64,000 nt of DNA from a virus: positions 32,001 to 96,000 of the IMG/VR virus record IMGVR_UViG_3300008113_000014; one strand, given 5' to 3'. The notes under the pieces are model-generated. The model had not been told where the DNA came from. It ran no database searches and was given only the letters and a program-made list of their open reading frames with translations. Each line of letters begins with the position of its first letter. Within the stretch, counting starts at the first letter, position 1. This document shows positions 1-64,000 of the stretch, one piece after another. Both the position numbers and the translations under genes were made by a program.

Positions 1-3000
1 AGTGCTTGAATTGCTTGAGCTGCCTGCAAGTTTCCTACTTGAATGTATGCATAATATAGTGCACCCAAACCTTCTGCTGCAGAAAGACCAGATTGTGCAA
101 CACCATCTAAAATAACATCTAGTTGCTGTAAAGATGATGCATTTGCTGCTGCAGCCATTACTTGCGTTAATGCTGTTCCTAATGTTAGAGAGCTTCCTGA
201 TGCATCTTTTAGTGTTTGCACAACTGCTTCAGTTTGACTTTTTAAATTCATAAAATTAGATCCAACCATAGCAACCTTACCACTAGATGCTAAGATTAAA
301 TCAAAAGTTTTTTGTGCTTGATCTGGTTTAATTTGACCCAGAGCAACTTGTGTTGTAACAAAAGCTTGGGCAATTTTATTAATTTTTTCTGGAGATGATT
401 CTTCTGTTAAACCAGTTATAAGATCTCTTAAAGGATTTCCTTCTGGCAGCTGGCTAACCATTTCATTAAATCTAGCAAGCTCATCTGTTGTATATCCAAA
501 TGCTTTGCCAATATTTTCTAAGCTACCGCCTACAATTCCAAGAGATACACCAAAGTTACTTATAGAAGTATCTACATTAACTATTTCATTACCAAAATAT
601 GCAGCTATATCAGCACTAGATTTGAATGCTGCTTCTGTCATTGCTTTTTGAATTCTTTGTTTTTCAATTAATTCACTTATTGCAGATGATACAAGACCTA
701 TTGCTGCACCAGCTGCAGCTCCCCAAGGACCAAATAGCATACCCATGCTTGCACCAGTCATTGTTGACTGTATTAGATTTTTACCAGCAAAATCAGGCGC
801 TGCACTAAGAGCCATATTAGCACCCATAAGTCCTACGCTGCCTTGAACGCCACCGAACTTAGCTCCAACTTTTTTAATGTTTGCGTATTTTGCTTTTCTT
901 GCACGCTGATTTTTTAGTTTCTTTTTTTCCTTCTCAGACATACCGACCATTGGAAGAAGGGTTGTTCCTGATGGCATGCTTGGTCCTATTGGAGCAGGGC
1001 CCTGTTCTCTTGTTGCAATGCGACGAGCCTTACCACTTTGAGTTGATTTTTCTTTTGTTTTATTTATTGCTTCTTCTTTTGCTGTTTGATATGCAATACC
1101 ATCTTCTTTACCGTGGGTAGCAGCCAATCGGTGGGGGCTTCCTCTGTCTAGGCTTGCCTCATAAGGATCTTTTGTTGATGCCTTAACTCCCTTTGTATAC
1201 TCTGTGCCATCTTTAGATCCACGTTTAAATAAAGATTTAATTCTACCTCTGTCGTCATAGTAGTCGTCTCTAACTGATGCATCTACAACAGCACTTTGAT
1301 TTCTTTTAACTCTTTTACCTGAAAGCCCCATAAATGATTTTCCTGAACCAAACACTGCAGCATCCGATGGAACTTGTTGCCCTGGTTTATAAGGAGTGCC
1401 GAATTGAACTTGGCCCTTTGCCATATCTCTTGGAACTGCATTAAGCTGTGTTCTATTAAATACATTAGTCTTTGTATTTTTTTCGTCATAGCCAGCAACT
1501 GCGCCCATTTCTTTTAGCAATGTTGCTTTGTATGCTGCCTCTTTTATTTTTCTTTTTTCTAAATCTGTTTTTGCTTCTTTTACAAGTTGTAGTGTTGCTT
1601 TTTCTGCTTCTGCAATTTTTTGTTTTGCCAAGGTAGATGCCTCTTCTGCAGACAAACCTTTTTGCATTAATGTATACTCTAATGCTTGAGTAGATTTCAT
1701 TTTTGTAAAATCTGCTTTTTTAGCTTCAACTTCTTGTTGAGACAGACCAACTAAGCTTTTTTCTAAATCTAGTTGTTCTTGAACTAATATTTTTGCTTGT
1801 TCTTTTTGCGCCCTAGTATTATCTGTTTCATTTTTAGATGGTTTATCAATATAGGCTTGAGCTTTTTTACTTGCTTCTTGCGCTTGTTCAAATGTTATTG
1901 GTTCTCCTGCAATGCCAGCGGAATTTAACATAAAGTTTCTATCAGCAGATGTTTTAGTTGTTGTTCCAGCAAATTCACCAGTTCCGATTGCTGTTACATC
2001 TTCAATATTATTTTCTAATAAGCTACTAGACAGACTTCTAAGAGATGTTTCAATAGTTCTACTTACTGTTACCATTCCATCGGCTGTTGTGGACAATCTT
2101 TGAATACTAACACCAACATCTGGCAAAACTGACAAAACTCTTTGCATTGTTGGGTCTGACAGTGTTGTAGTTAATTGTGCTGGAGTAAATCCCTCTATGT
2201 GGCTTGCTACTGTTTTGGCACCTGGCTTTCCAACAGAATACCCAGGAATATTGTCTGCAATCATTCCATTAATGAGTCCACCATACTTCTTGCTCATCTT
2301 TGTTGGAATTACTGTTTCTCCAGGCATGAGTAGTGATAGCTCTGTGTCTTTATTTCCTGTACCGCCAACTACTGCAGGCTTTCCATTTGCTCTCTTTGTA
2401 ACTGGTGCTCTTTTAAATGGAACCTTGGTTGGCATTAATTGTGCCTGTGCTGCAACTGCTCTGTAATATGCTCTTGTTAGTGCATCAACTGCTGAAGCTT
2501 CTACAGTAAAGGTTTGTGCAAGATTTTTGTGCACTTGATCAAGAGATGCTGCAACCGCTGCTGCATTTCTTTGCTCAAGAGTCATATACTTAACTTCAGT
2601 ACCTAGCGTTGCACTAGACTTACCAGCTTTATTAAAAATACTTTTTAGGAATGTAAAGCCTTTAATTATATTTGCTAAACCGTTTGCAAGCAAACCAAAT
2701 GTCATTAATAATACTGGACCAAGGCCTGCAACTATTGCTGTTAATGTAACAATAACCTTTTTTGTTCCATCTCCAAGATTATTAAACTTATCTAAAATTT
2801 TTGTAACAAACTCAGCAATTGGTGTTACTGCTTTTAAAAACTCTTCTCCTACTGGAACTAATGATAGCTTAAGATTTTCAATAGATGCTTTAAATTTGTT
2901 CATTGCAGACTCTGAAGTCATTCCTAATTCTTTTTCTGACAATGCTGCAAGTTCTTGAATTGATGATCCAGCTAGGTCAAGTACACGTGATGCCTGAGTT

Positions 3001-4382
3001 CCTTCTTTTGTTACGTTTGCAAATAAAGTAGATAGACGAGCAAACTGAAACTTACCAAACATTTGTTCAATTGCTTGTGCTCTATTTAGTGGATCAAGTT
3101 GATTTAATGCTGTTGCAAAGTCAATAACTGTTTTCTTTAAGTCACCCTTATTGTCTACAACAATCTTTTTTATATTAATACCAAGACTGTTAAGCATTGC
3201 TGCTGCTTTTCCAGTTGGGTTAATCATAGAAGCAAGACCAGACTTGAGTGCGTTAGCACCTTCTGATGCGTTTATTCCACCTTCCTTCATTGCAGTCATA
3301 AAGAATGCTAAATCCTTAACATCTCCGCCAAGCTGTTGAATAACTGGTGCTGCCTTTGGAATTGCAGTTGACATGTCATCAAGTGATAAAACAGTTTGGT
3401 TTTCTACTGCGTTAAGAAAGTCAATATTCGTTGCTAAATCTTGAGATGACATTGAGAATGCATTTTGCAATGCAATGGTAGTTTCAAGTGCCTTTTGGCT
3501 TTCAACTTGTCCTAAAACAGAAAGCTTGGTTGCTGCTGCTGTTTGTCTTTGAAGGTCAACTCCTTTAAAACCTGCTGCTGCAGCTTCTGCTGCTAAACCT
3601 ACTGTATCTTTTACTGCGATGCCATACTTTGTAAACTCTTTTCCAAGAGCCTTTATTTCTTCTAATGCTGCAGTACTTTCTGTCGTTGATGTAAATAGAT
3701 CACCATATACCTTTTTAAAACGTATTGCCTGAGTTTCCATATCCATAAATGTTTTAGCAGCTGCTGCTCCAACAGCCATTAATGGAATTGTAAAACCAAC
3801 CATAAGCTGACGGCCAGCCCATTGTGTATTTTTACCAAAGTTTAAAAGATTAGTTGATCCTTGCTTTAACAGCTGATTAAGAATTGCCTGCTTTTCAGCA
3901 GCAATCATTGTCTTTGTTGCAAGATCATTCATATCAAGAGATAGAGGTCTTACGGCAATTGCCTTCATTGCACCGCTAGCATCACGGCCCATCTTAATAT
4001 ATTGTGTTTGAAGGTCTTTTACATTTTCTCTTGCTACTTTGTTTATTGTATCAAACTCAGTTTTAAATAGTTTTCCAAAAGTTTTTGATGCCCCACCAGC
4101 ATATCTAAAATATTCTTTCATGGAGAACTTGTTTTTTTCTAAAGAGCTTGTAAAAGATTCTGTGGTTGTTTTGATTGTTCTCATTTGGGCAGAGAACTGG
4201 CCTGTAGCATTAATTGAGTTAATTAAGTTTTGCTGCATTTGGGCAGTGACTGCATTTGCTGCAGCACCGCCTTTTGCCATTGAGGTATGAAAGGCTGATA
4301 TCTGTCTTTGTAAGTTTTTGATACTGGCTAGTGCTTCAGTAGTATCAATACTTACTTTAATATTAGACTGAACATCAGCCAT
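1..4382 (-). CDS. Tape measure protein (3' end beyond window)
   Basis: Absent from the ORF track because it runs off the window. ATG at 4382 (MADVQSNIKVSID...) with an AAGAGGTG RBS; frame checked at both ends. Ala/Gly-rich helical sequence with the TMP-type segment KNTQWAGRQLMVGFTIPL; follows the tail chaperones. Confidence 0.9.
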   Translation of the reverse strand, partial: MADVQSNIKVSIDTTEALASIKNLQRQISAFHTSMAKGGAAANAVTAQMQQNLINSINATGQFSAQMRTIKTTTESFTSSLEKNKFSMKEYFRYAGGASKTFGKLFKTEFDTINKVARENVKDLQTQYIKMGRDASGAMKAIAVRPLSLDMNDLATKTMIAAEKQAILNQLLKQGSTNLLNFGKNTQWAGRQLMVGFTIPLMAVGAAAAKTFMDMETQAIRFKKVYGDLFTSTTESTAALEEIKALGKEFTKYGIAVKDTVGLAAEAAAAGFKGVDLQRQTAAATKLSVLGQVESQKALETTIALQNAFSMSSQDLATNIDFLNAVENQTVLSLDDMSTAIPKAAPVIQQLGGDVKDLAFFMTAMKEGGINASEGANALKSGLASMINPTGKAAAMLNSLGINIKKIVVDNKGDLKKTVIDFATALNQLDPLNRAQAIEQMFGKFQFARLSTLFANVTKEGTQASRVLDLAGSSIQELAALSEKELGMTSESAMNKFKASIENLKLSLVPVGEEFLKAVTPIAEFVTKILDKFNNLGDGTKKVIVTLTAIVAGLGPVLLMTFGLLANGLANIIKGFTFLKSIFNKAGKSSATLGTEVKYMTLEQRNAAAVAASLDQVHKNLAQTFTVEASAVDALTRAYYRAVAAQAQLMPTKVPFKRAPVTKRANGKPAVVGGTGNKDTELSLLMPGETVIPTKMSKKYGGLINGMIADNIPGYSVGKPGAKTVASHIEGFTPAQLTTTLSDPTMQRVLSVLPDVGVSIQRLSTTADGMVTVSRTIETSLRSLSSSLLENNIEDVTAIGTGEFAGTTTKTSADRNFMLNSAGIAGEPITFEQAQEASKKAQAYIDKPSKNETDNTRAQKEQAKILVQEQLDLEKSLVGLSQQEVEAKKADFTKMKSTQALEYTLMQKGLSAEEASTLAKQKIAEAEKATLQLVKEAKTDLEKRKIKEAAYKATLLKEMGAVAGYDEKNTKTNVFNRTQLNAVPRDMAKGQVQFGTPYKPGQQVPSDAAVFGSGKSFMGLSGKRVKRNQSAVVDASVRDDYYDDRGRIKSLFKRGSKDGTEYTKGVKASTKDPYEASLDRGSPHRLAATHGKEDGIAYQTAKEEAINKTKEKSTQSGKARRIATREQGPAPIGPSMPSGTTLLPMVGMSEKEKKKLKNQRARKAKYANIKKVGAKFGGVQGSVGLMGANMALSAAPDFAGKNLIQSTMTGASMGMLFGPWGAAAGAAIGLVSSAISELIEKQRIQKAMTEAAFKSSADIAAYFGNEIVNVDTSISNFGVSLGIVGGSLENIGKAFGYTTDELARFNEMVSQLPEGNPLRDLITGLTEESSPEKINKIAQAFVTTQVALGQIKPDQAQKTFDLILASSGKVAMVGSNFMNLKSQTEAVVQTLKDASGSSLTLGTALTQVMAAAANASSLQQLDVILDGVAQSGLSAAEGLGALYYAYIQVGNLQAAQAIQA

Positions 4383-4408
4383 TCAATACACCTCTTTATT
4401 TAGTTATA

Positions 4409-4732
4409 TTATTCTTCAGTATTAAAAATTGATGCTGCTTCAGAAAGTTTAATTCCTGATGCTGTTTCAACAATCTCATATACTGTAGGCAAGTCAATAT
4501 TATCCTCAAGCGCAGCAATGTCAGTTGCTAGCTCTGGCTTATATTGTTCCATTGCGATTAGTACACACTCCATTAGTAGATTGATTGATTTATCATTATC
4601 TTCTACTACTGCTGCAATACCCTCAAACTTTTTCATAAACTTTCGTAAAAGTGAAATCTTAAGCGGTCTTAAGGTTATCTCTGTACCATCAATTAATTTG
4701 ACTTTATGCGCTTCATGCACAGTTGTTGCCAT
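4409..4732 (-). CDS. Tail assembly chaperone, short (gpG-like) form
   Basis: Lies between major tail and TMP; paralogous to the N-terminus of 4761..5477. Confidence 0.7.
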   Translation of the reverse strand: MATTVHEAHKVKLIDGTEITLRPLKISLLRKFMKKFEGIAAVVEDNDKSINLLMECVLIAMEQYKPELATDIAALEDNIDLPTVYEIVETASGIKLSEAASIFNTEE

Positions 4733-4760
4733 ATTGATCCCTCCCTTGGGTTTAGATTAA

Positions 4761-5477
4761 TTATACCATGAGAGAGGGGTCTCTTGCGTCTTCATAATCA
4801 AGACCCATGCCAATTCCAAATCCTACTCTTTGAGCATTTTGTCCTTGCAGTGCTAATATGTCATTACTATCATTTGTTGCTCCACCGCTAAATACTCTAG
4901 CCTTTAAATCTTCCCATTCTTTTTGACCTTTTTCAGGTTCAGATCCGCCTTCTAAATCAATACCTTGAATTGATGCAAAGAATTTCTTTTCTTGATAGTC
5001 TAATTCTCTTTTACTTGCTATTATTGATAATAGTTCAGACAATGATATTGATGATTCTAGCTCACTGTAATCTTTCCATATACCCAGCAAAAATACCTCT
5101 GATTCAAGTTTTGCTAAATCAAAGTCTTCCCATGTTGGACCAGCCTCACTACTTTGGGCCTGAGTCTTTATGCTTTCTTCTGAATCTTCACCTATTTTTA
5201 TATTTGCAGCAACCTCTAAAATTTCATGTACTGTTGGTAAATCTATGTTATCTTCAAGATCTTCTAGGTTTTTAGATATTTGAGGATAGTATTGTTTCAT
5301 TGCAATTCTTGCACACTCTAATAAAACCATCATTGATTCATCGTCATTTTGTGCATACTTTATTTTATTAAATACATCCATAAACTCTCTAAGATACTTA
5401 ATCTTAAGAGGCATTATTTCTATTTCTGTACCGTCAAATAAATAGATGTTTTTTGTTTTATATATTGATGTTGCCAT
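4761..5477 (-). CDS. Tail assembly chaperone, long (gpGT-like) form
   Basis: N-terminal ~95 aa paralogous to 4409..4732, plus an extra C-terminal domain; position between MTP and TMP. Confidence 0.7.
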   Translation of the reverse strand: MATSIYKTKNIYLFDGTEIEIMPLKIKYLREFMDVFNKIKYAQNDDESMMVLLECARIAMKQYYPQISKNLEDLEDNIDLPTVHEILEVAANIKIGEDSEESIKTQAQSSEAGPTWEDFDLAKLESEVFLLGIWKDYSELESSISLSELLSIIASKRELDYQEKKFFASIQGIDLEGGSEPEKGQKEWEDLKARVFSGGATNDSNDILALQGQNAQRVGFGIGMGLDYEDARDPSLMV

Positions 5478-5495
5478 AGTCTACTAAGTCTACCA

Positions 5496-5532
5496 CAAAA
5501 ACAACAAAGCCCACCTCGTTATGAGATGGGCT
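5496..5532 (-). terminator. Intrinsic terminator after major tail gene
   Basis: Minus strand GCCCATCTC-ATAAC-GAGGTGGGC followed by TTTGTTGTTTTT. Confidence 0.8.
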
Positions 5533-5554
5533 GAGCTGTATTATTAAGTTTTTA

Positions 5555-6196
5555 TTATGCTGGTGCAAATGTACGGTCAACGATCTTACCGTATGATCCA
5601 GAACTATCTTCTGGTAGTAGACGGAATGATACTTCAAACATTGAAGCCTCATCACGCTTTGCTGCTACTGTTACATTCTCAATTGAGAGTGCACGGTATG
5701 CTGTGTATACACGTTCTGTTACTGCAGCTGTTGCAGGGTTTCCAGTTCCTGGACCCACGGCAACGATACCACGCTCTAGTGCAACATCGCCAATGTCTCC
5801 TGCTGACATGTCTAAGACCTGTCCTGCAGATGTTGACTTTGTTCCTGATAGCTTTGATTCTGGTGATGCAAGTGCTAGTAGAAGATTTTCTAGAGTAGCT
5901 TCAGCAAAAGCAGTTGCAAGGCTAACCTGCATACCCTGCTTGTATAGCTTAGCAACGTCAAGAACCTGATCTACTTGAACTTCACCAAAATCTGGCTGGA
6001 ACTGTAGTTCAAGACCATTCATAGTGTAACCTACGTTTGTGTAGTCTACAGCATTTAGTGTTGATGTAAGTGTAGTCTTAAAAGACTCTGTTCCAACAAA
6101 CGGCTTTAGTGTTGATGGAGTTAGTGTTGTATCTGCAATAAAAAGTGCTGCTGCGCCAACGATGATGTTGTTGGACGTTCCACGACTATATGGCAT
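5555..6196 (-). CDS. Major tail (tube) protein
   Basis: 213 aa; VGYT..GLEL.FQPDFGEVQVDQ tail-tube-like motif; synteny. Confidence 0.85.
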   Translation of the reverse strand: MPYSRGTSNNIIVGAAALFIADTTLTPSTLKPFVGTESFKTTLTSTLNAVDYTNVGYTMNGLELQFQPDFGEVQVDQVLDVAKLYKQGMQVSLATAFAEATLENLLLALASPESKLSGTKSTSAGQVLDMSAGDIGDVALERGIVAVGPGTGNPATAAVTERVYTAYRALSIENVTVAAKRDEASMFEVSFRLLPEDSSGSYGKIVDRTFAPA

Positions 6197-6274
6197 ATTC
6201 TTACCTCTTTTCCTTTAAAGATAGATATTAAATTATACGGCGTTCTGTTTCCTCAAGTCAATTATAACAGCGTT

Positions 6275-6904
6275 TTAAATGACTAATTTAGTAGCCAAGG
6301 TCTCTGGCTGCCAGGAGTGGGCTGTCAAATCAGGCATCTGGTGATAGTCAAAGTCAATAATGATCTTATTGCCACCATATGTACGGGCTGTACCAAAGTC
6401 TATAATATCTCTGGTCTCCTCAAGCTGGTATACCTTGAAATTATGGAAGTAGAACTGGTTATCTAAAACCTCTGTAGGGCTTACCCTAATCTGACGGTTA
6501 CTACACCAGTTGTTGATTTCTTCTGCTGTTTCATCAAAACGATCCATAAGCCTTAAAACTGACTCTTGAATCATTACCATTTTTTCTACTGGATTTTCTC
6601 CTGTAGCATAAAAATAATACAGCAACTGTTCGCACTTAATATGAGGAAAACCTTTTTTATTCATCTTGATTAGTCTATCCCATGTAGCAGCAACGCCTTG
6701 AGTGCTGCGACCAAAGAACTCTGTTAGATCATCTATTGTTGATGGTGTTGATGGAAAAAATGGAAGTGAAGCACCAAAGCTTTCATCTTCACCAAGCTGT
6801 GCTTTTAAAACCTCTGTAATTTTTTCTTGAAGGTATTTGTTTATCCACAAGACTGGAGTATTAATTACACCAGTCGTTCCTAGCCAAATTTCTCCATACG
6901 TCAT
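6275..6904 (-). CDS. Putative tail terminator/completion protein
   Basis: Synteny only (immediately upstream of the major tail gene). Confidence 0.5.
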   Translation of the reverse strand: MTYGEIWLGTTGVINTPVLWINKYLQEKITEVLKAQLGEDESFGASLPFFPSTPSTIDDLTEFFGRSTQGVAATWDRLIKMNKKGFPHIKCEQLLYYFYATGENPVEKMVMIQESVLRLMDRFDETAEEINNWCSNRQIRVSPTEVLDNQFYFHNFKVYQLEETRDIIDFGTARTYGGNKIIIDFDYHQMPDLTAHSWQPETLATKLVI

Positions 6905-7575
6905 TATTTAATCCCCGCATTCGCTATCCATCTATATCCTACCTGAACACCCTTTGATCTACCAGAAAGCTTTCCTGATCTTAGATTTCTTGAGTATACA
7001 ACTGGGTTAGATAGGTATGCTTGTACACCACTTATCCTTAAGAATGCTTGTGTAAAGTATCTATTAAAAAATGTATCAACTATATTTTGAAAAGATCCTT
7101 CAACCTGATTTCCACCAGGATTTACTACTACAACCTTGCCTTTAGTGAAGACTGTATCTCCGCCATCTTCAAAAACCAAGACGCTTGCCTTCTTTGGTTT
7201 AATGGTTACTGGAGTTCCTTCTTCCATTATTTTAGCCTTATTATAAAAAGGTACTGACGAGCCATCTTTAATTGATGTTGATTGCTTCATGGTTGACACA
7301 AACGAAAGGCCAAGGTTGCTTATTGTGTAGTTTATATCGTATAGACGTGCATCAGGACTTCCCACTTTATACCATTCATATATATGGTGTAGTGCTTTTG
7401 GATTTACCCTGGCATTTGAGTCTATATATTCTTTCAATATTTCAGATGTTAGTTTACCCATGTTATTTAAAAACTTTGTTTTTCCTGCTTGTGCGCCCTC
7501 TAAAAATCCAACAGAGTAGTCAATTATATTTTTCATTTCTTTTTTAAACATCTTATCATTCATTATAACTCTCAT
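6904..7575 (-). CDS. Putative neck/tail-completion protein
   Basis: Synteny; translationally coupled to its neighbours. Confidence 0.5.
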   Translation of the reverse strand: MRVIMNDKMFKKEMKNIIDYSVGFLEGAQAGKTKFLNNMGKLTSEILKEYIDSNARVNPKALHHIYEWYKVGSPDARLYDINYTISNLGLSFVSTMKQSTSIKDGSSVPFYNKAKIMEEGTPVTIKPKKASVLVFEDGGDTVFTKGKVVVVNPGGNQVEGSFQNIVDTFFNRYFTQAFLRISGVQAYLSNPVVYSRNLRSGKLSGRSKGVQVGYRWIANAGIK

Positions 7576-8021
7576 TATAAATCACTTGCCTGATTCTCTG
7601 ATCGTCTTAATACTACCTTATGATATTCAACTGTACCAAATGGACCAACAATAGCTTCTGTTGTAGCAATTTCATAGATAGTGGATTTGCCATCTCTTGG
7701 TCCAGATGTCTCTATATAGATGGAATCTTCTTGGGTTGTTCTTATATTTGTAATAAGCACATTTGTTACTGCATTTCTTGAGTTACCCTTGCCAAACCTT
7801 AAGTCTGACCTTACTCTCCCAATTAAAATATTTTCTTTGGTAATGTTTACATTAGGCTTAACTTCTTCTTTGCCAACTATGCCAACTGGACCAAAATTAC
7901 AAGCTACAGATCTATCAAGAATCCATTGCTTTTTTAAGTTTCCGTAAACACCTTGCTCAACAACTGGATAGTAAACATCTGCAAGTAATGGATATATAAA
8001 GTCTGTTGATTCGCATAGCAT
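7575..8021 (-). CDS. Putative head-closure (stopper) protein
   Basis: 148 aa, beta-rich; position after the adaptor. Confidence 0.55.
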   Translation of the reverse strand: MLCESTDFIYPLLADVYYPVVEQGVYGNLKKQWILDRSVACNFGPVGIVGKEEVKPNVNITKENILIGRVRSDLRFGKGNSRNAVTNVLITNIRTTQEDSIYIETSGPRDGKSTIYEIATTEAIVGPFGTVEYHKVVLRRSENQASDL

Positions 8022-8926
8022 TAAATGATGCCAATCTTGGTAATACTCTTTTTATATTTTTCAAGAATTTTATCAACTATCATGTTTCCAGTACCGTTAA
8101 AACTCATCTTATCAAATTGAATTTTGAACTGGTCTGTATTATATGATGTTACATATCGTTTGTAATAATCTAGCTTTCCACACTTAAGGTCATCAATGAG
8201 TACTGTTGTTGCATACTCAATGTCTGCTGGTACTGCTTTATACCCTATATCTAAAACAAGCACATAATCAAATCCTTCTGGAAAGTCTGCACCAGCATAG
8301 CCATAAAATGCTAGATTTCCAGGAGATACTGGAAGTCTTACTGGCCTTGACTCAAACCTATTATATTGATCAGACTCAACTCTTTGAACAGATGAGTTGT
8401 CTAGTGTAACTACATATTGATATTCTCCTACTGTTGTATCGCTAACGTCATAAACAAGCTCATTGTTTTCATAAACCTTTAAAACCTTGTTAACGTTTTC
8501 CCATATTGGAAAAAGATCTGTTCCGAGACCTACTGTTTGAACAATGTGTTTTTCGTTATAAAATCCATCAACCACGTGTGAATCAATAATTGATCTTGCA
8601 ACCAGCTCAAGCATCTTATATTCTGCAATTTCTGATGCAGTGGTTCCAAGTTTTGATGGATCTGTATATGGCCTAACAATGTCTAAGTTGCTATCTACAA
8701 CAAGAACACCTGCCGTGGTCTTAATTTTAAATGAAAACTTTCTATCATACTCTAACTTGCTTTGCGGTATTGTGTAGGTTATTTTTTTGTTTATATTAGA
8801 TGTAGCTGTTACTGTTTCTACAGAATGATCAACTAAGTCCTCAATATAAATAACGTAGCTTGTAGTTGCTAATGGGACATCCCATGTAGTCACAATTGGG
8901 TAAGGTGGTAGTCTTAGAATTTCCAT
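8021..8926 (-). CDS. Putative head-tail adaptor
   Basis: Position after capsid; C-terminal GY..VPADIEYAT motif typical of adaptors. Confidence 0.6.
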   Translation of the reverse strand: MEILRLPPYPIVTTWDVPLATTSYVIYIEDLVDHSVETVTATSNINKKITYTIPQSKLEYDRKFSFKIKTTAGVLVVDSNLDIVRPYTDPSKLGTTASEIAEYKMLELVARSIIDSHVVDGFYNEKHIVQTVGLGTDLFPIWENVNKVLKVYENNELVYDVSDTTVGEYQYVVTLDNSSVQRVESDQYNRFESRPVRLPVSPGNLAFYGYAGADFPEGFDYVLVLDIGYKAVPADIEYATTVLIDDLKCGKLDYYKRYVTSYNTDQFKIQFDKMSFNGTGNMIVDKILEKYKKSITKIGII

Positions 8927-8928
8927 TA

Positions 8929-9261
8929 TTAGCTGTATGCTCCCTTTAGTTCTTCTGGGCTAGCTTCACGAACAGATCTATTAGAAATCCATTTGTCAGC
9001 ATGCTCTTTAGTAACTATGTTATATCCAATTTTTAATTCTCCAACACCAACCCAGTTAAGATTTCTTTCAGAGTAAACTGCAACCTTTTCTTCGGGCTTG
9101 TGTTTAAATACTGGCTCTGTTGTTTCTTTAGGTATAAAGTTTAAAATAATTTCTAATATGTCTACTTTTTTACTTACACCAAAAATATCAATATTGTTTT
9201 GCTTTGCATAAGACTTTAGCTCAAAGACAGTTTTGTTGCTTAATTCTTCAACTACAGACAT
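8929..9261 (-). CDS. Hypothetical protein with Rho-N-like N-terminus; paralog of 9299..9619
   Basis: LSNKTVFELKSYAK..NI motif; shared C-terminal GY...VREAS.EE. Confidence 0.6.
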   Translation of the reverse strand: MSVVEELSNKTVFELKSYAKQNNIDIFGVSKKVDILEIILNFIPKETTEPVFKHKPEEKVAVYSERNLNWVGVGELKIGYNIVTKEHADKWISNRSVREASPEELKGAYS

Positions 9262-9298
9262 CTGTCCTCCTTTGACCTATGCAACAACAAGTAAGTTT

Positions 9299-9619
9299 TT
9301 ACTTGTTAAAGTATGTTTCAATCTCTTCTACGCTTGCTTCACGAACCTTGGTATGGCGAAGGAGCTCTTCTGCATCCTTTTTACTTACTCTTGAATAACC
9401 CTTTGAAGCAGAAGCTCCAGATTCTGTAACAATGTCTTTAAGGGCATAAAGTACAACTGAGTCTGACGAATTAGGTGTTTGCTGGCTTGGCTTTGGAGCT
9501 TCTGGGGCAGGTGCCTTTTGCTCAACTGGTGCTGGCACAACAGTAGGTGTTTCTTTAATTAGTGCGTCAACTGCTGGCACATTTTCTACTTTATTAAAAT
9601 TGTCCATTTTTTCCTCCAA
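9299..9619 (-). CDS. Hypothetical protein; paralog of 8929..9261
   Basis: Pro-rich linker plus GYSRVSKK...VREASVEE. Confidence 0.6.
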   Translation of the reverse strand: MEEKMDNFNKVENVPAVDALIKETPTVVPAPVEQKAPAPEAPKPSQQTPNSSDSVVLYALKDIVTESGASASKGYSRVSKKDAEELLRHTKVREASVEEIETYFNK

Positions 9620-9666
9620 TATTAAATGAATTTAATCATTTTACTAAATTATACCACAATATGACT

Positions 9667-9696
9667 GAGGGAGACAGTTGTTACGCTGTCTCCCTC
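9667..9696. terminator. Strong hairpin after major capsid gene
   Basis: GAGGGAGACAG / CTGTCTCCCTC 11-bp stem; no U-tract. Confidence 0.6.
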
Positions 9697-9716
9697 GTCA
9701 AGTTAATCAGTGATGA

Positions 9717-10847
9717 TTATGCGTCTGCTGCTGCATCTGCGTAAGCAACTGCATCAAGCTCTTCCCATTGAAGACCGAAACGAACGAATACTGTGTATTC
9801 AATTGTATCCTTCTTTGGCTGGTAAGTACGGTTTACAGTGATATCACGCTGGAATCCCCATACACGGTTTGAAGGGAATGTAAGATCTACATAGCCTGCT
9901 GGGTAGTATGGAACTTCCTGAACGTCAACACCAAGAACACGTGTTGTACGTGCTCCACCAAATGTCTGAGCTGTACCATCAAGGTATGCCTGACGATTTG
10001 CTGGTGTACCTGCTGGGCGGTTAGCAAATGCTTCTGCTACTGCGTCTGCAAGTGTACCGTTGTTCTTGATGATTCCTTGGAATGCATCTGTACCTGCGTA
10101 GAACTTTAGGTTAGACTTGATTGCACGATACTTACGTGGCATTGCAAGAATAATATTCTGCATTACTTCTGTTGTCCATGCGTTGTTTGCAACTGTTACG
10201 ACTGACTCATTTGCGCCTGAGCCTGCTGCCTTAACCTTTGAAACGAAGCCTTCCATGATGTTCAGGAATGCGTCTCCGCCAGTTCCTGTACCATTGATTG
10301 CAAGATCTTCAATGTCGTTAGCAAAAGCATTTGTCATCAAGCGAACTAGATGATCTTCCAATGCTCCGCCTTCAATATTATCTTCAAGTGCTTCTGTTGA
10401 AACTTCCCAGTCAAGACGAATCTTCTTGGTTGTAAGTTCAACCTTAGAGAATGTTGCACCTGCATTTGAGAATGTAGGTTGTGCCTGTGCTGCTGCACGG
10501 ATGACACGCTCTCCAACGTTAACCTTTTCAAGTTCCATTGTGTTTGCACGCATTGTGACTCTACGTCCATCTTGAGCTAGTACAGTTGCATCCCATACAT
10601 AATCAATAAAGCGACGAGCCTGCTCTGGAAGCAGAATACCGCCTGGCGTACCAGATGGATTTACTGCGTTTGGTCCAGAAGTAAGTCCAAAGTTTGCAGT
10701 TGCAATGTTACCCATTACATCTGTTGGAGAAAGATTTCCAAGTGGTCCCTGTGCTACTGCACCGCCGATGCCGCCTGAAACTGCAACGCCGTCACCTGTT
10801 GGATGATTAAAAGACTTTTGAATATCTGTGTTATTTTGTTCTGACAT
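9717..10847 (-). CDS. Major capsid protein (HK97 fold)
   Basis: GGILLPEQARRFID, VSTEALEDN and DLAINGTG motifs; GGAGGTGA RBS favours the MSEQ start at 10847. Confidence 0.92.
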   Translation of the reverse strand: MSEQNNTDIQKSFNHPTGDGVAVSGGIGGAVAQGPLGNLSPTDVMGNIATANFGLTSGPNAVNPSGTPGGILLPEQARRFIDYVWDATVLAQDGRRVTMRANTMELEKVNVGERVIRAAAQAQPTFSNAGATFSKVELTTKKIRLDWEVSTEALEDNIEGGALEDHLVRLMTNAFANDIEDLAINGTGTGGDAFLNIMEGFVSKVKAAGSGANESVVTVANNAWTTEVMQNIILAMPRKYRAIKSNLKFYAGTDAFQGIIKNNGTLADAVAEAFANRPAGTPANRQAYLDGTAQTFGGARTTRVLGVDVQEVPYYPAGYVDLTFPSNRVWGFQRDITVNRTYQPKKDTIEYTVFVRFGLQWEELDAVAYADAAADA

Positions 10848-10873
10848 ATTGTTCACCTCCTAGTGATTTTGTT

Positions 10874-12181
10874 TTAGTTAAATAGGTCGGAATTTTTGAG
10901 GAAACGTCCGCCCCATAGGGATTTCTGAATCACTTTAGGTGATTCCTGTACAATCTCGCCGAGATCGCCAGACTTGCGGAAAGCGGTATCTGCAACTACG
11001 GCATCTACGGTCTTTCCAAACTCGTTAAAGTTTCCCTTAACTTCCTTAACTTCATTTGTTACGGATTCAAGAGACTTTGTGATTGCATCAACATTGGCTT
11101 GCATAGCCTTTACTGTTGCTGCTAGATCGCTCAAGGCATTAGTTACAGAGTTTTGAATTTCAGAAACTGCCTTAGCAACTTCTGCTGTTGCTGATGCAAC
11201 CTCAACAATTGCTTCGTCATTCTTCTCTGTTACTTCTTCAATAGAAGGAGCACTACCCTCTTCAACAACTGCATCTGACTTTTCGGCTACAGTATCTTCT
11301 GTAACCTCTAGTGACTTTGCAACTGCCTCAGCAGGAGCCTCTGGAGCAACCTCAACTTCATTAACTACTTCTGCTGTTGGTGCTTCTAGCACATCAACAG
11401 ACGATGTTGTTTCTTCTGTCATAGGATTATCCTCCTTTGCTATCTTAATTGTTCTAATGCCTTTTGCACTATCAACTAAGAACTTTATCATTGTGGTTTT
11501 TTCTGAATCACTTTTTTCAACAAATCCTATATTTTTCATTTCTTCACCAGACACTGGGCTTAGCTCAGTTTCATTTTCAGATATTGTAACGATGCCAGAC
11601 TCTGAGTCCCAGAATACATTTTCAACAATTAAATCTGCTGAAGATCCAGTAATTGTATTTACACCGTCAACTTTTTCAACTGACATAATGTTTGCGAATT
11701 GATTAGCAGGGGAATCAACAAGACTCAACTCTATTAAATCATATTCTTTAATAATTCTAATTGGCTTATCTGATTTTTCATCATAGCCATCATCCCACTT
11801 ATTCATTCGTCCCCCAATAGAAAAACCAGTATAGGTTCCATCTAGAACTTTTTCCCAGGCATCTTGTGCGCCCTTTGAAATGTAAGCAGAAACAAATACG
11901 CCCTTATAAAACTTCTTTGTTTCTGGATCAAAGTATTTTTCTTCTTTAAATGAAATCATTTTACCAACAGCTGATGGTTGGTGCATTTCACGAATGTTTC
12001 CACGGAACTTAGCAAAAGCATCCATTGAGGCTTCAGTAGTTACAATGTCATCTTGCTTATCTAAGTTATCTAAAGATGCAAAACCAGAGACAATTCTACG
12101 GCCTTCATCAACTTTTGTGAGAGGCATAGATAGGCGAACGTTGTCGCCATTGGTCGTCCAATGTGCTTTATTTATATTCAT
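10874..12181 (-). CDS. Prohead protease fused to acidic scaffold domain
   Basis: HK97-type protease motifs REMHQ, GFSIGG, ELSLVDSPAN; acidic/coiled-coil C-terminus. Confidence 0.9.
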   Translation of the reverse strand: MNINKAHWTTNGDNVRLSMPLTKVDEGRRIVSGFASLDNLDKQDDIVTTEASMDAFAKFRGNIREMHQPSAVGKMISFKEEKYFDPETKKFYKGVFVSAYISKGAQDAWEKVLDGTYTGFSIGGRMNKWDDGYDEKSDKPIRIIKEYDLIELSLVDSPANQFANIMSVEKVDGVNTITGSSADLIVENVFWDSESGIVTISENETELSPVSGEEMKNIGFVEKSDSEKTTMIKFLVDSAKGIRTIKIAKEDNPMTEETTSSVDVLEAPTAEVVNEVEVAPEAPAEAVAKSLEVTEDTVAEKSDAVVEEGSAPSIEEVTEKNDEAIVEVASATAEVAKAVSEIQNSVTNALSDLAATVKAMQANVDAITKSLESVTNEVKEVKGNFNEFGKTVDAVVADTAFRKSGDLGEIVQESPKVIQKSLWGGRFLKNSDLFN

Positions 12182-12221
12182 GACGATTCTATTATACCAA
12201 ACCTTTTAAAACATTTCTCAA

Positions 12222-13853
12222 CTATTGAGACGCTCTACCCTCACCCTTTGGATTACGTCCAGTTGTAGTTGCTGGTCCATCAGATTGGCTATTTGTTCGT
12301 TCTGTATTTCTTTCTCTGTTACCTGCAAGGTTAGAGTTTGAATCTGCTGCTTGTCTTGGTGACATTACAAAAGGTGTATCTCCATCTGGATGTTGAGGCA
12401 AACCAATTGCTTCACGTGCCTCGTTAGGCATCATTACTTGAGTTTTAACATAACGCTCAAGAATTTGTGATTGAGTTATTTCGTCCGTAAGTGTAAGCTC
12501 ATTAAACTTTAACTCCAGAATATCTGTCTTTTCCTTAATGATTTTGCTAATTACCTTGTTTAAATGGCCTTGGGCTGGGCGTGAAACCTGTTCCTTAAAT
12601 GTACGATCTTGTGCTATTGATGCTGCAATGGCTGCTGAATCAGTACCGCCAAGCTTTGAAATTGGTACTTGATGGGCAACAAGAATATCATCACGGTTTT
12701 GCTTGCGATACTCTTTAAAGGAACCATCCTGTATACCGTTTTCAATTGGCTCCATCTTAAACTCAACCTTGTTTTGGTCTGTATCTCCAGGAAGTGGGAT
12801 GTAAAGAGTTCTATGTGATTGTGCCTTTAATCCTGTTTGTAGGAATCGGAACATCTTGTCTTCTGCTTCGTTAGAAAGCTTTGCTCCTTTGAGAGTTACA
12901 ACATAGCGTGGAACAGCCTTGTTCTCAAAATAATCAATGTTATATTGAGATGCAAGTTGATCTCCAAGCAATGATGGAATTGCTGCAACAATATCAGGGA
13001 TACCATAATATGTATTTAAGGGTGAGTATTCCTTTATGTGAATAATTTCATTTGGTCGTGGATCTGATGTTACTGGGTTTGCATTAGTTGCACCAAAATT
13101 TCTAAAGTAAACAACTTTTTGACCAATGATCTGCATAAAGCCATCACGTAGGCGACGTATGCGAATTGTTGTTGATGGGATATGTCCTACGTAACCAATA
13201 TCTCCGTTTACTGTACGACCAACCTCAATGAAACCATTTCCAGTTGATTCAAGGTCTGTGTATACCTTTTCCATTGTTTTTGTAAATGAATCATCATCAT
13301 TAAGGCCTTCAAGCCAATCACGCATTTCAAACTTCATTCTTTCAATACGCTTGCGTGCTTTATCTATAGCACTTTGTTCTTTGCCTTCAAAGCTCAACAT
13401 GGTGCGACCTGTTACTTCAAAAGAATATCCAAGTCCAACAATGTTAGCAACCTTGGCATCAATGGCAGCATGATTAGCAAAAGAAGTATCATAAAAATTT
13501 GCAAGTTCATATAGATTAAATGGAGGAGTAATTACATCAAATAGGCCATATCCATTTCGGTATACTGTTCCAGGATTAATTGCTTTTGATGCAGCATCAA
13601 CACCCGTTGGAGTAGAATTAGCAGAATCTGCATAGGCTTCTGTATTTATATCTACGCCTGTTGATCCATATGCATACTCTGCTTTGCCAATACTTCTCGT
13701 TGTTCTACGACGAAAGTTTTGATCAAGTCCAGAAAATTCTTTTATTGTATCCCAAGACTTATTAAATGGATCTTGCTCTTTAAAAACATTTTCCCGTTCT
13801 TCTTGAGTATTTAAACTTGCAGAAATATATGTGTAATCAATATCCTCACTCAT
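12222..13853 (-). CDS. Portal protein
   Basis: DLESTGNGFIEV, EIIHIK..SP...YYGIP and NEARE.IGLP motifs. Start moved to the ATG overlapping the upstream stop. Confidence 0.92.
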   Translation of the reverse strand: MSEDIDYTYISASLNTQEERENVFKEQDPFNKSWDTIKEFSGLDQNFRRRTTRSIGKAEYAYGSTGVDINTEAYADSANSTPTGVDAASKAINPGTVYRNGYGLFDVITPPFNLYELANFYDTSFANHAAIDAKVANIVGLGYSFEVTGRTMLSFEGKEQSAIDKARKRIERMKFEMRDWLEGLNDDDSFTKTMEKVYTDLESTGNGFIEVGRTVNGDIGYVGHIPSTTIRIRRLRDGFMQIIGQKVVYFRNFGATNANPVTSDPRPNEIIHIKEYSPLNTYYGIPDIVAAIPSLLGDQLASQYNIDYFENKAVPRYVVTLKGAKLSNEAEDKMFRFLQTGLKAQSHRTLYIPLPGDTDQNKVEFKMEPIENGIQDGSFKEYRKQNRDDILVAHQVPISKLGGTDSAAIAASIAQDRTFKEQVSRPAQGHLNKVISKIIKEKTDILELKFNELTLTDEITQSQILERYVKTQVMMPNEAREAIGLPQHPDGDTPFVMSPRQAADSNSNLAGNRERNTERTNSQSDGPATTTGRNPKGEGRASQ

Positions 13854-14253
13854 CAAAGGCCTCTCTTCCAGCAACGTTTAATGTATCCTGTGCTGCTTTC
13901 CATGCCCCAAGGTCATTCATTGAAGGAATCAACCCACTAGACATTCTGTCAAGCTGCTCTGAATGTTGTTCATCAGAAATACGTGTTAGTCCAGGAACAA
14001 AGATCGCTTCACCGTCTCCTGGATCACCATAATGTTTTGCTGCACTTTTAAGTTCCGCAATTTTAGTAAAGTCATTACGCATTGATTCAATGTTTAATAC
14101 ATTGCCACTACCGTCAGTAAACCACTTTCCAGTAGACTTTTTATATACATAAAGTCCCCAATCGTAATTCTTTTCAATGACCTTTTTACGGACATTTCCT
14201 ACAATAGGCAAACCAGTCTTTTGATTAATTAGTGGATTATTTACATTACTCAT
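13846..14253 (-). CDS. Hypothetical protein upstream of portal
   Basis: ORF; TGGTATACT ends ~8 nt before the ATG at 14253. Confidence 0.65.
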   Translation of the reverse strand: MSNVNNPLINQKTGLPIVGNVRKKVIEKNYDWGLYVYKKSTGKWFTDGSGNVLNIESMRNDFTKIAELKSAAKHYGDPGDGEAIFVPGLTRISDEQHSEQLDRMSSGLIPSMNDLGAWKAAQDTLNVAGREAFDE

Positions 14254-14300
14254 AACCATAAGTATACCATAACACTGTTAAAGTGAACAGGCCCTTACCA

Positions 14301-16334
14301 TTAATAGAGTTTAATCTCACAAGCATCTGTTGAGCAATACTGCTCTCCTTCAGCCTCAAGATTTTCTATTCCATCATAAATAGCAGACCAGTCAATCTTA
14401 CCAATTGTGCCTACATATGCGTTGTATTCTTCTCTTGAGATTTCGCTATATGGTTGCTGTGGATAAACCTTATCTCCCATTGGCAAGAAGGATACAGCCT
14501 TTAACTGGCCTTCGTACATATTTAATGCTGGAGCAACAAACTTCTTTTCAGTCTCTTTGTTAAATGAAAGTGTTACAGAAACACCATTATCTGACCAATA
14601 CTTCTGGGCTGTTGCTGCTAGACCAATCTTCTCAAATAGGCTAACATGTTTTTCAGAACGCTTGTGTCCTGAAGCAACTGGGAAATATACTACTGAGGTA
14701 TTTGCTGATACTAAGTCTGGTTCAATCTTATACCCTGCAGCTTTAAAAAGATGAAGCATTGGATCAGTATTTCCAAAACGTATAGCACGAAGATAAAACT
14801 CTCCTCCAGGTCCCCAGTGAACTCCAGGAGTTGCACCAGAAAGTAGTGACACTGATCCTGATGGCTTGACCGTTGTTACACGAACTGATTCACGAACACA
14901 TAGCCACTCTGAATATTGATGATCATAATGACGAATCTTTTTGTATCCTTCATCCATCCATTCACGAGTTGTTGGAAGTCCATATGTGTCTGCAAATGAT
15001 GCAATACCTGTCAATGAGGTTCCAATGCGACGATTACGTTGCATAATACCGTTTGTTTGTGGCCAGTGTGTTGGAAGAAGCGTTACAGTCTTTCCATAAA
15101 GGTACGCAAATTTCAACGTCTTGAGGAAGTCCTCCTTGGATTCATGACGATTTAAGTGCACTTCTACAAGTGTACAAAGTTCGTATGATTCCAATGGCTG
15201 CTCCGCACAAGGGTTGAAGCCCATAATGCGACTGTCCTTATAATCAGGAGCATCCGCAAGACGGCCATAATCACGGGCAACATCAAGCCAGATAAAACCT
15301 GGCTCTCCATTGTCTGCAATTAAATCTACATAGTCTTCATATTTTGTTCCAACTGTTGCTGAAATAGAGTTGTTTGACATCCATGCCCAACCTGGCTTTT
15401 CTGGATCATATGAGTTACGTTCTGGAAATACTTCTGGATTCTTAAGATTAATAAATCCATTATCTTCTGCAGTACCAAGTGCAAGAGTAGCAGAACGACG
15501 AACATTTCCTGATACCACACAGGTACCAATAAGATTAATAATATCAACAATAGCACGGCTATCTAAGAACTCTCCTGCTCTAGAGCCAATTACATTGCGA
15601 ATACGTGTATGGAGATCAATGAGTGGTGCTGGACCGCTTGCAACGCCTCCAAAGCCCTTAATAGGGGCACCTAGTGGACGGATAAGGTCATAGTTAAAAA
15701 GCTGAATTGATTGATTTTGGCGTAAAAATGAGTTAATCAAGATACGAACTGATTCAACCCAGCCTTCACGAGTATCAGGAATATCATATGTTGATTCTGG
15801 CTCTGTTGGTGCGTAGATTGCCATTTTCTTATCTTGGCCAAGAGTATCAAAGCCAACTCCAATACCTAGCATTAATGCATCCATTACCCAAGCAAATAAT
15901 GCACCAGGATCATTGCGGTCAAGGTCTCTAGTTGAAACCATTGCACAATTTTGGAGGGATGAAGAGTTGCGCTTTTCCATAGTCATTGGTGTACCAAATG
16001 CCCAAAGACCACGACCTGGAGGAGTCCACTTTAATTCAAACATTCTTTGAAAGGCTTCCTGTGCAGACTTCTGTGCTTTATTATCATTCCATGGTAGACG
16101 ATTATCTTTAGCATGATTCTTTTGAACTGAATACATACCCTCAATTACACGGCGACAAACCTCATGCCAGCGTTCTTTTGTTCCATCTTCTTTAACACGA
16201 GAATATGTACGAATAAATGTTATCTCTCCCAATGAATTGGACCCTGCATCTGAAAATCCAAATGGAGCTGGAGTAAACTGATATTTATTTACAAACTCTT
16301 CTGATAAACGAAACGAAAATACACTTTCTGACAT
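14301..16334 (-). CDS. nrdJ: Class II (adenosylcobalamin-dependent) ribonucleotide reductase
   Basis: RTYSR, PPGRGLW, LQNC, GNVRRSA, NPCAEQ, TTVKPSG and C-terminal CSTDAC motifs. Confidence 0.93.
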   Translation of the reverse strand: MSESVFSFRLSEEFVNKYQFTPAPFGFSDAGSNSLGEITFIRTYSRVKEDGTKERWHEVCRRVIEGMYSVQKNHAKDNRLPWNDNKAQKSAQEAFQRMFELKWTPPGRGLWAFGTPMTMEKRNSSSLQNCAMVSTRDLDRNDPGALFAWVMDALMLGIGVGFDTLGQDKKMAIYAPTEPESTYDIPDTREGWVESVRILINSFLRQNQSIQLFNYDLIRPLGAPIKGFGGVASGPAPLIDLHTRIRNVIGSRAGEFLDSRAIVDIINLIGTCVVSGNVRRSATLALGTAEDNGFINLKNPEVFPERNSYDPEKPGWAWMSNNSISATVGTKYEDYVDLIADNGEPGFIWLDVARDYGRLADAPDYKDSRIMGFNPCAEQPLESYELCTLVEVHLNRHESKEDFLKTLKFAYLYGKTVTLLPTHWPQTNGIMQRNRRIGTSLTGIASFADTYGLPTTREWMDEGYKKIRHYDHQYSEWLCVRESVRVTTVKPSGSVSLLSGATPGVHWGPGGEFYLRAIRFGNTDPMLHLFKAAGYKIEPDLVSANTSVVYFPVASGHKRSEKHVSLFEKIGLAATAQKYWSDNGVSVTLSFNKETEKKFVAPALNMYEGQLKAVSFLPMGDKVYPQQPYSEISREEYNAYVGTIGKIDWSAIYDGIENLEAEGEQYCSTDACEIKLY

Positions 16335-16414
16335 TTTTATATACCTTTCAAAGTAAAATTAACGGAGTGCTTTATGTTCTCTAAAGCAGTACTTAAGTAT
16401 AACACACTTTAAAA

Positions 16415-16440
16415 AGAAAAACACGCTCATAAAGAGCGTG
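16415..16440 (-). terminator. Intrinsic terminator after fibre gene
   Basis: CACGCTC-TTTAT-GAGCGTG followed by TTTTTC on the minus strand. Confidence 0.7.
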
Positions 16441-16483
16441 TAAATCTTTAGTATAGAGTTAGTACTCTATTATTTAATAAGTA

Positions 16484-19429
16484 CTATGCTTTTATATCTC
16501 CAGATAGTAACCATGCATCTGTTGCTACCTTTGTAAGTGTAGCAGATGAGTAGAGTGCTCTTAGAGTATTTCCTGGTGCTGCATAGATTGTTACTCCAGC
16601 TGCTGCTACAAAGTTTGCTCCACCTGCTCCAGATGATTGCCAGAAACTAATTGATGTTCCTACTGGAAAAGCAGTTGTTGCCATAGTTGGAACCGTTACT
16701 GCATATGCTCCTGAAATTTGAATTAACTGATCTCTCAGAGCAAGCCCACCTGTTGATAAGTTGTAGGCTGCTCCAATTGTAGTTGTTGTAGTTGTTAGTG
16801 ATGGTACACCAGCTTTTGTCTGAGTACCGTCTGTAAACGCTACACCTGAAGCAGAGGCTGTAATTAAACCTGATGCTGTAACTGCTGCTGCATTTACAGT
16901 GCCTGTGAATGTTGGTGATGCTAGAGGTGCTTTATTTCCAAGTGCAGTTGTAATGGTTGCTGCGTAGTTTGCATCATCACCAAGTGCTGCTGCGAGTTCA
17001 TCAAGAGTGTTAAGTGCTGCTGGTGCACCAGTTGTTAAAATAGCAAGTTCTTGCTGAACGAAACTTGTTGTAGCAACTTGTGTTGTATTAGTTCCAGTTG
17101 CTGCAAGTGGTGCAGTTGGTGTTCCAGTAAGAGCTGGAGATGCTAATGGTGCCTTAAGTCCTAGGTCTGTAGTAAGACCTGAAATTTTAGACTGAGCAAT
17201 TCCTGCTGCTGAAGCAATATCTCCATCAACAATTGTTCCATCTGCAATCATTCCTGATGTAACAGTTCCTGCTGGAAGAGTTACAGTGCCTGTAAATGTA
17301 GGTGATGCAAGTGGAGCCTTAAGAGCAAGTGCTGTTGATGTAGCATCTGAAATTGGCTTAAGTGCATCTGATGTATTGTCTGCGTTACCAAGGCCAACCA
17401 TAGACTTGGTTACACCAGAAACGGTGCCAGTAAATGTTGGTGAGGCAATTGGGGCTTTAAGATCAAGTGCTGCTTGTGTAGCGCTTGATATTGGTTTTAG
17501 AGAATCTGTTGTGTTGTCAACGTTAGCAAGACCTACCATTGTCTTAGTTATACCAGCAACGGTGCCAGTAAATGTTGGAGATTCAAGTGTAGCGTAACCT
17601 GAAATTAGTGCTCCTGTAGGTATTGTAACTGTTCCTGTAAATGTTGGTGAGGCAATTGGGGCACGTAGACCAAGAGCAGTTTGTGTTGCTGTTGAAACTG
17701 GCTTTGCAGTATCTGCTGTGTTATCAACGTTTCCAAGACCTACGTGTGCTTTTGTAACACCAGAAACTGTTCCTGTAAATGTTGGTGAAGCTAGTGGAGC
17801 ATATGTAGATGCTGCTGTAGAAGATGCAAGCTTAAGATCAAGCTGTGTTTGTGTAGCAGTTGAGATTGGTTTGTTTGCGTCTGTTGTGTTATCAACATTT
17901 CCAAGGCCAACGTGTGCTTTTGTAACACCAGCAACTGTTCCTGTGAATGTTGGAGAAGAAAGTGGAGCGTATGTTGTGCTAGCAGCTACTGCTCCAAGCT
18001 TTGAAGCAAGTTGTGTTTGAATATTTTCAGTTAATCCATCAAGGTATCCAATTTCAGTATTAGATACTGAACCAACAGTTAATGATGTTGCTTCAAGTGC
18101 ACCAACTGCAAGGTCATCAAGTGATCCTTGTCCAAAATTAACAGTAGTTGTTGGTGCATCAGCAACTCCCTTAAACAGTTTCCATTTTGCATCAGATGAG
18201 TCCTTTACAAAACCTTGATGTTTAGCTGTTCCATCGTTGTATGAGCCTACAAAACCAATATCTACAAGGTTGGCAGCATTACCACTACCAAGATAAATTA
18301 CTGGGTCTTCAACTGTAAGATTTGTTGTGTTTACAGTTGCACTTGTTCCAGAAACTGTTAAGTTACCGTCAACAATTAAATCATTGCTAACTGTAAGGTT
18401 GACTGCAGTTGCTGTACCAGTTAATGCTGGGCTAGCAAGAGGTGCCTTAAGATCAAGTGCTGTTTGTGTAGCGGTTGAAACTGGCTTTGCTGCATCTGAA
18501 GTATTATTTACATCTGCAAGTCCAACATGTGCCTTTGTTACACCGCTTACAGTTCCAGTAAATGTTGGGGATGCGATAGGTGCTTTAAGGTCAAGCGCTG
18601 CTTGTGTGGCTGTTGAGATTTGCTTATTTGCGTCTGATGTATCGTCTACGCTTGTAAGGCCAACCATTGCTTTTGTAATACCAGATACAGTTCCTGTAAA
18701 TGTTGGGGAAGCAATTGTGGCTCTAAGATTAATTTGATTTTGAACATTAGCTGAAAGTCCATTAAGGTATCCAATTTCAGTATCGTCAACGTTTGCAACT
18801 TTTGCCTGGAATGCTGTTGCATCAACGGCAAGTGAAATTGTGTTTCCAGGATCACTGTATGTCTTTAAAAGACCATTTCCAGCAACTATAGCAGTGTCAA
18901 TAGCATCCTGTGAAAGTTCTGCAATGTCTGCTGAGTTTGCCTTTAAATTCAGTGCAGTCTGTGTAGCTGTAGAAACAGGCTTATCAGCATCTGATGTATT
19001 GTCAACATTTCCAAGACCAACATCTCCCTTTACCAATCCTGCTGGAGATGTAATAGTTTTATTTGTTAAAGTTTGTGTTCCTGTTGTTGTAACTAAAAGT
19101 GAAGTATCTGCAATACCGTGGATGGCTGTTGTATCTGCTTGGTGGTTTGAAAGGTTTGTGGCAACTGTTGTAAAGAAAGCTGGATCATCGCCAATTGCTG
19201 CTGCAAGCTCATCAAGAGAGTTGAGTAGTCCTGGCGCACCTGCAATTGTTGTAGCAAGGTCAACGAAGTATGCTAGGTTTACCCAGTGGTTTACTCCATC
19301 ACCAATCTTAAATTTATTTGTGTCTGACTCATAACCAATTTCACCTATTGCTAGAATTGGCCCATTTCCACTATTTGTAGAGATCCACTGCGCTGCAGTG
19401 CCTCTACGTTGTTGCATTCTTGTTGCCAT
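16484..19429 (-). CDS. Fibre protein with Mtd-N-like N-terminus and ~45-aa internal repeats
   Basis: QQRRGTAAQW...GEIGYESDT.KFKIGDG N-terminus; repeated VGLGNVDNTSD..KP.STATQ.ALDLKAP.ASPTFTGTV units. Confidence 0.8.
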   Translation of the reverse strand: MATRMQQRRGTAAQWISTNSGNGPILAIGEIGYESDTNKFKIGDGVNHWVNLAYFVDLATTIAGAPGLLNSLDELAAAIGDDPAFFTTVATNLSNHQADTTAIHGIADTSLLVTTTGTQTLTNKTITSPAGLVKGDVGLGNVDNTSDADKPVSTATQTALNLKANSADIAELSQDAIDTAIVAGNGLLKTYSDPGNTISLAVDATAFQAKVANVDDTEIGYLNGLSANVQNQINLRATIASPTFTGTVSGITKAMVGLTSVDDTSDANKQISTATQAALDLKAPIASPTFTGTVSGVTKAHVGLADVNNTSDAAKPVSTATQTALDLKAPLASPALTGTATAVNLTVSNDLIVDGNLTVSGTSATVNTTNLTVEDPVIYLGSGNAANLVDIGFVGSYNDGTAKHQGFVKDSSDAKWKLFKGVADAPTTTVNFGQGSLDDLAVGALEATSLTVGSVSNTEIGYLDGLTENIQTQLASKLGAVAASTTYAPLSSPTFTGTVAGVTKAHVGLGNVDNTTDANKPISTATQTQLDLKLASSTAASTYAPLASPTFTGTVSGVTKAHVGLGNVDNTADTAKPVSTATQTALGLRAPIASPTFTGTVTIPTGALISGYATLESPTFTGTVAGITKTMVGLANVDNTTDSLKPISSATQAALDLKAPIASPTFTGTVSGVTKSMVGLGNADNTSDALKPISDATSTALALKAPLASPTFTGTVTLPAGTVTSGMIADGTIVDGDIASAAGIAQSKISGLTTDLGLKAPLASPALTGTPTAPLAATGTNTTQVATTSFVQQELAILTTGAPAALNTLDELAAALGDDANYAATITTALGNKAPLASPTFTGTVNAAAVTASGLITASASGVAFTDGTQTKAGVPSLTTTTTTIGAAYNLSTGGLALRDQLIQISGAYAVTVPTMATTAFPVGTSISFWQSSGAGGANFVAAAGVTIYAAPGNTLRALYSSATLTKVATDAWLLSGDIKA

Positions 19430-19472
19430 TTACTTGCTCCTCCAGGTATCAGTAGTAATATTATAACAGATT

Positions 19473-19925
19473 TTAATTGAAGTTATCAATTGAACTTCCG
19501 CCATCCCACGTTTCTGTGAATACAGTAGTATTGTATGCACCAGTTTCTATTAGTGCCCCCACTGTGTCATATGATCCACCCTCAATAAATATACTTGCAA
19601 GCATACCATTTCCATCAATAGATGTATCGTGAATATGCTCCTGCAATAATTCTGCATCTGCCATATTTGCTAAAGCAGCCCACTGATTATTATAATAAAC
19701 ATGTACTCTGTTATAAACAGTATCGTAGTACAACTGTCCATTTGTTGGACTTGCAGGAGCTGTTGATGATACAGCCATACCTCCTGTTAATGAATCTACG
19801 TACTCCTTAGTTGCTGCATGTGTTGCAATAGTAGGAGTTCCTACTGTTACCGCACCGCCGAAAGTTCCACCAAGGCCAACGATTATGCCATTCTTGACTT
19901 TAAAATCTTTGTTAACCGTTGACAC
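19473..19925 (-). CDS. Short fibre-associated protein
   Basis: Shares the N-terminus (T)VNKDFKVKNG with 19946..21913; HAATKEYVD fibre motif. Confidence 0.65.
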   Translation of the reverse strand: MSTVNKDFKVKNGIIVGLGGTFGGAVTVGTPTIATHAATKEYVDSLTGGMAVSSTAPASPTNGQLYYDTVYNRVHVYYNNQWAALANMADAELLQEHIHDTSIDGNGMLASIFIEGGSYDTVGALIETGAYNTTVFTETWDGGSSIDNFN

Positions 19926-19945
19926 TTGGTTTCTCCTTTGTTAGA

Positions 19946-21913
19946 TTACTTTAGTAGTGTTCCAACAACAGTGACTGTTGAGGAGTTGTTAGCAGTAGTT
20001 ACTAGAAGTTGTACATTTGATCCGCTGACGCCTGCTGATATAGTCATCGCTGAACCATTTGTTCCAATTGTTCCATACTCTGTTATTGCAATATTGTCAG
20101 CTGTATCAAGTGTTAATAAAACCTTTGATATTTCTGTATGGACTCCATAAGCGGTCTTAACCAAGAACTCTGCTGAACGATAGTCTGCCTTAGCAAAAGC
20201 GTATGCTACATTTGAAGCACTTGCTGTTGGTACAGAAATTGTTGCAGCTACCTGAGTTGCAAGAGAGTTGATATCAACTTCTGTAAAGTTTGGAACAACT
20301 GCTTCAAGAGCAGTTACTGCACGAGCATTTGTGAAGTACTTATTTGTACCTTCTGCAAGGTCAGTTGTTGTAGAATCTGCTACACCGTTTTCTGCGGTAA
20401 TAACAAGACCTGTACCTGAACCAGTGATTGTAATGTTAGTCTTTGTAGCACTAGTCAAAAGATCTGCTGCTGAAGACTTGGCACGAGCATCTGTGAAGTA
20501 TAGGCTTCCTGATTCTGCTACATCAGAAGTAACAAGTGCATCTGCGTGAGCAATTGCAGCTGCTTGTGCAGCGTTAGCCTTTGAAGTAGCGTCAGCTGCT
20601 GCTGTAGAAACTGATGCAGCATCTCCAGAAACTCTTAGTGCTGCTTCTGCAGCAACCTTTGAAGTAGCATCTGCAGCTGCAGTTGATACTGAGGCTGCAT
20701 CTCCAGAAACTCTTAGTGCTGCTTCTGCTGCTACCTTAGATGTTGCATCTGAGGCTGCGGTGCTGACTGATGCAGCATCACCTGATACTCTAAGTGCTGC
20801 TTCTGAAGCAACCTTTGCTGTTGCATCGGCTGATGCTGTTGCCTCTGCTGCTGTCTGGGCTGCGTCTGCTTCTGCCTTAGCAAATGCTGTTGTAGCAATC
20901 TGAGTTGTATCAGTATTTGCTGCTGCAGTCGGTGCTGTTGGTACACCAGTAAGCGCTGGTGAAGCAAGTGGGGCTTTTGTTCCCAAAGCTGTTGTAATAG
21001 TTGTTGTGTAATTAGCGTCATCATTAATTGCTGCTGCTAATTCATTTAATGTATTAAGAAGTGCTGGTGCACCATCAACAAGATTATCTACTGCGGTTCC
21101 AATTGCTGTGTTGCGGTTTGTAACTTCTGTTGCAATTGCTGCTGAGATTGCTGATGCACTTGCTGACGCTGCTGCGTCAATTGCTTCCGTCTTGGCAGTT
21201 GCTACGTTTGCAGTAGTTGCAAGAAGAGCCGTGTTTGCAATTCCATGAACGTTTGTTGTGTCTGATTCGTGTGAAGAAAGTGCTGCTGCAGCTGTTGCCT
21301 CTGCTGCTGCTTGAGCGGCGTTGGCCTTAGATGTTGCATCTGCTGATGCAGTTGCTACTGAGGCTGAGTCGCCTGATACTCTAAGTGCTGCTTCTGCAGC
21401 GACTTTAGATGTAGCGTCTGATGCTGCTGTTGCTTCTGCTGCAGTTTTAGCTGCTGCTGCTGCACCGTATGCGTCATAAGTATTTGCTGTTACAGATACT
21501 GCACCTGTTGAATCATTATATGAAAGACCAGTTCCAACATTGTTTCCAATGGCATCTTGTGCTCTTTCATCTGTGAAGTAAAGGTTTGTTCCTTCTGCAA
21601 GATCTGCAGTGTCATGGTTTGAAAGGCTTGAAACTGTTCCAGTTACGTCACCTGTTACGTTGCCTGTTAAATTACCAGTTACGTTACCTGTTAAGGCTGC
21701 TGTAACTGTTCCTGCTGCAAAGTTACCATTAGCATCACGCTTTACAACTGTGTTTGCAGTGTTAGCAGATGTTGATGTACCGCCAATAAGACCAACTATG
21801 TAGTCTTGATCTGCTTGCTTCTTTGTAAGAATGTCAAAATTGTTGACTGTAGCTGTTGTACCTTCAACAATGAGCCCATTCTTTACCTTAAAGTCTTTAT
21901 TTACTGTTGCCAT
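19946..21913 (-). CDS. Ala-rich fibre protein
   Basis: DLAEGTNLYFTDERA and AEAALRVSGDAASVS repeats; LNTLNELAAA fibre motif. Confidence 0.75.
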   Translation of the reverse strand: MATVNKDFKVKNGLIVEGTTATVNNFDILTKKQADQDYIVGLIGGTSTSANTANTVVKRDANGNFAAGTVTAALTGNVTGNLTGNVTGDVTGTVSSLSNHDTADLAEGTNLYFTDERAQDAIGNNVGTGLSYNDSTGAVSVTANTYDAYGAAAAAKTAAEATAASDATSKVAAEAALRVSGDSASVATASADATSKANAAQAAAEATAAAALSSHESDTTNVHGIANTALLATTANVATAKTEAIDAAASASASAISAAIATEVTNRNTAIGTAVDNLVDGAPALLNTLNELAAAINDDANYTTTITTALGTKAPLASPALTGVPTAPTAAANTDTTQIATTAFAKAEADAAQTAAEATASADATAKVASEAALRVSGDAASVSTAASDATSKVAAEAALRVSGDAASVSTAAADATSKVAAEAALRVSGDAASVSTAAADATSKANAAQAAAIAHADALVTSDVAESGSLYFTDARAKSSAADLLTSATKTNITITGSGTGLVITAENGVADSTTTDLAEGTNKYFTNARAVTALEAVVPNFTEVDINSLATQVAATISVPTASASNVAYAFAKADYRSAEFLVKTAYGVHTEISKVLLTLDTADNIAITEYGTIGTNGSAMTISAGVSGSNVQLLVTTANNSSTVTVVGTLLK

Positions 21914-21931
21914 TTCTTATCTCCTTGTTGG

Positions 21932-22378
21932 TTAAGCCTTTAAACCCATACGAGCAAATCGTACGGTTATAGGCGTAATACCCACCACTGGCGTTACAGA
22001 AATATTTACTGTATCCGCCACCCTAGAGACGCTAATGGTGCCAATGTTCCCATCGTTGTCTATTGTTCCATATTCGCTGACGTTTACATTTGTACCGTCA
22101 ACAAGTATTGTTAATTCTGTTGCATAAAATTTATTATCTCCAGCAGATGTCTTCTTTATAGAGATTAAGTATTTAACCATTCTCCAGACTGTACCGTCAA
22201 AGTTGTCAATTACTGTTGCATTCTGAATGTCTGAAATAGTATTTTCATTGTTACCAGAAGTACCTAGGTCTGTTGCCTGTGCTGCTGTTGAATCAATTAG
22301 GTTTTCGTAGTCCGTTTGTGATGGACGATCACCTGTTTGAAATGTGGTTTTTACTGTGCTAAGCGGTAGTCTGGACAT
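21932..22378 (-). CDS. Virion accessory protein
   Basis: C-terminal SEYGTI segment resembles the C-terminus of the 655-aa fibre. Confidence 0.6.
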   Translation of the reverse strand: MSRLPLSTVKTTFQTGDRPSQTDYENLIDSTAAQATDLGTSGNNENTISDIQNATVIDNFDGTVWRMVKYLISIKKTSAGDNKFYATELTILVDGTNVNVSEYGTIDNDGNIGTISVSRVADTVNISVTPVVGITPITVRFARMGLKA

Positions 22379-22401
22379 ATGCCCATTATATCATATTTAT
22401 A

Positions 22402-22626
22402 TCAAAGTATATAGTTACTAAAGCCAATAATTTGCAACGGGATTGGTACAACAGTAGATAAACCACTAGCCTCAATCCGTATTGCTGTTAATCTAATTCT
22501 AAAGGGTAAAACAGAGTTAATTGTAACATTTTTACTTGGTGCCCTGACAGATGCTTTTATTGAAAGATCTTGTTCAATTCTTTTTGTAAATACTGGCTGC
22601 TTGTCATAAATCTTAACATTAGCCAT
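22402..22626 (-). CDS. Hypothetical protein
   Basis: ORF coupled to the upstream stop. Confidence 0.55.
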   Translation of the reverse strand: MANVKIYDKQPVFTKRIEQDLSIKASVRAPSKNVTINSVLPFRIRLTAIRIEASGLSTVVPIPLQIIGFSNYIL

Positions 22627-23039
22627 TATGCAGTCACATCTTCAAGGACAATAAGTTTGCCTTGAGCTACCGTCCAAACTATTGCATCTTGCGGTAAAGA
22701 AACCTCAATATCAAAAATATCATTTGTTCGTAGTGTTGCAGTTTGTGCTGGTGATAATGAAACAGTAAACTCACCATCTAGATCATCTGCATCTTGAATT
22801 GGAACTAAGGTTAAAAGAAGTGTTGCTGTGTCTGTTATTTCTCCAGGAACAACTGGTGTTGTAGTAGGACGCTTGATCTGCATAGAAATATTCCAGTCAG
22901 GAATTTCCAATGGTACTTTTGCATCATCTGTTAAATAAACCTTAAATGCTGCACTATCTCCCTTGACAAAAGTCCAATTAACGAATGGTGGAGCTTCTCC
23001 AATATCGTATGTAGACGCTTGTCCTCTATATGTAGCCAT
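22626..23039 (-). CDS. Fibre adaptor-like (BppU-N-like) protein
   Basis: WTFVKGDS...FDIEV pattern, similar to 33553..33954 and 50381..50731. Start MATYRG is 7 nt after TGGTATAAT. Confidence 0.6.
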   Translation of the reverse strand: MATYRGQASTYDIGEAPPFVNWTFVKGDSAAFKVYLTDDAKVPLEIPDWNISMQIKRPTTTPVVPGEITDTATLLLTLVPIQDADDLDGEFTVSLSPAQTATLRTNDIFDIEVSLPQDAIVWTVAQGKLIVLEDVTA

Positions 23040-23191
23040 TTTTATATTATACCACGATGAAAATAAGAAATTAAGAGATTTAAAATAATTTAAATAAATA
23101 TCACAAAAACTTGCTTTTTGGGGAATTTGGATGCTATACTTAGAGAGTGCTACCAACTGGTAGCATCTTTAGTCTCTAGGAGGTTATTATT

Positions 23192-23764
23192 ATGAGAAGA
23201 GATAAGAAGGTTTGGATTGGAATCCTTGCACTACTTGGGTTGGTTGCTCCTTTGAGTAATTCAGCCAATGCTTTAAATACCGAAAATAATCTAAGTAAAA
23301 CAGAAGTTCTTGCTATGCCAACCGCCAAAGCGGTTTTTTTGCTTTCTAAGCCTAAAAGTCTGGTAGCAGTAAAAAAAGACTTAAACGTTCTGCACAAGTA
23401 TCAAGATGCCATTAGTCTGACAGATCGTCAACTAAAGGAACTTCTTCATGCCGTTGGTTTCCGTGGAGAGGGCCTTGTAAAAGCTTGGGCGGTAGCTAAG
23501 AAAGAATCTAATGGTCGTCCAATGGCTTTTAATGGTAATGAAAAGACTGGGGACAATTCTTATGGTATATTCCAGATAAATATGATTGGAATGCTAAAGG
23601 ATGGTCGCAAAGAAAAGTTTGGCATTAACTTTAACAGTGAATTGTTAAACCCTGTTATTAATGCACAGGTTGCCTATCATATGAGTAATGGTGGTAAAGA
23701 TTGGTCTGCTTGGCATGGAATAACGCCAAAGACTAAGGTTTGGATGAAGAAGTTTCCTATTTAA
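23192..23764 (+). CDS. Secreted lysozyme-like/lytic transglycosylase
   Basis: Signal peptide; AKKESNG catalytic Glu, SYGIFQIN and WSAW motifs; AGGAGG RBS. Confidence 0.8.
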   Translation: MRRDKKVWIGILALLGLVAPLSNSANALNTENNLSKTEVLAMPTAKAVFLLSKPKSLVAVKKDLNVLHKYQDAISLTDRQLKELLHAVGFRGEGLVKAWAVAKKESNGRPMAFNGNEKTGDNSYGIFQINMIGMLKDGRKEKFGINFNSELLNPVINAQVAYHMSNGGKDWSAWHGITPKTKVWMKKFPI

Positions 23765-24348
23765 AAAGGAAGATCTTTATTTAACGTTACTGGGTATTCG
23801 TCATTACCCCTCATAAAGATAGTTGAAAAATATCTTGTAGTATCATTTAGGACTGGTAATGAGCCATGCAGTATTTCTCCTCCGTGAATAAGGGCAGATC
23901 CTGCTTTTGGTTTAATTGTTATTCCTAATTCTGGATAGTCAATCTCTCCACCAAGATAGTCATTATTATAGTAAATTACGATGCCGTATCCAAGATAATA
24001 CCCTTGTGGGGTTGTGTCATTATCACGATGCTGACCAATTGCTTCTTCCTCTTTAAATCTAGATATTTTTATTTCTTTTTCACAGTAATAATATGATGGG
24101 AATATGTAATCAACTTTATCAAAAATAGCAGTCTTGCAAAATTCATTATTTTCACCAAGGAATAAGCTTTTGCCATACCAAAAATCATTCTCATCACCAA
24201 TATAGTTTTTGTCATGCCATTGATCTTCAGTTGCTTGATTAATAATAGCCAAAATTGACTCTAGCTCTAAAGAATCTAAAAAGTTTTCAATTTCATAAAC
24301 ATCTTCAGCAAGTTTGTTAATTTTAAAATTATACATAGGGCTAACCAA
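23761..24348 (-). CDS. 2OG-Fe(II) oxygenase (prolyl-hydroxylase-like)
   Basis: HRD...YYNNDYLGGE...HGS...R. Confidence 0.88.
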   Translation of the reverse strand: MVSPMYNFKINKLAEDVYEIENFLDSLELESILAIINQATEDQWHDKNYIGDENDFWYGKSLFLGENNEFCKTAIFDKVDYIFPSYYYCEKEIKISRFKEEEAIGQHRDNDTTPQGYYLGYGIVIYYNNDYLGGEIDYPELGITIKPKAGSALIHGGEILHGSLPVLNDTTRYFSTIFMRGNDEYPVTLNKDLPF

Positions 24349-25009
24349 ATTTACTACTATTAATATGATTTAGCTCAATATGATTAATGTTAACATGGCT
24401 TGGTAGATCAGATACCCAGCGAATGCACTCTGCCATATCCTCAGCGGTAATAGCACTATCACGTCTTTCTTCTTGTGTATCAATTGTGCCTGGACAAATT
24501 TCAGTTATTTTAATACCATATTGAGGAAATTCTAGCCTCATTGTATCTACCAATGCCATCTGACCTCTTTTAGCATTAATGTAATTGCCTCCAGAACGGT
24601 ACGGAACCTTACCACCCAATGAGCTAACAAAAATAATGGTTGGGTTAGTGGACTTTTCCATTGCTGGTACAAATAACTGAGAAATATACATTGGCCCTGT
24701 TACATTAATATCATATGCAATTCTAAAGTTTGCTGGTGTTTCATTAATAATCATTGTTGGACTAGATCCACCACCTGCATTATTAACTAGCAAGTCTAAA
24801 GTGATGTCTTTATATTTTTCAGCAAATAGTTTTATTTGGTCAGAGTCTGTAACATCTATCTGATAAATTTCAACATTGTCTGAAACAAGGTCTAACATTT
24901 TAGAGATATTTCTTGATGCTGCGATTACCTTGTATCCACTTTTTTCAAGAAGCTTTACGGTTGCTCTTCCAACACCCTTGCTTGCTCCAGTAACTATTGC
25001 TGTTTTCAA
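24341..25009 (-). CDS. Short-chain dehydrogenase/reductase
   Basis: TGASKGVG, NNAG, SS and YINAK catalytic motifs. Confidence 0.92.
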   Translation of the reverse strand: MKTAIVTGASKGVGRATVKLLEKSGYKVIAASRNISKMLDLVSDNVEIYQIDVTDSDQIKLFAEKYKDITLDLLVNNAGGGSSPTMIINETPANFRIAYDINVTGPMYISQLFVPAMEKSTNPTIIFVSSLGGKVPYRSGGNYINAKRGQMALVDTMRLEFPQYGIKITEICPGTIDTQEERRDSAITAEDMAECIRWVSDLPSHVNINHIELNHINSSKFG

Positions 25010-25741
25010 TTACATGCTCTGACTAGAATTAAGGCTCATGTGGTTATGAATCCAGTGACCAGGAACCATAAACTTATACCCAGACTTAACTACGTGTGCT
25101 GTGTGAAAGTATGGAGCGTATGCTGGAAATATAACAACGCTATTTGCTTTAGGTTTTAAACCAAAATCAATAGATTTATCAGCAACTGCAACATCATAGT
25201 CTAAGTCTACTGCTGGAGCACCTCTTACCCATCCATCAGAACTTGTCCATCCTCCATCATAATCTTTTAGCTGGAAAGAGATTTCTCCACCCTCACAGTC
25301 ATCATTGAGGTACATGACTAAAGAATATCTTAGGGTTTGGTCTCCATCTAATTGATCAAAGTGTGCCCCCATGCCCATTCCAGTATTATATTTTTTTATA
25401 TTAAAGGTTGGAAAAAGCCTTGGCTCATCAAAATCCCCCAAAGAAGATGCGTAGTCTTTGCAAACATTGTACATCGTAGTCATAATAGCGTCATATATAT
25501 ATTTACTTTTTTCTGCTACTTCTCCACTAAGGTTGTTTATTGCGTTTACGTCAAATGTTTTTGTTTCTCCATAAATAAAAGTTTTGTCGTTAGAAGATGT
25601 CCAAGGGTTCCAAACATTTACACCTAACTCACTGTATTGCTCAAGAGTATCTAGATCTTTCCAAACCTTTTTAAAGGTATCAAAATCTTCTATTGCATCA
25701 GTATAGTAATAAGTTTTTGGATCTAGTTTTTCTACGTTCAC
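25010..25741 (-). CDS. 2OG-Fe(II) oxygenase
   Basis: HFD...YLNDDCEGGE...HTA...K. Confidence 0.88.
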   Translation of the reverse strand: MNVEKLDPKTYYYTDAIEDFDTFKKVWKDLDTLEQYSELGVNVWNPWTSSNDKTFIYGETKTFDVNAINNLSGEVAEKSKYIYDAIMTTMYNVCKDYASSLGDFDEPRLFPTFNIKKYNTGMGMGAHFDQLDGDQTLRYSLVMYLNDDCEGGEISFQLKDYDGGWTSSDGWVRGAPAVDLDYDVAVADKSIDFGLKPKANSVVIFPAYAPYFHTAHVVKSGYKFMVPGHWIHNHMSLNSSQSM

Positions 25742-25750
25742 CTGTTCTCC

Positions 25751-26422
25751 TTAGTATTTGTTGTTTTCATAGTGGTTTTTTTCTTTAATAAATCCTACTA
25801 TAACATATCTTATTGGTCCTTCTCCAACATGCTTTACTCCATGCTCGTGCTTATTGTCCCCTGGAAAAAACAACAAGTCTTTTGGCTTTGGTCTTAATGA
25901 TATTCCAAGATTTGGAAAGAACAGCTCTCCTTCTACATAGTCATCATTTATATATATAATTGTTGCATATTTTATTGATGGGTCTGTATGCTGATCTGTA
26001 TGAGATTTTAGTTCAACTCCTTTTTGCATTCTTTGAATTGTTGCTAATCCACTTAACATTAATAAAGGATCTGAATCATCAACCATTGTTGATAATCTTT
26101 TATAAAAAACTTGCTGCTCTTTATGATGCTTTATGTTTAAATTTTTATCTGCCCAGTTTTGTGTGATTTCAAATTTTCCTTCAGCAACAAGGTTGTCTAC
26201 ATCATCTCTTCCAAACTTTTCCATACAAAATCTAGCAAGATTTGTTGTATATTCTATTTCCCAGTCTGCTTGTGATGCATTATCTATGCATTTTAAAACA
26301 AAGTCTAGATCTTCATTTGTAAAAAAATCTTTAATCCAAAGAATTTCATCTGTAACTTCTTCAAATACAAAATTATTTTCTTTAAGTTTTTCTTTAAACT
26401 TTTCAAGCATTTGGCACCTCAT
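25751..26422 (-). CDS. 2OG-Fe(II) oxygenase
   Basis: HTD...YINDDYVEGE...HGV...RY; true start probably the ML at 26410. Confidence 0.88.
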   Translation of the reverse strand: MRCQMLEKFKEKLKENNFVFEEVTDEILWIKDFFTNEDLDFVLKCIDNASQADWEIEYTTNLARFCMEKFGRDDVDNLVAEGKFEITQNWADKNLNIKHHKEQQVFYKRLSTMVDDSDPLLMLSGLATIQRMQKGVELKSHTDQHTDPSIKYATIIYINDDYVEGELFFPNLGISLRPKPKDLLFFPGDNKHEHGVKHVGEGPIRYVIVGFIKEKNHYENNKY

Positions 26423-27158
26423 TAGAGTTATACTTATTTCCGTCCTTGTCTAGCTTCCAGCCTTGCTTAAGCAATTCTTGCCATTCTGCTCTTTCAATTT
26501 CTTGTTTTGCTCTAGTTTCTTTCATTTCTGCAGCCCAGGCATCTCTTAATTCTTGTGGGTATGCATCTTCTTCTCTGTCGTCCCAAAAAGAACCAATTGT
26601 ATATCTAACTCCCTTAGTAATAAGGCTTACCTCGTGCATGTTATTAAATCCACCATCAAAAGCAGCAAGCATTCCAACTTTAGGTTGTAGACTTATCTCT
26701 TGATCTGGGAACTGTAACATTCCACCATCAAAGTCATCGTTCAAATATAAGAATGCTGCATATCTACTTCTTGTAAATGCACCAGAGTGTCCGTGTTCGT
26801 CTGTGTTGTCAGAGTGTTTTCTTGCATACGCTCCTGGCTCCCACTTTTGTGTGTGATAACCAATTTGAGAAATTATTTTTGGATCAAGGTCGTGAACGCT
26901 TGCAACTGCATCAATAATTCCTTGTTTTATTTGTGAAAATATGTCACTTGGCAATCCTTCATTCTTTACATGCTCGTCGTCATCTTGTGGTAAAACAGAA
27001 GAGTATGATTCATAAAAAGATATAGGCATCCAGGTAATCAATTCAAGTTCTGCATGCTTGTCTAAAACTTTTACAAGTTTAGCAGCAGTTTCTGAATCAA
27101 TAAAGTTTTCATAAACAACAATGTCTTTTGTTATTCTAGTTTTATTGGTTAAGTTCAT
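26403..27158 (-). CDS. 2OG-Fe(II) oxygenase
   Basis: HSD...YLNDDFDGG...HEV...RYT. Confidence 0.88.
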   Translation of the reverse strand: MNLTNKTRITKDIVVYENFIDSETAAKLVKVLDKHAELELITWMPISFYESYSSVLPQDDDEHVKNEGLPSDIFSQIKQGIIDAVASVHDLDPKIISQIGYHTQKWEPGAYARKHSDNTDEHGHSGAFTRSRYAAFLYLNDDFDGGMLQFPDQEISLQPKVGMLAAFDGGFNNMHEVSLITKGVRYTIGSFWDDREEDAYPQELRDAWAAEMKETRAKQEIERAEWQELLKQGWKLDKDGNKYNSNEVPNA

Positions 27159-28027
27159 TTTATTCTCACAGCTCCCTCTATCTCATTTCTTTGTGGGTTG
27201 TCTATTCTAAACTGCTCGTTCAGCTTTGGTTGCATGCTAGACCAAACATCTTTTCCAAATTCTTTTTCTTTCTCATACCATTCATCTGTTCCTTTTTGAT
27301 ATTTTTGCCAATACATTCTTGCTAAAAATTTGTTTTTGTTATAAGACGGCATAACCCCATGTAAGTATGGTTTGTCATCCTCTGTTAAGTAATCTGGGTG
27401 TCCTGATGGAAAAACTAAAAGATCTCCAGCTTCTGGCTTGTACTTAACAAGTTTGTCTCCCATAGCAAAGTCAATTTCTCCACCTTCATAGTCATCATTA
27501 AAATAAATTGTACATGTTATTATAAACTTATATCCTGGAGCAGATCCTTGCTCTCTCATATAGTCTGAATGATATCTCATTCCATGTTGTTCTTCTTCGT
27601 TGCTGATATGATACTTTCCTATTGTTCCACCTGTCCATCTCCAGGTTGGAATAAGATCGCCTGATTCGTCTATGGACAATGACTCTAAATCTACATCAAT
27701 GTTATATTTTTTAATATAGTCTTCTGTAACTAAATGAAAGTTTTTCATCATTTCTATACCAAATTGTTTTTGGTTTTCTTCAATTTCTGTTTTTGTTTCA
27801 ATGCTTTCTAAACCTCCATCTTTATAATCCATAGAAAAAGAAGGTGTCATTGGATTTAAATATTCTCCAAAAATAGACCACTTTGTCCAAGGATTAAAAA
27901 GTCTATCTTCTGACTCTATTAAAGAATCTGTTAAAACCTTATAAGATTTTGAAATATCTTTAAACATGTTTTTATAAACAAGAATATGTGGATATATCTC
28001 TACAGATTCAAGAGCTGGAGTAGTCAT
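27155..28027 (-). CDS. 2OG-Fe(II) oxygenase
   Basis: HSD...YFNDDYEGGE...HGV...K. Confidence 0.88.
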   Translation of the reverse strand: MTTPALESVEIYPHILVYKNMFKDISKSYKVLTDSLIESEDRLFNPWTKWSIFGEYLNPMTPSFSMDYKDGGLESIETKTEIEENQKQFGIEMMKNFHLVTEDYIKKYNIDVDLESLSIDESGDLIPTWRWTGGTIGKYHISNEEEQHGMRYHSDYMREQGSAPGYKFIITCTIYFNDDYEGGEIDFAMGDKLVKYKPEAGDLLVFPSGHPDYLTEDDKPYLHGVMPSYNKNKFLARMYWQKYQKGTDEWYEKEKEFGKDVWSSMQPKLNEQFRIDNPQRNEIEGAVRIK

Positions 28028-28702
28028 TTATGGTTTCCTGTCTCCAGTGTGCTCTGTAATTTCCCAGAAAAATGGGCATGTAAATCTTAATCCACTCTTT
28101 ATCTCAGTCACTCCGTGAATATAGTTTTTGTCTCCTGGGAAGAAGTAAGCTGCACCTTTTTTTGGTTTAAACTGTACACCTTGTAGTGGGAAATACAGTT
28201 CTCCTCCCTCATAGTCTTCATTTAAATAGAACAAACTAGATAAATCATAATTAGGAAAATCGTTTGGAAGTCCAGCGTCTGGGCCATCGTGAAGTTCTTT
28301 GTCTGCGTGAGGTTTTTGAAATTGTCCTGGAAGCCACTTTACTATAGTGGTACCTGTAGGGATAACCTTTACTTTGTAAAACTCTTCTACTATTGGTTGT
28401 AGTCTTTGAAATAGTCCAGCAATGACTGGGGAAATGTTTGGATCGTTTTTATCTAGGCTTGGTTGAGTTGCTACTCTATCTTTCCAATAATCAGAATCAT
28501 AAACAACCGTTCCATTTTCATTAACATGACTTTGTGTTACATCCCAAATTGTCAAAGATTTTGCAGATTTTTCTAAAAACTCTATTTCTTCTTGAGTCAT
28601 AAAGTTTTCTAGCTCAACGATCATGTCTTTGCTATCACCAAACCAGCCAGATGGTGTGAGTGAAGCCTTTCTAACTACAACAGAAGCATCCATTTTATCC
28701 AT
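28028..28702 (-). CDS. 2OG-Fe(II) oxygenase
   Basis: HAD...YLNEDYEGGE...HGV...RFT. Confidence 0.88.
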   Translation of the reverse strand: MDKMDASVVVRKASLTPSGWFGDSKDMIVELENFMTQEEIEFLEKSAKSLTIWDVTQSHVNENGTVVYDSDYWKDRVATQPSLDKNDPNISPVIAGLFQRLQPIVEEFYKVKVIPTGTTIVKWLPGQFQKPHADKELHDGPDAGLPNDFPNYDLSSLFYLNEDYEGGELYFPLQGVQFKPKKGAAYFFPGDKNYIHGVTEIKSGLRFTCPFFWEITEHTGDRKP

Positions 28703-28704
28703 AA

Positions 28705-29433
28705 TTAGATTATACCATTTCCCTTGTTTGATGTATTATCAGTAACAGAAAGACGTAAAACCTTAGTTTCGTGAGAACCCGTACTTTCACCTTTTTCATT
28801 TACTGCATCTCTATACCAGTCAGTCCATTGTCCAGACTTGTTGATTTCTTGTGCAGCTTCACCATACGACTGATGAGCCATCTGCCTTTTTCTATCTACA
28901 TCTGAATAATCAATTATTTGAATTGATGTATTGTCCATTGCCGTCAAAGAAATTGGAATTATTGTAGCAATTGGGGTTCCTGCTTTTATAGTAATTTCCT
29001 TGTTTGCAGATCTTGCTTTAATTGCTAATGGAAAACCAGTATCAAGCCAAGATGTAGATATTAAAGATGACATTGTTTCAAAATCATCATTAAAGTAATT
29101 AACTGGATTAATTGTAAGCATGCTAACGTTTTGCTCAGATCTAAAAGTTAGGCCAGTATGTAGGCTAACTGTAGACTGCCCTCTTCCAGTATATGTAAAG
29201 TCTGAACCTTCTAGTATAGTTACATTCTCTGAACTTGTATCATTTATACCGTTCCAAATAAACTTAATGTCTTCAGTACATGAAAGACTCCAGCCAACCA
29301 TATTCGCTTGTGTAACTGGAAAACATCTATAGGCATGCTTTTCTGGAGTTACATCCATCCAATCTCTTTTAATTGACATTGGAGAAAGTATGATTTTTGA
29401 ATCTGGAAATCTTTCAGCTGATATATTAAGCAT
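28705..29433 (-). CDS. DUF6065-like protein
   Basis: RDWMD...HAYRCFPVTQAN..GW and AGTPIATIIP motifs. Confidence 0.7.
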   Translation of the reverse strand: MLNISAERFPDSKIILSPMSIKRDWMDVTPEKHAYRCFPVTQANMVGWSLSCTEDIKFIWNGINDTSSENVTILEGSDFTYTGRGQSTVSLHTGLTFRSEQNVSMLTINPVNYFNDDFETMSSLISTSWLDTGFPLAIKARSANKEITIKAGTPIATIIPISLTAMDNTSIQIIDYSDVDRKRQMAHQSYGEAAQEINKSGQWTDWYRDAVNEKGESTGSHETKVLRLSVTDNTSNKGNGII

Positions 29434-30089
29434 TAGTCTTTGTCTACCATATACATTTCGTTAGTGTGAAACTTTTTGTTATAATCAAGCATTGTTACAA
29501 TAGAATACTTTGTTCCTGAAATAACTGGCATTGCACGATGAGGATACATGAAGTTTGATGGAAAAATAAATAAATCTCCTGCATCTGCCTTAATGTCTAG
29601 GTTCTGGAGTCTAAAGAAAAGTGAACCGCCTTCATAGTCATCATTTGGGTATGCAACAAGTGACACTGTGCAGTTATAAGAAAAACCATGATCATGGTGT
29701 TCTTGAAAGTGTTGTCCTGGTCCATATTTAATAAAATTAAAAGCTTCCCAATACTTTAAATCCATTATGTTGTAGTCTTTTCTGTAATCATCAACACATG
29801 GAGACTTAACATCATATAGATCTTGCCAAAGCTCTTGTAGTTTTATTGAGTCTGGTGTTTTGTTTTGTTCAATATCAGTTTTCTTATACTTAAAATCTAC
29901 ACAGTCTCTGTAGTCTGGAATTAGCTGCTGGTATCCAACATATGCTGGTTGCCAAGTAAATTGTTCTTTTGAACCTAGTGGCTTTACAACAGATTCAATT
30001 CTGTTTATCACATCAATATCTTTATTAATGACACCTTTATAGCATACAATACCATTACCATAGTTAACCTTTTCTGTCCAAGTTTGCAT
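29433..30089 (-). CDS. 2OG-Fe(II) oxygenase
   Basis: HHD...NDDYEGG...FPSNFMYPH...KYS. Confidence 0.88.
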   Translation of the reverse strand: MQTWTEKVNYGNGIVCYKGVINKDIDVINRIESVVKPLGSKEQFTWQPAYVGYQQLIPDYRDCVDFKYKKTDIEQNKTPDSIKLQELWQDLYDVKSPCVDDYRKDYNIMDLKYWEAFNFIKYGPGQHFQEHHDHGFSYNCTVSLVAYPNDDYEGGSLFFRLQNLDIKADAGDLFIFPSNFMYPHRAMPVISGTKYSIVTMLDYNKKFHTNEMYMVDKD

Positions 30090-30097
30090 TTTTCTCC

Positions 30098-30874
30098 CTA
30101 TTTATATTCTCTTCTAGACCAAACTTTATTTTTATAAATACCGCCGTCTGGTTGGCGATAAAAATTTGCATTGGCTATCATTTTAGCATATATCTTTTCT
30201 TGATTTTGAAACTCTATCTCATGGCTCCAGTTTTCTCTTTTAAATGGTAAAATTTGGACATATGGAGTCCCTGCTGGTATTGTTCCTTCCCAGCCTTCTG
30301 CAATAAAAAATGGAAAGGTACCAAGCAGGTGAACACTGTCATTATCAACAACACCAGTTGTATTAATAAATGGAAGATCAAATCTATTCATAGGTGTCAT
30401 AAATAATGCACTATATCCTTCTGGAAGTTCAAATCCCCAATCTGGATACCAGGCAAAATGATCTTTGTAAAATCCTTTTGGGTGCTCAAACTGTGGCATA
30501 GCAAGTCTTTTTCCACAAAAATCTTGATGTCTTTTATCTTCTATCTTAACATCTATTGATCCTGTCTCAGTTTTAAAAAAAGTAAGGTCACAAGGAGTTC
30601 TTAATACATATCCTGTTGAAAACCCATCCATAATTGCTGGACAAGCTTTCCATGTAGGTATTTTTCCATAGTCATCTGTAGTTCCTTCTTTTGGAAAAGG
30701 ACAAACTTCTTTTGGTGCTTTGTAGTATTCACCAGTTGGCATTTTTGCAAATCTGTCGGCATCTTTATACCATTGTGGTATTTCAGACTGTGTTGTTTTA
30801 GGCACTGATTTACTATCCTTGTTTAACCAAGGCCTAAAAGATCTAAAGATTACTAAATTATCTTTTAGACTCAT
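30098..30874 (-). CDS. DUF6065-related protein
   Basis: KACPAIMD..STGY...PCD and AGTPYVQILPFKRE motifs. Confidence 0.65.
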   Translation of the reverse strand: MSLKDNLVIFRSFRPWLNKDSKSVPKTTQSEIPQWYKDADRFAKMPTGEYYKAPKEVCPFPKEGTTDDYGKIPTWKACPAIMDGFSTGYVLRTPCDLTFFKTETGSIDVKIEDKRHQDFCGKRLAMPQFEHPKGFYKDHFAWYPDWGFELPEGYSALFMTPMNRFDLPFINTTGVVDNDSVHLLGTFPFFIAEGWEGTIPAGTPYVQILPFKRENWSHEIEFQNQEKIYAKMIANANFYRQPDGGIYKNKVWSRREYK

Positions 30875-31586
30875 GATGATGCCCTAATAAATTAATATCT
30901 GTCATAATTACAACACAATATTTTGTTCCAGATATCATTGGAAGAGATGCATGTTCATATATATAGTTTGATGGGAAAATTGCTATGTCTCCAACTTTTG
31001 GTGTTAGTGTGTATCCATCTAATCTTGGAAATTTAATTTCTCCACCTTCGTAGTCGTCATTTATATATATAACTGCAGAAACTGTAGTATTGTATGCTGG
31101 TCCATGGTCGGCATGAATATTAAAGTGCTTACCCTGTCCCTCATACTTTACAAAATTAAAAGCTTCATAGTATATAACATTTATTCCCCAATATTTTGCA
31201 TAGTCATCTATGCATAGTTTTAATTTTTGATAAATCTCTTCGTGTAAATCAATTAGTTCACCATTAAACTCATCTCGTGGACCAAGATTTTCTTGCTTAT
31301 ATCTAAAATCTACAGCATCTCTTGCTTTTTTTATTGGTGTAGTAGCATTGGTTACTTGTGCTTCTGACCACTTATACTTTCTACCATTAGACAAATTGGA
31401 CTCAAGAATATTGATGTATCTTTTAGAGTCCTCCAAAGAAAACGTATTTCTGTATATATTTAATCCAAGTCCTGGATTTTCTATTACAATATTTTTTTCA
31501 GATATATCTCTATTAACCCTATTTGATACAGTCTCAGATCTATCTTTAGTAAACCATGGGTTTTCATTTTCATCATAAGTGTTCAT
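30858..31586 (-). CDS. 2OG-Fe(II) oxygenase
   Basis: HAD...YINDDYEGGE...FPSNYIYEH...KY. Confidence 0.88.
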   Translation of the reverse strand: MNTYDENENPWFTKDRSETVSNRVNRDISEKNIVIENPGLGLNIYRNTFSLEDSKRYINILESNLSNGRKYKWSEAQVTNATTPIKKARDAVDFRYKQENLGPRDEFNGELIDLHEEIYQKLKLCIDDYAKYWGINVIYYEAFNFVKYEGQGKHFNIHADHGPAYNTTVSAVIYINDDYEGGEIKFPRLDGYTLTPKVGDIAIFPSNYIYEHASLPMISGTKYCVVIMTDINLLGHHHESKR

Positions 31587-31739
31587 CTTTATCCCCTTTT
31601 TATTTATTATACACTACCTTTATCTTTTTGTAAACAAAAACAACCCTTGTTGCAAGTATTTTGCAAGACATGAATGATAGCACTCATAAAACACAAAAGG
31701 CCAAACAATGTTGGCCAATTGTATTACTTCTTTTTTATT

Positions 31740-32705
31740 TTACTGTACACCTGGAAGTGTAAAGTATGGGAAGTAAGGGTTATTTGCAGGGAAGTATGGG
31801 AAGTACGGTGGGAAGAATGGGAAGTAAGGGAAGTAAGGGAAGAATGGAGGGAAGAATGGGAAGAACGGGAAGTAAGGGAAGAAAGGTGGGAAGAACGGGA
31901 AGTATGGGAAGAACGGGAAGAAAGGTGGGAAGAACGGGAAGAATGGGAAGAACGGAAAGAAAGGTGGGAAAAATGGTGGGAAGAATGGGAAGAACGGTGG
32001 GAAGAACGGTGGGAAGAACGGAGGAAAGAACGGTGGGAAGAAAGGTGGGAAAAACGGAAAGAATGGGAAAAATGGCGGAAAGAATGGACCGAATGTAGAA
32101 ACAACAGAATTAGATGGTTGTGATGCTGCAGATGTTCCATTTGCATTTACTGCGGTAACGGTATAAGTATAAGTTCCAGCAGCAATTTCTGTAATAGTAA
32201 TTGGTGAAGCAGAACCAGTTGCAGTACGTCCAGATGAAGATGTTACAGTGTGGAATGGTGAAATTAAAGCTGAGTTTCCAGTATTTGGACTTGTAAATAT
32301 AACAGATACTACACCAGATGTTCCACCAGATGCAGATCCAATAGTTGGAGCGTTTGGCTTTGATGTTGGAACAACGGCTGCTGAGGCAGCAGATGCTGGT
32401 GATGATCCTATTGCATTTCTTGCAGTGACTGTAAAGGTATAATTTGCTGGAGTGCCAGTAGTTGACATTCCTGTAACAACTATTGGCGAAGATGCGCCAG
32501 TGGCTGTAAATCCACCAGCATTAGATGTGACTGTGTAATCAATGATTGGCATCTTGCCATCAAAAGCTGGTGGTGTAAATGCTACTGATACCTGTCCGCT
32601 ACTATATGTCCGACCTGAGCCTTGAACAGTAACTGCACCAATAGTAGGAGCTTGTGGGACTGATCTTTTTGAAGATTCGGTGGTACCATTATTAATTTGG
32701 CTCAT
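31740..32705 (-). CDS. Two fibronectin type III domains plus a ~110-aa Pro/Phe/Tyr repeat tail
   Basis: YTFTVTARNAIG and YTYTVTAVNANG Fn3 motifs; C-terminal (PFF/PPFF/PYF)n. Confidence 0.85.
   Translation of the reverse strand: MSQINNGTTESSKRSVPQAPTIGAVTVQGSGRTYSSGQVSVAFTPPAFDGKMPIIDYTVTSNAGGFTATGASSPIVVTGMSTTGTPANYTFTVTARNAIGSSPASAASAAVVPTSKPNAPTIGSASGGTSGVVSVIFTSPNTGNSALISPFHTVTSSSGRTATGSASPITITEIAAGTYTYTVTAVNANGTSAASQPSNSVVSTFGPFFPPFFPFFPFFPPFFPPFFPPFFPPFFPPFFPFFPPFFPPFFPFFPFFPFFPPFFPFFPYFPFFPPFFPYFPFFPFFPPFFPYFPYFPFFPPYFPYFPANNPYFPYFTLPGVQ
31765..32090 (+). repeat. Purine-rich 9/12-nt repeat encoding the Pro-Phe tract on the minus strand
   Basis: GGGAAGAAC/GGGAAGAACGGT-like units with synonymous variation. 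Confidence 0.9.
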
Positions 32706-32745
32706 AGCAGTAATTGTACCATAAGATTATACACTTTTTGATATT

Positions 32746-33456
32746 TTATCTAACAAATATGTACATATTTTTAGCGACCATTGAGGCATCGTTATCTGTC
32801 AGTATTTCTGGGAAAGCTCCATAATTCCTAACCATATCGTTTTCTACCACAAAAGTATGCTCTAGCGAAATATCATATGAAAATTGATATTTTAGGTTTG
32901 CAGCAAAAGTAGTTGGGCTAATACCTGAATCTGGGATATAGGTCTTGAACCAAACTTCCGTATTATTACTAAATGTTGTTAAGACTATATCATAACGAAC
33001 TGTTACAATTGATCCAACCTTTAATGCTGTTAGGTTTATTTTTTGTGACTGTGCATTATACAAAGAGACATTATTTTCTGGTAAGTATTGTTCATTATTC
33101 TTGCCTTTGCAGTCAAAGTTAAATCTGACCCATCCGTCATTTCCTTTTGTAGCACCTAAAATAATATTTTTTTGATCTTTATTTGTGTATAGGGCCCAGC
33201 CAGATTTTTGTCCTGATGGAGATAGACCACTATCCCCTGCTTTTCCGTCTCTGCCATCTTTTCCAGGCTTTCCAGCCTCTCCTTGAGGTCCTGGTATGCC
33301 TTGTATTCCAGTATCCCCTGTGTCGCCTTTTGGCCCTCTTTCTCCTTGGGCTCCAGGAACTGCAACATATGAAATTGATTGTTCTAGCTCGTATGGTTGA
33401 ACAATGTTGTCTGAATATTTTTTTGCTTTACCTGGAAAATCCATGCTTTTTGCCAT
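32746..33456 (-). CDS. Collagen-like (Gly-X-Y) virion protein
   Basis: GAQGERGPKGDTGDTGIQGIPGPQGEAGKPGKDGRDGKAGDSG. Confidence 0.8.
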   Translation of the reverse strand: MAKSMDFPGKAKKYSDNIVQPYELEQSISYVAVPGAQGERGPKGDTGDTGIQGIPGPQGEAGKPGKDGRDGKAGDSGLSPSGQKSGWALYTNKDQKNIILGATKGNDGWVRFNFDCKGKNNEQYLPENNVSLYNAQSQKINLTALKVGSIVTVRYDIVLTTFSNNTEVWFKTYIPDSGISPTTFAANLKYQFSYDISLEHTFVVENDMVRNYGAFPEILTDNDASMVAKNMYIFVR

Positions 33457-33466
33457 GGGTTAATTC

Positions 33467-33553
33467 CTATTTCTTAACCTTGAATACCTTTGTGCCAATT
33501 TTAATAATTGGAGGCATTTTTGTTGTTTGAACAGTAGCTTTTACAACTGGCAT
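33467..33553 (-). CDS. 28-aa basic peptide MPVVKATVQTTKMPPIIKIGTKVFKVKK
   Basis: TAATG overlap with the upstream stop; GGAGG RBS; fills the gap. Confidence 0.55.
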   Translation of the reverse strand: MPVVKATVQTTKMPPIIKIGTKVFKVKK

Positions 33554-33954
33554 TACAAGCCTCCTGGAGTAATATCGCCAAGCACACAAATTGATCCAAT
33601 TACTGGAGTCCAGACTGTGTTCTCTGATTCTCCTTGAGATTTTGGAATTGTTGCTTGTAAATCAAATGGTAGTTCTGCTACAACTGAGGTGTATTTGCTT
33701 CCCCAATTTTGTGTAATGTCTGATGAAATAAAAATTGTTGCGGTATGACCAGAAACAGTTACTTTAAGCTCATCAAGAATATCACCAGCAGGATCGTAGG
33801 CGGTAGATGAGAATGACCAAGTACTAATATTCCATCCAGTAACCTCGTCGTCTTGAAGGAATTGAACAGCAAGGGTAGAAGAGTCTCCACGCACAACAGT
33901 CCATTGGATATGAGCTGGTGTGGCTCCTAATTTCTCTGTTGTTGGGGTGCACAT
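33553..33954 (-). CDS. Fibre adaptor-like protein
   Basis: WTVVRGDS...FDLQ...WT pattern; paralog of 22626..23039. Confidence 0.6.
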   Translation of the reverse strand: MCTPTTEKLGATPAHIQWTVVRGDSSTLAVQFLQDDEVTGWNISTWSFSSTAYDPAGDILDELKVTVSGHTATIFISSDITQNWGSKYTSVVAELPFDLQATIPKSQGESENTVWTPVIGSICVLGDITPGGL

Positions 33955-33969
33955 ATGATTGATTATACC

Positions 33970-34028
33970 ATAAAATAAAGCTAGTACTCAGACGCAGTGG
34001 GGTGGGTTAGAATCTGAGTACTAGCAGG
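33970..34028 (-). ncRNA. Candidate ~55-nt hairpin small RNA
   Basis: Own TGTTATACT promoter (34034-34042), 13-bp stem (33980-33992/34013-34025), C-rich loop, downstream U-tract. Confidence 0.5.
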
Positions 34029-34281
34029 CTTAAAGTATAACATTATTTATTTAACTATATACAAAATGGACATTTAGGACACTAAAATTTTATAAGGCCA
34101 GGGTATTTGAAATTGTTACCAAAAAGTTATAATTAGGAATATACAAAATGTCCGTTTTATACACATTGAATAAATTGTTGATAGTGTATACTTAAAATAT
34201 ATAAAGAAAAGAACTATATCTAAACAAGGTTTTTAAAAGATAGTTTATATATTTTATATAAAGGAAAATAGGAAAATTAGG

Positions 34282-34566
34282 TTACTTGGATTTAGCAATA
34301 TAATCTAAAAGAATATCATACATATGATCTAGCTTATCACTAGTTGCTTTTCTTTTATCTCTAGCATTTTCTTGTTCAACCTTAATTGCTTTAATTTCAT
34401 CACGCATAGAAGATCCGCCGTTAGTTTTAGTTTCTGATCTGATATCTTCTACAGCTTCTGCAATTGGTGCTACTTGAATTTTTATATACCAGCGAATTGA
34501 GCCTACTATGACTGTTCCAATTGATAATAAGGCAAGAATGAATTGAGCCCAGTCAGTAGTAGTCAT
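34282..34566 (-). CDS. Membrane-anchored coiled-coil protein (lysis-cassette type)
   Basis: One TM helix followed by a TNGGSSMRD motif. Confidence 0.6.
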   Translation of the reverse strand: MTTTDWAQFILALLSIGTVIVGSIRWYIKIQVAPIAEAVEDIRSETKTNGGSSMRDEIKAIKVEQENARDKRKATSDKLDHMYDILLDYIAKSK

Positions 34567-34677
34567 AATAAGATTATTATATCATTATATAAGACAAAGT
34601 TCGGCGGGTGGATACAAAAAATTAAAGTGCTGCTTTTAAGTTTCGCCACTAAGTGAGTTGCATTAAAGTCGTCGCCG

Positions 34678-34696
34678 AAATAGAGATATCAAACCA
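34678..34696. repeat. Left arm of long-range inverted repeat
   Basis: AAATAGAGATATCAAACCA; 18/19 reverse-complement match to 51885..51903. Confidence 0.75.
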
Positions 34697-34753
34697 TCAC
34701 ATAGACACACATGGATTGACACAATCCTAGCATGTCTGATACAATGGAATTCT

Positions 34754-35377
34754 ATGCTTGATGAAATCAAAAATGTTTTAATTGGTGGTTTGCTATCCAA
34801 ATTGGCAATCCATCATTCTGTATATCGTTTACCTTGTACAAGTGAATATTTAGAAGAACTTGTATCTGATGTGCTAAACGAAAACGGTATGCCAAATGAC
34901 TGGAAGCCCGATAGAAGCCATAGCGTCAGTATAGACATGACTTTAGAGTCAGGACATAGTATATCCGTCAAGTCAGGAAGATATGACCCAGTAAAAGGAA
35001 CTCTTGTTATATCTGGATCTAGGCTAGGCAAACACGAAACATTAGAAAAGATGGTTGAGAGTGTTTCTTCTACACATGCTGATTACTATGTGTGTTTAGC
35101 CAAAGCAGACCAGGATTGGTCCTCTATACCGTCCAAAAATGAGATTAAGACATATCACCTATTTGTATTTGAAGCGTCAAACCTTGATTATGGTTTTGAG
35201 CATTGGTCAAGAAAAGAATCTAAGCATGGCAAAGGCTACAAATATGTAATGGAGATACCTGGGATGTCAGCTACTATACGTCCTACTATGTCTCATCAGT
35301 TGTGGACTACTGTATCTTGTGATATCATTGGTATACCGTCCAAATTGGAAATTAACAACGACTTTGGAACATACTAA
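34754..35377 (+). CDS. Putative PD-(D/E)xK restriction-like nuclease
   Basis: EYLEE helix...SIDMT...ISVKSG arrangement. Confidence 0.45.
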   Translation: MLDEIKNVLIGGLLSKLAIHHSVYRLPCTSEYLEELVSDVLNENGMPNDWKPDRSHSVSIDMTLESGHSISVKSGRYDPVKGTLVISGSRLGKHETLEKMVESVSSTHADYYVCLAKADQDWSSIPSKNEIKTYHLFVFEASNLDYGFEHWSRKESKHGKGYKYVMEIPGMSATIRPTMSHQLWTTVSCDIIGIPSKLEINNDFGTY

Positions 35378-35404
35378 AGTCCCGCACAGAAAAGGTGATA
35401 TAAT

Positions 35405-35590
35405 ATGAACGAAGAAGAAGTAATTGCATTTATGCTAGAAAGTCTTAACAAAGATAATCGTGATATTTGCACAAACAATGGAATGGCTCCAGAAGAAATT
35501 GAGAAGTCAATTGAACAAAGCCAAGGATCACTCGCCTTTATGATGAGTAATCTATATAGTAGAATGAAGGAGAAAAACTTAATTGCTTAA
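35405..35590 (+). CDS. Hypothetical protein
   Basis: ORF with AAGGTGA RBS. Confidence 0.6.
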   Translation: MNEEEVIAFMLESLNKDNRDICTNNGMAPEEIEKSIEQSQGSLAFMMSNLYSRMKEKNLIA

Positions 35591-36767
35591 ATACTATTAT
35601 CGTCCATCTGAAGCAATTCTTGATGACACATTGATTAAGATTAAAGGCAATGCTGACACAATTCGCATTGTAGTACAAGCAGAGTCACGTGATGAAGCTC
35701 TTGAGTTTGCTAAAGGAATTATTAATATGGCAAATTGGGAATTGGATCACTCAGAAGAGTAATCTTCCCAAAACTTGTCTCTGCCCATATTGTCTGTATT
35801 AGGCATATGGGTAGATTCTTTTTCAGAGCAATTTATGCATACCGTTTCTGAAAAAATTTGTGTTTGAAGGTTGTTTGAATCCTCAAATTCTAAGTATGCT
35901 TCTAGGTTATCTAAAAATCCCACTGCTTAGACCCCTTTAAAAAATTATTCTGCTTCTGGTTCTGACCTGTGTGAGTTTTTACATGTGCACTCTGTGCAGC
36001 ATCTGACAGGTAGCTTTGGTGCAGGTTCTGTTGTATTTTCCATAGATTCAGTATATCACAATATGGTGAAAATCTGAAAAAAATTTGATTTAGGCAAAAT
36101 CTGAATATTTCTTATCTGTGTATGATACATACATAAAGAAAATAAATACAAAAAAAATAGTGAGCACACAAGATGAATGCCCACTACCTAGCTGGATCTA
36201 CTGCCACCTTTTGTTTTAGGTGTAGTACCCTATTCGCATTTGCAAGGGTCTATGCGTGTAGTACCCTCATCAAAAATAATGATGCCAGTATCTCCACACG
36301 CCTCGCATGTGTGTGCGTACATGGCACTTATCATTTATTTACCTTAATGTCCATGACATTGGCTGAAAACTTTTTAACCTTGCCTAATTCGCTTTCGTTT
36401 AGTGATGCGATGAGGTGGTCAATAGCCTTAATCTCATGGGCGATGTTATCTATTGAAATTAACTTAGAGCCTTGCCAAATTGAGTATTTGATTTCCATAA
36501 TTAGTTTTCTTCTTTCGCTAGTAGGTGAGAGTTATTGAGAGGGCGTGATGATGATGAGAACATAGCCTCAATCTTAGCCTTATCTTTTTCACGCTGAATT
36601 GCATAGCGTTCTTGTTGTTCTTTTCTAATTCGTTCTAGTGTATTCATTTAATGAGTACCTTTCGTTTTTAACTGTTAGCGATTTGCTAACCTTTTGCTGA
36701 CCTAGGTTATTTGCCTACTATGTAGGGCTCACTAGGATTTGTGTTACTATTTAATTGTTATAGGAGT

Positions 36768-36796
36768 ATCCTATCACATACCCTGCCAAAAGTCAA
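36768..36796 (-). promoter_or_regulatory. Leftward sigma-A-type promoter
   Basis: TTGACT-N17-TAGGAT. Confidence 0.7.
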
Positions 36797-36994
36797 GGCG
36801 ACACGCCGTTGGCGTGGTGTGATATAGGTCACGCTCCAAGCGTGAAGCATAGGATAACGGCTATCGCTACGCCTACAAAGGCTCCAATTAGTCCGTAAGC
36901 GACATTCTCATCTAGGAAATCTTGTAGTGCTGTAAATGGGTTCATGTTAGTGACCTTTCGTTTAGTAGTTATATTTTAACTATCTAATACTGCA

Positions 36995-37023
36995 AGTATA
37001 ACATGGATACCTGTCAAAGTCAA
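36995..37023 (-). promoter_or_regulatory. Leftward sigma-A-type promoter
   Basis: TTGACT-N17-TATACT; also contains TGACAG-N10-TATACT. Confidence 0.7.
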
Positions 37024-37280
37024 GTCCTGACACGGCGTGTCGCATGTGATGTCGCTCACATCGCCTCGGGCGACTTGTCAAATCAACACGCCGATCATTT
37101 TAAGATTGTTATGAGATTGTTATAGTTTTCCCATAAATGTGACCTACATCTCATGTGATACGGCTCACAATGTCCGAATTGGTAGCATTTTGGATTAGAC
37201 ATTTGTCAGACCCCCATGCTACAATTACAGTATAAAGAAAAACAAGCGGTAAAGAAATCCGCTAAAGAAAGGTGGTCACT

Positions 37281-37457
37281 ATGACTACACTAAACACACT
37301 ATGCAAGTGGCATGAGCCTCTTGTTTCCGCTATCTCAGAAATTGGAGATGAGCAATTTACACTATGCATGAATTGCGATAGCAACATTGAGCGTTACTAC
37401 TATGATAGTGACCCTGAGCAATTTCCTACATGGACAGATTGGTATGTGACTAAATGA
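37281..37457 (+). CDS. Small Cys-containing hypothetical protein
   Basis: AGAAAGG RBS after the promoter; CxxC. Confidence 0.6.
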   Translation: MTTLNTLCKWHEPLVSAISEIGDEQFTLCMNCDSNIERYYYDSDPEQFPTWTDWYVTK

Positions 37458-37636
37458 ACGACACTATGCAATTTATAGATGAGCAAGGCTTATGCGCTAT
37501 GGATAACATTTGCGCTTTCTGCATAACACTATTTGACGGGTGGAATAGATTTTGCCCTAGATGTAAGGACTATAAGGGCGTTATGGCTCTCCCTGATTTT
37601 ATCAATACCTATGGAAAGGACGGACTCTCTAAATGA
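37454..37636 (+). CDS. Small Zn-finger-like protein
   Basis: CAFC...CPRC; ATGA overlap. Confidence 0.6.
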   Translation: MNDTMQFIDEQGLCAMDNICAFCITLFDGWNRFCPRCKDYKGVMALPDFINTYGKDGLSK

Positions 37637-37796
37637 GTACCTTTGTTAATCTCCCCTCAGTATGTGGGGCAACATCTGCAAGCGTAGATGTGTATGACTT
37701 AGACCTTAACCCTCATGGGGTTATCTGTTGTGACAATTGCAAATCAATTGTGTTATGCCGTAAGGCTTGGGACTACCTATACAAGGAGGCTAAGTA

Positions 37797-37934
37797 ATGC
37801 CAGTATTTAATTTTGAGTTATTTGTAGATGTAGAAGCAGATGATTTTGAGTCTGCCTTATCATGGCTAAAGGCTATGCCACTAGAGAGACAACTAGATTT
37901 CCATGTCATTGACTATAAGCAATTGGAGGCTTAA
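37797..37934 (+). CDS. 45-aa protein, paralog of 38646..38783
   Basis: MPVFNFELF...FESALSWLK; AGGAGG RBS. Confidence 0.75.
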   Translation: MPVFNFELFVDVEADDFESALSWLKAMPLERQLDFHVIDYKQLEA

Positions 37935-38092
37935 CAAATGAAAAAAAATGTTTTAATTAGTTTTGTAACTGAAGCAGACACAGACCTTCAAGCAGTTTTT
38001 AATTTGAATAAAGTTTTTGCTAAACTTAGCGAAAACGAATTAGAAAAATTTAATGCGTTTGAAGTTTTACCTGTTGAATAAATAAAGCCAAG

Positions 38093-38121
38093 ATCGCAGA
38101 AATAAAAACTCTGCGATTTTT
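38093..38121 (+). terminator. Intrinsic terminator
   Basis: ATCGCAGA / TCTGCGAT stem plus T-run. Confidence 0.7.
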
Positions 38122-38645
38122 GCCTCGGGGAGCTGTGTGATGAGTATCACAAAAAATAATTCTACGACACGCCCGAAAAGGTCCCCAATTTGTCAGTGGT
38201 ACCTGCTAGAATTGCTAGTATAAACAAAAAGAAAGGTCGTTAAATAAATGACACTAGATGAATACAAGGCGCTTGTAGAAGCGCAACGCAAGGCAAGCAC
38301 CTTGCAAGCCATGTCCCTACTAAAGAAAGGCTCAGACAAATGAGCACTTTTGATAGAATACTAAAAGAGCAACAAGAAAAAAGAATTGCTCAATCAATAA
38401 AAGATAAAGCGGTTATTGAAGCCATGTTCTCCAATAACAATCGCCCCCTTAACAATAATCATGAATTAAAGAAAGTAGAAAACTAATGAAAACTAATTTT
38501 GAGATTTCTCAACAGATAAACACTCTTGCTAAAAAGCACTATGGAGACATGGACTTAGCATGGTCATGGGGTTGCGCCCAAGCACTACTAACTACACCAC
38601 AGTTAGAGTTAATTCTAGGAATACTATTAGAGAAGGAGCCAGATA

Positions 38646-38783
38646 ATGCCAGTATTTAATTTTGACATTTCTGTTACCATTGAGGACGATAATTTTGAGT
38701 CTGCTTTATCATGGTTAAAAGTTATTCCATTGGAACGACTTGATTTTATTGTTGTTGATTATACAGAATTGGAGTTAGACTAA
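38646..38783 (+). CDS. 45-aa protein, paralog of 37797..37934
   Basis: MPVFNFDIS...FESALSWLK; AAGGAG RBS. Confidence 0.75.
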   Translation: MPVFNFDISVTIEDDNFESALSWLKVIPLERLDFIVVDYTELELD

Positions 38784-38857
38784 TGCTGGTTGTTTTAATT
38801 GCTATCACTTCATTTGCTTTTGTAATTTGGATGCATAACGGAGCATAATAAAAAAAG

Positions 38858-38885
38858 ATCACAGAACTAAAAAGCTGTGATTTTT
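38858..38885 (+). terminator. Intrinsic terminator
   Basis: ATCACAG / CTGTGAT stem plus T-run; related to the 38093 hairpin. Confidence 0.7.
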
Positions 38886-39147
38886 GCTCGGGCGTTTTCC
38901 ACAGGCTGTGTATAACTTATGTGTTTAAGGTCACACAAAATCTTTCCCATTTTACGGCGTGTCGTTTTGACTTCCTGAAACTTATCTGGTATCCTTGTAG
39001 GTATAACAATTAAATAAAGATAAATCAGGCAGTGAGCCTAGCAAATAAATGTGACGAGTATCACAGTGAGCCTAGCGAATAAATGCCAAGATTTGTCAGC
39101 CCCCCGTGATAGGATAGTCTTATCACTTAAAGAAAGGAAGTCTATAA

Positions 39148-39345
39148 ATGACTTACACTATAACACTAGAAACCTTTAATGGTTCTACTAAAAAAATCAA
39201 CCTTGCCTCTAAGGGTGCGGTTGCTCAATTCGTATCACAATACCCAACACAATTACCTGTTGGCGTATCTGTAAAAATCGCTTGCGATACTCTTGGAATA
39301 AGTGGCACACTTCGTGGCACTTCTACACTAACAAAAACAAACTAA
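39148..39345 (+). CDS. Hypothetical protein
   Basis: AGAAAGGAAG RBS after the promoter. Confidence 0.7.
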   Translation: MTYTITLETFNGSTKKINLASKGAVAQFVSQYPTQLPVGVSVKIACDTLGISGTLRGTSTLTKTN

Positions 39346-39364
39346 AGAATAGGAAATAAAATAA

Positions 39365-39568
39365 ATGAAAATTGAACACAATCTAAAATTCGTAACTGAA
39401 TTTGCAGAGGGCCACCCTGTAACTGCAACAGTAATGGCACTTGATGAAAGCACTCGTATCCTTATGCTAGAGTCAATGCTAAAAGATTTGGTAGGCTCTC
39501 GCCTGCAACCTATCCTTGATGAAATAAATGCTGGTGGGTCCTATGCAATTCTAAAGGTGGCCGAATAA
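39365..39568 (+). CDS. Hypothetical protein
   Basis: ORF in operon. Confidence 0.65.
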   Translation: MKIEHNLKFVTEFAEGHPVTATVMALDESTRILMLESMLKDLVGSRLQPILDEINAGGSYAILKVAE

Positions 39569-39768
39569 TGATGACTCGTAAAGACTATGTAAAAGTTGCC
39601 GAAATTCTTAGCAACTATTTTGCTACATCTGTTTTTGATGAACAAGGAGAAATTTTATTTGCTGATTTGGTAGATGAATTTTCTCTAATGTTTGAAACTG
39701 ATAACCCAAGATTTGACTCTGACAGATTTGCTATTGCTTGCTATAAAGAATTGGAGATGTCAAATTGA
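39568..39768 (+). CDS. Hypothetical protein (MTRKDY...DNPRFD..RF..AC family)
   Basis: Recurrent small phage protein motif; coupled start. Confidence 0.7.
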   Translation: MMTRKDYVKVAEILSNYFATSVFDEQGEILFADLVDEFSLMFETDNPRFDSDRFAIACYKELEMSN

Positions 39769-39920
39769 TTTTAGATACTGGAACACTAATCGCAATCGTA
39801 ATTGCACTTGGCGGATCTTTAACAGTTATGTGTTTATTTTGGAAACAAAATATTGCACAACAAAAAGAAATTCGCAGATTACAAATTTTATTGCGAACTG
39901 AGCGACTAAAATAAAATAAA

Positions 39921-39950
39921 AGACCTGAGCATGTCTGTGCAAAACTGCTT
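39921..39950 (+). ncRNA. H-type pseudoknot motif, copy 1
   Basis: AGAC-CT-GAGCA-T-GTCT...AAAC-TGCTT. Confidence 0.7.
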
Positions 39951-40187
39951 GATCCTTTTAAATAAAAAAAGCTCGGGGGTTTTTCCACAGGCCTTTGTGG
40001 ATAACTTTACGTGGTTGTGATTTTTCTCACATTTGTTGAGCGTCTCATTATTTAAGACTACTCACTAGTAGGTTGATAAATTATGATTAACAGGATAGAC
40101 TTACATAGTAAGAAAAAATAAATAACCGAAATTTGTCAGACCCTAGTGGTAGGATAAATAAATAACAACAAAGAAAGAGGTTGGCAA

Positions 40188-40400
40188 ATGTCAGCAAATG
40201 TCTATTCAATAGAAAACCTACTTGTAGGAAAAACTTATCACTCACGCACTTTAACAGGCGAAATCATAGATGCAGAAAAGTCTGATGTCTTTTATGGCTC
40301 AGGCTTAGAAAGTTATCGTGTTCAGGTTCGCCCACACTATCCTTCAGTATTTAATCTAAAGGACACTTATCGTATTCTATCAGTAAAGGTTGGAGAATAA
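40188..40400 (+). CDS. Hypothetical protein
   Basis: GAGG RBS after the promoter. Confidence 0.65.
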   Translation: MSANVYSIENLLVGKTYHSRTLTGEIIDAEKSDVFYGSGLESYRVQVRPHYPSVFNLKDTYRILSVKVGE

Positions 40401-40404
40401 ATAA

Positions 40405-40596
40405 ATGGGAAACTTACTAGACTTTTTGGTTGATTGTGTTGATTGCCATGATGAGGGTGTCCTCTTTTTTGGTAATGGTGGCGAGGAATACGACTCAGAA
40501 TTTTGCGATTGCGCTAAAGGCGTGTCGCTTGAAAATGAATACTGTGCATGGTATGCTGAAAGTATCATGAACGAAAACTATAAGGAGAATAACTAA
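40405..40596 (+). CDS. Cys-rich hypothetical protein
   Basis: CVDC...CDC; GGAG RBS. Confidence 0.6.
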   Translation: MGNLLDFLVDCVDCHDEGVLFFGNGGEEYDSEFCDCAKGVSLENEYCAWYAESIMNENYKENN

Positions 40597-40814
40597 TGAA
40601 CGAATACCTATACTCAGTTACTTGTACCTATGACTCAGATACCTCCACCACTTGGGTAGGGCGTTATAGTGACGCTTTATCTGCCGTTGAAAGTTATCAA
40701 AAGTTTATTGACCATGGACTTGCTAAAGAATACTCAACAATTAACTTGTCTGAACCTTCAGGCAAGATGCACACAAAAACTTTCTACAAAACAGGATTGG
40801 TGGTAACACGATAA
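40596..40814 (+). CDS. Hypothetical protein
   Basis: AAGGAG RBS; coupled start. Confidence 0.65.
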   Translation: MNEYLYSVTCTYDSDTSTTWVGRYSDALSAVESYQKFIDHGLAKEYSTINLSEPSGKMHTKTFYKTGLVVTR

Positions 40815-41137
40815 TGGGACACAATACAGCGATTGACTTAGCAGAAAACATTGACATAAGCCTTGAACAGGCTATCGGTTATCACTTACAGGGTAATCAC
40901 TACCCACCCGTACCGCTAAGCATGGTTCAGCCTTGCATTGAGGCGTTAGACGCTGCACGAGAAATGGACGCCATGCGCCAGATTGAAATGCCTGAAGGCA
41001 TAACCTATAAGGGCAAAACTCATGCACCAGCATGGGCTATCATTGAACAACACCACTTGGACGCTTGGTTGCCACAAGATGAGGCAGACTATTGGGAAGA
41101 AGATGCAGGCTATGAATCAGGATTAGGTTTAGAATAA
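40814..41137 (+). CDS. Hypothetical protein (HL..NHYPPVP family)
   Basis: Coupled ORF. Confidence 0.7.
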   Translation: MGHNTAIDLAENIDISLEQAIGYHLQGNHYPPVPLSMVQPCIEALDAAREMDAMRQIEMPEGITYKGKTHAPAWAIIEQHHLDAWLPQDEADYWEEDAGYESGLGLE

Positions 41138-41211
41138 ATGAGTACTTTTTTTATTCCACACTCAAAGTATTGCGATTGCCCAGAGTGTTTAGACATGGAG
41201 GAACAGAATAA

Positions 41212-41445
41212 ATGAGTGCTACAATTATTGACATGGAACTTGTAAAAGCTGATTCTCTAACTGTTGATGCGTTAGAACTTGGCGATCTAATTGGTTATGG
41301 TGATGAGATTGTTGAAGTAACTTTTATTGAATGTGATTCAACGGGAGATAACTATGACATTCAAATTGTAAATGATTTTGGTGAAAAAGAAATTGTTCAG
41401 TTTGCATTTGATGAAGAAGTTGATTGGTACGTTTATTTAGATTGA
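41212..41445 (+). CDS. Acidic hypothetical protein
   Basis: GGAGG RBS. Confidence 0.65.
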   Translation: MSATIIDMELVKADSLTVDALELGDLIGYGDEIVEVTFIECDSTGDNYDIQIVNDFGEKEIVQFAFDEEVDWYVYLD

Positions 41446-41671
41446 AAAACGCCCGAGGGGGCCCTGTGAGATTCATCACATTTACGAGATTTGATATTTT
41501 TCCCCATATCTGGTAAAATTATTACATGAAGAAAAATGCTGAGGAATTAAGACGCCTAATGGAATTACGGCGATCTAATGCAGCCTCCGCTGTTCCAAAT
41601 AAAAAAAAGTATGATAGAAAAAAATGTCAGTCCCTTATGCTAAAATTAAAGAAAGAAAGCGAGTAGCCACC

Positions 41672-42394
41672 ATGTCAAAATTACTTAGAAGCAAAGATAG
41701 GAAAGTAGCAAATGCAGTTACACCAAATGGAAAACAAGCAAGTATCGCCAACACTTTCGGATTACCCGCAGGCAAGGCTTATTCATGTCCTGGAGCGACT
41801 AGCGTATGCGAGAGTGTTTGTTATGCTGGCAAGCTTGAAAAAGTATTCCCAACAGTAAAGAAAAACTTATTGCACAATTGGGAATTAGTTAAAGACGCAG
41901 ACCATGACACTATTGAAGCATTGCTTGAAGACATGATTAGTGAGTTTATTGCAGACTGCAAAAAGAAAGACGCACCCATGCTATTCCGTATCCACTGGGA
42001 CGGGGATTTCTTTAATGACACTTACACATTCGCATGGAAGCATGTCATTCTTAATCATCCTGAAATTCAATTCTGGGTTTATACAAGAGTTAAGTCTGCA
42101 GCGGTAATGCTTAAGGACATTGATAATCTATCTTTATACTATTCTACAGATAGTGAGAATAAGTCTATTGGCGTTACCCTGAAAAAAGATCATGGTATTC
42201 GTCTTGCATACCTTGCTAAGAATTTCTTAGTAGGACAAGCAGACATGAAAGAGATGATAGGCAAGGTAGGGGCTAAGTGTCCTGAGAATAAAAAGGCTAT
42301 CCCACTTATCTCAACAAATGGTTCGGCTTGCGTTTCTTGCTCATTGTGTGTATACTCAAAGAGTGACATAGTATTTTCATCAAGTAAAAAGTAA
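41672..42394 (+). CDS. Gp88-like Cys-rich (radical-SAM-like) protein
   Basis: FGLPAG..SCPGAT..C...CYA and FRIHWDGDF motifs; start after promoter/RBS. Confidence 0.7.
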   Translation: MSKLLRSKDRKVANAVTPNGKQASIANTFGLPAGKAYSCPGATSVCESVCYAGKLEKVFPTVKKNLLHNWELVKDADHDTIEALLEDMISEFIADCKKKDAPMLFRIHWDGDFFNDTYTFAWKHVILNHPEIQFWVYTRVKSAAVMLKDIDNLSLYYSTDSENKSIGVTLKKDHGIRLAYLAKNFLVGQADMKEMIGKVGAKCPENKKAIPLISTNGSACVSCSLCVYSKSDIVFSSSKK

Positions 42395-42582
42395 GGAGAT
42401 AAATGGAAAGCCTATTTATCCTATTAGTAATGGGGTTATTAGTGTTTATGATTTACCAATAAGTGACTTACATCACACCCGTAAGCGTCTCAAATAGTGA
42501 GAAATACAAGAAATGGAGTTGAAAAATGTCAGTAGGAAATGTTATACTTAATACATACAACAAACTAAAAAGGAGAAACAAC

Positions 42583-42747
42583 ATGACAGTAGCAAATACA
42601 TACAAGGTAGGCGACCTCTACACATCACAGAAGTCAAAGGTAACAGGAACAATTCTTGAAATCTCACCTACTGCAAAGGACACAGTTCGTGTTAAGTTAG
42701 ATGTTAATGGTAACACACGCTGGACAACATGGAAAGCGCAATCGTAA
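42583..42747 (+). CDS. Small SH3-like hypothetical protein
   Basis: AAGGAG RBS; YKVGDL...GTILEI. Confidence 0.65.
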   Translation: MTVANTYKVGDLYTSQKSKVTGTILEISPTAKDTVRVKLDVNGNTRWTTWKAQS

Positions 42748-42773
42748 TCTAACAAGCCAGTTAGATAGTAACT

Positions 42774-42803
42774 CAGACCTGAGCAAGTCTGCTAAAACTG
42801 CTC
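42774..42803 (+). ncRNA. H-type pseudoknot motif, copy 2
   Basis: CAGAC-CT-GAGCA-A-GTCTG...AAAC-TGCTC. Confidence 0.7.
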
Positions 42804-42866
42804 ACACAAAATGTCAGACCTAACCCCTATACTATAAATAAACCACCAAAGAAAAGAGAAAAACAC

Positions 42867-43289
42867 ATGGCACGACAAAAAGCAATCTCAGTAAAGATAG
42901 CAACACCAAAAGTAATCAAGGCACTAGAAACTGCACTAGCAAAGTTAGAAGCAGACTACGCATCACAAGAAGCAAACGAGGCTAAGTATGAAAAGACTCG
43001 TAAGGCTTGGCTAAAAGAAATGCAAGACTACGCTATTGCTAACATCAAGAAGGCAGAGAACTTTCGCACCAACTATCGTTCATGGTCAAATAATCTTAAC
43101 ATTGACTTTGACTTAACAGTTAGCGAAAAGGATTTGCCTAAAGAGCCTGAGAAGGACTTTGAGACAATTCATGTTCATAGTTATCGTGAGCAGAAAGAGG
43201 AAATCTCTAACGCAATTCGTATTCTAAAGATGACAGATGAGGAAACAGTTTCCACATCAACTTATCAAGCGGTTGCTCGTTATCTGTAA
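42867..43289 (+). CDS. Hypothetical protein
   Basis: 140-aa ORF after promoter 42812. Confidence 0.75.
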   Translation: MARQKAISVKIATPKVIKALETALAKLEADYASQEANEAKYEKTRKAWLKEMQDYAIANIKKAENFRTNYRSWSNNLNIDFDLTVSEKDLPKEPEKDFETIHVHSYREQKEEISNAIRILKMTDEETVSTSTYQAVARYL

Positions 43290-43325
43290 ATAATTTGGGG
43301 GGCAACTTAAAGTCCTAAACCCAAA

Positions 43326-43352
43326 CAACCTAAGCAAGTTGCAAAACTGCTT
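43326..43352 (+). ncRNA. H-type pseudoknot motif, copy 3
   Basis: CAAC-CT-AAGCA-A-GTTG-CAAAAC-TGCTT. Confidence 0.7.
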
Positions 43353-43389
43353 CACTAAAGTTACTGCCAGTGCTATAGCGAGGCAGACG

Positions 43390-43416
43390 TTCCTGAGCAT
43401 GAATTGAAAAGGCTCA
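43390..43416 (+). ncRNA. H-type pseudoknot motif, copy 4 (weaker)
   Basis: TTC-CT-GAGC-AT-GAA...AAAG-GCTC. Confidence 0.55.
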
Positions 43417-43559
43417 CTTTTTGCCCCCGAGCTCATGTGAATTTGATCACACCCTTTACGTACCACCATTTAAGATCCCTGGATTTACGATTGGCATTTG
43501 TCAGTCCAACCTGCTAGAATTATATTAATATCAGAACAACAGAAAGAAGGAAGCCCCCA

Positions 43560-44057
43560 ATGGGACTAGACATGTACCTAAGTGCTAGAAAGCATTTTGA
43601 AAAAATCAACTGGCAAACACTACAGGCTAATGATGAATTATCTTACAATTCACCTGAAGCCGTATATCCTAAGTTCAATGACCTAATGGCATTGACACAA
43701 CTCACAAATGTTGCAACAGATATTTATGGAGCAGAAGTAACAGTTACTTGTGCCTACTGGCGCAAGGCTAATCAGATACACGCTTGGTTCGTAAAGAATG
43801 TTCAACATGATGTTGATAACTGCGGAGACTACTATGTCTCACAAGATAAACTAATAGAATTGCTTGCACTATGTAAGCATGCCCTAGCAACAAAAGACCC
43901 TAGCCTATTCCCACCACAAGCAGGGTTTTTCTTTGGTGGTACAGATATTGATGAATGGTATTGGCGTGACCTTACTGATACTATTAGTCAATTAGAGCGT
44001 ATCTTTGCGCTACCAGAAATTGATAAGTTATCATTTTTTTATTCATCATCTTGGTAA
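43560..44057 (+). CDS. Conserved phage protein (MGLDMYL...YWRKANQIHAWF)
   Basis: Recognisable motif; RBS. Confidence 0.75.
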   Translation: MGLDMYLSARKHFEKINWQTLQANDELSYNSPEAVYPKFNDLMALTQLTNVATDIYGAEVTVTCAYWRKANQIHAWFVKNVQHDVDNCGDYYVSQDKLIELLALCKHALATKDPSLFPPQAGFFFGGTDIDEWYWRDLTDTISQLERIFALPEIDKLSFFYSSSW

Positions 44058-44121
44058 TTGACATTTGTCAGTGCCATACCCTATAATTAAACTAACCAAC
44101 AAACAGAAAGAGGTAGCCCTC

Positions 44122-44559
44122 ATGGACCAGCAACAAATTCCACCAGTAGTAAAAACAGATAATCACTACATGACACGAGAGTTTTTAGAAACTACTCTTG
44201 TACAAAACAAAACACGGATAGATGAATTAGAAAAGCATATCCAAGTCGTAACACAACGCTCATACGGCGAGGCTGCAGAGCGCAACCGTATGCGTACTGA
44301 AATGCAAGAGTGGACTTTTGAAGCAATTGAAGCAGGCACACTCAATGAGTCAGAAGGACAAGAAATTGCTGACATCTGTGGCTTTGAACTTACAAAAGAA
44401 TTTGAAGTTGAAGTTACAGTTATGTATTCAGTTACAGTGAATGCACGAAATGAAGAAGAAGCACAAAATGCAATTCACGATATTGATTTTGATACTGTAG
44501 ATTACAATTCAGATTCAATTCAATACCTATCATCTTCAATTGATAGAGTAGATATTTAG
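44122..44559 (+). CDS. Hypothetical protein
   Basis: GAAAGAGG RBS defines the start. Confidence 0.7.
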   Translation: MDQQQIPPVVKTDNHYMTREFLETTLVQNKTRIDELEKHIQVVTQRSYGEAAERNRMRTEMQEWTFEAIEAGTLNESEGQEIADICGFELTKEFEVEVTVMYSVTVNARNEEEAQNAIHDIDFDTVDYNSDSIQYLSSSIDRVDI

Positions 44560-44574
44560 TAGGGGGCTACTAAT

Positions 44575-44601
44575 GGACCTGAGCATGTCCTTAAACTGCT
44601 T
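44575..44601 (+). ncRNA. H-type pseudoknot motif, copy 5
   Basis: GGAC-CT-GAGCA-T-GTCC-TTAAAC-TGCTT. Confidence 0.7.
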
Positions 44602-44780
44602 TATTTTTATTTATGCCGTTGCATAAAAATGCAGCTCGGGGGCGTGACCAAGATCACACTGTGTTTTACGACACATTAAAAAAATGTCCATTTTTTCCCA
44701 TTTTCAACTATCCTGATTTGCATTTGTCAGACCCATTGTGTATAATTAAATTAACTACAAAAGAAAAGGAAAAATAACTC

Positions 44781-45797
44781 ATGGCACATGAACTAGAAAC
44801 ACAAAATGGCGTAGCAAGTTTTGCCTCATTTCGTGAACCTGCTTGGCATGGATTGGGTACTGTATTCACAGAGGAAAAAACCACAAAAGAAATGTTAGAT
44901 TTGGCTAATCTTTCTAATTGGAATGTTCGTCTTGAGGATTTGGAAACCCCTTCACATTTAACAAGCGACAAAAACTATCAGTATGTTTTGCGTACTAACC
45001 CTACAGATACAACACAGACAGACATTTTAGGTGTCGTTGGTGAGCGTTATCATGTTATGCAAAACGAGGATTTATTCTCATTTGGCGATAACATTTTAGA
45101 TGGTGGTGGTCGTTGGGAAACGGCTGGCTCAATCAAGGGTGGTCGTGTCGTATTTGGTGCGTTAGCACTAGAGCGTGAAACTATTCTTGACCCTAATGGT
45201 GTTGCAGATAAGGTAAAGACTTATTTGCTCATCAATACATCACATGACGGCTCAATCGCTATTCAAGCAAGCATAACACCTGTTCGTGTTGTGTGCGCTA
45301 ACACTCTTAATCTTGCGCTTAACACTACAAAAAAGAAAAATGGCGTTAAGCAATCTTTCAAGATACGCCATACACAAACTGCAAGCGGTAAGGTTGCCGT
45401 TGCTCGTGAAACTCTTGGGCTTGCTCATAAGTACATGGACTCTTTTGACCTCATGGCTAAGGCTATGATTGAAAAAGAAATCAATGCTACACAATTCAAT
45501 GACATCATTTTGGCTGCCTATCCAAAGCCTGAAAAGGACTCTAAGGGTGCTTTCAAGAAATGGGAAAACAAGGTAGATGTTATTAACGACATTTACACAG
45601 GCGAGTTTAACGGCATGATTGCTGGTAACGCTTGGGGTGCTTTCAATGCACTAACTGAACGCCTTGATTGGTATCGTTCTGCTCGTGGTGGTTCTAACGA
45701 ATCTATCCTTGCAAGCGCAAGCGGATTTGACCCTGCTATTAACGCAGAAAAAAATCGTTTGCTAAAAGTTGTGCAAAATGTTTTGCAAATTGCATAA
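44781..45797 (+). CDS. DUF932-family phage/plasmid protein
   Basis: PAWHGLG, ETAGSIKGG, SHDGS, PVRVVCANTL and AWGAFNALTE motifs. Confidence 0.85.
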   Translation: MAHELETQNGVASFASFREPAWHGLGTVFTEEKTTKEMLDLANLSNWNVRLEDLETPSHLTSDKNYQYVLRTNPTDTTQTDILGVVGERYHVMQNEDLFSFGDNILDGGGRWETAGSIKGGRVVFGALALERETILDPNGVADKVKTYLLINTSHDGSIAIQASITPVRVVCANTLNLALNTTKKKNGVKQSFKIRHTQTASGKVAVARETLGLAHKYMDSFDLMAKAMIEKEINATQFNDIILAAYPKPEKDSKGAFKKWENKVDVINDIYTGEFNGMIAGNAWGAFNALTERLDWYRSARGGSNESILASASGFDPAINAEKNRLLKVVQNVLQIA

Positions 45798-45804
45798 CTA
45801 AAAA

Positions 45805-45832
45805 AAATCCTGAGCAAGATTTAAAACTGCTC
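45805..45832 (+). ncRNA. H-type pseudoknot motif, copy 6
   Basis: AAATC-CT-GAGCA-A-GATTT-AAAAC-TGCTC; ends 4 nt before tRNA-Asp. Confidence 0.7.
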
Positions 45833-45836
45833 GCAA

Positions 45837-45910
45837 GGTTCCATAGATCAATTGGTTAGATCGCTACCCTGTCACGGTAGAGGCTACGGGTTCAAGTCCC
45901 GTTGGAATCG
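45837..45910 (+). tRNA. tRNA-Asp(GTC)
   Basis: Cloverleaf; CTACC-CTGTCAC-GGTAG anticodon arm, GGTTCAAGTCC T arm; no encoded CCA. Confidence 0.93.
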
Positions 45911-46057
45911 CAAGCTTAAGTGGGCCCCGAGGAAATTAGTACAAAACGGACATTTAAGAAACTATATAAATAATCTCAGAAAATTTAATTACGACAGACT
46001 TGCTTTTTTCCCAGTTTTTTGCTACAATTAATTTATGACTACCACAGGAGAAAAATA

Positions 46058-46270
46058 ATGGAACAATTCATAGATACACTAGCAGAGCACATTACAGGTG
46101 CTATCCAACAAGAAATAGCAGAAGAACTATTTGACCAATGGTCTTACAATAATTTAGAGGAAGGTGAGGACTATGCAGAAAACAAATTCATGCAATACGC
46201 CTCAGATGAATTAAAGCAACAGTATAACGAATACTATGGGTACATAGAGGGAGATGAATTCCTACTATGA
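46058..46270 (+). CDS. Acidic hypothetical protein
   Basis: AGGAG RBS. Confidence 0.65.
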   Translation: MEQFIDTLAEHITGAIQQEIAEELFDQWSYNNLEEGEDYAENKFMQYASDELKQQYNEYYGYIEGDEFLL

Positions 46271-47074
46271 TTACCTCTCAAGAACTAATTGATTATATGT
46301 ATGACGATAACCTAATACATTTTGACGACAGAGATACATCAGATGATTGTGATTGCCACATTCATATAACACTACAAACTATGATTAAATATATGGAGGC
46401 AATTGAATGCTAGGTTATACCATTGATGATTTAGATAAGATGAGCAATGCTGTACACAATGCATACAAGCATATCACTGACCCTGATGATAAAGAGGGTA
46501 TTTTAATGGCACAACAATTTCTCCAGGGCCTATGGGCAGAAGGGTACTTTGACTAATGACACTAGACGATGTATTAGATAAGATTGAGGCTATCATTGAT
46601 AGTACTCATTCTGTTGTATCCCCGCTAAAAATGGATCACTGCAAGTACTGTACCACTTGGCTTACTCTGACAGAGGAGTTAAACTAATGTGGACTAAATA
46701 TGATTATCTATGTACTGACTGTGATGCTCTTATTGAGGTCACTACCCTGCAAGATCTGAGACGAGATGTCTATGGCTCTTGTCCCTGTGGATCTAATAAG
46801 ACAATTAACATTGGGGTAGGAGATGCCTCTCGCCATGAAGAACCTGTGACGAACATCACACCTGTCAGACTTGTCAAAATCAACAGCAACCCCTATAATT
46901 GATATATGGACCTAAATACATTAAGAGAGTATATAAAAATTCACCTAATTTCATTGGAGCAAGATGTTGAGGACGCTAACAATGATATTCCTATTAGTGA
47001 TGATGAGCACTATGAAGCAGACCTTTATTACGAGGGAGCAATCGCTACCTGTGAACACCTATTGGAGTATATAA

Positions 47075-47350
47075 ATGGATAATCTAACATTAGAGCCGCA
47101 CCTACAACGTATGGTAGACGCAGGGGTATCAGGAACAGACATCCTGCACGGAGAGCTTAAGAACCTTATGCTAATGGCAGAGCAAGAACTAGCAGAGGCT
47201 AGCGAACGTGAGCAGGAAACAGAAGAGGCTATGGACTCTATGGTACGCACAGAAGCAGAAGGAAGACTAGACGCCTTAGTAGCAGTATATAATCTAACAT
47301 ATGCCTTGTCCTTTGCTATCTCTGACCGTATGAAGTTGACAAACCAATAG
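47075..47350 (+). CDS. Hypothetical protein
   Basis: GGAG RBS. Confidence 0.65.
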   Translation: MDNLTLEPHLQRMVDAGVSGTDILHGELKNLMLMAEQELAEASEREQETEEAMDSMVRTEAEGRLDALVAVYNLTYALSFAISDRMKLTNQ

Positions 47351-47396
47351 GGTTGCTGTAAAATTATATTAAACCACCAAATAGAAAGAGACCGCC

Positions 47397-48092
47397 ATGC
47401 CAAACTGGGTATATAACGGATTAACCATTGAGGGTAATCCTGATTCCGTAAAGAAGTTAATGGAGCAGATGAATACACCATTCGTTCGTGTCCATGATAA
47501 CTGGAGCACTGAGACACAGCAAATGCAAAAGCAACAGGTGACATATCCAAACCCTGTCTTTGCTTTCTGGAACATTGTTAAGCCTACTAATCTAGAGGCA
47601 TATGATGGTCCTCAACCAACCAACACAGACTTAGCACAAGCAATGCGATTTGAGTCAGACCATTGGTACGACTGGAATGTTCGTAACTGGGGTACCAAGT
47701 GGGATGTAGCCGTCTCATCTGTTGATACTCATCCTGATACATACATGGAAGATACTGTTAATGGTGAGAACCATGTCGTCTACTATAATTTTAATACCGC
47801 TTGGTCTCGCCCAATGCCTGCACTAATTAAACTATCTAATCAGTACCCTGACTTGCTATTTACTTTATCATATGAGGAAGAAACTGGCTGGGGTGGAGAG
47901 TTAGAACTCTTGCGTGGAGAAATTATCTCAGAATCAGAATATGACAACATGTGCCGTGAATGTGACGGTACATACGAAAACAGTGAACTTGTTGAATGTA
48001 GCGACTGCGGATACCATCTATGCCCACACTGTGGCTGGAGCAATGATATGTGTGAGACCCACCAAAAGACCTATGAGGAGAAGCATGCCTAA
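47397..48092 (+). CDS. Api92/DUF1281-like ferredoxin-fold protein
   Basis: MPNW.., WYDWNVRNWGTKWD and FNTAWSRP motifs. Confidence 0.75.
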   Translation: MPNWVYNGLTIEGNPDSVKKLMEQMNTPFVRVHDNWSTETQQMQKQQVTYPNPVFAFWNIVKPTNLEAYDGPQPTNTDLAQAMRFESDHWYDWNVRNWGTKWDVAVSSVDTHPDTYMEDTVNGENHVVYYNFNTAWSRPMPALIKLSNQYPDLLFTLSYEEETGWGGELELLRGEIISESEYDNMCRECDGTYENSELVECSDCGYHLCPHCGWSNDMCETHQKTYEEKHA

Positions 48093-48327
48093 GACTACTT
48101 ATCTTATTGAACTATGTGTTGATGAAAAATGGTATGAGGCCATTAGCACGCTAACCGCTGATGTATACGAGGATGAAGTATGCGAATGGGTCAGGGTACA
48201 GGCAGAGACTGAGACTGATGATCAAGACTGTGAGAACTGTGAAGAGAACCCTAAAGAGCACCCTGAAGGCAAGTGGTGTACCTCCTGCAGGGATGACTTT
48301 AAAGAGTCAGATGAGGACGACGAATGA
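48085..48327 (+). CDS. Hypothetical protein with CxxC pairs
   Basis: GAGGAG RBS before MPKTT. Confidence 0.55.
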   Translation: MPKTTYLIELCVDEKWYEAISTLTADVYEDEVCEWVRVQAETETDDQDCENCEENPKEHPEGKWCTSCRDDFKESDEDDE

Positions 48328-48388
48328 ACTGGACACAATTGACACTATTTGATATACTGGAAGAAACTACTACAAAAGGAGAAACACC

Positions 48389-48757
48389 ATGGGAGCAAGA
48401 ATAAATTTTGTATTTAAAGACGCAGAGGCTGCTGTAGGGGAGCCCACATCATCTGTTGTACTTTACAGCCACTGGGGCCAGGACGGATGGGAAGTTGACA
48501 TTGCCAAAGCTTTAGAACATGCCAAGCCCCGCTGGAATGATTCATCATACGGGACCAGAATGATTATTAGTTATCTTATTCAAGATAGCATTCTAGACGA
48601 AACGGGTTTTGGAATCTATTCAATCCGTGGAACTAACTATGACCTGGGGGAGCAGACAGTGGTTATTGATTTTGTTAATAAGACTGTTACTGATAACGTT
48701 CCCGTCAAATGGGATAAGTTTATCCAAGCATATTTACCTGAGCACGCAGTAGTATAA
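48389..48757 (+). CDS. Conserved phage protein (MGAR...LYSHWG)
   Basis: AAGGAG RBS; motif. Confidence 0.7.
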   Translation: MGARINFVFKDAEAAVGEPTSSVVLYSHWGQDGWEVDIAKALEHAKPRWNDSSYGTRMIISYLIQDSILDETGFGIYSIRGTNYDLGEQTVVIDFVNKTVTDNVPVKWDKFIQAYLPEHAVV

Positions 48758-48769
48758 TCATACTGCAAC

Positions 48770-48813
48770 GGGGGAGTGCGATTTGTGGTGGGTTGCGCTC
48801 CCCCCTTATTTTT
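48770..48813 (+). terminator. GC-rich terminator/small hairpin RNA
   Basis: GGGGGAGTGCG...TGCGCTCCCCC followed by TTATTTTT. Confidence 0.7.
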
Positions 48814-48837
48814 GATACAATTAGGTAAGGGAGAACC

Positions 48838-49047
48838 ATGAGAAAAAAACTAATCACAAAAGAGGAAAAGGTAGCAATCCAACTATCCAATGTCTTAGCA
48901 GACCTACGCCTTGACCTTGACATGGTAGGCAAGTATTTGGTACAATTATCACCTAATGTAATTTATAATCGTTTAATCGTAATCGCTGACTCAGCCCAAG
49001 CAGAAAAGGAACAACAGTATGACCACTACCAATACAGACTATTCTAA
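48838..49047 (+). CDS. Hypothetical protein
   Basis: GGGAG RBS. Confidence 0.65.
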   Translation: MRKKLITKEEKVAIQLSNVLADLRLDLDMVGKYLVQLSPNVIYNRLIVIADSAQAEKEQQYDHYQYRLF

Positions 49048-49285
49048 AAAGATAGAAATCTTAAATGACATTTGGCTTAACCATTCCGATAACGAATTTT
49101 TTGAGTATTTTATTGAGACTAATGATTTAGGTTTACCAATGGCTCACTTTATTTTTCAGGGTATAGTAGAGTCCACCCCATTAGCAAAAGAACTAATAGA
49201 TCAATCATTTGCTGACCTATTAGAATTGTTTGAGTATGAGGACGAAGGCTTTGAGGCACTAACTGATTTTTGGGGTTTTGCATAA
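49019..49285 (+). CDS. Hypothetical protein, paralog of 62637..62939
   Basis: IL.D.W...FIE.NDLGLP.A shared motif. Confidence 0.7.
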   Translation: MTTTNTDYSKKIEILNDIWLNHSDNEFFEYFIETNDLGLPMAHFIFQGIVESTPLAKELIDQSFADLLELFEYEDEGFEALTDFWGFA

Positions 49286-49344
49286 AATCTTTCATAAATA
49301 AAAGCTGACTTGACAAAAGCCCCTTCGGGGCCCCGAGAGATTTT

Positions 49345-50198
49345 TATCAAACCATAAAACCTTATTACGATCAAACCTTTTCTTTCCCCAAATTTGACAT
49401 TACGAGCAACCAAAAAATTTTCCAGATTCATGGATATTACGACAGCTGTAGAATTTTCCAGATTCTAGCATATCAAACCTTCTTTGTCAAACCATGTTAT
49501 AATAATCTTATGGGAAGAAACTATTTTTCAAAGCATGGTGGACCTTACTTTAAGAACGATGGGTTCTCTCAACACTCTCATTCCCATGATGATCCACATG
49601 ATATCAAACCAGACTATGTATCTATCTTTATAGCTGTAGGGTTTGTTACTATGACAGTTTCTTTACTTATAGTAACCATACTTCTTTAGATCCCCCGCCA
49701 TAACGCATCAAATAATCCTGTTAGACATTACGATCAACGCTTTAGCGTCCCCGTTTTTGACGGGGGATATATATAAACCATACACCAAATACCCCCTATA
49801 GAATAACAAACCTTTTCTCCTGGTTTTGGATATGTTATTAAATATTATCAAACCTTTCTATTATATTATTGGACATTATGGGCAATTTTGTATATGTTTT
49901 TATATAGCTTTTAAACTATAAAGGTTTGACAAATAGAGGTTTGTATGATATGATCCATGCCAGATGTGAGGTTTGAAGAAAGGTTTGTAAGGTTTGAAGG
50001 TTTGGTATGTGAGGTTTGAAAGCCGTGGACATTACGACGCCATCTATAAAAGTGCTCAATTCTCCACTATCCTCCACTTCCCTCCACCCAAACCATATAT
50101 TAAAAATATCAGTAAGATCTAATTGTGGATAACCTGTGGATAACTATGTGTAAAACACTAATTTACGCTATCCAAATTATCGTTTCTACTGTGGATAA
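49345..50198. other. Putative replication origin/packaging region
   Basis: Seven CAAACC then seven inverted AGGTTTG copies around an AT-rich core; DnaA boxes TGTGGATAA at 50124, 50135 and 50190. Confidence 0.6.
49510..49689 (+). CDS. 59-aa His-rich membrane peptide
   Basis: TGTTATAAT ends 6 nt before the ATG; HSHSHDDPH followed by a TM helix. Confidence 0.5.
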   Translation: MGRNYFSKHGGPYFKNDGFSQHSHSHDDPHDIKPDYVSIFIAVGFVTMTVSLLIVTILL

Positions 50199-50380
50199 CT
50201 TCTATATTGGTTTGCATATAGATGTGTATTTCAAAAACGGTACAGCTCTTTGGCTATGGGGCATATCCTCAAAGCCAGGTGTTATTACCTGGTGTATTTA
50301 CTATAGGGGTAATGGGGTCTTTCTTGACATACCGTTCAAAATTTAAACAATGCTATAATTGATGAAAAGAAGGAGCAACA

Positions 50381-50731
50381 ATGGCATTTCCAGTAATATA
50401 TGATTTTGATTGTTATGAGGGCGATACTCATACATTTAATGTTGTTGTAAAAGGTTTAAATGACACCAACTTCCTTGCACTTGCCAGAGCTGGAACAACT
50501 TATACATTTTCAATTGCTAACGAAAGAAGTGCAAGTGCCTCTTTTAAAACTACTGGATATATCATAGCTACTACAGACTTAATTTCATGCACTATAAGTG
50601 GATCTCTTACTCCTGGGCAATACGTATATTCTGTTAGACAAAATCAACCAGCCTTTGGTGGCGGATTAGCCCTAGTCTACACCTTTGTTACAGGAACAAT
50701 AACTGTTAAGAGTAAGGTTCCATCAATTTGA
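50381..50731 (+). CDS. BppU-N-like adaptor paralog
   Basis: YEGDT..F...PGQYVY...GTITV; AAGGAG RBS. Confidence 0.55.
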   Translation: MAFPVIYDFDCYEGDTHTFNVVVKGLNDTNFLALARAGTTYTFSIANERSASASFKTTGYIIATTDLISCTISGSLTPGQYVYSVRQNQPAFGGGLALVYTFVTGTITVKSKVPSI

Positions 50732-50986
50732 AAACAATAGAAGTTAACCAAGCAATACAAACCATTACAGTTTATATAATTGCAGATACAGTATCTGCAA
50801 AACAAAATGTTCCAGTTATTACTGCTTATCAGTATTAATATATACTTTATTTGACTTCCCCGCAAAAATAGGGTATGCTTGTTTTATGAAGAAAAACGAA
50901 TGCCAAAAATGTGAGATGAGTCACAAAGATCCCATCTTCTGGGATACTCATCAAACCATGTCAGATGGAAGGATCTGGTGTACTAA

Positions 50987-51205
50987 ATGACACATGATGA
51001 ATTATTAGAGGCTACAAAAAGCTCAACCTATATGAACAGTAGAACCCTAAACCATCCATATATAGTTATACGTTCTGTCCTGGAATTACATAGGCCACAA
51101 GAAATAACTTTGCCTAACGGTGAATGGGGAACAAATTGTATGGAATGTGATGAATGGTCATATCCTTGTCCAACTATTAGGGCTATTCAAAAGGAGTTAA
51201 CATGA
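50987..51205 (+). CDS. Hypothetical protein (LHRP...CxxC...YPCPT actinophage family)
   Basis: Motif. Confidence 0.65.
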   Translation: MTHDELLEATKSSTYMNSRTLNHPYIVIRSVLELHRPQEITLPNGEWGTNCMECDEWSYPCPTIRAIQKELT

Positions 51206-51408
51206 AAGTAGATTACGATAAACCACTCCCAATGTATATTTTTGAGTCATGTATTGATTGTGGCAGGTTCACTAGAACCAAAAGCAAAACCAAACTAACC
51301 CTATTTATGATGGATCATTATGGTATGAATGGCATTAAGCGTTGTTCTCATAAGTGGTATGGTAAATTTGTATATACCCTGCTAAATTGGAAATATAGAA
51401 ACTATTGA
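51202..51408 (+). CDS. Hypothetical protein
   Basis: Coupled ORF; AAGGAG RBS. Confidence 0.55.
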   Translation: MKVDYDKPLPMYIFESCIDCGRFTRTKSKTKLTLFMMDHYGMNGIKRCSHKWYGKFVYTLLNWKYRNY

Positions 51409-51854
51409 GACATAAAACAGAACCTAAACATGGTACTCGCTCTGGTTATGATTGGCATAGACGTGATAGGAAAGAAGATCCCTGCATACCCTGCCAAGAA
51501 GCCGAAAGAGGCTATTGGAAGAATCAGAGAGTCATTCGTAAGGATCAAATAAATACATTACGAAAGGACTGGAGATTTCGCACTCCTAATGCTCGTAGGC
51601 ATTTTCGTAGAAACAATACAGAGCCAGGCAATTATTCAGATGCAGATGTACTCTCAGCATATGGTTTAGACTGTCATATCTGTCAAACCCCAATAGATTT
51701 AAACGCTCCAAGAAAAGTAGGGCAGGATGGATGGGAGAAAGGTTTGCATATAGATCATGTCTATCCTTTATCAAAGGGTGGTTTGGATACCCTTGAAAAT
51801 GTCAAACCTTCTCATGGAAAATGTAATATTATTAAATGGGCAACGTTGGGATAG
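51405..51854 (+). CDS. HNH endonuclease
   Basis: CHIC...HIDHVYPLSKGG.D.LEN...H..CN. Confidence 0.9.
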   Translation: MRHKTEPKHGTRSGYDWHRRDRKEDPCIPCQEAERGYWKNQRVIRKDQINTLRKDWRFRTPNARRHFRRNNTEPGNYSDADVLSAYGLDCHICQTPIDLNAPRKVGQDGWEKGLHIDHVYPLSKGGLDTLENVKPSHGKCNIIKWATLG

Positions 51855-51884
51855 TAACCAATAGTGCTCCTTTGGAGCATGAGG

Positions 51885-51915
51885 TGGTTTGATACCTCTA
51901 TTTTCCGCCGAACTT
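51885..51915. repeat. Right arm of long-range inverted repeat
   Basis: TGGTTTGATACCTCTATTT plus CCGCCGAACTT; both have inverted copies at 34.6-34.7 kb. Confidence 0.75.
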
Positions 51916-52045
51916 AAAAGAATATGATAAAATAATGCAATGAATAAGTTTGAGTCATCATATAGTAAGTTTATGGGTTACAAGGTAGCGTGTAGCAAGT
52001 GTGATCAGCTATACTTTAAGCAAAACGATGAGCCTTTTATTTGTC

Positions 52046-52873
52046 TCAGTTGTATAGATTAGTATCTTTGTATCCCCAGATACCTCTAAATTCCCTATCT
52101 TCTGATTTAAAACCACCTGTTACAGCATGAGCCAATTTAAATAGGTCTGGTATAACCAAGTCTCCTTGTTGCCATTTATGAACTATTCTTATGTCTTCAT
52201 TTTCCATAATGATCTTTTCTATTTTTCTTATTAATAATTTAAAATAATCCAAAGATTCTTGAGATGGATTTTCACCTTTATAAGAAACCAAAGGAATTAT
52301 ATGAGGATCTGGCAGTATCATGAACCTAATAATTGGCTGACCAGTTAACCAGTGTGTATTAATAATTGGATGTTCATCTGAAAGGTTTGTGTCTTCACTT
52401 AGAAATCTAGATGACATCTGTGATTTTTTAATAAATTCTGGCTCAGTTACTACGCTGTCAATAAGAAATTGTTTCTCTTCATCTGAAAGCATTTCAAATA
52501 CTACCCCTGTGTCTACAAAATATGTCTTTCCATTCTCTGGATTAGTTTTAAAATTATACATATTCCAAGTTGAAGCGACAATTGGATTAAGATAGTATGT
52601 ATGCTCAATGTGCCATTCCACGATTATATCGTCTGGACCAGATACAATGTCAGACTTGCGTACATGATTCTCTACATATTCGCTTGTATTATCAAGGTAT
52701 CTCCACCCCATAAGCTTTCCAATTTTTGCTCCAAAATCAAACTGCTCTTCTTGGGTTAGATTGGCATTTCTAAAACATATTACAGAGTCATTAATAAATT
52801 TATTCTTGTAATATTCTATATTATTTATTACGCTTTCAACTCCAGGAAACTCTATTGGTTCTACGATTATCAT
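52046..52873 (-). CDS. TauD/TfdA-family dioxygenase
   Basis: WHIE...G.T.FVD...HKWQQGDLVIPD...H...R. Confidence 0.85.
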   Translation of the reverse strand: MIIVEPIEFPGVESVINNIEYYKNKFINDSVICFRNANLTQEEQFDFGAKIGKLMGWRYLDNTSEYVENHVRKSDIVSGPDDIIVEWHIEHTYYLNPIVASTWNMYNFKTNPENGKTYFVDTGVVFEMLSDEEKQFLIDSVVTEPEFIKKSQMSSRFLSEDTNLSDEHPIINTHWLTGQPIIRFMILPDPHIIPLVSYKGENPSQESLDYFKLLIRKIEKIIMENEDIRIVHKWQQGDLVIPDLFKLAHAVTGGFKSEDREFRGIWGYKDTNLYN

Positions 52874-52892
52874 TTATATATCCCCTTAAATA

Positions 52893-53231
52893 TTATATTT
52901 GTCCATTACAAGGATCTGTTAGCCTATGTGATATAGAATGTCCGCAAGGTGATATGCCTGCTCTACAATGACAATCAAGTCTAGTTGGTTCTTTTGCTAC
53001 AGCAGTATCAATAACATTACATATCTTATTAATTAAATGTGCTGTAAATACCTCACATGGACAAATGCCTTCTTTGCTGCCATCTTGGTCGTTACAGAAA
53101 TTAGGATCAATCATAGACTCATCAAAAACTTGTACGAATTCAGAACTTTTGTTGCACATATAACAGATTAAACCCTTATCTGTAAGTGCTGTTATATTAT
53201 TACCACACTGACATCTATATATGTTATACAT
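52893..53231 (-). CDS. Cys-rich hypothetical protein
   Basis: ORF with many Cys residues. Confidence 0.5.
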   Translation of the reverse strand: MYNIYRCQCGNNITALTDKGLICYMCNKSSEFVQVFDESMIDPNFCNDQDGSKEGICPCEVFTAHLINKICNVIDTAVAKEPTRLDCHCRAGISPCGHSISHRLTDPCNGQI

Positions 53232-53288
53232 ACATTTAGTATATCATATTTGACATTCTTCTAATCTTGATGCTATAATAAAGTATAG

Positions 53289-53360
53289 TTCAGGTTCCTA
53301 TAATGGATCGTAGAGCAGTTTCCGAAACTGACAATGTAGGTCTGATTCCTGCACCTGAAG
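53289..53360 (+). tRNA. Atypical tRNA-Arg(CCG)
   Basis: TTCAGGT/ACCTGAA acceptor; loop TTCCGAA; non-canonical T loop TCTGATT. Confidence 0.6.
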
Positions 53361-53385
53361 CTATGCTATTAAAAAAGGATAATAA

Positions 53386-53592
53386 ATGAGATATACGTAT
53401 AACATTGATATTGCTAAAATGGAAGAAGTTTATTTTAGCCATACCCAGCAAAATTTCTTTGCAAATGATGAAGAGCGTAAAAAGTTTAATGCTGACCTTA
53501 TAGTTGAAGCAGAAAACGAAGAAGAATCTGAAAAGATGAGAATGGGAATGACTGATATTACAATGTGGTCATTAGTCCATACTGAGCAATAG
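53386..53592 (+). CDS. Hypothetical protein
   Basis: AAGGA RBS. Confidence 0.6.
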   Translation: MRYTYNIDIAKMEEVYFSHTQQNFFANDEERKKFNADLIVEAENEEESEKMRMGMTDITMWSLVHTEQ

Positions 53593-53599
53593 TCTTGAC

Positions 53600-54193
53600 A
53601 TGAATCAAATTATATATAATTCTTTTCCTAGGTCTGGTAATGTTTATGCTGGATATGTTGGGTCTCACATAATTTGGAGTAATTATGCAACTGTTCATAT
53701 ACCGCAAATTTTTGGGACCAAAGATCTAGACATGATAAGTATTTTTAGAAAGCCTGAAGATGCAATAGCATCATTGATTAATAAAAGACTTGAGTCTAAT
53801 AAACACATTACAGTAAGCATTGAAGGCATACAGCGTCAATCTAAAAACCTTCGTGATGAATATAAACAATACTTGGATGGCGCAGTGATGCATAATAAAT
53901 CTACATATATAATTAACTTTGATAGTTTAATTAATAATCCTGTAAAACATTTTGTTGATATATCTAATAGATTTAAAAAGCCTCTATTAAAAGATTACGA
54001 AGAGTCATTCAACTCACTAACATTTTCTGGAAAACTCTGGGAAGATCAATATGATGGACATGTGCCTAGAGAAAAAGATGCTACTAGACTATTCATAGAA
54101 GATGTAGTTGGATCTATGGAATGTATAAGACATTTAAACGATGAATATACATCTTTTATTAAAGAATATGAGAGCTATAGTCCTTTGATTTAA
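53600..54193 (+). CDS. Sulfotransferase-fold protein
   Basis: SFPRSGN (5'-PSB-like) and RKPEDAIAS (3'-PB-like). Confidence 0.65.
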   Translation: MNQIIYNSFPRSGNVYAGYVGSHIIWSNYATVHIPQIFGTKDLDMISIFRKPEDAIASLINKRLESNKHITVSIEGIQRQSKNLRDEYKQYLDGAVMHNKSTYIINFDSLINNPVKHFVDISNRFKKPLLKDYEESFNSLTFSGKLWEDQYDGHVPREKDATRLFIEDVVGSMECIRHLNDEYTSFIKEYESYSPLI

Positions 54194-54378
54194 TATAATC
54201 TATTGATTATTTAGAGTATGGTATGATATATCTATGAAATCAGGAAAATGCTTTTATTGTCAAAAAGATGCCACACACTTTGATACAGTCGTAAACAATA
54301 AAGACTATATAGTAGCAGATGTCTGTCTGGACCATTTGGCCGTAGGGTTATCGTCCTAATAGGGTGTGACACATACCC

Positions 54379-55047
54379 ATGATACCAATTTTATCAATAC
54401 CCGTTTTAAATAGGTATGACTTGTTAGATGAAAACCTAAGTTTGATAGACTATCCCATTAAAGAAATATTAATTATCAATAATGGCAAAGAAATATACGA
54501 GCCAAAAAGAAAAGATTTAAATGTAAGAGTGCTTAACCTTCCATCTAATTTGGGCATGTCTGGATCATGGAACCTTACAATTAAGCTTTATCCTCATGAA
54601 AAATACTGGATGTTTTCTTCTGCAGATACACATTGGATTCCAGGCTCTTTAAAAAAATTACATGAAATTAGTGGAAAATCAAAAATGATTTGTAGCAGTG
54701 AAGGTTTTAGTTGTTTTTCTGTTGGTGAAGAGGTTGTTAGACAAATTGGACTATTTGATGAATACTTTTATCCATACGTGCATGAAGATGACGATTATCG
54801 TGAAAGATTATTTATCCATAATAATAAAAATAAGTTTCCATATTTAGAGTTTCTTAACAAAGCAGTAGATGTTTCTGTTCCGCATGGAAGTGCCCAAACA
54901 ATTAAGAGCGATCCACTTCTTTTGCAAAAATCTAATGAAACATATACTAAAAATAAAAAGTACTTAGAATTAAAAAAATCTCAAAATTTTGAAATAATGG
55001 GTAATTGGGATATAGATGTAAGAAGGAATCAAGAATGGCTACAATAG
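54379..55047 (+). CDS. GT2/GT-A glycosyltransferase
   Basis: ILIINNG, NLGMSGSWN and GLFDEYFYP..HEDDDY motifs. Confidence 0.8.
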   Translation: MIPILSIPVLNRYDLLDENLSLIDYPIKEILIINNGKEIYEPKRKDLNVRVLNLPSNLGMSGSWNLTIKLYPHEKYWMFSSADTHWIPGSLKKLHEISGKSKMICSSEGFSCFSVGEEVVRQIGLFDEYFYPYVHEDDDYRERLFIHNNKNKFPYLEFLNKAVDVSVPHGSAQTIKSDPLLLQKSNETYTKNKKYLELKKSQNFEIMGNWDIDVRRNQEWLQ

Positions 55048-55700
55048 GAGTTTTACCAGCATCTGGTAGATCATCAAGAATAGGTGGAATTCCAAAGTTT
55101 TGTTTACCAATATCAGATGAAAGATCATTGTTACAATGGCATGTTGAACAGATGCTTGAGGTTTGTGATGAAGTAAGAGTATCAACAAGGTCTGAATGGG
55201 TTCCAATTGTACAGAACATGGATATGAATGTTAAACTTATTGTTCTTGAGCCATCAACAATGTCTGATGCTATAAAATTTATGGTGGGAGATTGTAATGA
55301 TACGGTTCTTGTTGGTATGCCAGACACCTACATACACAATACACACAAAAATATTTATAAAGAAATGCTTACGGTTGATGGAGATTTGATTTTAGGAACA
55401 TGGGAATGCACTGATGATATAAAAGGAAGGGTAGGACAAGTCCTGCTGTCTGGCAATAAAGTTATTGGATCAAAGGATAAGTCTGCCGATTGTGACTATA
55501 AGCATATGTGGGGCACAATGTTGTTTAGAAAAAACCTGGTAAGATATATAGACCCAGAGTTAGAACACCCAGGAAAGCAAATACAAGAGTGGATTAATAT
55601 GAATTTAAACATCAGGTCTGTAAGTCCTGGCGGTAAATATATGGACATAGGTACGCTTAATGGTTTAAAGCAACTATATAAAGAAATGGATAAAGACTAA
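55035..55700 (+). CDS. Sugar-phosphate nucleotidyltransferase-like protein
   Basis: LPASGRSSRIGG.PK, GMPDT and YMDIGT motifs. Confidence 0.8.
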   Translation: MATIGVLPASGRSSRIGGIPKFCLPISDERSLLQWHVEQMLEVCDEVRVSTRSEWVPIVQNMDMNVKLIVLEPSTMSDAIKFMVGDCNDTVLVGMPDTYIHNTHKNIYKEMLTVDGDLILGTWECTDDIKGRVGQVLLSGNKVIGSKDKSADCDYKHMWGTMLFRKNLVRYIDPELEHPGKQIQEWINMNLNIRSVSPGGKYMDIGTLNGLKQLYKEMDKD

Positions 55701-56474
55701 ATGGCAAATAAATACCCTAATGAGGATTACCTCAACAGGAATGTTTCTGAACTATATGATATATGGGAATCAAGAAAAGAATACATAGAAAAAGATTTAT
55801 GGGTAATTAGAAACTTTTTGTCAGAAGAAGAAATAGAATGGCTCAATAAAGAAGCAAATGATCCAAATGGTTGGTACGACCTAATGAGGGCTACATATTG
55901 CGGTAACATTAAAAATAAATTCTTGGGCTATATTCCAGACTATAGTGAGGATGGCATGATGCTTGTTCCTACAGAAAATTCAAGGTGGGGCTATAGAGAG
56001 CCCGTAGGATTCTTTGAACCAAGGTTAGAAGCTGTAATGCCAAAATATTTTGGTGGAGGTGGAGCATTGCAATCATTTTTTGAAGTTCCTGATGAACAAA
56101 TAATTGCAGAGCTTGGCAGAGATGTAGATTATGCTATGGGGTGGCATTATGAAAGAGATGATAGTGACGAAGAAGAGCAGCAAAAAACAATTGTAGAAAA
56201 TTCAAAAACTCAAAACAAAAAAATAACTAGTCAAGGAAAAATATCAGCATCACTAAGTGTTTATATTAATGATAACTTTGATGGTGGTATCTTGGAGTTT
56301 AAAAATAAAGAGTATTCTATAAAGCCAGAGGTGGGGATGCTTGTCAATGTTCCTTTATATAAAGAGTTTGAACATAGAGTTACAAAGGTTACTAATGGCA
56401 ACAGGCATACAATATATGGAAGATGTTGGGATTCTGGAGATGGTAAATATTTCTCTACTAATGAGGACTGTTAA
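55701..56474 (+). CDS. 2OG-Fe(II) oxygenase
   Basis: HYE...YINDNFDGG...HRV...RH. Confidence 0.8.
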   Translation: MANKYPNEDYLNRNVSELYDIWESRKEYIEKDLWVIRNFLSEEEIEWLNKEANDPNGWYDLMRATYCGNIKNKFLGYIPDYSEDGMMLVPTENSRWGYREPVGFFEPRLEAVMPKYFGGGGALQSFFEVPDEQIIAELGRDVDYAMGWHYERDDSDEEEQQKTIVENSKTQNKKITSQGKISASLSVYINDNFDGGILEFKNKEYSIKPEVGMLVNVPLYKEFEHRVTKVTNGNRHTIYGRCWDSGDGKYFSTNEDC

Positions 56475-56557
56475 TCTTGACATATTTGCGTTACCTTGAT
56501 ATACTTATAATATGAAAGAACCACGTATTATGCAGATGGATTGGAAAGCTTTAGGAT

Positions 56558-56830
56558 ATGAAAGAGAGTACAAAAATGGACGACTCAGATGGGTTCCTCA
56601 GAATGTCACAGAAGATAAACAAGACAAAGATACTTCCTCTTAGATGGTTTGGCAATGCCTGTAGTGGTATTGCTATTAGGAGTTTAGTTAAAGCTTTTGA
56701 TTTAGATGAAGATGGTAATTATGGGTACCGTTTTAAATTCCATAGTAAGATTTGGAATTACTTTAATAAGCCATATGAGCGTTGGGGCACATACTACACT
56801 GTTGATACAAGCAAGTGGAATGAAGAGTGA
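56558..56830 (+). CDS. Hypothetical protein
   Basis: ORF; start uncertain. Confidence 0.5.
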   Translation: MKESTKMDDSDGFLRMSQKINKTKILPLRWFGNACSGIAIRSLVKAFDLDEDGNYGYRFKFHSKIWNYFNKPYERWGTYYTVDTSKWNEE

Positions 56831-57477
56831 GACAACCTATTCATGGGGCATTTGAGTCATACCTGCAGCCAGATAGTGGGGTATGGGACTGGAATGAATC
56901 ACTACAATCTTGGGAAGAGTTAGATAATTATAAACTACAAGAAGCCCTAACGATTTCTGGATATCCAAGAAGTGGAAATACTTTTATTAATCATGCATTC
57001 TTTAAGATGTATGGTCTTGCTCATATAAATTTTAATCGTCACACTGTAAAAAGTATTGCAGAAAGAGATCACACATTTGTTCCATTTAGACATCCTCTTG
57101 AAGCAATAAGTTCTTGGCATATATACCAACAGGTGCACTTTTTAGATATAAGGTTTATTGAAAATGATATAAAATTTTACAACAGGTTTCATGAAGAAGC
57201 ATTAAAAATGAAAGATAAGATAACTTTTCTTGACTTTGATTTATTTAAAAATAACTTAAAATACTTGGAAAATAAAGTATCAGATCTTTATGGTGTTATT
57301 GCAAAACCAGTTGCAGATTATGAAATAAAAGATTTTATGGCCCATAGGAAATTAAACCTAAACATACCCCGCAATGATGGTGAGATTAAACAAGAAGTAA
57401 TGGCTTTTGTAGAAAAGCAGTATCTATACAAAAAATCTTTAGATCTTTACAATCAAATCAAGGAATCATCTATTTAA
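56827..57477 (+). CDS. Sulfotransferase-fold protein
   Basis: GYPRSGNT and RHPLEAISS motifs. Confidence 0.7.
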   Translation: MRQPIHGAFESYLQPDSGVWDWNESLQSWEELDNYKLQEALTISGYPRSGNTFINHAFFKMYGLAHINFNRHTVKSIAERDHTFVPFRHPLEAISSWHIYQQVHFLDIRFIENDIKFYNRFHEEALKMKDKITFLDFDLFKNNLKYLENKVSDLYGVIAKPVADYEIKDFMAHRKLNLNIPRNDGEIKQEVMAFVEKQYLYKKSLDLYNQIKESSI

Positions 57478-58602
57478 CTATAAGCGATTGATCTGCTTGT
57501 TTATAAACTCCAAGAATTTACCAGTAATTAGTGCAAACCCTAGCTCAGGCTTAGCATTAACACATTCTGGACTGACTATATACTTTGCCCACTCCTTTAC
57601 AGATGCCTTGTTCTTGCCTGCTGTATCTGCTAAAAGGTAGGATACAATCCCTAGAGGGTATGCTCCAGCCTCTTTGGTAGAGTAGTCGTAGGTAAGTATA
57701 TTGTTTGAGTCTATTGAGGCTTCTCCAAGGAATGCTGATACATTTGCGCTATTAGGCTCAACAAAGTTACCAGAAGCATTTCCTATGTTTGCCACCTTAA
57801 GGTTAAAGAACTTGGCAAAAGAAACCTCTGCATATGTAATAGAATACTTAGTCTTTGATGCAAGTGTTGCTACACCCTGTGACTGATTTGCTCCAGAGAT
57901 TCTTCCTATGTTATTTACATCATTAATGTTATTTGGAAATGATGTTGAAAATGAATCAGAGACGGGCTTAGTCCATGTATTAGGAGAAAAGGCCTTCATA
58001 TATCTAACAAAATTATTAGTTGTGCCAGAGTTATCTAGTCTAAAAATAACTTTAATTTTTTGGTTTGGCATAGTGTATACAATGCTTTTGGTTGACGTTC
58101 TTAATACTACTGGGCTGCCAGCCTTATCTTTAATTAGATTACCAGTTGCATCTTTCTTATATACTACCTCTTTAATTTTTCTATTGTTGTCAGCCTTAAT
58201 AGCAGGATCATTCCACATTGTTATTTCTCCCGCAAAAATCTTAGCGACTGTAGTTGATGATAGATAAACCTGTCTGTTACCTGGCAGGTTGTGCATAACG
58301 GCAATAGGTGCTGCAACTACTGGAATATGAATAATTGATGGCTTCTTAGTTGATGCAGTATGAGCTGAGTCTGAAAACCAGAAATCACCAATGCCTTTGT
58401 CAGATGAGGTCTTGCCAGCACCAGAACCGTTGGCTGAGTATGTTACTAAATTGCCTGTGTTCCTAGCATAAGATGATCTGCATTCGTCAATGAGGTTGGC
58501 TGGGAAAGATGCACCATTGCCAACAATATTTTCTGCTGCAAAGGCTGGGGTAGAAATAGATAGAGCAGCAACTACTGCCATTACGATAAGTTTAATTCTC
58601 AT
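57478..58602 (-). CDS. pstS: Phosphate ABC transporter substrate-binding protein
   Basis: Signal peptide; G.GASF, YSANGSGAG, IT.WNDPAI, R.DNSGTT and AYPL motifs. Confidence 0.88.
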   Translation of the reverse strand: MRIKLIVMAVVAALSISTPAFAAENIVGNGASFPANLIDECRSSYARNTGNLVTYSANGSGAGKTSSDKGIGDFWFSDSAHTASTKKPSIIHIPVVAAPIAVMHNLPGNRQVYLSSTTVAKIFAGEITMWNDPAIKADNNRKIKEVVYKKDATGNLIKDKAGSPVVLRTSTKSIVYTMPNQKIKVIFRLDNSGTTNNFVRYMKAFSPNTWTKPVSDSFSTSFPNNINDVNNIGRISGANQSQGVATLASKTKYSITYAEVSFAKFFNLKVANIGNASGNFVEPNSANVSAFLGEASIDSNNILTYDYSTKEAGAYPLGIVSYLLADTAGKNKASVKEWAKYIVSPECVNAKPELGFALITGKFLEFINKQINRL

Positions 58603-58651
58603 AATAAGAGTATATAGTAAATAAACTATATTATGATAAAAAATAGGCTCA

Positions 58652-58680
58652 TTTTACCAAATGTTCACCTAATGTTCTAC
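58652..58680. promoter_or_regulatory. PHO-box-like 11-nt direct repeats
   Basis: TTTTACC(58652)-GTTCACC(58663)-GTTCTAC(58674), upstream of pstS. Confidence 0.55.
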
Positions 58681-59158
58681 TTGACATACCTGTAGCCAAG
58701 CTGTATAATAAAAGTATGACAAACCAAGAAATAGCAACACTGTTAGATCAAGAATCCTATCGCATTTGGGACACTACTAAGGTTATTAAGAATCAAGACT
58801 ACCATGATGGATTAGTTAAGGGACTTAAGATGGCATCTAAATTGGTGGCTAAACTGTGAAGATTAACTATGGAACACAAACCGCTAGCTATTCTTTAGGA
58901 GTATACGTTCACAACTGGGGCTATCCAATTAAACATGAGTGGGAAATTGGGCTATACTTATTTAAGTGGTATATAGGATTGGATTTTTTTAAATGAGTTT
59001 AGATGACATGATATTGAGAGAAGAGATTGCAAGGGCTATTGAGGCTATTCCAATTGAAGACTCTGTTACTAATGCACTTGGCATGCGTATACTTGCTGCT
59101 AAAGTTGCAAGGGGACAAGACAATAATCTGTCAAGCATATTTGAACAGCAGATAGACT

Positions 59159-59368
59159 TTGAATAAACATTACGATATACCAGATCCATTCCAAACCTTT
59201 ATATCCAAGAAATATGCTAACGCTAAAGGATACATGCATGACTTCTTTACTGGAGAATGGTCTTATAAGTGTTTAACTTGTAAGGATGATCTTTCTGGTC
59301 CATCCCGCAAAATATTGACAAAGATTAGATTGTTTCATACAAGAAATGAGTGCTTGGGTGGATACTAA
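59159..59368 (+). CDS. Hypothetical protein
   Basis: ORF. Confidence 0.5.
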   Translation: MNKHYDIPDPFQTFISKKYANAKGYMHDFFTGEWSYKCLTCKDDLSGPSRKILTKIRLFHTRNECLGGY

Positions 59369-59582
59369 ATAAAAACGTCTTCAAGGCATCTATTACAAAA
59401 CCAGTCAGCTGATCCTGCAGACTTTCTAGCGCCACCATAAACAACTTCATTGTTATCTACCTTATCAATAACTTCCCCATACATATATCCGTATACTATG
59501 GGTATTAGCCAATGGTCGCATTCATACATAATATAATCATACCACACTTGCAATACCGCTGATTTTCTGGTATGATATATAT

Positions 59583-59819
59583 ATGGAAACAAATGGGTGG
59601 ACTAAAGACTTAGATGATGAGCAAAAGACATATGTCATGGATCTCATTATTACTACTGTAAAAGAAATCAGAGAGCAGATTGCTCAAGATATTGAGGCAA
59701 CTGTTCCTGTGTGGCAGGGCCTAGGTTTTATGAAAAGTCGTAGAACTAAAGCTGCATTTAAGGTCTGTGCTGCTATTGCAAGAGGCCAAAATGAAAAGGT
59801 AGGGGAAAATAATGAATAA
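59583..59819 (+). CDS. Hypothetical protein (REQIAQDIE...AAIARG family)
   Basis: Motif; leaderless-type start. Confidence 0.6.
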   Translation: METNGWTKDLDDEQKTYVMDLIITTVKEIREQIAQDIEATVPVWQGLGFMKSRRTKAAFKVCAAIARGQNEKVGENNE

Positions 59820-59940
59820 ACGTATCTATATATGTGAAGATCCAGAGTGTGGGACAAAGATTACTATTGAAGCTAAAGGTGATTTAGCTGAATCTATCAT
59901 ATGTCCATGTGATAAAATAATGCCAACCATTGGTGCATAA

Positions 59941-60168
59941 ATGTGGTCATGGATTTTGGCTGTAATAGGTGTAGCTGGCATCTATTTTGTTGGTCGTAAG
60001 ACTATATGGGGCTGGCTTATTCTATGTGCAAATGAGATCCTGTGGATTACATATGCATTAATAACAAAACAATATGGTTTTATATTTTCTGCTATTGCTT
60101 ATGCAGCAGTATATATTAAATCATTTATACATTGGCGTAGAGATGATGCGGAAGGAGTAACACAATGA
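59941..60168 (+). CDS. Small PnuC-like membrane protein
   Basis: Three hydrophobic segments; WGW...LW..YA...QYG. Confidence 0.6.
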   Translation: MWSWILAVIGVAGIYFVGRKTIWGWLILCANEILWITYALITKQYGFIFSAIAYAAVYIKSFIHWRRDDAEGVTQ

Positions 60169-60267
60169 TTGAGTTAATTCTTTTATCTGTTGGAGCATTT
60201 GCACTTGGGTATGCAGTTTCATATTTAGTAATGACATTTGGTATTAAACAAGATAAGTAATTGTTTG

Positions 60268-60341
60268 GCTCCAGTAGCTCAGTTGGTTAGAGCCCCAAAC
60301 TCATAATTTGGTCGTCGTAGGTTCAAGTCCTACCTGGTGCA
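60268..60341 (+). tRNA. tRNA with CAT anticodon (Met or Ile2)
   Basis: CCAAA-CTCATAA-TTTGG; one T-T acceptor mismatch. Confidence 0.85.
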
Positions 60342-60345
60342 CTAT

Positions 60346-60418
60346 TGGTCTGTAGCTCAGTTGGTAGAGCGCCGAACTGTTAATTCGGATGTCACAGGAT
60401 CGTGCCCTGTCAGACCAG
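60346..60418 (+). tRNA. tRNA-Asn(GTT)
   Basis: CCGAA-CTGTTAA-TTCGG; atypical T loop ATCGTGC. Confidence 0.85.
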
Positions 60419-60422
60419 CAAT

Positions 60423-60497
60423 GCGAAAGTAACTCAATGGTAGAGTACTACCTTGCCAAGGTAGATGTTGCGAGTTCAAATCTCGTCTTTCGCTCCA
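60423..60497 (+). tRNA. tRNA-Gly(GCC)
   Basis: CTACC-TTGCCAA-GGTAG; encoded CCA. Confidence 0.93.
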
Positions 60498-60498
60498 A

Positions 60499-60570
60499 GC
60501 CTTTATAGCTCAGAGGAAGAGCGGACGGTTTCTACCCGTTAGGTCGGAGGTTCAAATCCTTCTAAGGGCA
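60499..60570 (+). tRNA. tRNA-Arg(TCT)
   Basis: GACGG-TTTCTAC-CCGTT; canonical T arm. Confidence 0.9.
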
Positions 60571-60571
60571 C

Positions 60572-60606
60572 AAAAAACAGAAAAGCCAGCCTATTTCTAG
60601 ACTGGC
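60572..60606 (-). terminator. Intrinsic terminator
   Basis: GCCAGTCTA...TAGGCTGGC followed by TTTTCTGTTTTTT on the minus strand. Confidence 0.7.
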
Positions 60607-60623
60607 AATCCTGAAAGTAAATA

Positions 60624-60938
60624 TTAATTTACTTGGTTATTTTTTCCACCACCAGAAGATTTAGCCTTCTTTGCAGCAGCCTCACGAACTGTTGAGGCTT
60701 TCTTTACAGGTGGCTTAGCAGCCTTCAGAGCCTTTTCTACGGAGCTAGCATCTGGCAAGATACCAAAAGCCTTGTCATTAGGGTTGATTGCTCTAATTGC
60801 AACGGGTGCAAGTGCTGCAACAAGTGCAGTCCATAGATCCTTTGGATCTGTCACGCCTGCCATGTATAGGGCAAGACCTGAAGCAAGGACTGAACGTCCG
60901 TATGAAGCAAGTAGTGCCTTTAGTTGTGTTGTATTCAT
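60624..60938 (-). CDS. Holin-like membrane protein with Lys/Ala-rich tail
   Basis: SYGRS...two TM segments...RAINPNDKAFG; AGGAGG RBS. Confidence 0.6.
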   Translation of the reverse strand: MNTTQLKALLASYGRSVLASGLALYMAGVTDPKDLWTALVAALAPVAIRAINPNDKAFGILPDASSVEKALKAAKPPVKKASTVREAAAKKAKSSGGGKNNQVN

Positions 60939-60985
60939 TTTTTCCTCCTAGGATATTTGATCATTTTTTATCACTATGAGACTGA

Positions 60986-61837
60986 CTATATTTTAGTCAG
61001 ACCCAATTCTCTGTATTCTTTTATAAAAGATATTAATCTTTCTCTTTCTTCTTCTTTATTAGCATTCATTAATATTTCATTAATACCTTTTTGTTTTAAT
61101 TCTTTAATAAAATTGTCAAACTCTTCGTAAGTAAAGTATTCAATATCTGTTATCTTACTTTGTTTTTCTCCATCTTTCCAAATTGGTCTTTGTGCATACT
61201 CGTTAGACCTATCAAGATCTTCCTTTGTTTTTCTTATTATTGGTGTTATTGCCAACATTATTTTTCTATTATCAATATTAAAACTATTTCCAGGATCTTC
61301 TCCACGCCCTTCACGAATTACAGTCCAGCGACCATTTTTATAATCTCTATAAGGCAAAATAATTTTATTATCATTTACTGCTGTTGCATTAAAAACATAC
61401 TCGTTTGTTGTTGATGTATAAAAATCTAAGACTGGTTTTGTTTTATTTCCAGGCATGGTGTTAAGAATGTTAACATACTCTATAAGATAGTTAGACCTAT
61501 CAATACGATCAGACTCATCATTTATGTTGCCAAGAATACCGCCAAAAGATTTTTCGTGATCTTTTATATATCCAGATATCAGGTTAATCTGTACTCTGTT
61601 TGGCATAATTAAGCTTAATGATTTGTTTATCATACAAAGATATTGAGGAGAAATAGTGTGGGGTCTAATTGCAACTAAATATTTAATCTTTTCGTTGTGT
61701 TTAATATCTCTTGCTATTCTAGTAAAAACATCACCCAATACTGCATCATAAACAAACATAACACCATCAAAGTGATGTTGCTCTAGTCTAGTGATCTCAC
61801 CTTGTTTAAAGTTTCCACCAAAATAATAAAATTTCAT
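60986..61837 (-). CDS. Luciferase-like (SsuD-type) flavin monooxygenase
   Basis: IKYLVAIRP..ISP.Y...RVQINLISG. Confidence 0.7.
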   Translation of the reverse strand: MKFYYFGGNFKQGEITRLEQHHFDGVMFVYDAVLGDVFTRIARDIKHNEKIKYLVAIRPHTISPQYLCMINKSLSLIMPNRVQINLISGYIKDHEKSFGGILGNINDESDRIDRSNYLIEYVNILNTMPGNKTKPVLDFYTSTTNEYVFNATAVNDNKIILPYRDYKNGRWTVIREGRGEDPGNSFNIDNRKIMLAITPIIRKTKEDLDRSNEYAQRPIWKDGEKQSKITDIEYFTYEEFDNFIKELKQKGINEILMNANKEEERERLISFIKEYRELGLTKI

Positions 61838-61844
61838 ATAACCA

Positions 61845-62003
61845 TTATCTCACATATGTTGTTAAAAAAGAGTAACCTACCCAAAGACCAATGATTCCAG
61901 CTACGCCTGCAAATACTGGAGGTGCTGGAACTGGTAACTTAAAGGCTGCAAATACGATACCGCATCCAAACCCTGTAAGTGTTGATAAAATTATATCTTT
62001 CAT
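61845..62003 (-). CDS. XapX/DUF1427-like small membrane protein
   Basis: 52 aa, G.VFA.FKLPVPAPP.FAG..GI.G.W.GY; GAGGAG RBS; below the ORF-track length cutoff. Confidence 0.75.
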   Translation of the reverse strand: MKDIILSTLTGFGCGIVFAAFKLPVPAPPVFAGVAGIIGLWVGYSFLTTYVR

Positions 62004-62410
62004 TGTGTCTCCTCAACTGGCAATAGCTTCTTTAGTTCTTTATATTCTGATGATATTTTTTTCATTGAATGATAATGTGGATAAGCTGAACCAACTTCAC
62101 CATATTCATCAAAGTATGCTATCTCTGGTTCAACCTCATTTACAAAATGAGAAACTCCTTTTTGAATATCTTCAATATATTCATATGCCCAATCACGAGA
62201 ATCAGAAAGAAATTTAATAAAGTTTTCTTTGTGAACATCATTGTTTAAATCATCATTGTTCTTTAATGAAGAAAGACTTTCAATTTTTGAATATGCTACA
62301 GATAATACTTTTACTGCATCTCTTAGTTTTAATATCTTTAATAATAAAAATATACTAAGGATAGATGGAGCTATCGCTATAAAGGATAATGCTATGTTCA
62401 TTGTTGTCAT
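62000..62410 (-). CDS. Membrane-anchored hypothetical protein
   Basis: N-terminal TM helix; FIKFLSDSRDWAY. Confidence 0.65.
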   Translation of the reverse strand: MTTMNIALSFIAIAPSILSIFLLLKILKLRDAVKVLSVAYSKIESLSSLKNNDDLNNDVHKENFIKFLSDSRDWAYEYIEDIQKGVSHFVNEVEPEIAYFDEYGEVGSAYPHYHSMKKISSEYKELKKLLPVEETQ

Positions 62411-62637
62411 TTAATTGCCTCTCTTGATACTAAAACTATTGCGCCTTCCATCTCTAATGCTTTTTTTAACTGAACCACATATTGTAATGCTTCTATTTTT
62501 TCATTATGTCCCATTTTAAGAAAATGATATTCATTCAACTTGATTGTTAAAAAATGCTCATTGTCAATTAGCTCTACCTGAAAATTTTTAGGGGAAATTA
62601 TAGAGTGAAAAGCTCTACGCATATTATCTGTGTACAT
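62407..62637 (-). CDS. Hypothetical protein
   Basis: Coupled ORF. Confidence 0.65.
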   Translation of the reverse strand: MYTDNMRRAFHSIISPKNFQVELIDNEHFLTIKLNEYHFLKMGHNEKIEALQYVVQLKKALEMEGAIVLVSREAIK

Positions 62638-62939
62638 TATTTTTTATCTTTTCTATCTACAAAGTTAAAGATATCTTCCAATGATTCCCAGCCAAGATCT
62701 TCAACAACTTCTAATGCTGCTAAAAATATGTCCCAGGTTTCATATACATATTGTTTAGCTAACTGTGTTGGCTCTACAAGCTCATTATCAATTAAAAATG
62801 CAATAGGCAAACCAATATCGTTATACTCAATAAAATCTTTAAAGTATTTATCATTCTTATAGTCCATCCATAGTTCACCAAGAATTGAACAGATTGATTC
62901 AAAACTACTTACTTGGTGTCCATTGTTAGAGTTTTCCAT
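62637..62939 (-). CDS. Hypothetical protein, paralog of 49019..49285
   Basis: Shared motif. Confidence 0.7.
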   Translation of the reverse strand: MENSNNGHQVSSFESICSILGELWMDYKNDKYFKDFIEYNDIGLPIAFLIDNELVEPTQLAKQYVYETWDIFLAALEVVEDLGWESLEDIFNFVDRKDKK

Positions 62940-63196
62940 ACTTCACCCCACTGCTCCTTTGTTCTATGCTTACTAAACTCTCTAGATATTTCGCCATTTT
63001 CTAAGTATATACCGCCCCAAATTCCCCACTCTTTTCCTGATACTCCATTAGCAAAGCATACTTTTTGAACTGGACAGGCCTGACAAAGATTATCTATTAT
63101 TGGTCTGATTAGTTCATCATCTTCATATTTATCAAAAAATAAATTTGTATCCATATCAAAGCAGGCGCCATTATCTTTCCATAGGTGCTGCTCCAT
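62909..63196 (-). CDS. whiB: WhiB-family Fe-S transcription factor
   Basis: W....AC...FF...C..CPV...C...GIWGG. Confidence 0.9.
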   Translation of the reverse strand: MEQHLWKDNGACFDMDTNLFFDKYEDDELIRPIIDNLCQACPVQKVCFANGVSGKEWGIWGGIYLENGEISREFSKHRTKEQWGEVWKTLTMDTK

Positions 63197-63198
63197 AT

Positions 63199-63408
63199 CT
63201 ACACCTTATATCTATTTGGAATATCCCAGCCATTACGATCAGGTACAAATGTTTTTGCCAGATACCATTTGCCTTTACGATAGATTCCATTGATTGCAGT
63301 CTTGGCAATATCAGACTGTTTAGTTTCTACAACTGTCCAACCATCCCAGTGTAGATTATAGTTCTTTGAAACAATTTTTTCCATTGTTTGCAAATTATTG
63401 ACGATCAT
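63199..63408 (-). CDS. Hypothetical protein
   Basis: ORF in operon. Confidence 0.6.
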   Translation of the reverse strand: MIVNNLQTMEKIVSKNYNLHWDGWTVVETKQSDIAKTAINGIYRKGKWYLAKTFVPDRNGWDIPNRYKV

Positions 63409-63418
63409 TTTTTACCCC

Positions 63419-63781
63419 TTAGTATCTGAAAATTCCTACTTCAATATTATTTTTTTCAGCAACTGACACAAGCTTTGATAAAGGTTGTTTAGGTTTGCTT
63501 AAATAAATAAGATAGTTTACGTGCAATATGTTTTCTTCAACCCATGATGTAGGTGCTTTAAAGAATTTTATTTTTCTGCCACGAGATTTAAAACCACGTT
63601 CAGACAGATTACAAAACTCAGACACAAAAGAATTAATAGCAGCAGGTCCTGCAGCATATACTGTTAATTCTTTATCTCCTTCTTTCATCCCAGAAAGAGC
63701 AACACCCATAGCACGAAGAAAGACTTGGTAGTCATTAAAGTCAGTTGTTCCATGCACCGCTACTATCATCAGAATTTCCAT
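63419..63781 (-). CDS. SLOG/YspA-like protein
   Basis: VAVHGTTDFNDY N-terminal motif. Confidence 0.55.
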   Translation of the reverse strand: MEILMIVAVHGTTDFNDYQVFLRAMGVALSGMKEGDKELTVYAAGPAAINSFVSEFCNLSERGFKSRGRKIKFFKAPTSWVEENILHVNYLIYLSKPKQPLSKLVSVAEKNNIEVGIFRY

Positions 63782-64000
63782 TCTTTAAGCTATCCAATAT
63801 GAATAGCATTTTATCAATATCCCGCTTTGACATATTGTTTGTATCAACTGGCCTTACAGTATCTGGATTTACTAAACCTTCTACTGTATCTGCCACATAA
63901 AACATATTGTCATGTACCCAATATGCCTGACCTTCTATTATTAAAACCTTCACCGTATTACTACGCATATGCTTTCTTGCTTGAGAAAGCGGTTTTGGTA
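63741..64000 (-). CDS. Hypothetical protein (5' end may lie beyond window)
   Basis: Frame stays open from the ATG at 63968 to the window edge. Confidence 0.55.
   Translation of the reverse strand, partial: PKPLSQARKHMRSNTVKVLIIEGQAYWVHDNMFYVADTVEGLVNPDTVRPVDTNNMSKRDIDKMLFILDSLKNGNSDDSSGAWNN

Follow-up and report, generated by a model that had tools for sequence, protein, structure and literature searches.

Proline-phenylalanine repeats in fibre-region proteins of an uncultured lake phage occur together with a battery of prolyl-hydroxylase-like enzymes

Tandem arrays of viral dioxygenases have been described previously. The array of Synechococcus phage Syn9 (gp41-gp54) comprises 10 dioxygenases, 2 tryptophan halogenases, and a protein with a dUTPase fold and a conserved cysteine, has a JmjC/MINA-like member, and was interpreted as a secondary-metabolite pathway by Iyer, Abhiman, de Souza and Aravind in 2010 (PMC2938197). 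Chlorovirus PBCV-1 encodes a single prolyl 4-hydroxylase (P4H; PDB 5c5t), which is active on peptides and for which the virus's own (PAPK)n-type Pro-rich repeats are the proposed substrates (Eriksson et al. 1999, as cited in PMC9301287). Bacillus anthracis P4H (3itq, 5hv0) and the animal collagen P4H and P3H enzymes act on Pro in extended peptides. In addition, T4-like cyanophages carry multiple 2OG-Fe(II) oxygenase genes (Sullivan et al. 2010, PMC3037559), and 'P4HA' is an abundant auxiliary gene of aquatic viruses (PMC9301287). The use of such genes has been called cryptic (PMC9301287), or guessed to lie in DNA repair, 2OG turnover or secondary metabolites (PMC3037559, PMC2938197).

Here, we analysed a 64,000-nucleotide stretch of an uncultured lake phage genome (the window), in which a first-pass annotation had noted an 11-gene, tightly coupled run of eight HxD...H oxygenases, one SDR and two DUF6065-like proteins, directly downstream of a collagen-like protein and of an Fn3-Fn3 protein ending in a Pro/Phe/Tyr tract, and placed between two fibre modules. 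This observation was confirmed, with all of the genes located on the minus strand (Table 1). The 11 enzyme genes overlap or abut. However, the Pro-Phe gene is followed by a terminator-like hairpin and by the best promoter-like site of the region, and is therefore, on these sequence features, a separate transcription unit. In addition, a second Pro-Phe-tailed protein, a multi-Fn3 protein of 1135 aa, is encoded outside the window, about 45 kb away (positions 15370-18777 of the phage genome, G000; minus strand).

Table 1. Features of the Pro-Phe and oxygenase locus, numbered from the first letter of the window.
Position	Strand	Feature	Supporting data
33553..33954	-	phrog_1084-like small protein heading the fibre module; a paralog at 22626-23156 heads the next fibre module	PHROG hits at 6e-06 and 9e-12
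32746..33456	-	Collagen-like fibre protein; about 14 Gly-X-Y triplets, then a globular C-terminal domain	PF01391, 30.6 bits; tail-fibre PHROGs; conserved neighbour upstream of the Pro-Phe gene in close relatives
31740..32705	-	Fn3-Fn3 protein with a C-terminal Pro-Phe tail; candidate substrate	fn3, 7e-08 (Pfam sees one fn3 domain); second half is a 45%-identical duplicate of the first
31743..32093	-	Pro/Phe/Tyr tract, residues 205-321; PFF, PPFF and PYF units, ending ...PYFPYFTLPGVQ	Same end motif on the second Pro-Phe protein and in 11 relatives
31699..31716	-	Terminator-like hairpin plus T-run, directly after the Pro-Phe gene	
31606..31634	-	Promoter-like site TTTACA-17-TATAAT ahead of the first oxygenase gene	11 of 12 matches
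30858..31586	-	Oxygenase 1 (ox1); P4H-like, Lys type	PF13640, 4e-11; triad present
30098..30874	-	DUF6065-like protein A (dufA); predicted dUTPase-like fold, invariant Cys78	No Pfam hit; hhalign to the dufB family 97.4%, E 1e-11; phrog_7084, 7.6e-31; AF2 pLDDT 92.5; top Foldseek hits dUTPase and dCTP deaminase
29433..30089	-	Oxygenase 2 (ox2); P4H-like, Lys type	PF13640; triad present; 43% identical to oxygenase 1
28705..29433	-	DUF6065 protein B (dufB); predicted dUTPase-like fold, invariant Cys37	PF19541, 1.8e-31, 109.9 bits; phrog_7084; AF2 pLDDT 91.6; VIA Z 10.4, rmsd 2.6 A over 115 residues to dUTPase 8y1q
28028..28702	-	Oxygenase 3 (ox3); Arg type	PF13640; triad present; orthogroup kept even in the divergent phage group
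27155..28027	-	Oxygenase 4 (ox4); Lys type; accessory	PF13640; triad present; absent from many relatives
26403..27158	-	Oxygenase 5 (ox5); Arg type	PF13640; triad present
25751..26422	-	Oxygenase 6 (ox6); Arg type	PF13640; triad present
25010..25741	-	Oxygenase 7 (ox7); Lys type, with a long insert	PF13640; triad present
24341..25009	-	Classical short-chain dehydrogenase/reductase (SDR)	PF00106, 1.5e-39; no specific NCBIfam family; position conserved in relatives
23761..24348	-	Oxygenase 8 (ox8); Arg type; accessory	PF13640, 23.3 bits, below the cut-off; triad present; best PDB hit PBCV-1 P4H, at E 0.22 only

Seven of the eight oxygenases scored above the PF13640 cut-off of 27 bits (36.6-47.6 bits), and only ox8 scored below it. 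In the alignment of the eight paralogs, which are 23-43% identical to one another, H158, D160 and H212 of the iron-binding triad are invariant, and a basic residue for the 2OG C5 carboxylate, Lys in four and Arg in four, lies about 10 residues after the distal His. The best solved relatives are B. anthracis P4H (1.4e-11), P3H1, PBCV-1 P4H (2.7e-07), PHD2 and LH3. Two paralogs also gave weak, sub-threshold Tet_JBP hits, although these two still match P4Hs best. These results indicate that the enzymes are P4H-like, whereas hydroxylation of peptidyl proline is inferred from this relatedness alone.

For dufB, the top 19 rows of the structural comparison were all dUTPases, dCTP deaminases or viral proteins of the dUTPase fold, and Foldseek agreed for the models of both DUF6065 proteins. 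In contrast, neither protein gave a dUTPase Pfam hit at E <= 0.01. W, C, G and N are invariant across the phage, Syn9 and alphaproteobacterial members of the family, which is found in phages, haloarchaeal viruses and about 10% of sampled Alphaproteobacteria. The cellular genes in Alphaproteobacteria have no oxygenase neighbour.

The DNA units encoding the Pro/Phe/Tyr tract are only 70-84% alike and use mixed Pro codons. To examine whether the tract and the enzymes occur together across phage genomes, a test that had been set beforehand, 120 viral loci were fetched solely by a DNA pattern coding for FFPPFFPPFFP. Within 15 kb or less, 90 of these contain a P4H-like ORF and 68 contain a DUF6065 homolog, whereas a homolog of the collagen-like gene is present in only 13. 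On whole contigs, 46 of 49 carry PF13640, typically in 6-11 copies, compared to 5 of 40 in a control set fetched by an unrelated fibre motif (Fisher odds ratio 107, p = 6e-16), although most loci are from related freshwater phages and the counts are thus not independent events. The three control contigs with clustered oxygenases each have a Pro-Phe-like ORF beside the cluster. Conversely, all 44 loci that were fetched by dufB and have at least 4.5 kb of upstream DNA carry a Pro-Phe ORF 2.6-4.8 kb upstream on the same strand, with tracts varying from 22 to 144 residues. The pattern was not found in 400 sampled cellular genomes of the phylum to which one MAG carrying phage-like contigs belongs.

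The gene order Pro-Phe gene, ox1, dufA, ox2, dufB, ox3, (ox4), ox5, ox6, ox7, SDR, (ox8) is conserved among relatives. A divergent group keeps the Pro-Phe gene together with ox3-like, ox2-like and dufB-like genes even where gene orientation has changed, and dufB identity falls to about 20-25% across the set. In addition, the tract sits on different N-terminal domains, namely two Fn3, one Fn3, a 60-aa non-Fn3 region, and Cys-rich proteins, and in one protein it is an internal linker. Fibre genes flank the locus here and in the divergent group. A literature search found no paper describing the repeat.

The phage is a complete 109-kb siphovirus-like genome from freshwater metagenomes, and as it encodes WhiB, its host is probably an actinobacterium. 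We consider it somewhat more likely than not that the oxygenases hydroxylate the Pro-Phe tracts of fibre-region proteins after translation. In this view, the main targets would be prolines, with different paralogs taking different positions or sequence contexts, and Phe/Tyr side chains are also possible targets, whereas the DUF6065 proteins and the SDR would perform accessory steps. The product would be a polar, stiffened stalk or adhesive tail on the virion, comparable to hydroxyproline-rich proteins. The present analysis establishes the genes, their catalytic residues and predicted folds, the strong two-way linkage of tract and enzymes across diverged phages, and the fibre-module context. 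In contrast, that the tract is the substrate, which residues are modified, that the protein is part of the virion, and every role given to DUF6065 and the SDR are inferred, as the reading rests on gene linkage without chemical or proteomic evidence. Several findings also weigh against it: the terminator-like and promoter-like elements suggest that the Pro-Phe gene and the enzymes may be expressed at different times, the second Pro-Phe gene lies far from the cluster, eight or more enzymes are many for a substrate made of three residue types, Syn9 has such an array without a Pro-Phe tract, and the cellular DUF6065 genes in Alphaproteobacteria have no oxygenase neighbour. The dUTPase-like fold of DUF6065 and the Syn9 array keep a non-protein substrate possible. 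The interpretation in the first-pass annotation, that the adjacent Pro-rich proteins are substrates for hydroxylation, possibly followed by redox steps or glycosylation, is therefore partly supported; no sign of glycosylation genes was seen in the cluster.

It remains possible, but unlikely, that the array is a small-molecule or free-peptide pathway, as proposed for Syn9, and that the Pro-Phe gene is a neighbour only because both occupy the variable region next to the fibre genes. Syn9 gp43 matches the dufA and dufB profiles (6.6e-12 and 9.3e-10) and keeps the invariant Cys, and no Pro-Phe-coding pattern was found in the Syn9 genome, so that such arrays do not need this tract. An SDR and a dUTPase-like fold, which could point to a nucleotide ligand, would suit small ligands, and the enzyme operon has its own promoter-like site. 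However, mere shared location does not explain the association in both directions or its persistence through inversions and across unrelated N-terminal domains, the cluster has no scaffold-building enzyme such as an NRPS, PKS or ATP-grasp ligase, and the nearest solved relatives are protein prolyl and lysyl hydroxylases. Similarly unlikely is action on other targets, such as host proteins (for example translation factors), other virion proteins such as the collagen-like fibre, or nucleic acids, with an unrelated structural or adhesive role for the tract. The conserved collagen-like neighbour in close relatives, the top PDB hit to B. anthracis P4H, the Tet_JBP hits, two further PF13640 genes away from the cluster, and the location of cyanophage 2OG genes among replication genes favour this view, whereas the rarity of the collagen-like gene relative to the constant tract, the better P4H matches of the Tet_JBP paralogs, and the absence of both tract and cluster from cyanophages with dispersed 2OG genes argue against it.

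Least likely is the alternative offered in the first-pass annotation, a RiPP-like multi-core precursor; on this reading, the tract would be oxidised and then cut out as small, possibly cyclic, Pro-Phe peptides. The tract is a repeated core-like sequence tightly linked to the enzymes, short forms exist with a roughly 60-aa N-terminal part and a tract ending in ...FK, and some variants carry a Hint-like self-cleaving domain after the tract, albeit with a weak Pfam Hint_2 hit (E 0.003). Nevertheless, no protease, cyclase, transporter or exporter was found among the 11 operon genes or in the conserved order in relatives, and the tract is fused to Fn3 domains and to the 1135-aa fibre-region protein, varies in repeat number, and serves as an internal linker. 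More speculatively, and with low probability, the oxygenases, the SDR and the two Cys-bearing proteins with a predicted dUTPase fold might together convert the plain (PFF/PPFF)n tail into a multiply oxidised, possibly cross-linked or covalently anchored polymer on phage fibres, for which the Hint-like domain of relatives could serve the anchoring. This would be a new virus-made protein material and a new class of multi-enzyme post-translational pathway in bacteriophages, and would explain why 'P4H' genes rank among the most abundant auxiliary genes of aquatic viromes.

A constant, easily synthesised candidate substrate next to the enzymes brings the role of these abundant phage oxygenases within reach of a simple bench assay. 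If the substrate reading is confirmed, these genes would be virion-tailoring rather than metabolic genes, protein hydroxylation would be revealed as a phage structural strategy, and DUF6065 would obtain its first functional context.

Compared to the described systems, the oxygenases belong to the same Pfam family as those of the T4-like cyanophages, with the nearest cultured-phage hits 25-41% identical. However, the genes in S-SCSM2R are interspersed with replication genes (recA, DnaB helicase), and S-SCSM2R, S-T4 and S-SCSM1 have no Pro-Phe tract beyond chance-level hits. The HxD...H triad and Lys-type 2OG binding are shared with B. anthracis P4H and animal collagen P4H/P3H, whereas identity is low and confined to the catalytic core, and the substrate here would lack glycine and is aromatic-rich. 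As in PBCV-1, enzyme and Pro-rich repeat proteins are encoded by the same virus, here two Pro-Phe-tailed proteins and one collagen-like protein alongside eight P4H-like genes; the locus differs in having eight paralogs plus accessory proteins in a bacteriophage and a Pro/Phe/Tyr-only tract, with substrate use inferred rather than shown on peptides. With the Syn9 array, the locus shares many diverged dioxygenases in tandem and a protein of predicted dUTPase-like fold, for which gp43 has the invariant W, C, G, N and P residues, and the Syn9 array also lies directly downstream of tail-fibre and fibre-assembly genes. In contrast to the halogenases and the JmjC/MINA-like member of the Syn9 array, all 11 operon genes here are accounted for as PF13640, DUF6065-like or SDR, and the locus carries two DUF6065 paralogs, an SDR and a constant Pro-Phe repeat partner.

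The 108,863-bp IMG/VR virus record, of which the window covers bases 32001-96000, is rated as complete by CheckV. The window carries a tape-measure gene, a portal, a protease, a major-capsid-like protein, a ribonucleotide reductase (RNR) and two large fibre genes, all on the minus strand, as well as five tRNAs. It also carries a WhiB gene, which suggests an actinobacterial host, and the G+C content of the genome is only about 37%. A megablast search with the locus found no close relative among cultured phages. A tblastn search with the Pro-Phe protein found nothing, probably because of the low-complexity filter, and a tblastn search with dufB (DUF6065-B) also found nothing. A scan of genome contigs with the single protein returned only phage-like contigs binned into unrelated Lake Mendota MAGs, indicating that the lineage is freshwater, whereas the binning gives no host assignment.

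The first-pass annotation had described eight HxD...H 2OG-Fe(II) oxygenases, one SDR and two DUF6065-like proteins, next to an Fn3-Fn3 protein with a Pro-, Phe- and Tyr-rich C-terminus and a collagen-like protein, and everything that it listed is present. Seven oxygenases pass the PF13640 cut-off, and the eighth falls just below it. All eight keep HxD...H, with a Lys in four and an Arg in four as the 2OG-binding residue. The paralogs are only 23-43% identical to one another, so they are old and distinct. The second DUF6065-like gene has no Pfam hit but is a true homolog of the first, as shown by hhalign (97.4%) and by the shared phrog_7084. The Fn3-Fn3 assignment also holds, since Pfam finds one fn3 domain and the second half of the protein is a 45%-identical copy of it. 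The Pro-Phe tract covers residues 205-321. Its DNA units are 70-84% alike with mixed Pro codons, and therefore the peptide, not the DNA, is conserved. The possibility that the repeat is a non-coding product of slippage was rejected, because the units are only 70-84% alike, the Pro codons are mixed, and the Pro-Phe frame is kept in more than 100 loci.

Two amendments to this description are required. A terminator-like hairpin follows the Pro-Phe gene, and the strongest promoter-like site of the region precedes the first oxygenase, so that the candidate substrate and the enzymes are separate transcription units. In addition, the genome encodes a second Pro-Phe-tailed protein in the tail region outside the window, which has 1135 aa and several Fn3 domains. 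It ends ...PFFPPYFAGPYFPYFTIPGAE, nearly the same ...PYFPYFT(I/L)PG end motif as in the protein within the window.

To examine the linkage between the tract and the enzymes, viral contigs were fetched using only a DNA pattern that encodes FFPPFFPPFFP. The pattern occurred in at least 120 loci, and of the 120 that were retrieved, 90 contained a P4H-like ORF and 68 contained a DUF6065 homolog within the 15 kb or less that was fetched. On whole contigs, 46 of 49 carried PF13640, mostly in 6-11 copies. In contrast, in a control set fetched by an unrelated fibre motif (LASPTFTGT), 5 of 40 carried PF13640 (Fisher odds ratio 107, p = 6e-16). The three control contigs with clustered oxygenases had a Pro-Phe-like ORF right beside the cluster, one of which is a PPxFFx variant. 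Conversely, all 44 loci that were fetched by DUF6065-B and had enough upstream sequence carried a Pro-Phe ORF 2.6-4.8 kb upstream on the same strand.

The gene order is conserved as COL (the collagen-like gene), PF (the Pro-Phe gene), ox1, dufA, ox2, dufB, ox3, (ox4), ox5, ox6, ox7, SDR, (ox8), where ox4 and ox8 are accessory oxygenases. A divergent group, on contigs with an estimated full size of about 150-215 kb, keeps PF together with ox3-like, ox2-like and dufB-like genes, some of which are inverted, and these again lie next to fibre-like genes. The loci are related phages, and the counts are therefore not independent events. Even so, the link survives down to about 20-25% identity of dufB and through rearrangements.

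The tract is modular. It follows two Fn3 domains, one Fn3 domain, a 60-aa non-Fn3 region or Cys-rich domains, and in one 973-aa protein it is an internal linker between small Cys-containing domains. It can be followed by nothing, by Cys-rich knots, or by a Hint-like domain that starts C-x-x-D/E-T-L and ends in ...HNK, for which the Pfam Hint_2 hit is weak (E 0.003). The Hint-like domain hints that, in these relatives, the C-terminus of the tract is released or ligated by self-cleavage. What stays constant next to the enzymes is therefore the tract, not a particular protein family. The tract composition differs between the groups, with 42% PFF and 57% PPFF units in the main group, compared to 97% PPFF in the divergent group, which has fewer core enzymes. 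This difference fits motif-specific enzymes but is confounded by ancestry. The coding pattern was not found in 400 sampled cellular genomes of the phylum to which one MAG carrying such phage contigs belongs.

For the oxygenases, a profile of the eight paralogs found B. anthracis P4H first (1.4e-11), followed by P3H1, PKHD/PiuC hydroxylases, PBCV-1 P4H, PHD2 and lysyl hydroxylases, whereas Tet-like enzymes appeared only at about 5e-4. A DNA-modification reading was considered because of weak Tet_JBP Pfam hits in two paralogs, but both of these still match P4Hs best. NCBIfam gave nothing specific for the SDR or the oxygenases.

For DUF6065, the predicted models of both proteins are confident (pLDDT 91.6 and 92.5), and both resemble dUTPase and dCTP deaminase. 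For dufB, the structural comparison gave Z 10.4 and an rmsd of 2.6 A over 115 residues, and the top 19 rows were all dUTPases, dCTP deaminases or viral dUTPase-fold proteins. In contrast, neither protein has a dUTPase Pfam hit. One Cys, one Trp, one Gly and one Asn are invariant across the phage, Syn9 and alphaproteobacterial members. Among 301 sampled Alphaproteobacteria, 30 (one of them an unpublished genome, G093) carry DUF6065 as a single-copy orphan gene, with no oxygenase within 8 kb and no conserved neighbour, which gave no functional clue. The Pfam model is centred on these cellular proteins. Among cultured phages, searches with dufA hit only haloarchaeal myoviruses (HF1, HF2, HRTV, HCTV), where the gene stands alone between baseplate-region genes and RNR with no oxygenase annotated nearby. 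A search of the ESM Atlas returned only unnamed viral clusters, and a profile search returned 1841 unnamed metagenome proteins. The coordinates of these features, and of further genes seen in the genome and in related loci, are collected in the table.

Features of the phage genome outside the oxygenase operon and of related loci (G000, the whole virus genome; L numbers, individual fetched loci)
Feature	Sequence	Coordinates	Strand	Remarks
Second Pro-Phe-tailed protein	G000 (L001), outside the window	15370-18777	-	
WhiB-family gene	window	63008-63181	-	PF02467, 42 bits
phrog_1084-like small protein	window	33553-33954	-	paralogous to 22626-23156; each heads a fibre module, one on either side of the oxygenase operon
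phrog_1084-like small protein	window	22626-23156	-	paralogous to 33553-33954
PF13640-type oxygenase	window	55701-56474	+	away from the cluster, in the non-structural part of the genome
PF13640-type oxygenase	G000	99779-100030	-	away from the cluster, in the non-structural part of the genome
Lysozyme-like (SLT_3) protein	window	23192-23764	+	hydrophobic N-terminal segment; opposite strand, directly after the last oxygenase
Ribonucleotide reductase	window	14301-16334	-	inside the structural gene run, between the fibre genes and the portal
Pro-Phe tract with Hint-like domain	L043 (relative)	6071-7390		
Pro-Phe tract with Hint-like domain	L033 (relative)	3-782		
Pro-Phe tract with Hint-like domain	L113 (relative)	3560-6478		
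Pro-Phe tract with short Cys-rich tail	L007 (relative)	609-1610		six to nine Cys in about 25 residues; similar loci L024, L051, L074, L082
Syn9 gp43	L373 (Synechococcus phage Syn9)	14055-14843		DUF6065-like superfamily
DUF6065 gene	L227-L236 (Alphaproteobacteria genomes)			Pfam E about 1e-95 to 1e-104
DUF6065-A-like gene	L237 (Halorubrum tailed phage 5, gene 36)	6830-7672		

The most economical explanation is that the oxygenases hydroxylate the Pro-Phe tracts of fibre-region proteins, with the SDR and DUF6065 carrying out further, unknown steps, and we consider this somewhat more likely than not. The genes, their conserved catalytic residues and their linkage to the tract are established by the analysis, whereas hydroxylation of the tract and the steps ascribed to the SDR and DUF6065 are inferred in the complete absence of chemistry. 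The proposal of the first-pass annotation that the adjacent Pro-rich proteins are the substrates is partly supported. The separate transcription units, the relatedness of the loci, and the counter-example of Syn9, discussed below, also weigh on this reading. The other explanations appear less likely. A small-molecule pathway, as proposed for Syn9, and other targets of the oxygenases, such as the collagen-like fibre, host proteins or nucleic acids, are each considered unlikely. A RiPP-like precursor is considered the least likely, and it is weakened by the lack of any protease, cyclase or exporter and by the fusion of the tract to large structural proteins.

Reviews of aquatic viromes still call the use of viral P4H cryptic, and cyanophage genomics lists 1-5 such genes per genome without a function. 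No paper in the literature searched contains PPFFPPFF-type strings or mentions DUF6065, and the Pro-Phe partner is therefore not published. The present analysis adds an eight-oxygenase plus SDR version of the system, the second Pro-Phe-tailed protein, the terminator and promoter boundary, the predicted fold and invariant Cys of DUF6065 with its direct link to Syn9 gp43, and an explicit control set.

In contrast, the pairing of a dioxygenase array with a dUTPase-fold Cys protein is already published for Syn9, where it was read as secondary-metabolite synthesis (Iyer et al., 2010; PMC2938197). Syn9 gp43 matches our dufA and dufB profiles (6.6e-12 and 9.3e-10, respectively) and keeps the invariant residues, and the array lies directly after the tail-fibre and fibre-assembly genes, whereas Syn9 has no Pro-Phe-coding pattern. 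The cyanophages S-SCSM2R, S-T4 and S-SCSM1, which carry several 2OG genes, also lack the tract beyond chance-level hits, and in S-SCSM2R the 2OG genes are interspersed with replication genes. We place the locus beside two known arrangements, viral P4H with its own Pro-rich repeats and the Syn9-type dioxygenase arrays, and it differs from the array of Syn9 in its Pro-Phe partner.

Follow-up and report, generated by a model that had tools for sequence, protein, structure and literature searches.

Ten hybrid promoters of probable PafBC (RecA-NDp) type precede a block of small genes in a lake actinophage

In mycobacteria and other actinobacteria, the response to DNA damage is regulated mainly by PafBC, and WYL-domain ssDNA sensors are known to control anti-phage defence as well. 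In temperate phages, LexA/RecA damage control (lambda CI cleavage, LexA-controlled antirepressors) removes a repressor at prophage induction. Among the host-takeover or pre-early modules of large lytic phages, the terminal redundancy of SPO1 and the first-step-transfer region of T5 contain dense tiny orphan genes, arranged in short units with their own strong promoters. The T4 middle promoters are hybrids, in which a MotA box at -30 replaces the -35 beside a sigma70 -10 and the readers are phage-coded proteins that remodel sigma. The promoters closest to those described here are the PafBC promoters of Mycobacterium and other Actinobacteria (PMC8635444, PMC6789036, PMC11804915). These are 22-nt bipartite, non-palindromic sequences with the consensus tGTCgg(N10)tA(N3)T, formed by a near-invariant GTC in a -26 element (PMC8635444) and a housekeeping-sigma -10; a -35 is not required, and publications describe them as lacking one. 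The RecA-NDp promoter motif is described in PMC6789036. Our literature search found no paper tying PafBC-type promoters to phage genes.

The window analysed here is a stretch of 64,000 nucleotides (positions 32,001 to 96,000 of the IMG/VR record IMGVR_UViG_3300008113_000014) from the complete genome of an uncultured lake phage of 108,863 bp (109 kb) and 37% GC. A preliminary description had proposed ten + strand promoters with TGTCAG placed exactly 10 nt before a -10 hexamer, each followed by a ribosome-binding site and a gene, about half of them without a -35. All of this holds: a pattern scan for exact TGTCAG-N10-TAnnnT finds the ten copies at the same positions, against 0.66 expected, each of the ten has, 25–55 nt past the -10, its Shine-Dalgarno sequence and ORF (31–338 aa), and five have a match of at least 4/6 to TTGACA at 18 bp, the rest being without (Table 1). 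The copies are all on the + strand in one block, 37204-44746, and scanning the complete 108,863-bp genome gives none outside it. Relaxing the hexamer to TGTCRG gains no extra site. Enrichment occurs at a spacing of 10 only, since spacings of 7–9 and 11–14 give 0–3 scattered matches. The resemblance to the RecA-NDp/PafBC type is likewise supported, as both sequence and spacing equal the published consensus with its -26 element, the GTC core being present in 10/10 sites. The leftward TGACAG-N10-TATACT sequence at 37016-36995 is present too, but it is not the PafBC-type variant that had been supposed, because the GTC core is absent; it belongs to a canonical TTGACT-N17-TATACT promoter and was rejected.

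Table 1. Promoters, palindromes and marker genes in and around the class A block (window coordinates)
Feature	Coordinates	Strand	Sequence	Target
Class A promoter 1	37204..37225	+	TGTCAG-N10-TACAAT, TGn, -35-like TAGACA at 18 bp	ORF 37281-37457 (58 aa) and small ORFs to 38081
Class A promoter 2	38191..38212	+	TGTCAGTG-N8-TAGAAT, TGn, without -35	ORF 38248-38343 (31 aa) and ORFs to 38783
Class A promoter 3	39094..39115	+	TGTCAG-N10-TAGGAT, TGn, without -35	ORF 39148-39345 (65 aa) and ORFs to 39914
Class A promoter 4	40134..40155	+	TGTCAG-N10-TAGGAT, TGn, without -35	ORF 40188-40400 (70 aa) and ORFs to 41445
Class A promoter 5	41625..41646	+	TGTCAG-N10-TAAAAT, TGn, without -35	GP88-family gene 41672-42394
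Class A promoter 6	42527..42548	+	TGTCAG-N10-TATACT, TGn, -35-like TTGAAA	ORF 42583-42747 (54 aa)
Class A promoter 7	42812..42833	+	TGTCAG-N10-TATACT, without TGn, without -35	ORF 42867-43289 (140 aa)
Class A promoter 8	43499..43520	+	TGTCAG-N10-TAGAAT, TGn, -35-like TTGGCA	ORF 43560-44057 (165 aa)
Class A promoter 9	44066..44087	+	TGTCAGTG-N8-TATAAT, perfect TTGACA at 18 bp	ORF 44122-44559 (145 aa)
Class A promoter 10	44725..44746	+	TGTCAG-N10-TATAAT, -35-like TTTGCA (TTGCAT at 17 bp)	DUF932 gene 44781-45797
Leftward canonical promoter	36995..37023	-	TTGACT-N17-TATACT, contains TGACAG	
Class B canonical promoter	34716..34745	+	TTGACA-N18-TACAAT	Restriction-endonuclease-like gene 34754-35377
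Further class B promoters (four)	46871-46899, 47336-47364, 48917-48946, 49926-49954	+	each 11/12 vs TTGACA/TATAAT	+ strand genes downstream of class A block
CRP/GlxR-like palindromes (12)	36819..50924; starts 36819, 37046, 37155, 38137, 39051, 40017, 41466, 42463, 43437, 44644, 46846, 50911		(T)GTGA-N6-TCAC(A)	
PstS-like phosphate-binding gene	57478..58602	-		
WhiB-family gene	62909..63196	-		

Extending the scan to related phages shows a strongly one-directional motif, with 604 forward and 52 reverse occurrences in 80 close relatives, and in 75 of 80 further loci from the broader family (about 40–75% protein identity) as many as 15 copies share one strand. Among context-matched sites in relatives, 288 fit exactly and 16 carry a single mismatch, which falls at hexamer positions 5-6 in 14 cases; C4 is altered once, and G2 and T3 are invariant. 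This profile matches the near-invariant GTC read by R46 and R50 of PafB (PMC8635444), and the variation at positions 5-6 and in the spacer is as in published PafBC sites. In 58 variants of the orthologous DUF932 promoter, TTGTCAG and the -10 are constant but the 10 nt between them are scrambled, and TGTCGGTGG occurs in some variants, as it does in host promoters. Multi-copy enrichment is found in this phage family only, five unrelated viral contigs having single or scattered copies. Daubenski and LilMartin, two related phages of Streptomyces, show no enrichment of the motif although their hosts also have PafBC, a point against the PafBC reading.

On its gene content, the phage is an actinophage despite its 37% GC: the portal and WhiB proteins are closest to those of Streptomyces Samistivirus phages, and the WhiB-family gene, an actinophage hallmark, is the sole recognised transcription factor gene in the genome. 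The host probably belongs to the low-GC freshwater actinobacteria, Nanopelagicales (acI), because the PstS-like gene has its nearest cellular relatives in Nanopelagicales / Ca. Planktophila genomes (51–57% identity) and because of the relatives of the phage genes. This basis, one auxiliary gene plus gene relatives, is counted against the PafBC reading. A tyrosine integrase (PF00589) was not found in the phage, nor was a recognisable repressor when 45 block proteins were checked by family, and the phage is probably lytic.

The host sensor invoked in the preliminary description is encoded in this lineage. In a complete Nanopelagicaceae chromosome pafB and pafC lie in tandem; its PafB aligns full length to that of M. 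smegmatis (7p5x, E 5e-40) and conserves RMFERDK, which contains the DNA-reading arginines R46 and R50, and the PafC HTH is present in 39/41 genomes of the family. This finding of PafB and PafC with the DNA-reading residues applies to the inferred host lineage. In the same complete genome the motif occurs at the recA, LysM and DUF6504 genes, with an SOS box adjoining each; at recA it reads TTGTCAGTG-N8-TACCTT, followed by the SOS box. The strict motif lies upstream of recA in only 9/30 host-family genomes, with TGTCCT variants in 3 more.

We think that the ten sites are hybrid PafBC (RecA-NDp)-type promoters in a phage, probably lytic, whose hosts would be low-GC freshwater actinobacteria, with a probability of roughly 0.6 judged from sequence comparisons. 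Because the promoters are built like PafBC-activated host promoters, the host switch has probably been borrowed by the phage. The polymerase of the host, carrying the housekeeping sigma, would recognise the -10 TAnnnT, mostly together with an extended -10 TG. The ssDNA-loaded PafB-PafC heterodimer would insert itself between the DNA and sigma domain 4, and by this "sigma adaptation" the winged helix of PafB would read GTC, the core of TGTCAG, at about -26. In this way the class A block (37.2-45.8 kb, about 30 small genes, those of the GP88 and DUF932 families included) would be boosted whenever ssDNA arises in the infected cell, possibly from processed phage DNA ends, phage replication, nuclease attack or DNA damage, while neighbouring genes would use ordinary -35/-10 promoters. 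The phage copies are unlike host PafBC promoters in that the genes behind them, in ten or more tandem transcription units, are small orphans and not genes of DNA repair. Their motif also has a flavour of its own that differs from the TGTCRGTG of the host: position 5 is A in 97% of sites, with AWW on the upstream and CC on the downstream side. Moreover, an extended -10 TG is present at 59% of the phage sites in the relatives and a -35-like hexamer at 39%, and CRP-like boxes lie upstream.

The proposal that a PafBC-type sensor switches on the whole presumed early programme was overstated. A second promoter class, canonical TTGACA-N17/18-TAnnnT (class B), serves neighbouring + strand genes, and most of the CRP/GlxR-like boxes precede a class A promoter by 43-159 nt, which points to further inputs. 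Since both are present, PafBC would govern one block and not the entire programme.

A phage-encoded factor, and not PafBC, might read TGTCAG and redirect host RNA polymerase as MotA/AsiA do in T4, and this we consider unlikely. T4 does provide a precedent, cited in PMC8635444, for pairing an upstream element specific to the phage with the -10 of the host, and the factor could be a small protein without a known fold that is virion-borne or expressed first from the separate canonical promoters. The AWW-TGTCAG-wCC flavour, with its A at position 5 unlike the host consensus, and the restriction of multi-copy enrichment to one phage family would suit such a factor, as would the dozens of orphan small proteins conserved across that family; many small block proteins have no known fold, which leaves room for a novel reader and counts against PafBC. 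However, the flavour is also found in the chromosomes of the host family above control level (16 matches against 2 in 41 genomes), and a phage factor would need to arrive independently at the core of the host hexamer, at a spacing of precisely 10 nt and at an equal tolerance for each position. When the complete phage genome was searched in six frames, no WYL, HTH_PafC, PafB homologue or sigma70 region 4 was found, so that the earlier observation of no PafBC-like gene in the window extends to the full genome, and no transcription-factor family (MotA, AsiA, HTH, sigma, WYL) was recognised among the 45 block proteins. Thus, recognisable families in block or genome do not supply the phage-coded activator and co-activator of a T4-type system, and the first class B promoter is followed by a gene that looks nuclease-like and not regulator-like, which we take as a lead only.

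It is rather improbable, in our opinion, that these are ordinary SigA promoters (extended -10 with or without -35) that need no activator, TGTCAG being a strength-tuning spacer element or an operator. Such an operator could serve a phage or host repressor or a shut-off factor, like the stoperators of mycobacteriophage L5, which are one-orientation sites. An extended -10 can make the -35 dispensable without any activator, and TGn is present in 7/10 class A promoters of the window. A canonical housekeeping-sigma promoter would have a TTGACA-like -35 placed 16-18 bp from the -10. Across 453 distinct sites in relatives, 78% have TGn and/or a -35-like hexamer; with a threshold of 4/6 to TTGACA, 61% lack a -35 and 39% have one, compared with 19% at control TAnnnT positions. 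Class A promoter 9 is a perfect TTGACA-N18-TATAAT, and in the DUF932 promoter TTGCAT (17 bp) and TGTCAG are equally strongly conserved. The promoter regions also hold other candidate operators, namely the CRP-like boxes, ATGTCC and GGCGTGTC. With an extended -10 or a -35-like hexamer in most of them, the class A promoters may fire basally without PafBC. Yet an operator needs no fixed distance to the -10, and the spacing is 10 in 10/10 sites here and in hundreds more in the relatives; 22% of the 453 sites, and class A promoter 7 in the window, have neither TGn nor -35. That no repressor-like gene was found among the 45 block proteins, and no integrase gene in the phage, also speaks against an operator, and the canonical promoters of the same genome manage without TGTCAG.

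Other short blocks common to the promoter regions could indicate common descent, but a functionless chance pattern or remnant of a recently duplicated cassette has practically no chance of being correct and is already contradicted by the conservation data, as 0/100 shuffles reach ten copies, flanks and spacer hold little information next to the fixed hexamer and -10, and the motif is kept in a family whose proteins share only 40-75% identity.

If PafBC is the reader, the locus would combine features of several known systems. Like the T4 middle promoters, the class A promoters are hybrid phage promoters in which a non-standard element stands in for the -35 and the reader, here the proposed PafBC, would be wedged at sigma domain 4. 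In contrast to T4, no phage-coded candidate was found among the families searched, and TGTCAG equals a host activator site, about 3 bp closer to the -10 than the MotA box. The dense block of tiny orphan genes with a promoter per short unit resembles the takeover modules of SPO1 and T5, whose promoters are unlike these in being standard housekeeping-sigma promoters. As in LexA/RecA-controlled temperate phages, expression would be tied to host DNA-damage/ssDNA sensing, but here by positive activation, in a phage with neither a PF00589 integrase nor a recognisable repressor. We see an even chance that this widespread, probably lytic lake phage family dropped a phage-coded middle-gene activator and lets host PafBC fire a takeover or counter-defence block instead. 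The alarm might then be triggered by nuclease attack on incoming DNA, by phage replication or by the nuclease-like phage gene driven from a canonical promoter.

The promoters are portable to M. smegmatis with and without pafBC, the natural host being hard to grow. If the PafBC reading is true, the phage would provide the first case of sigma adaptation used by a virus, and would place that mechanism outside DNA repair, in an ecologically dominant freshwater phage-host pair. Moreover, the host alarm would double as a phage switch, which would alter how the arms race around ssDNA sensing is read.

The window contains ten copies of the promoter motif TGTCAG-N10-TAnnnT, as the preliminary description had reported, all on the plus strand, with 0.66 copies expected and a count of ten not attained in any of 100 shuffles; a chance origin or a duplication relic can hardly be credited. 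Relaxing the motif to TGTCRG brings zero extra sites in the window, no further copy is present in the rest of the complete 108,863-bp record (the window being its bases 32001–96000), and a scan of spacings from 7 to 14 nt gives enrichment at 10 only. Downstream of every site (10/10), at 25–55 nt past the −10 hexamer, there is a purine-rich ribosome-binding site with an ORF (31–338 aa), and the initial impression that about half of the sites have no recognisable −35 also holds, with five of ten matching TTGACA in at least 4/6 positions at 18 bp. In promoter 9 the match to TTGACA is perfect; an extended −10 (TG one base before the hexamer) occurs at seven of the ten, and promoter 7 lacks both elements. 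The leftward TGACAG-N10-TATACT sequence that had been taken for a variant of the same type does exist, but it belongs to a canonical TTGACT-N17-TATACT promoter and has no GTC core.

Positions of the features discussed in the text (window coordinates unless a locus is named)
Feature	Position	Strand
TGTCAG-N10-TAnnnT promoters 1–10 (class A)	37204–44746	+
Promoter 6	42527–42548	+
Promoter 7	42812–42833	+
Promoter 9	44066–44087	+
TGACAG-N10-TATACT, within a canonical promoter	37016–36995	leftward
First canonical promoter (class B)	34716–34745	+
Further canonical promoters (class B)	46871–49954	+
207-aa protein	34754–35377	
GP88-family gene	41672–42394	
DUF932 gene, behind promoter 10	44781–45797	
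Twelve (T)GTGA-N6-TCAC(A) palindromes	36819–50924	
Five GGCGTGTC / GACACGCC elements	36799–40529	
ATGTCC element	37160; 44688	
Repeated element GACCTGAGCAWGTC...AAACTGCT	39921–39955; 42777–42805; 43320–43350; 44575–44600	
Metatranscriptome contig start	42549–42551	
Host-like genes (others in the rest of the genome)	23761–33456; 52046–58602	
Conserved host site WWTGTCAGACCCCATCCCTAATAT	about 1501 in L314, L320, L322, L323	
Low-GC host island	L189 8001–14000 (G001:C1:704001–710000)	

Scanning the genome and its relatives confines the motif to one block here and, in 80 close relatives (DUF932 identity of at least 90%), finds it 604 times on the coding strand vs 52 times on the other. The logo of 436 distinct sites reads A-W-W-TGTCAG-w-C-C-N4-T-G-n-TAnAAT-T, with almost no information elsewhere. 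The cleanest footprint of conservation is the orthologous DUF932 promoter, whose 58 sequence variants keep TTGTCAG and the −10 while the ten intervening bases are scrambled; a few of them read TGTCGGTGG, the host-like form. Selecting forward-strand sites by flanking context only gives 288 exact copies and 16 with a single mismatch, located at position 5 or 6 in 14 of the 16, G2 and T3 being invariant. A pattern scan of IMG/VR gave 80 loci. Of these, 75 sample the phage family much more broadly (shared ORFs 40–75% identical) and have as many as 15 copies apiece, all on one strand; the other 5 are unrelated contigs with single or scattered copies only. Sharing of the motif by unrelated phages was discarded as a test, as it cannot tell a host reader from a phage reader. 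Two Streptomyces relatives, Daubenski and LilMartin, show no enrichment in their motif counts, so the motif does not characterise the virus family as a whole.

The literature supports the early identification of TGTCRG-N10-TAnnnT as the RecA-NDp promoter of PafBC, the ssDNA-activated PafB–PafC heterodimer of the host. The in vivo PafBC consensus is tGTCgg(N10)tA(N3)T, with a canonical −10 and without −35 (PMC8635444), and it corresponds to the RecA-NDp promoter (PMC6789036). The DNA contacts of PafB extend from −23 to −28, and the GTC triplet, nearly invariant across actinobacteria, is read by its residues R46 and R50 (PMC8635444). The phage motif is thus identical to that of PafBC promoters in sequence and geometry, and its mismatch tolerance is also the one reported for PafBC sites. 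Such agreement with the host's own site, covering core, spacing and tolerance alike, disfavors an unrelated phage factor, that is, a phage-coded reader of TGTCAG in the manner of T4 MotA/AsiA, which we consider rather unlikely. A novel small protein is conceivable for this role, many orphan genes being conserved across the phage family. In six-frame searches, the complete phage genome yielded neither a WYL domain nor a PafC HTH, neither sigma70 region 4 nor HTH_Crp_2, and nothing related to the host PafB, which extends to the entire genome the observation that the window has no PafBC-like gene. Transcription-factor families of Pfam and PHROGs are absent from the 45 proteins of the plus-strand block, and the only recognized regulator in the genome, WhiB, sits in the far replication block. 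For one conserved 140-aa protein, the best named match in the ESM Atlas (Nmad5) scores 0.76, too low to serve as a lead.

The phage GC content of 37% speaks at first sight against an actinobacterial host, but the genes point the other way. The portal shares 46% identity with its counterpart in Streptomyces Samistivirus phages, the GP88-family protein has about 50% identity to mycobacteriophage counterparts, WhiB is closest to that of Streptomyces phages, and the ten best cellular relatives of a PstS-like auxiliary gene (51–57% identity) are all Nanopelagicales / Ca. Planktophila, the next best reaching at most 40%. Pol III alpha, a DnaB-like helicase, a RecA-like protein, class II ribonucleotide reductase and five tRNAs are all phage-encoded, and a six-frame search found no tyrosine integrase. 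We think that this is probably a lytic phage of low-GC freshwater actinobacteria, with acI as the most likely host. More than 390 related contigs are found in IMG/VR, and lake metatranscriptome libraries hold contigs at 95–99% identity or better to the phage stretch. Searching 50,697 phage records with the nucleotide sequence of the block gave no match, and no cultured Planktophila phage is among the matches of the WhiB protein; the two isolated Planktophila phages have 39 kb and their own sigma factor (PMC10202952). The load of host-like genes is unusual, including ten 2OG-Fe(II) oxygenase genes, TauD, PstS, HSP20, thioredoxin, glutathione peroxidase, APS kinase, class II ribonucleotide reductase and an NMN transporter. 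Five near-complete relatives (L015, L039, L041, L042, L044; 76–112 kb) have contig ends 1–6 kb upstream of DUF932, within the small-gene block, which could be a collapsed terminal repeat or strain hypervariability; terminal repeats of Samistivirus relatives are about 11 kb.

The predicted host lineage does have pafBC. In a complete Nanopelagicaceae chromosome, adjacent genes encode proteins of 329 and 318 aa, one with WYL plus WCX and the other with HTH_PafC plus WYL. The first matches M. smegmatis PafB of the RNAP-PafBC structure along its entire length (E 5e-40) and retains the RMFERDK segment with R46 and R50; the PafC HTH is present in 39 of 41 genomes sampled from the family. Upstream of recA this chromosome has TTGTCAGTG-N8-TACCTT and, immediately after it, an SOS box, an arrangement repeated at its LysM and DUF6504 genes, and the strict motif precedes recA in 9/30 family genomes, with TGTCCT variants in three more. 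Across 41 host-family genomes there are 16 copies of the phage-flavoured form WWTGTCAGNCC-N7-TAnnnT vs 2 for the reversed control. One conserved host site reads WWTGTCAGACCCCATCCCTAATAT, followed by about 90 nt that end in a tRNA-3'-end-like GTTCGAGTCC...CACAAC; ARAGORN detects no tRNA and Rfam no family there, and the site may be an island border or a novel small RNA under a PafBC-type promoter. A low-GC island of a Nanopelagicaceae chromosome (41–42% vs 48%) has two divergent PafBC-type promoters (AATGTCAGTCC...), and tblastn of the phage ORFs found no genes shared with it.

Other elements accompany the promoters. CRP/GlxR-type palindromes are present twelve times vs 0.66 expected, all within the plus-strand small-gene region, and in the relatives they lie mostly 50–75 nt upstream of TGTCAG; a CRP-family gene is present in the Nanopelagicaceae genome and absent from the phage. 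The GGCGTGTC / GACACGCC elements, whose five copies in the genome are confined to 36799–40529, contain GACAC, the WhiA core motif, and the same GGCGTGTC stands just upstream of the recA SOS box in many Nanopelagicaceae genomes. An ATGTCC element precedes TGTCAG by 31–40 nt in 30% of 465 distinct sites of the relatives L011–L090, and a repeated element at the 3' ends of several units is often followed by CTCGGGG.

In the relatives, a −35-like hexamer is found at 39% of sites vs 19% in the control, an extended −10 at 59%, and neither at only 22%, so that many class A promoters could have basal activity without PafBC. That they are ordinary promoters, with TGTCAG as an operator or tuning element, is nevertheless disfavored by the strict 10-nt spacing, and we regard it as improbable, slightly more so than a phage-coded reader. 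Lake metatranscriptome contigs from four libraries align to the block, being assembled contigs of relatives with possible DNA carry-over; for the same reasons, a contig start just past the −10 of promoter 6, seen in three studies, was not accepted as its start site.

We think, with a probability of about 0.6, that host PafBC together with RNAP-SigA drives ssDNA-raised transcription of the small-gene block. The −10 would be read by host RNAP-SigA, while ssDNA-activated PafBC would read GTC at −26 and bridge to sigma domain 4 (sigma adaptation), and the build-up of ssDNA during infection would increase transcription of the block, whose "early" timing is inferred from gene content and architecture only. 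Full-text searches combining PafBC, RecA-NDp or sigma adaptation with phages gave no description of such phage promoters; there is literature on WYL regulators of defence systems, and an effect of PafBC on mycobacteriophage resistance is on record through a citation. For the 207-aa protein encoded behind the first canonical promoter, the ESM Atlas gives neighbours at 0.94–0.97 in viral clusters, 15–18% of whose members have ThaI or SmaI restriction-endonuclease families; it is speculation that a first-made nuclease, with this protein as candidate, could itself be a source of the ssDNA signal. Canonical TTGACA-N17/18-TAnnnT promoters (11/12 matches) lie apart: in the 80 relatives the TGTCAG class reaches from ~9 kb before DUF932 to 3 kb after it, and canonical promoters carry on over 10 kb downstream, which suggests two regulatory classes. 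PafBC, if acting, controls one block of the phage and not its entire programme.

Follow-up and report, generated by a model that had tools for sequence, protein, structure and literature searches.

The window, a 64,000-nt stretch of viral DNA (positions 32,001 to 96,000 of IMG/VR record IMGVR_UViG_3300008113_000014), carries on its + strand, between 39921 and 45833, five strict copies and one variant of the element S1-C-UGAGCA-W-S1'-NNAAAC-UGCUC(A). The features of this region are the following:

39765-39914, + strand, small ORF (alternative frame 39692-39901), whose stop codon, TAA at 39912-14, precedes copy 1
39921-39951, + strand, pseudoknot copy 1; stem 1 AGAC/GTCT (39921-24 with 39933-36), loop 1 C39925, stem 2 TGAGCA/TGCTT(G) (39926-31 with 39946-51), loop 3 GUGCAAAAC of 9 nt; CM R1 score 37.7 bits, E 2.5e-8
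42526-42747, + strand, small early gene with copy 2 downstream
42774-42804, + strand, pseudoknot copy 2; stem 1 CAGAC/GUCUG, stem 2 UGAGCA/UGCUCA, loop 3 CUAAAAC; CM score 42.6 bits
42867-43289, + strand, early gene of 140 aa with copies 3 and 4 downstream
43326-43352, + strand, pseudoknot copy 3; stem 1 CAAC/GUUG, stem 2 AAGCA/UGCUU with (T) before AAGCA; CM score 37.7 bits
43390-43416, + strand, pseudoknot copy 4, a variant (subtype 2); stem 1 UUC/GAA, tail AAAAGGCTCA; CM score 20.3 bits, E 0.005
44122-44559, + strand, early gene with copy 5 at its 3' end
44575-44601, + strand, pseudoknot copy 5; stem 1 GGAC/GUCC, stem 2 GAGCA/UGCUU with a G·U pair, loop 3 UUAAAC; CM score 43.8 bits
44781-45797, + strand, DUF932 gene (phrog_1221, E 2.9e-101) of 338 aa with copy 6 at its 3' end
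45805-45833, + strand, pseudoknot copy 6; stem 1 AAAUC/GAUUU, stem 2 UGAGCA/UGCUCG; CM score 46.5 bits
45837-45911, + strand, tRNA-Asp(GTC), 4 nt 3' of copy 6

All six copies announced in a preliminary description of this DNA (at 39921, 42774, 43326, 43390, 44575 and 45805) were found at those positions, the one at 43390 being the variant. The search pattern CCTRAGCAW-N(3-12)-AAACTGCTY was run over the whole 108,863-bp virus record and gave 5 matches in the forward direction, none in the reverse and none with the reversed control, while the chance expectation was well below 0.01 matches (the pattern fixes about 16 bases, and 109 kb were searched); the opposite strand held no copy of the pseudoknot. 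As the same description had it, five copies follow a stop codon, the gap to stem 1 being 6 nt (39921), 26 nt (42774), 36 nt (43326), 15 nt (44575) and 7 nt (45805), and copy 45805 adjoins tRNA-Asp. The 4-nt gap between them is too small for a promoter, so copy 6 and the tRNA must be co-transcribed. In stem 2 of copy 3 there is an A-U pair where the other copies have G-C.

The six elements are copies of one compact H-type RNA pseudoknot, about 27-31 nt long, and covariation supports both helices. Stem 1 has 4 pairs (range 3-6), covaries freely and is always closed by a C-G pair; loop 1 is a single C and the junction is one base, A or U and less often C. Stem 2, of 6 pairs (UGAGCA with UGCUCA), is near-invariant in sequence and its changes are compensated. 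Loop 3 is usually of 6 nt and ends in AAAC, with a UUAAAC or UAAAAC spacer in 44 of 103 copies. Only about 6 unpaired bases are conserved. Among the 103 copies, stem 1 was 96% paired, and three of its positions showed each of the four Watson-Crick pairs; its covariation score was 0.39 versus 0.09 in shuffles, and none of 500 shuffles scored as high. For stem 2, extra copies were sought with four of its pairs left free, and it was fully complementary in 25 of the 27 obtained, the variants including GGAC/GUCC, AGAC/GUCU, GGGU/ACCC, GGCC/GGCC and AAAU/AUUU. Over 54 copies, four of the six pairs showed compensatory changes with no unpaired cells (GC 46, AU 6, GU 2; AU 47, GC 6, GU 1; GC 50, AU 3, CG 1; CG 40, UG 10, UA 4). 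The frequent G·U pairs fit an RNA of the sense strand; they fit neither DNA nor the antisense strand. The earlier proposal of a structured pseudoknot with covarying stems, on the transcribed strand and at gene 3' ends, is thus upheld by the positions and by the covariation in related sequences.

The family is absent from Rfam 15 and is very widespread in phages and mobile elements. With Rfam 15 nothing overlapped the elements in 39000-47000 even at E ≤ 10, including preQ1-I, pistol, hatchet, twister-sister and the viral pseudoknots, and at the gathering threshold the tRNA alone passed; the first reading had likewise been unable to assign a known family, and a literature search found no publication describing it. 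Among the matches listed there were more than 119 IMG/VR contigs, and other carriers were a T4-like cyanophage, a gut Firmicutes phage and a 5-kb Microviridae genome; in Saccharibacteria the element was located within mobile elements of 17 of 151 genomes. It occurs in hundreds of unrelated phages and is no peculiarity of the early units of this phage, whereas the first reading had treated it as one. Apart from hypothetical proteins, the annotation of the Microviridae genome comprises only capsid, scaffold, replication and DNA-binding genes; the copy there is flanked by the genes for the DNA-binding protein and the capsid.

The element goes with the 3' end of the gene before it, as indicated by its sense strand, the floor in its distance from the stop, its persistence between convergent genes and its variable distance to the next start codon. 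Gene contexts were co-directional in 99 cases and convergent in 13, versus divergent in 8 and antisense in 2. Stem 1 starts 4-10 nt 3' of the stop codon; the distance from stop to loop has a sharp floor at 8 nt, where the copies pile up, with a mode of 8-12 nt. Among the preceding stops TAA is enriched and TGA depleted (8% versus 28% in the background). A co-directional tRNA (Asp, Arg or Ser) begins 4-13 nt downstream of 15 of 157 copies (about 10%), and a Shine-Dalgarno sequence with a start codon stands 13-38 nt downstream in about 34 copies. The order DUF932, pseudoknot, tRNA-Asp is repeated in at least 10 IMG/VR contigs, DUF932 being the most frequent family 5' of the element (16 of 107 upstream proteins). 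Tandem copies occur in the window (43326/43390, copy 4 lying about 37 nt 3' of copy 3) and in L118, L054 and L041.

Of the RNAs already known, coremin xrRNA and the luteovirus-type pseudoknots come nearest to the phage element, which resembles both and is a member of neither. Coremin (xrRNA-C) and its Watson-Crick variant (xrRNA-WCC) are found in beny-, cucumo- and other eukaryotic RNA viruses (PMC10520033, PMC10321173, PMC6546385). In both coremin and the phage element a short hairpin closed by C-G has C as its first loop base, and the C...A-W ends of the phage loop fit the Y...A-D ends of the coremin hp1 loop consensus, YGAD or YGNNAD (PMC10520033). The loop is, however, of 8 nt in the phage (C-U-G-A-G-C-A-W) and of 4-6 nt in coremin, and its G stands third in the former and second in the latter. 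An A-rich spacer directly follows the 3' arm in both, GUUAAAC in coremin and UUAAAC or UAAAAC in the phage copies mentioned, and in each case the loop pairs with the bases after the spacer, so that a compact H-type pseudoknot is formed. The coremin spacer is of about 10 nt (GUUAAACUAC) and its CUAC contacts the loop, whereas the phage element has UGCUC(A) instead, so that stem 2 comprises 5-6 Watson-Crick pairs as against about 3 non-canonical pairs in coremin and 3 canonical ones in xrRNA-WCC. Both are tiny elements of very high sequence conservation, often placed just past an ORF or in intergenic regions. The second coremin hairpin, hp2, needed for Xrn1 resistance, is not conserved after the phage element: a hairpin starts within 6 nt in only 20% of copies, and the downstream 30 nt have a mean MFE of -2.8 kcal/mol versus -2.3 in shuffles. 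The hosts also differ, being bacteria, which lack Xrn1, and the phage element is carried by DNA phages and mobile elements.

In the -1 frameshift pseudoknots of luteoviruses and enamoviruses (BWYV, PLRV; PMC10321173) stem 1 measures 4-5 bp, loop 1 is 1-2 nt long and the A-rich loop 3 has 6-7 nt, with a single base at the junction. The phage element has the same dimensions, with a loop 3 that can occupy the minor groove of stem 1, and lies likewise 4-10 nt after the A-site codon; unlike them, it is preceded by a stop codon instead of a slippery heptamer and has many copies per genome. A role as stimulatory pseudoknot of -1 frameshifting was rejected: it would call for a slippery heptamer 5-9 nt upstream and an overlapping -1 ORF, whereas a stop codon stands in place of the slippery site, no other frame holds an extended ORF, and the spacing covers all three frames.

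Among 3' stabilisers and processing punctuation are the RNase III sites of T7 early RNAs, the weak terminators T_J, T_F, T_G and T_H of phiX174, and the REP elements. Like them, the phage element is a repeated structure right after stops, between cistrons of read-through transcripts, and the position of the Microviridae copy is that of phiX174 T_J, a weak terminator and mRNA stabiliser. It differs in being a pseudoknot of near-fixed sequence, not a strong GC-rich hairpin or long duplex, in lacking a U-tract and in being common to phages of unrelated hosts.

Five functions had been suggested beforehand (3' exonuclease block, terminator, processing signal, small ribozyme and protein-binding site), and we infer that the exonuclease block and the processing signal are the best readings. 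Our leading candidate, to which we give somewhat less than an even chance, is a protein-independent decay barrier that caps the cistron boundary. The RNA would act in cis, with no dedicated phage protein, as a small and mechanically stable barrier placed just beyond the stretch that a ribosome covers while terminating. Early transcripts would continue through the pseudoknot into whatever comes next, be it a promoter unit, a cistron or a tRNA. After an endonucleolytic cut downstream, possibly by RNase P at a tRNA or by an RNase E/Y-type enzyme in the G-poor, A/U-rich tail, the upstream message would end in the folded pseudoknot and only a few unpaired bases. Since 3'-to-5' exonucleases would be unable to engage or pass this structure, long transcripts would be punctuated into individually stabilised messages. 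Reading through followed by processing is suggested by the tRNAs and start codons so close downstream and by the tandem copies, and the lack of a dedicated partner by the presence of the element in a 5-kb Microviridae genome and in phages of very different hosts. Against the decay barrier are the short helices and the nested MFE of only -4 to -7 kcal/mol per copy, ordinary 3' stabilisers being much stronger hairpins. It is also not obvious why a generic barrier should have a stem 2, loop 1 C and AAAC near-invariant across phyla, a pattern that could equally reflect a conserved binding partner. The look-alikes, coremin and the frameshift pseudoknots, also count against it, for they resist enzymes arriving from the 5' side and not from the 3' side.

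The opposite polarity is a reading that we consider unlikely: the element as a prokaryotic counterpart of xrRNA/coremin that would stop RNase J (5'-to-3') or sliding post-termination or read-through ribosomes. Whatever lies downstream, a cistron, a tRNA or a convergent gene, would thereby be shielded from events on the upstream cistron. A pseudoknot 4-10 nt past a codon can act, through its position at the ribosomal helicase, on the ribosome decoding that codon, and this is the geometry of stem 1 relative to the stop; the depletion of TGA and the tandem arrangement, as in flaviviral xrRNAs, agree with this reading. Coremin (GUCCGAAGACGUUAAACUAC, PMC10520033) shares the C-G closed hairpin, the first loop C and the UUAAAC/UAAAAC spacer, and, like its Watson-Crick variant, it stalls Xrn1 as well as scanning ribosomes and stimulates frameshifting (PMC10321173). 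However, the anchor of the phage element is the upstream stop codon and not the downstream gene, and it is kept where nothing downstream needs protection, in the 13 convergent contexts and before tRNAs excised by RNase P. Moreover, the hairpin that coremin needs downstream is not conserved, and luteoviral pseudoknots of equal size fail to stall Xrn1 (PMC10321173). In a broader and rather doubtful proposal, dsDNA and ssDNA phages and conjugative-type elements of many bacterial phyla would share a protein-independent "roadblock RNA", a prokaryotic counterpart of coremin/xrRNA halting exoribonucleases and/or ribosomes at gene boundaries; if true, each message would owe its stability and independence to this RNA, whatever the host.

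That stem 2, the C of loop 1 and AAAC hardly vary between cyanophages, gut Firmicutes phages and the elements of Saccharibacteria is what would be expected for a sequence-specific partner common to all these hosts. The element may accordingly serve as a signal, for recognition or for processing, to a conserved cellular factor that cuts or binds there (an endoribonuclease, RNase P acting on the minihelix-like stack of both stems, or a ribosomal or RNA-binding protein), a reading we hold to be quite unlikely. ACCA is the most frequent 4-mer after the element (12 of 153 copies), but that is only 8%; a TYMV-type tRNA-like acceptor-arm pseudoknot, for which (A)CCA is expected directly 3', was rejected on the same count. 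No candidate protein co-occurs, the commonest neighbour, DUF932, being upstream in only those 16 of 107 cases and not among the annotated Microviridae genes, and tertiary contacts within the fold can also give invariance, as in coremin.

Taking into account the sharp lower bound of the stop-to-element spacing, with copies piled there, and the bias for TAA over TGA, the pseudoknot might touch the ribosome at the stop and tune termination, recycling or re-initiation at the next cistron. This is improbable, for no stop codon lies near the second and third copies of tandem arrays, the frame from stop to element is not conserved and so gives no read-through product, and genome compaction together with staying outside the ribosome would yield the same spacing.

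A terminator or pause site for the host RNA polymerase is very improbable. The element does sit between promoter-driven units devoid of classical + strand terminators, and its 3' tail is mildly T-rich and G-poor; yet there is no U-tract, a T-run of at least 4 follows only 24% of copies, operon-internal ones being no different from the others, and the tRNAs or start codons downstream must be co-transcribed. The + strand terminators earlier ascribed to neighbouring modules exist only upstream, at 36.6-38.3 kb, and no terminator-like site was found on the + strand at 38.4-48.5 kb; a Rho-independent terminator, for which a GC-rich hairpin with a U-tract directly 3' of it is expected, was rejected as the identity of the element.

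A self-cleaving ribozyme, a ligand-binding aptamer or a DNA-level site (e.g., an ssDNA hairpin) is hardly credible: the unpaired bases are strongly conserved, the size is near that of the preQ1-I aptamer, and ssDNA phages and regions like conjugative elements carry the element, but no Rfam family matches at E ≤ 10, those conserved bases are few in so short an RNA, many copies per genome stand behind unrelated genes, and the common G·U pairs would be A-C mismatches on the opposite strand. The evidence gave no support to the small ribozyme suggested at first. With preQ1-I the element shares a roughly 30-nt H-type pseudoknot and an A-rich tail; this candidate was rejected (no RF00522 match; a one-base junction without the ligand-pairing C loop), and the phage element lies after genes, not in 5' leaders, and is not linked to queuosine genes. 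A type III toxin-antitoxin RNA (ToxI-like), for which identical tandem repeats beside an endoribonuclease toxin gene are expected, was also rejected, as the copies are dispersed after unrelated genes with a different stem 1 in each.

It was also possible to see some local features at individual copies. A promoter-like TGTCAG-N10-TATACT starts at 42812, 8 nt 3' of copy 2, and the hairpin TTAGTAGggggCTACTAA 5' of copy 5 includes the stop codon 44557-59. In copy 4 the subtype 2 tail is AAAAGGCUCA and stem 2 is UGAGC/GCUCA, shifted by one base; this subtype is also present in five other carriers (L041, L012, L068, L081 and L062).

The window covers bases 32001-96000 of the virus record (108,863 bp, 37% G+C). 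The reading of its positions 39800-46000 found all six pseudoknots that the preliminary description had placed at 39921-45832, and stem 1 (S1), which it had described as distinct in each copy yet always paired, is so in all six. The copies are the following:

39921, + strand, pseudoknot copy 1
42774, + strand, pseudoknot copy 2
43326, + strand, pseudoknot copy 3
43390-43416, + strand, pseudoknot copy 4, with the tail AAAAGGCTCA and stem 2 (S2) moved by one base to TGAGC/GCTCA
44575, + strand, pseudoknot copy 5
45805, + strand, pseudoknot copy 6

Over the whole virus record, the pattern CCTRAGCAW-N(3-12)-AAACTGCTY had five matches on the + strand, corresponding to five of the six window elements, and none on the − strand; a reversed control pattern gave none either. 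Nested folding with ViennaRNA, which is unable to draw pseudoknots, chose S1 in some copies and S2 in others, as is expected when two nested helices of comparable strength exclude each other.

IMG/VR, scanned for the exact pattern, has at least 148 matches in at least 119 contigs. In 140 of the 148 matches listed, the 3-6 bases before CCTGAGCA-N-G were the reverse complement of those after it (about 14% expected by chance). In an alignment of 103 copies (A1) stem 1 was paired in 96%, with all four Watson-Crick pair types at three positions and an invariant closing C-G, and its covariation score was 0.39 versus 0.09 in shuffled alignments, none of 500 shuffles scoring as high. Stem 2 is fixed by the search pattern behind A1, and it was therefore evaluated separately with a covariance model of stem 1 only (R1) and a relaxed scan in which four S2 pairs were left free. 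This search of the fetched loci gave 27 extra candidates, 25 of them complementary at all four pairs (chance about 2% each), with the compensated forms GGAC/GUCC, AGAC/GUCU, GGGU/ACCC, GGCC/GGCC, AAAU/AUUU and GAGU/ACUC; window copy 43326 (AAGCA/UGCUU) is another such form. In the resulting alignment of 54 copies (A3), from which the two non-complementary candidates were omitted as probable false positives, a slightly circular step, four of the six stem-2 pairs change on both sides with zero unpaired cells. Both stems are supported by covariation, and comparative evidence thus establishes the pseudoknot. G.U pairs are common; they would be A-C mismatches on the opposite strand and are poor in DNA, so that it is the sense RNA which folds. 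A generic scan of the genome for the S1/S2 geometry alone was far too loose, with about 1,400 matches per strand.

The typical element has a stem 1 of 4 bp, a loop 1 consisting of C, a stem 2 of 6 bp and a one-base junction (U in 47 copies, A in 42, C in 12 and G in 2). Loop 3 is 6 nt long in 80 of 103 copies, most commonly UAAAAC or UUAAAC. Conservation ends about 3 nt beyond UGCUC; after that comes a stretch of about 10 nt poor in G and rich in A/U. A second subtype, with the tail AAAAGGCUCA, has a 5-bp stem 2 (UGAGC/GCUCA) which covaries to UAAGC with GCUUA in the carrier locus L012; it is often the second copy of a tandem pair. Its sites in the window and in fetched carrier loci are:

Window, 43390-43416
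L041, 3320-3356 and 3670-3706
L012, 11344-11380 and 12068-12104
L068, 1972-2008
L081, 4518-4554

Carriers were identified among several kinds of phage, with one to eight copies per genome. BLAST with one copy, together with the model, located the element in the T4-like Cyanophage S-RIM4 (Kyanoviridae), where 6 nt separate it from the preceding CDS and 24 nt from the following one, and in a gut phage of the Christensenellales. In a Microviridae genome of 5,035 bp it lies between the DNA-binding-protein gene and a small ORF preceding the capsid gene (28.2 bits with the model); a second 5-kb record is a BLAST match only. Ten carrier contigs of 4.4-6.5 kb were considered as Microviridae and rejected, since their largest ORFs (DNA polymerase A, DnaB-primase, RNR, helicases and others) are of tailed-phage type and mark them as tailed-phage fragments. 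Among cultured phages the 6-kb region had no megablast match, and a protein search with a tail-fibre gene gave collagen-like repeat matches only.

In the bacterial species collection most exact-pattern matches were chance occurrences lacking stem 1 and about a quarter were real, mainly in MAGs of Saccharibacteria/CPR, Firmicutes, Chloroflexi, Cyanobacteria and Actinobacteria, with a few Proteobacteria MAG contigs. Restriction to RNase J hosts was examined on these intact-stem-1 matches by phylum, and on class samples, which are sparse. The model search of 151 genomes per class, with 45 candidates scored per genome so that the counts are floors, found the element in at least 17 Saccharimonadia, 2 Clostridia, 1 Bacteroidia and 1 Gammaproteobacteria (weak), and in none of the Actinomycetes. 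The Saccharibacteria copies sit in contexts that are mobile-element-like: the pseudoknot comes after a small DUF3768, DUF2958 or DUF7249 gene, and a convergent Replic_Relax gene ends at it (loci L248-L257, from genomes G003, G025, G055, G061, G082, G099, G120 and G144). In several of the fetched Saccharimonadia regions the pseudoknot, at its 3′ end, and the Replic_Relax stop codon overlap.

Upstream proteins mostly belong to no named family. DUF932 was found in 16 of 107, including window 44781-45797, and the other named families were ArdA, DUF3768, DUF2958, DUF4192, HSP20 and ssDNA-binding proteins, which have a flavour of early, anti-restriction or "leading-region" genes.

The element had been held not to be assignable to a known family, and a search of Rfam 15 bears this out: matches at gathering score were tRNAs only, and the elements themselves had none at E≤10. 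Full-text searches (motif strings; phage pseudoknot with exoribonuclease) retrieved no description of it, nor is such an element discussed in the text of the 2023 catalogue, which covers over 10,000 candidate phage RNAs. The closest likeness is to the plant-virus motif coremin (PMC10520033, PMC10321173, PMC6546385), GUCCGAAGACGUUAAACUAC, a hairpin closed by C-G with C as the first base of its loop; GUUAAAC comes next, and after it loop-contacting bases (PMC10520033). In the model of its authors it is an H-type pseudoknot like that of BWYV, and it can halt both Xrn1 and scanning ribosomes and stimulate frameshifting (PMC10321173). The likeness is real, as seen in window copy 5 (GGAC-C-UGAGCA-U-GUCC-UUAAAC-UGCUU). 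Membership is rejected, however: coremin needs the hairpin hp2, which is not conserved in the phage element, the loop and stem 2 of the latter are larger, and its carriers are DNA phages of bacteria. By analogy, the element would work like a compact pseudoknot of the luteovirus/coremin type, being a member of neither family. It represents a very widespread, previously undescribed RNA family of phages and mobile elements, of putative function. Structured RNAs so small, conserved and widespread (this one is carried by hundreds of phage contigs) are rare, and those with neither Rfam family nor paper are rarer still.

The element lies on the sense strand of the upstream gene, in 99 co-directional, 13 convergent, 8 divergent and 2 antisense contexts. 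The distance from stop codon to CCU has a sharp floor of 8 nt and a mode of 8-12 nt (17 copies at 8, none at 4-7 and one at 3), so that stem 1 starts 4-10 nt past the stop codon. The preceding stop codons are TAA in 72%, TAG in 20% and TGA in 8%, against a background of 55%, 17% and 28% in the same loci. A start codon with a Shine-Dalgarno sequence lies 13-38 nt downstream of about 34 copies, and 15 of 157 lie 4-13 nt upstream of a co-directional tRNA, including window copy 45805 before tRNA-Asp; the other downstream neighbours are promoters, as in the window, or the end of a convergent gene. Some arrays have two or three copies 60-180 nt apart, such as 43326/43390. Two or three pseudoknots about 60-80 nt apart were also seen in G+C-richer phage contigs (L118:7399-7580 and L054:11864-11958).

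The element is an RNA pseudoknot attached to the upstream gene at its 3′ end. Polymerase has to read through it for the adjacent tRNA or cistron to be made, and it is not an intrinsic terminator. A dedicated phage protein is unlikely, since the Microviridae genome offers no candidate for one. We tentatively favour its being a 3′-terminal barrier to decay. The compact barrier would keep its fold immediately beyond the ribosome that is terminating; the minimum of about 5 nt from stop codon to core stem presumably sets the first pair right past the helicase site of the ribosome when the stop codon occupies the A site. An RNase P cut at the tRNA, or an endonuclease cut in the A/U-rich tail, would then leave the pseudoknot as the 3′-terminal structure of the upstream message, with a remaining tail too short for 3′ exonucleases. 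Should the element suffice on its own to block RNA decay or ribosomes, mobile DNA would have a general, host-independent control of message stability, phage biology would be linked to the exonuclease-resistant RNAs of eukaryotic viruses, and a 30-nt host-independent operon insulator would be available for synthetic biology. The element is also of use to annotators of phage early regions, which are poorly annotated, as a marker of where genes truly end and of which strand is transcribed.

The main rival, an xrRNA-type roadblock that would act on its 5′ side against RNase J or against ribosomes that slide, is unlikely, since the convergent contexts and the tRNA adjacency favour the 3′ barrier over protection of downstream RNA. 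The near-invariance of stem 2, the loop 1 C and AAAC is what the 3′ barrier explains least well. That a universal factor binds or processes the RNA at this site is quite unlikely. A termination-linked role, which would concern the closely spaced stop codon, is highly doubtful. As for a transcription terminator, an option of the preliminary description, a T-run of at least 4 follows only 24% of copies irrespective of context, so that a U-tract is neither enriched nor context-dependent, and no terminator-like + strand sites occur within 38.4-48.5 kb; with read-through also needed, this part of the interpretation is very improbable, while the structured 3′ RNA element stands and the underlying observation is greatly extended. 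A ribozyme, an aptamer or a DNA site is hardly credible.

Two further candidates were rejected. A tRNA-like 3′ end is no defining feature: of the 4-mers that follow the element ACCA is the commonest, yet it occurs after only 8% of copies. A switch by pairing of CCUGAGC with the GC-rich box GCUCGGGGG is feasible for copies 1 and 5 only, and the opposite orientation of the box in other modules excludes it as a general device.

Several minor features accompany the elements. The gene order DUF932 (about 335-350 aa), pseudoknot, tRNA-Asp is kept in at least 10 IMG/VR contigs besides window 44781-45911 (loci L012, L028, L039, L043, L052, L064, L067, L076, L099, L115 and L117). A 7-bp hairpin, TTAGTAG-gggg-CTACTAA, at 44554-44572 spans the stop codon of the 44122-44559 gene directly 5′ of copy 5. 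In at least three further contigs TAGTAGGGGGCTACTAAT likewise stands before the pseudoknot, behind gene homologues of about 135-142 aa, and L081 has a diverged form, TGATAGGGGGCTATC (loci L010, L041, L068 and L081). Between the pseudoknot and the next promoter there is a second repeated module, a G+C-rich CYCGRG box (CTCGGGGG or the complement CCCCGAG, in either orientation) and then a CRP-like palindrome, TGTGA-N6-TCACA. The TGTCAG-N10-TAnnnT promoter lies further downstream, with TTTACG between in several modules; ten such promoters were located at 37204-44746. The CYCGRG-box module occurs in the window at:

37045-37070
38124-38151
39972-40031
41452-41480
43424-43451
44635-44657
45925-45931

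A 19-codon hydrophobic ORF, MESLFILLVMGLLVFMIYQ, too small for the ORF list, was found at 42403-42462, directly after the 256-aa phrog_1392 gene.
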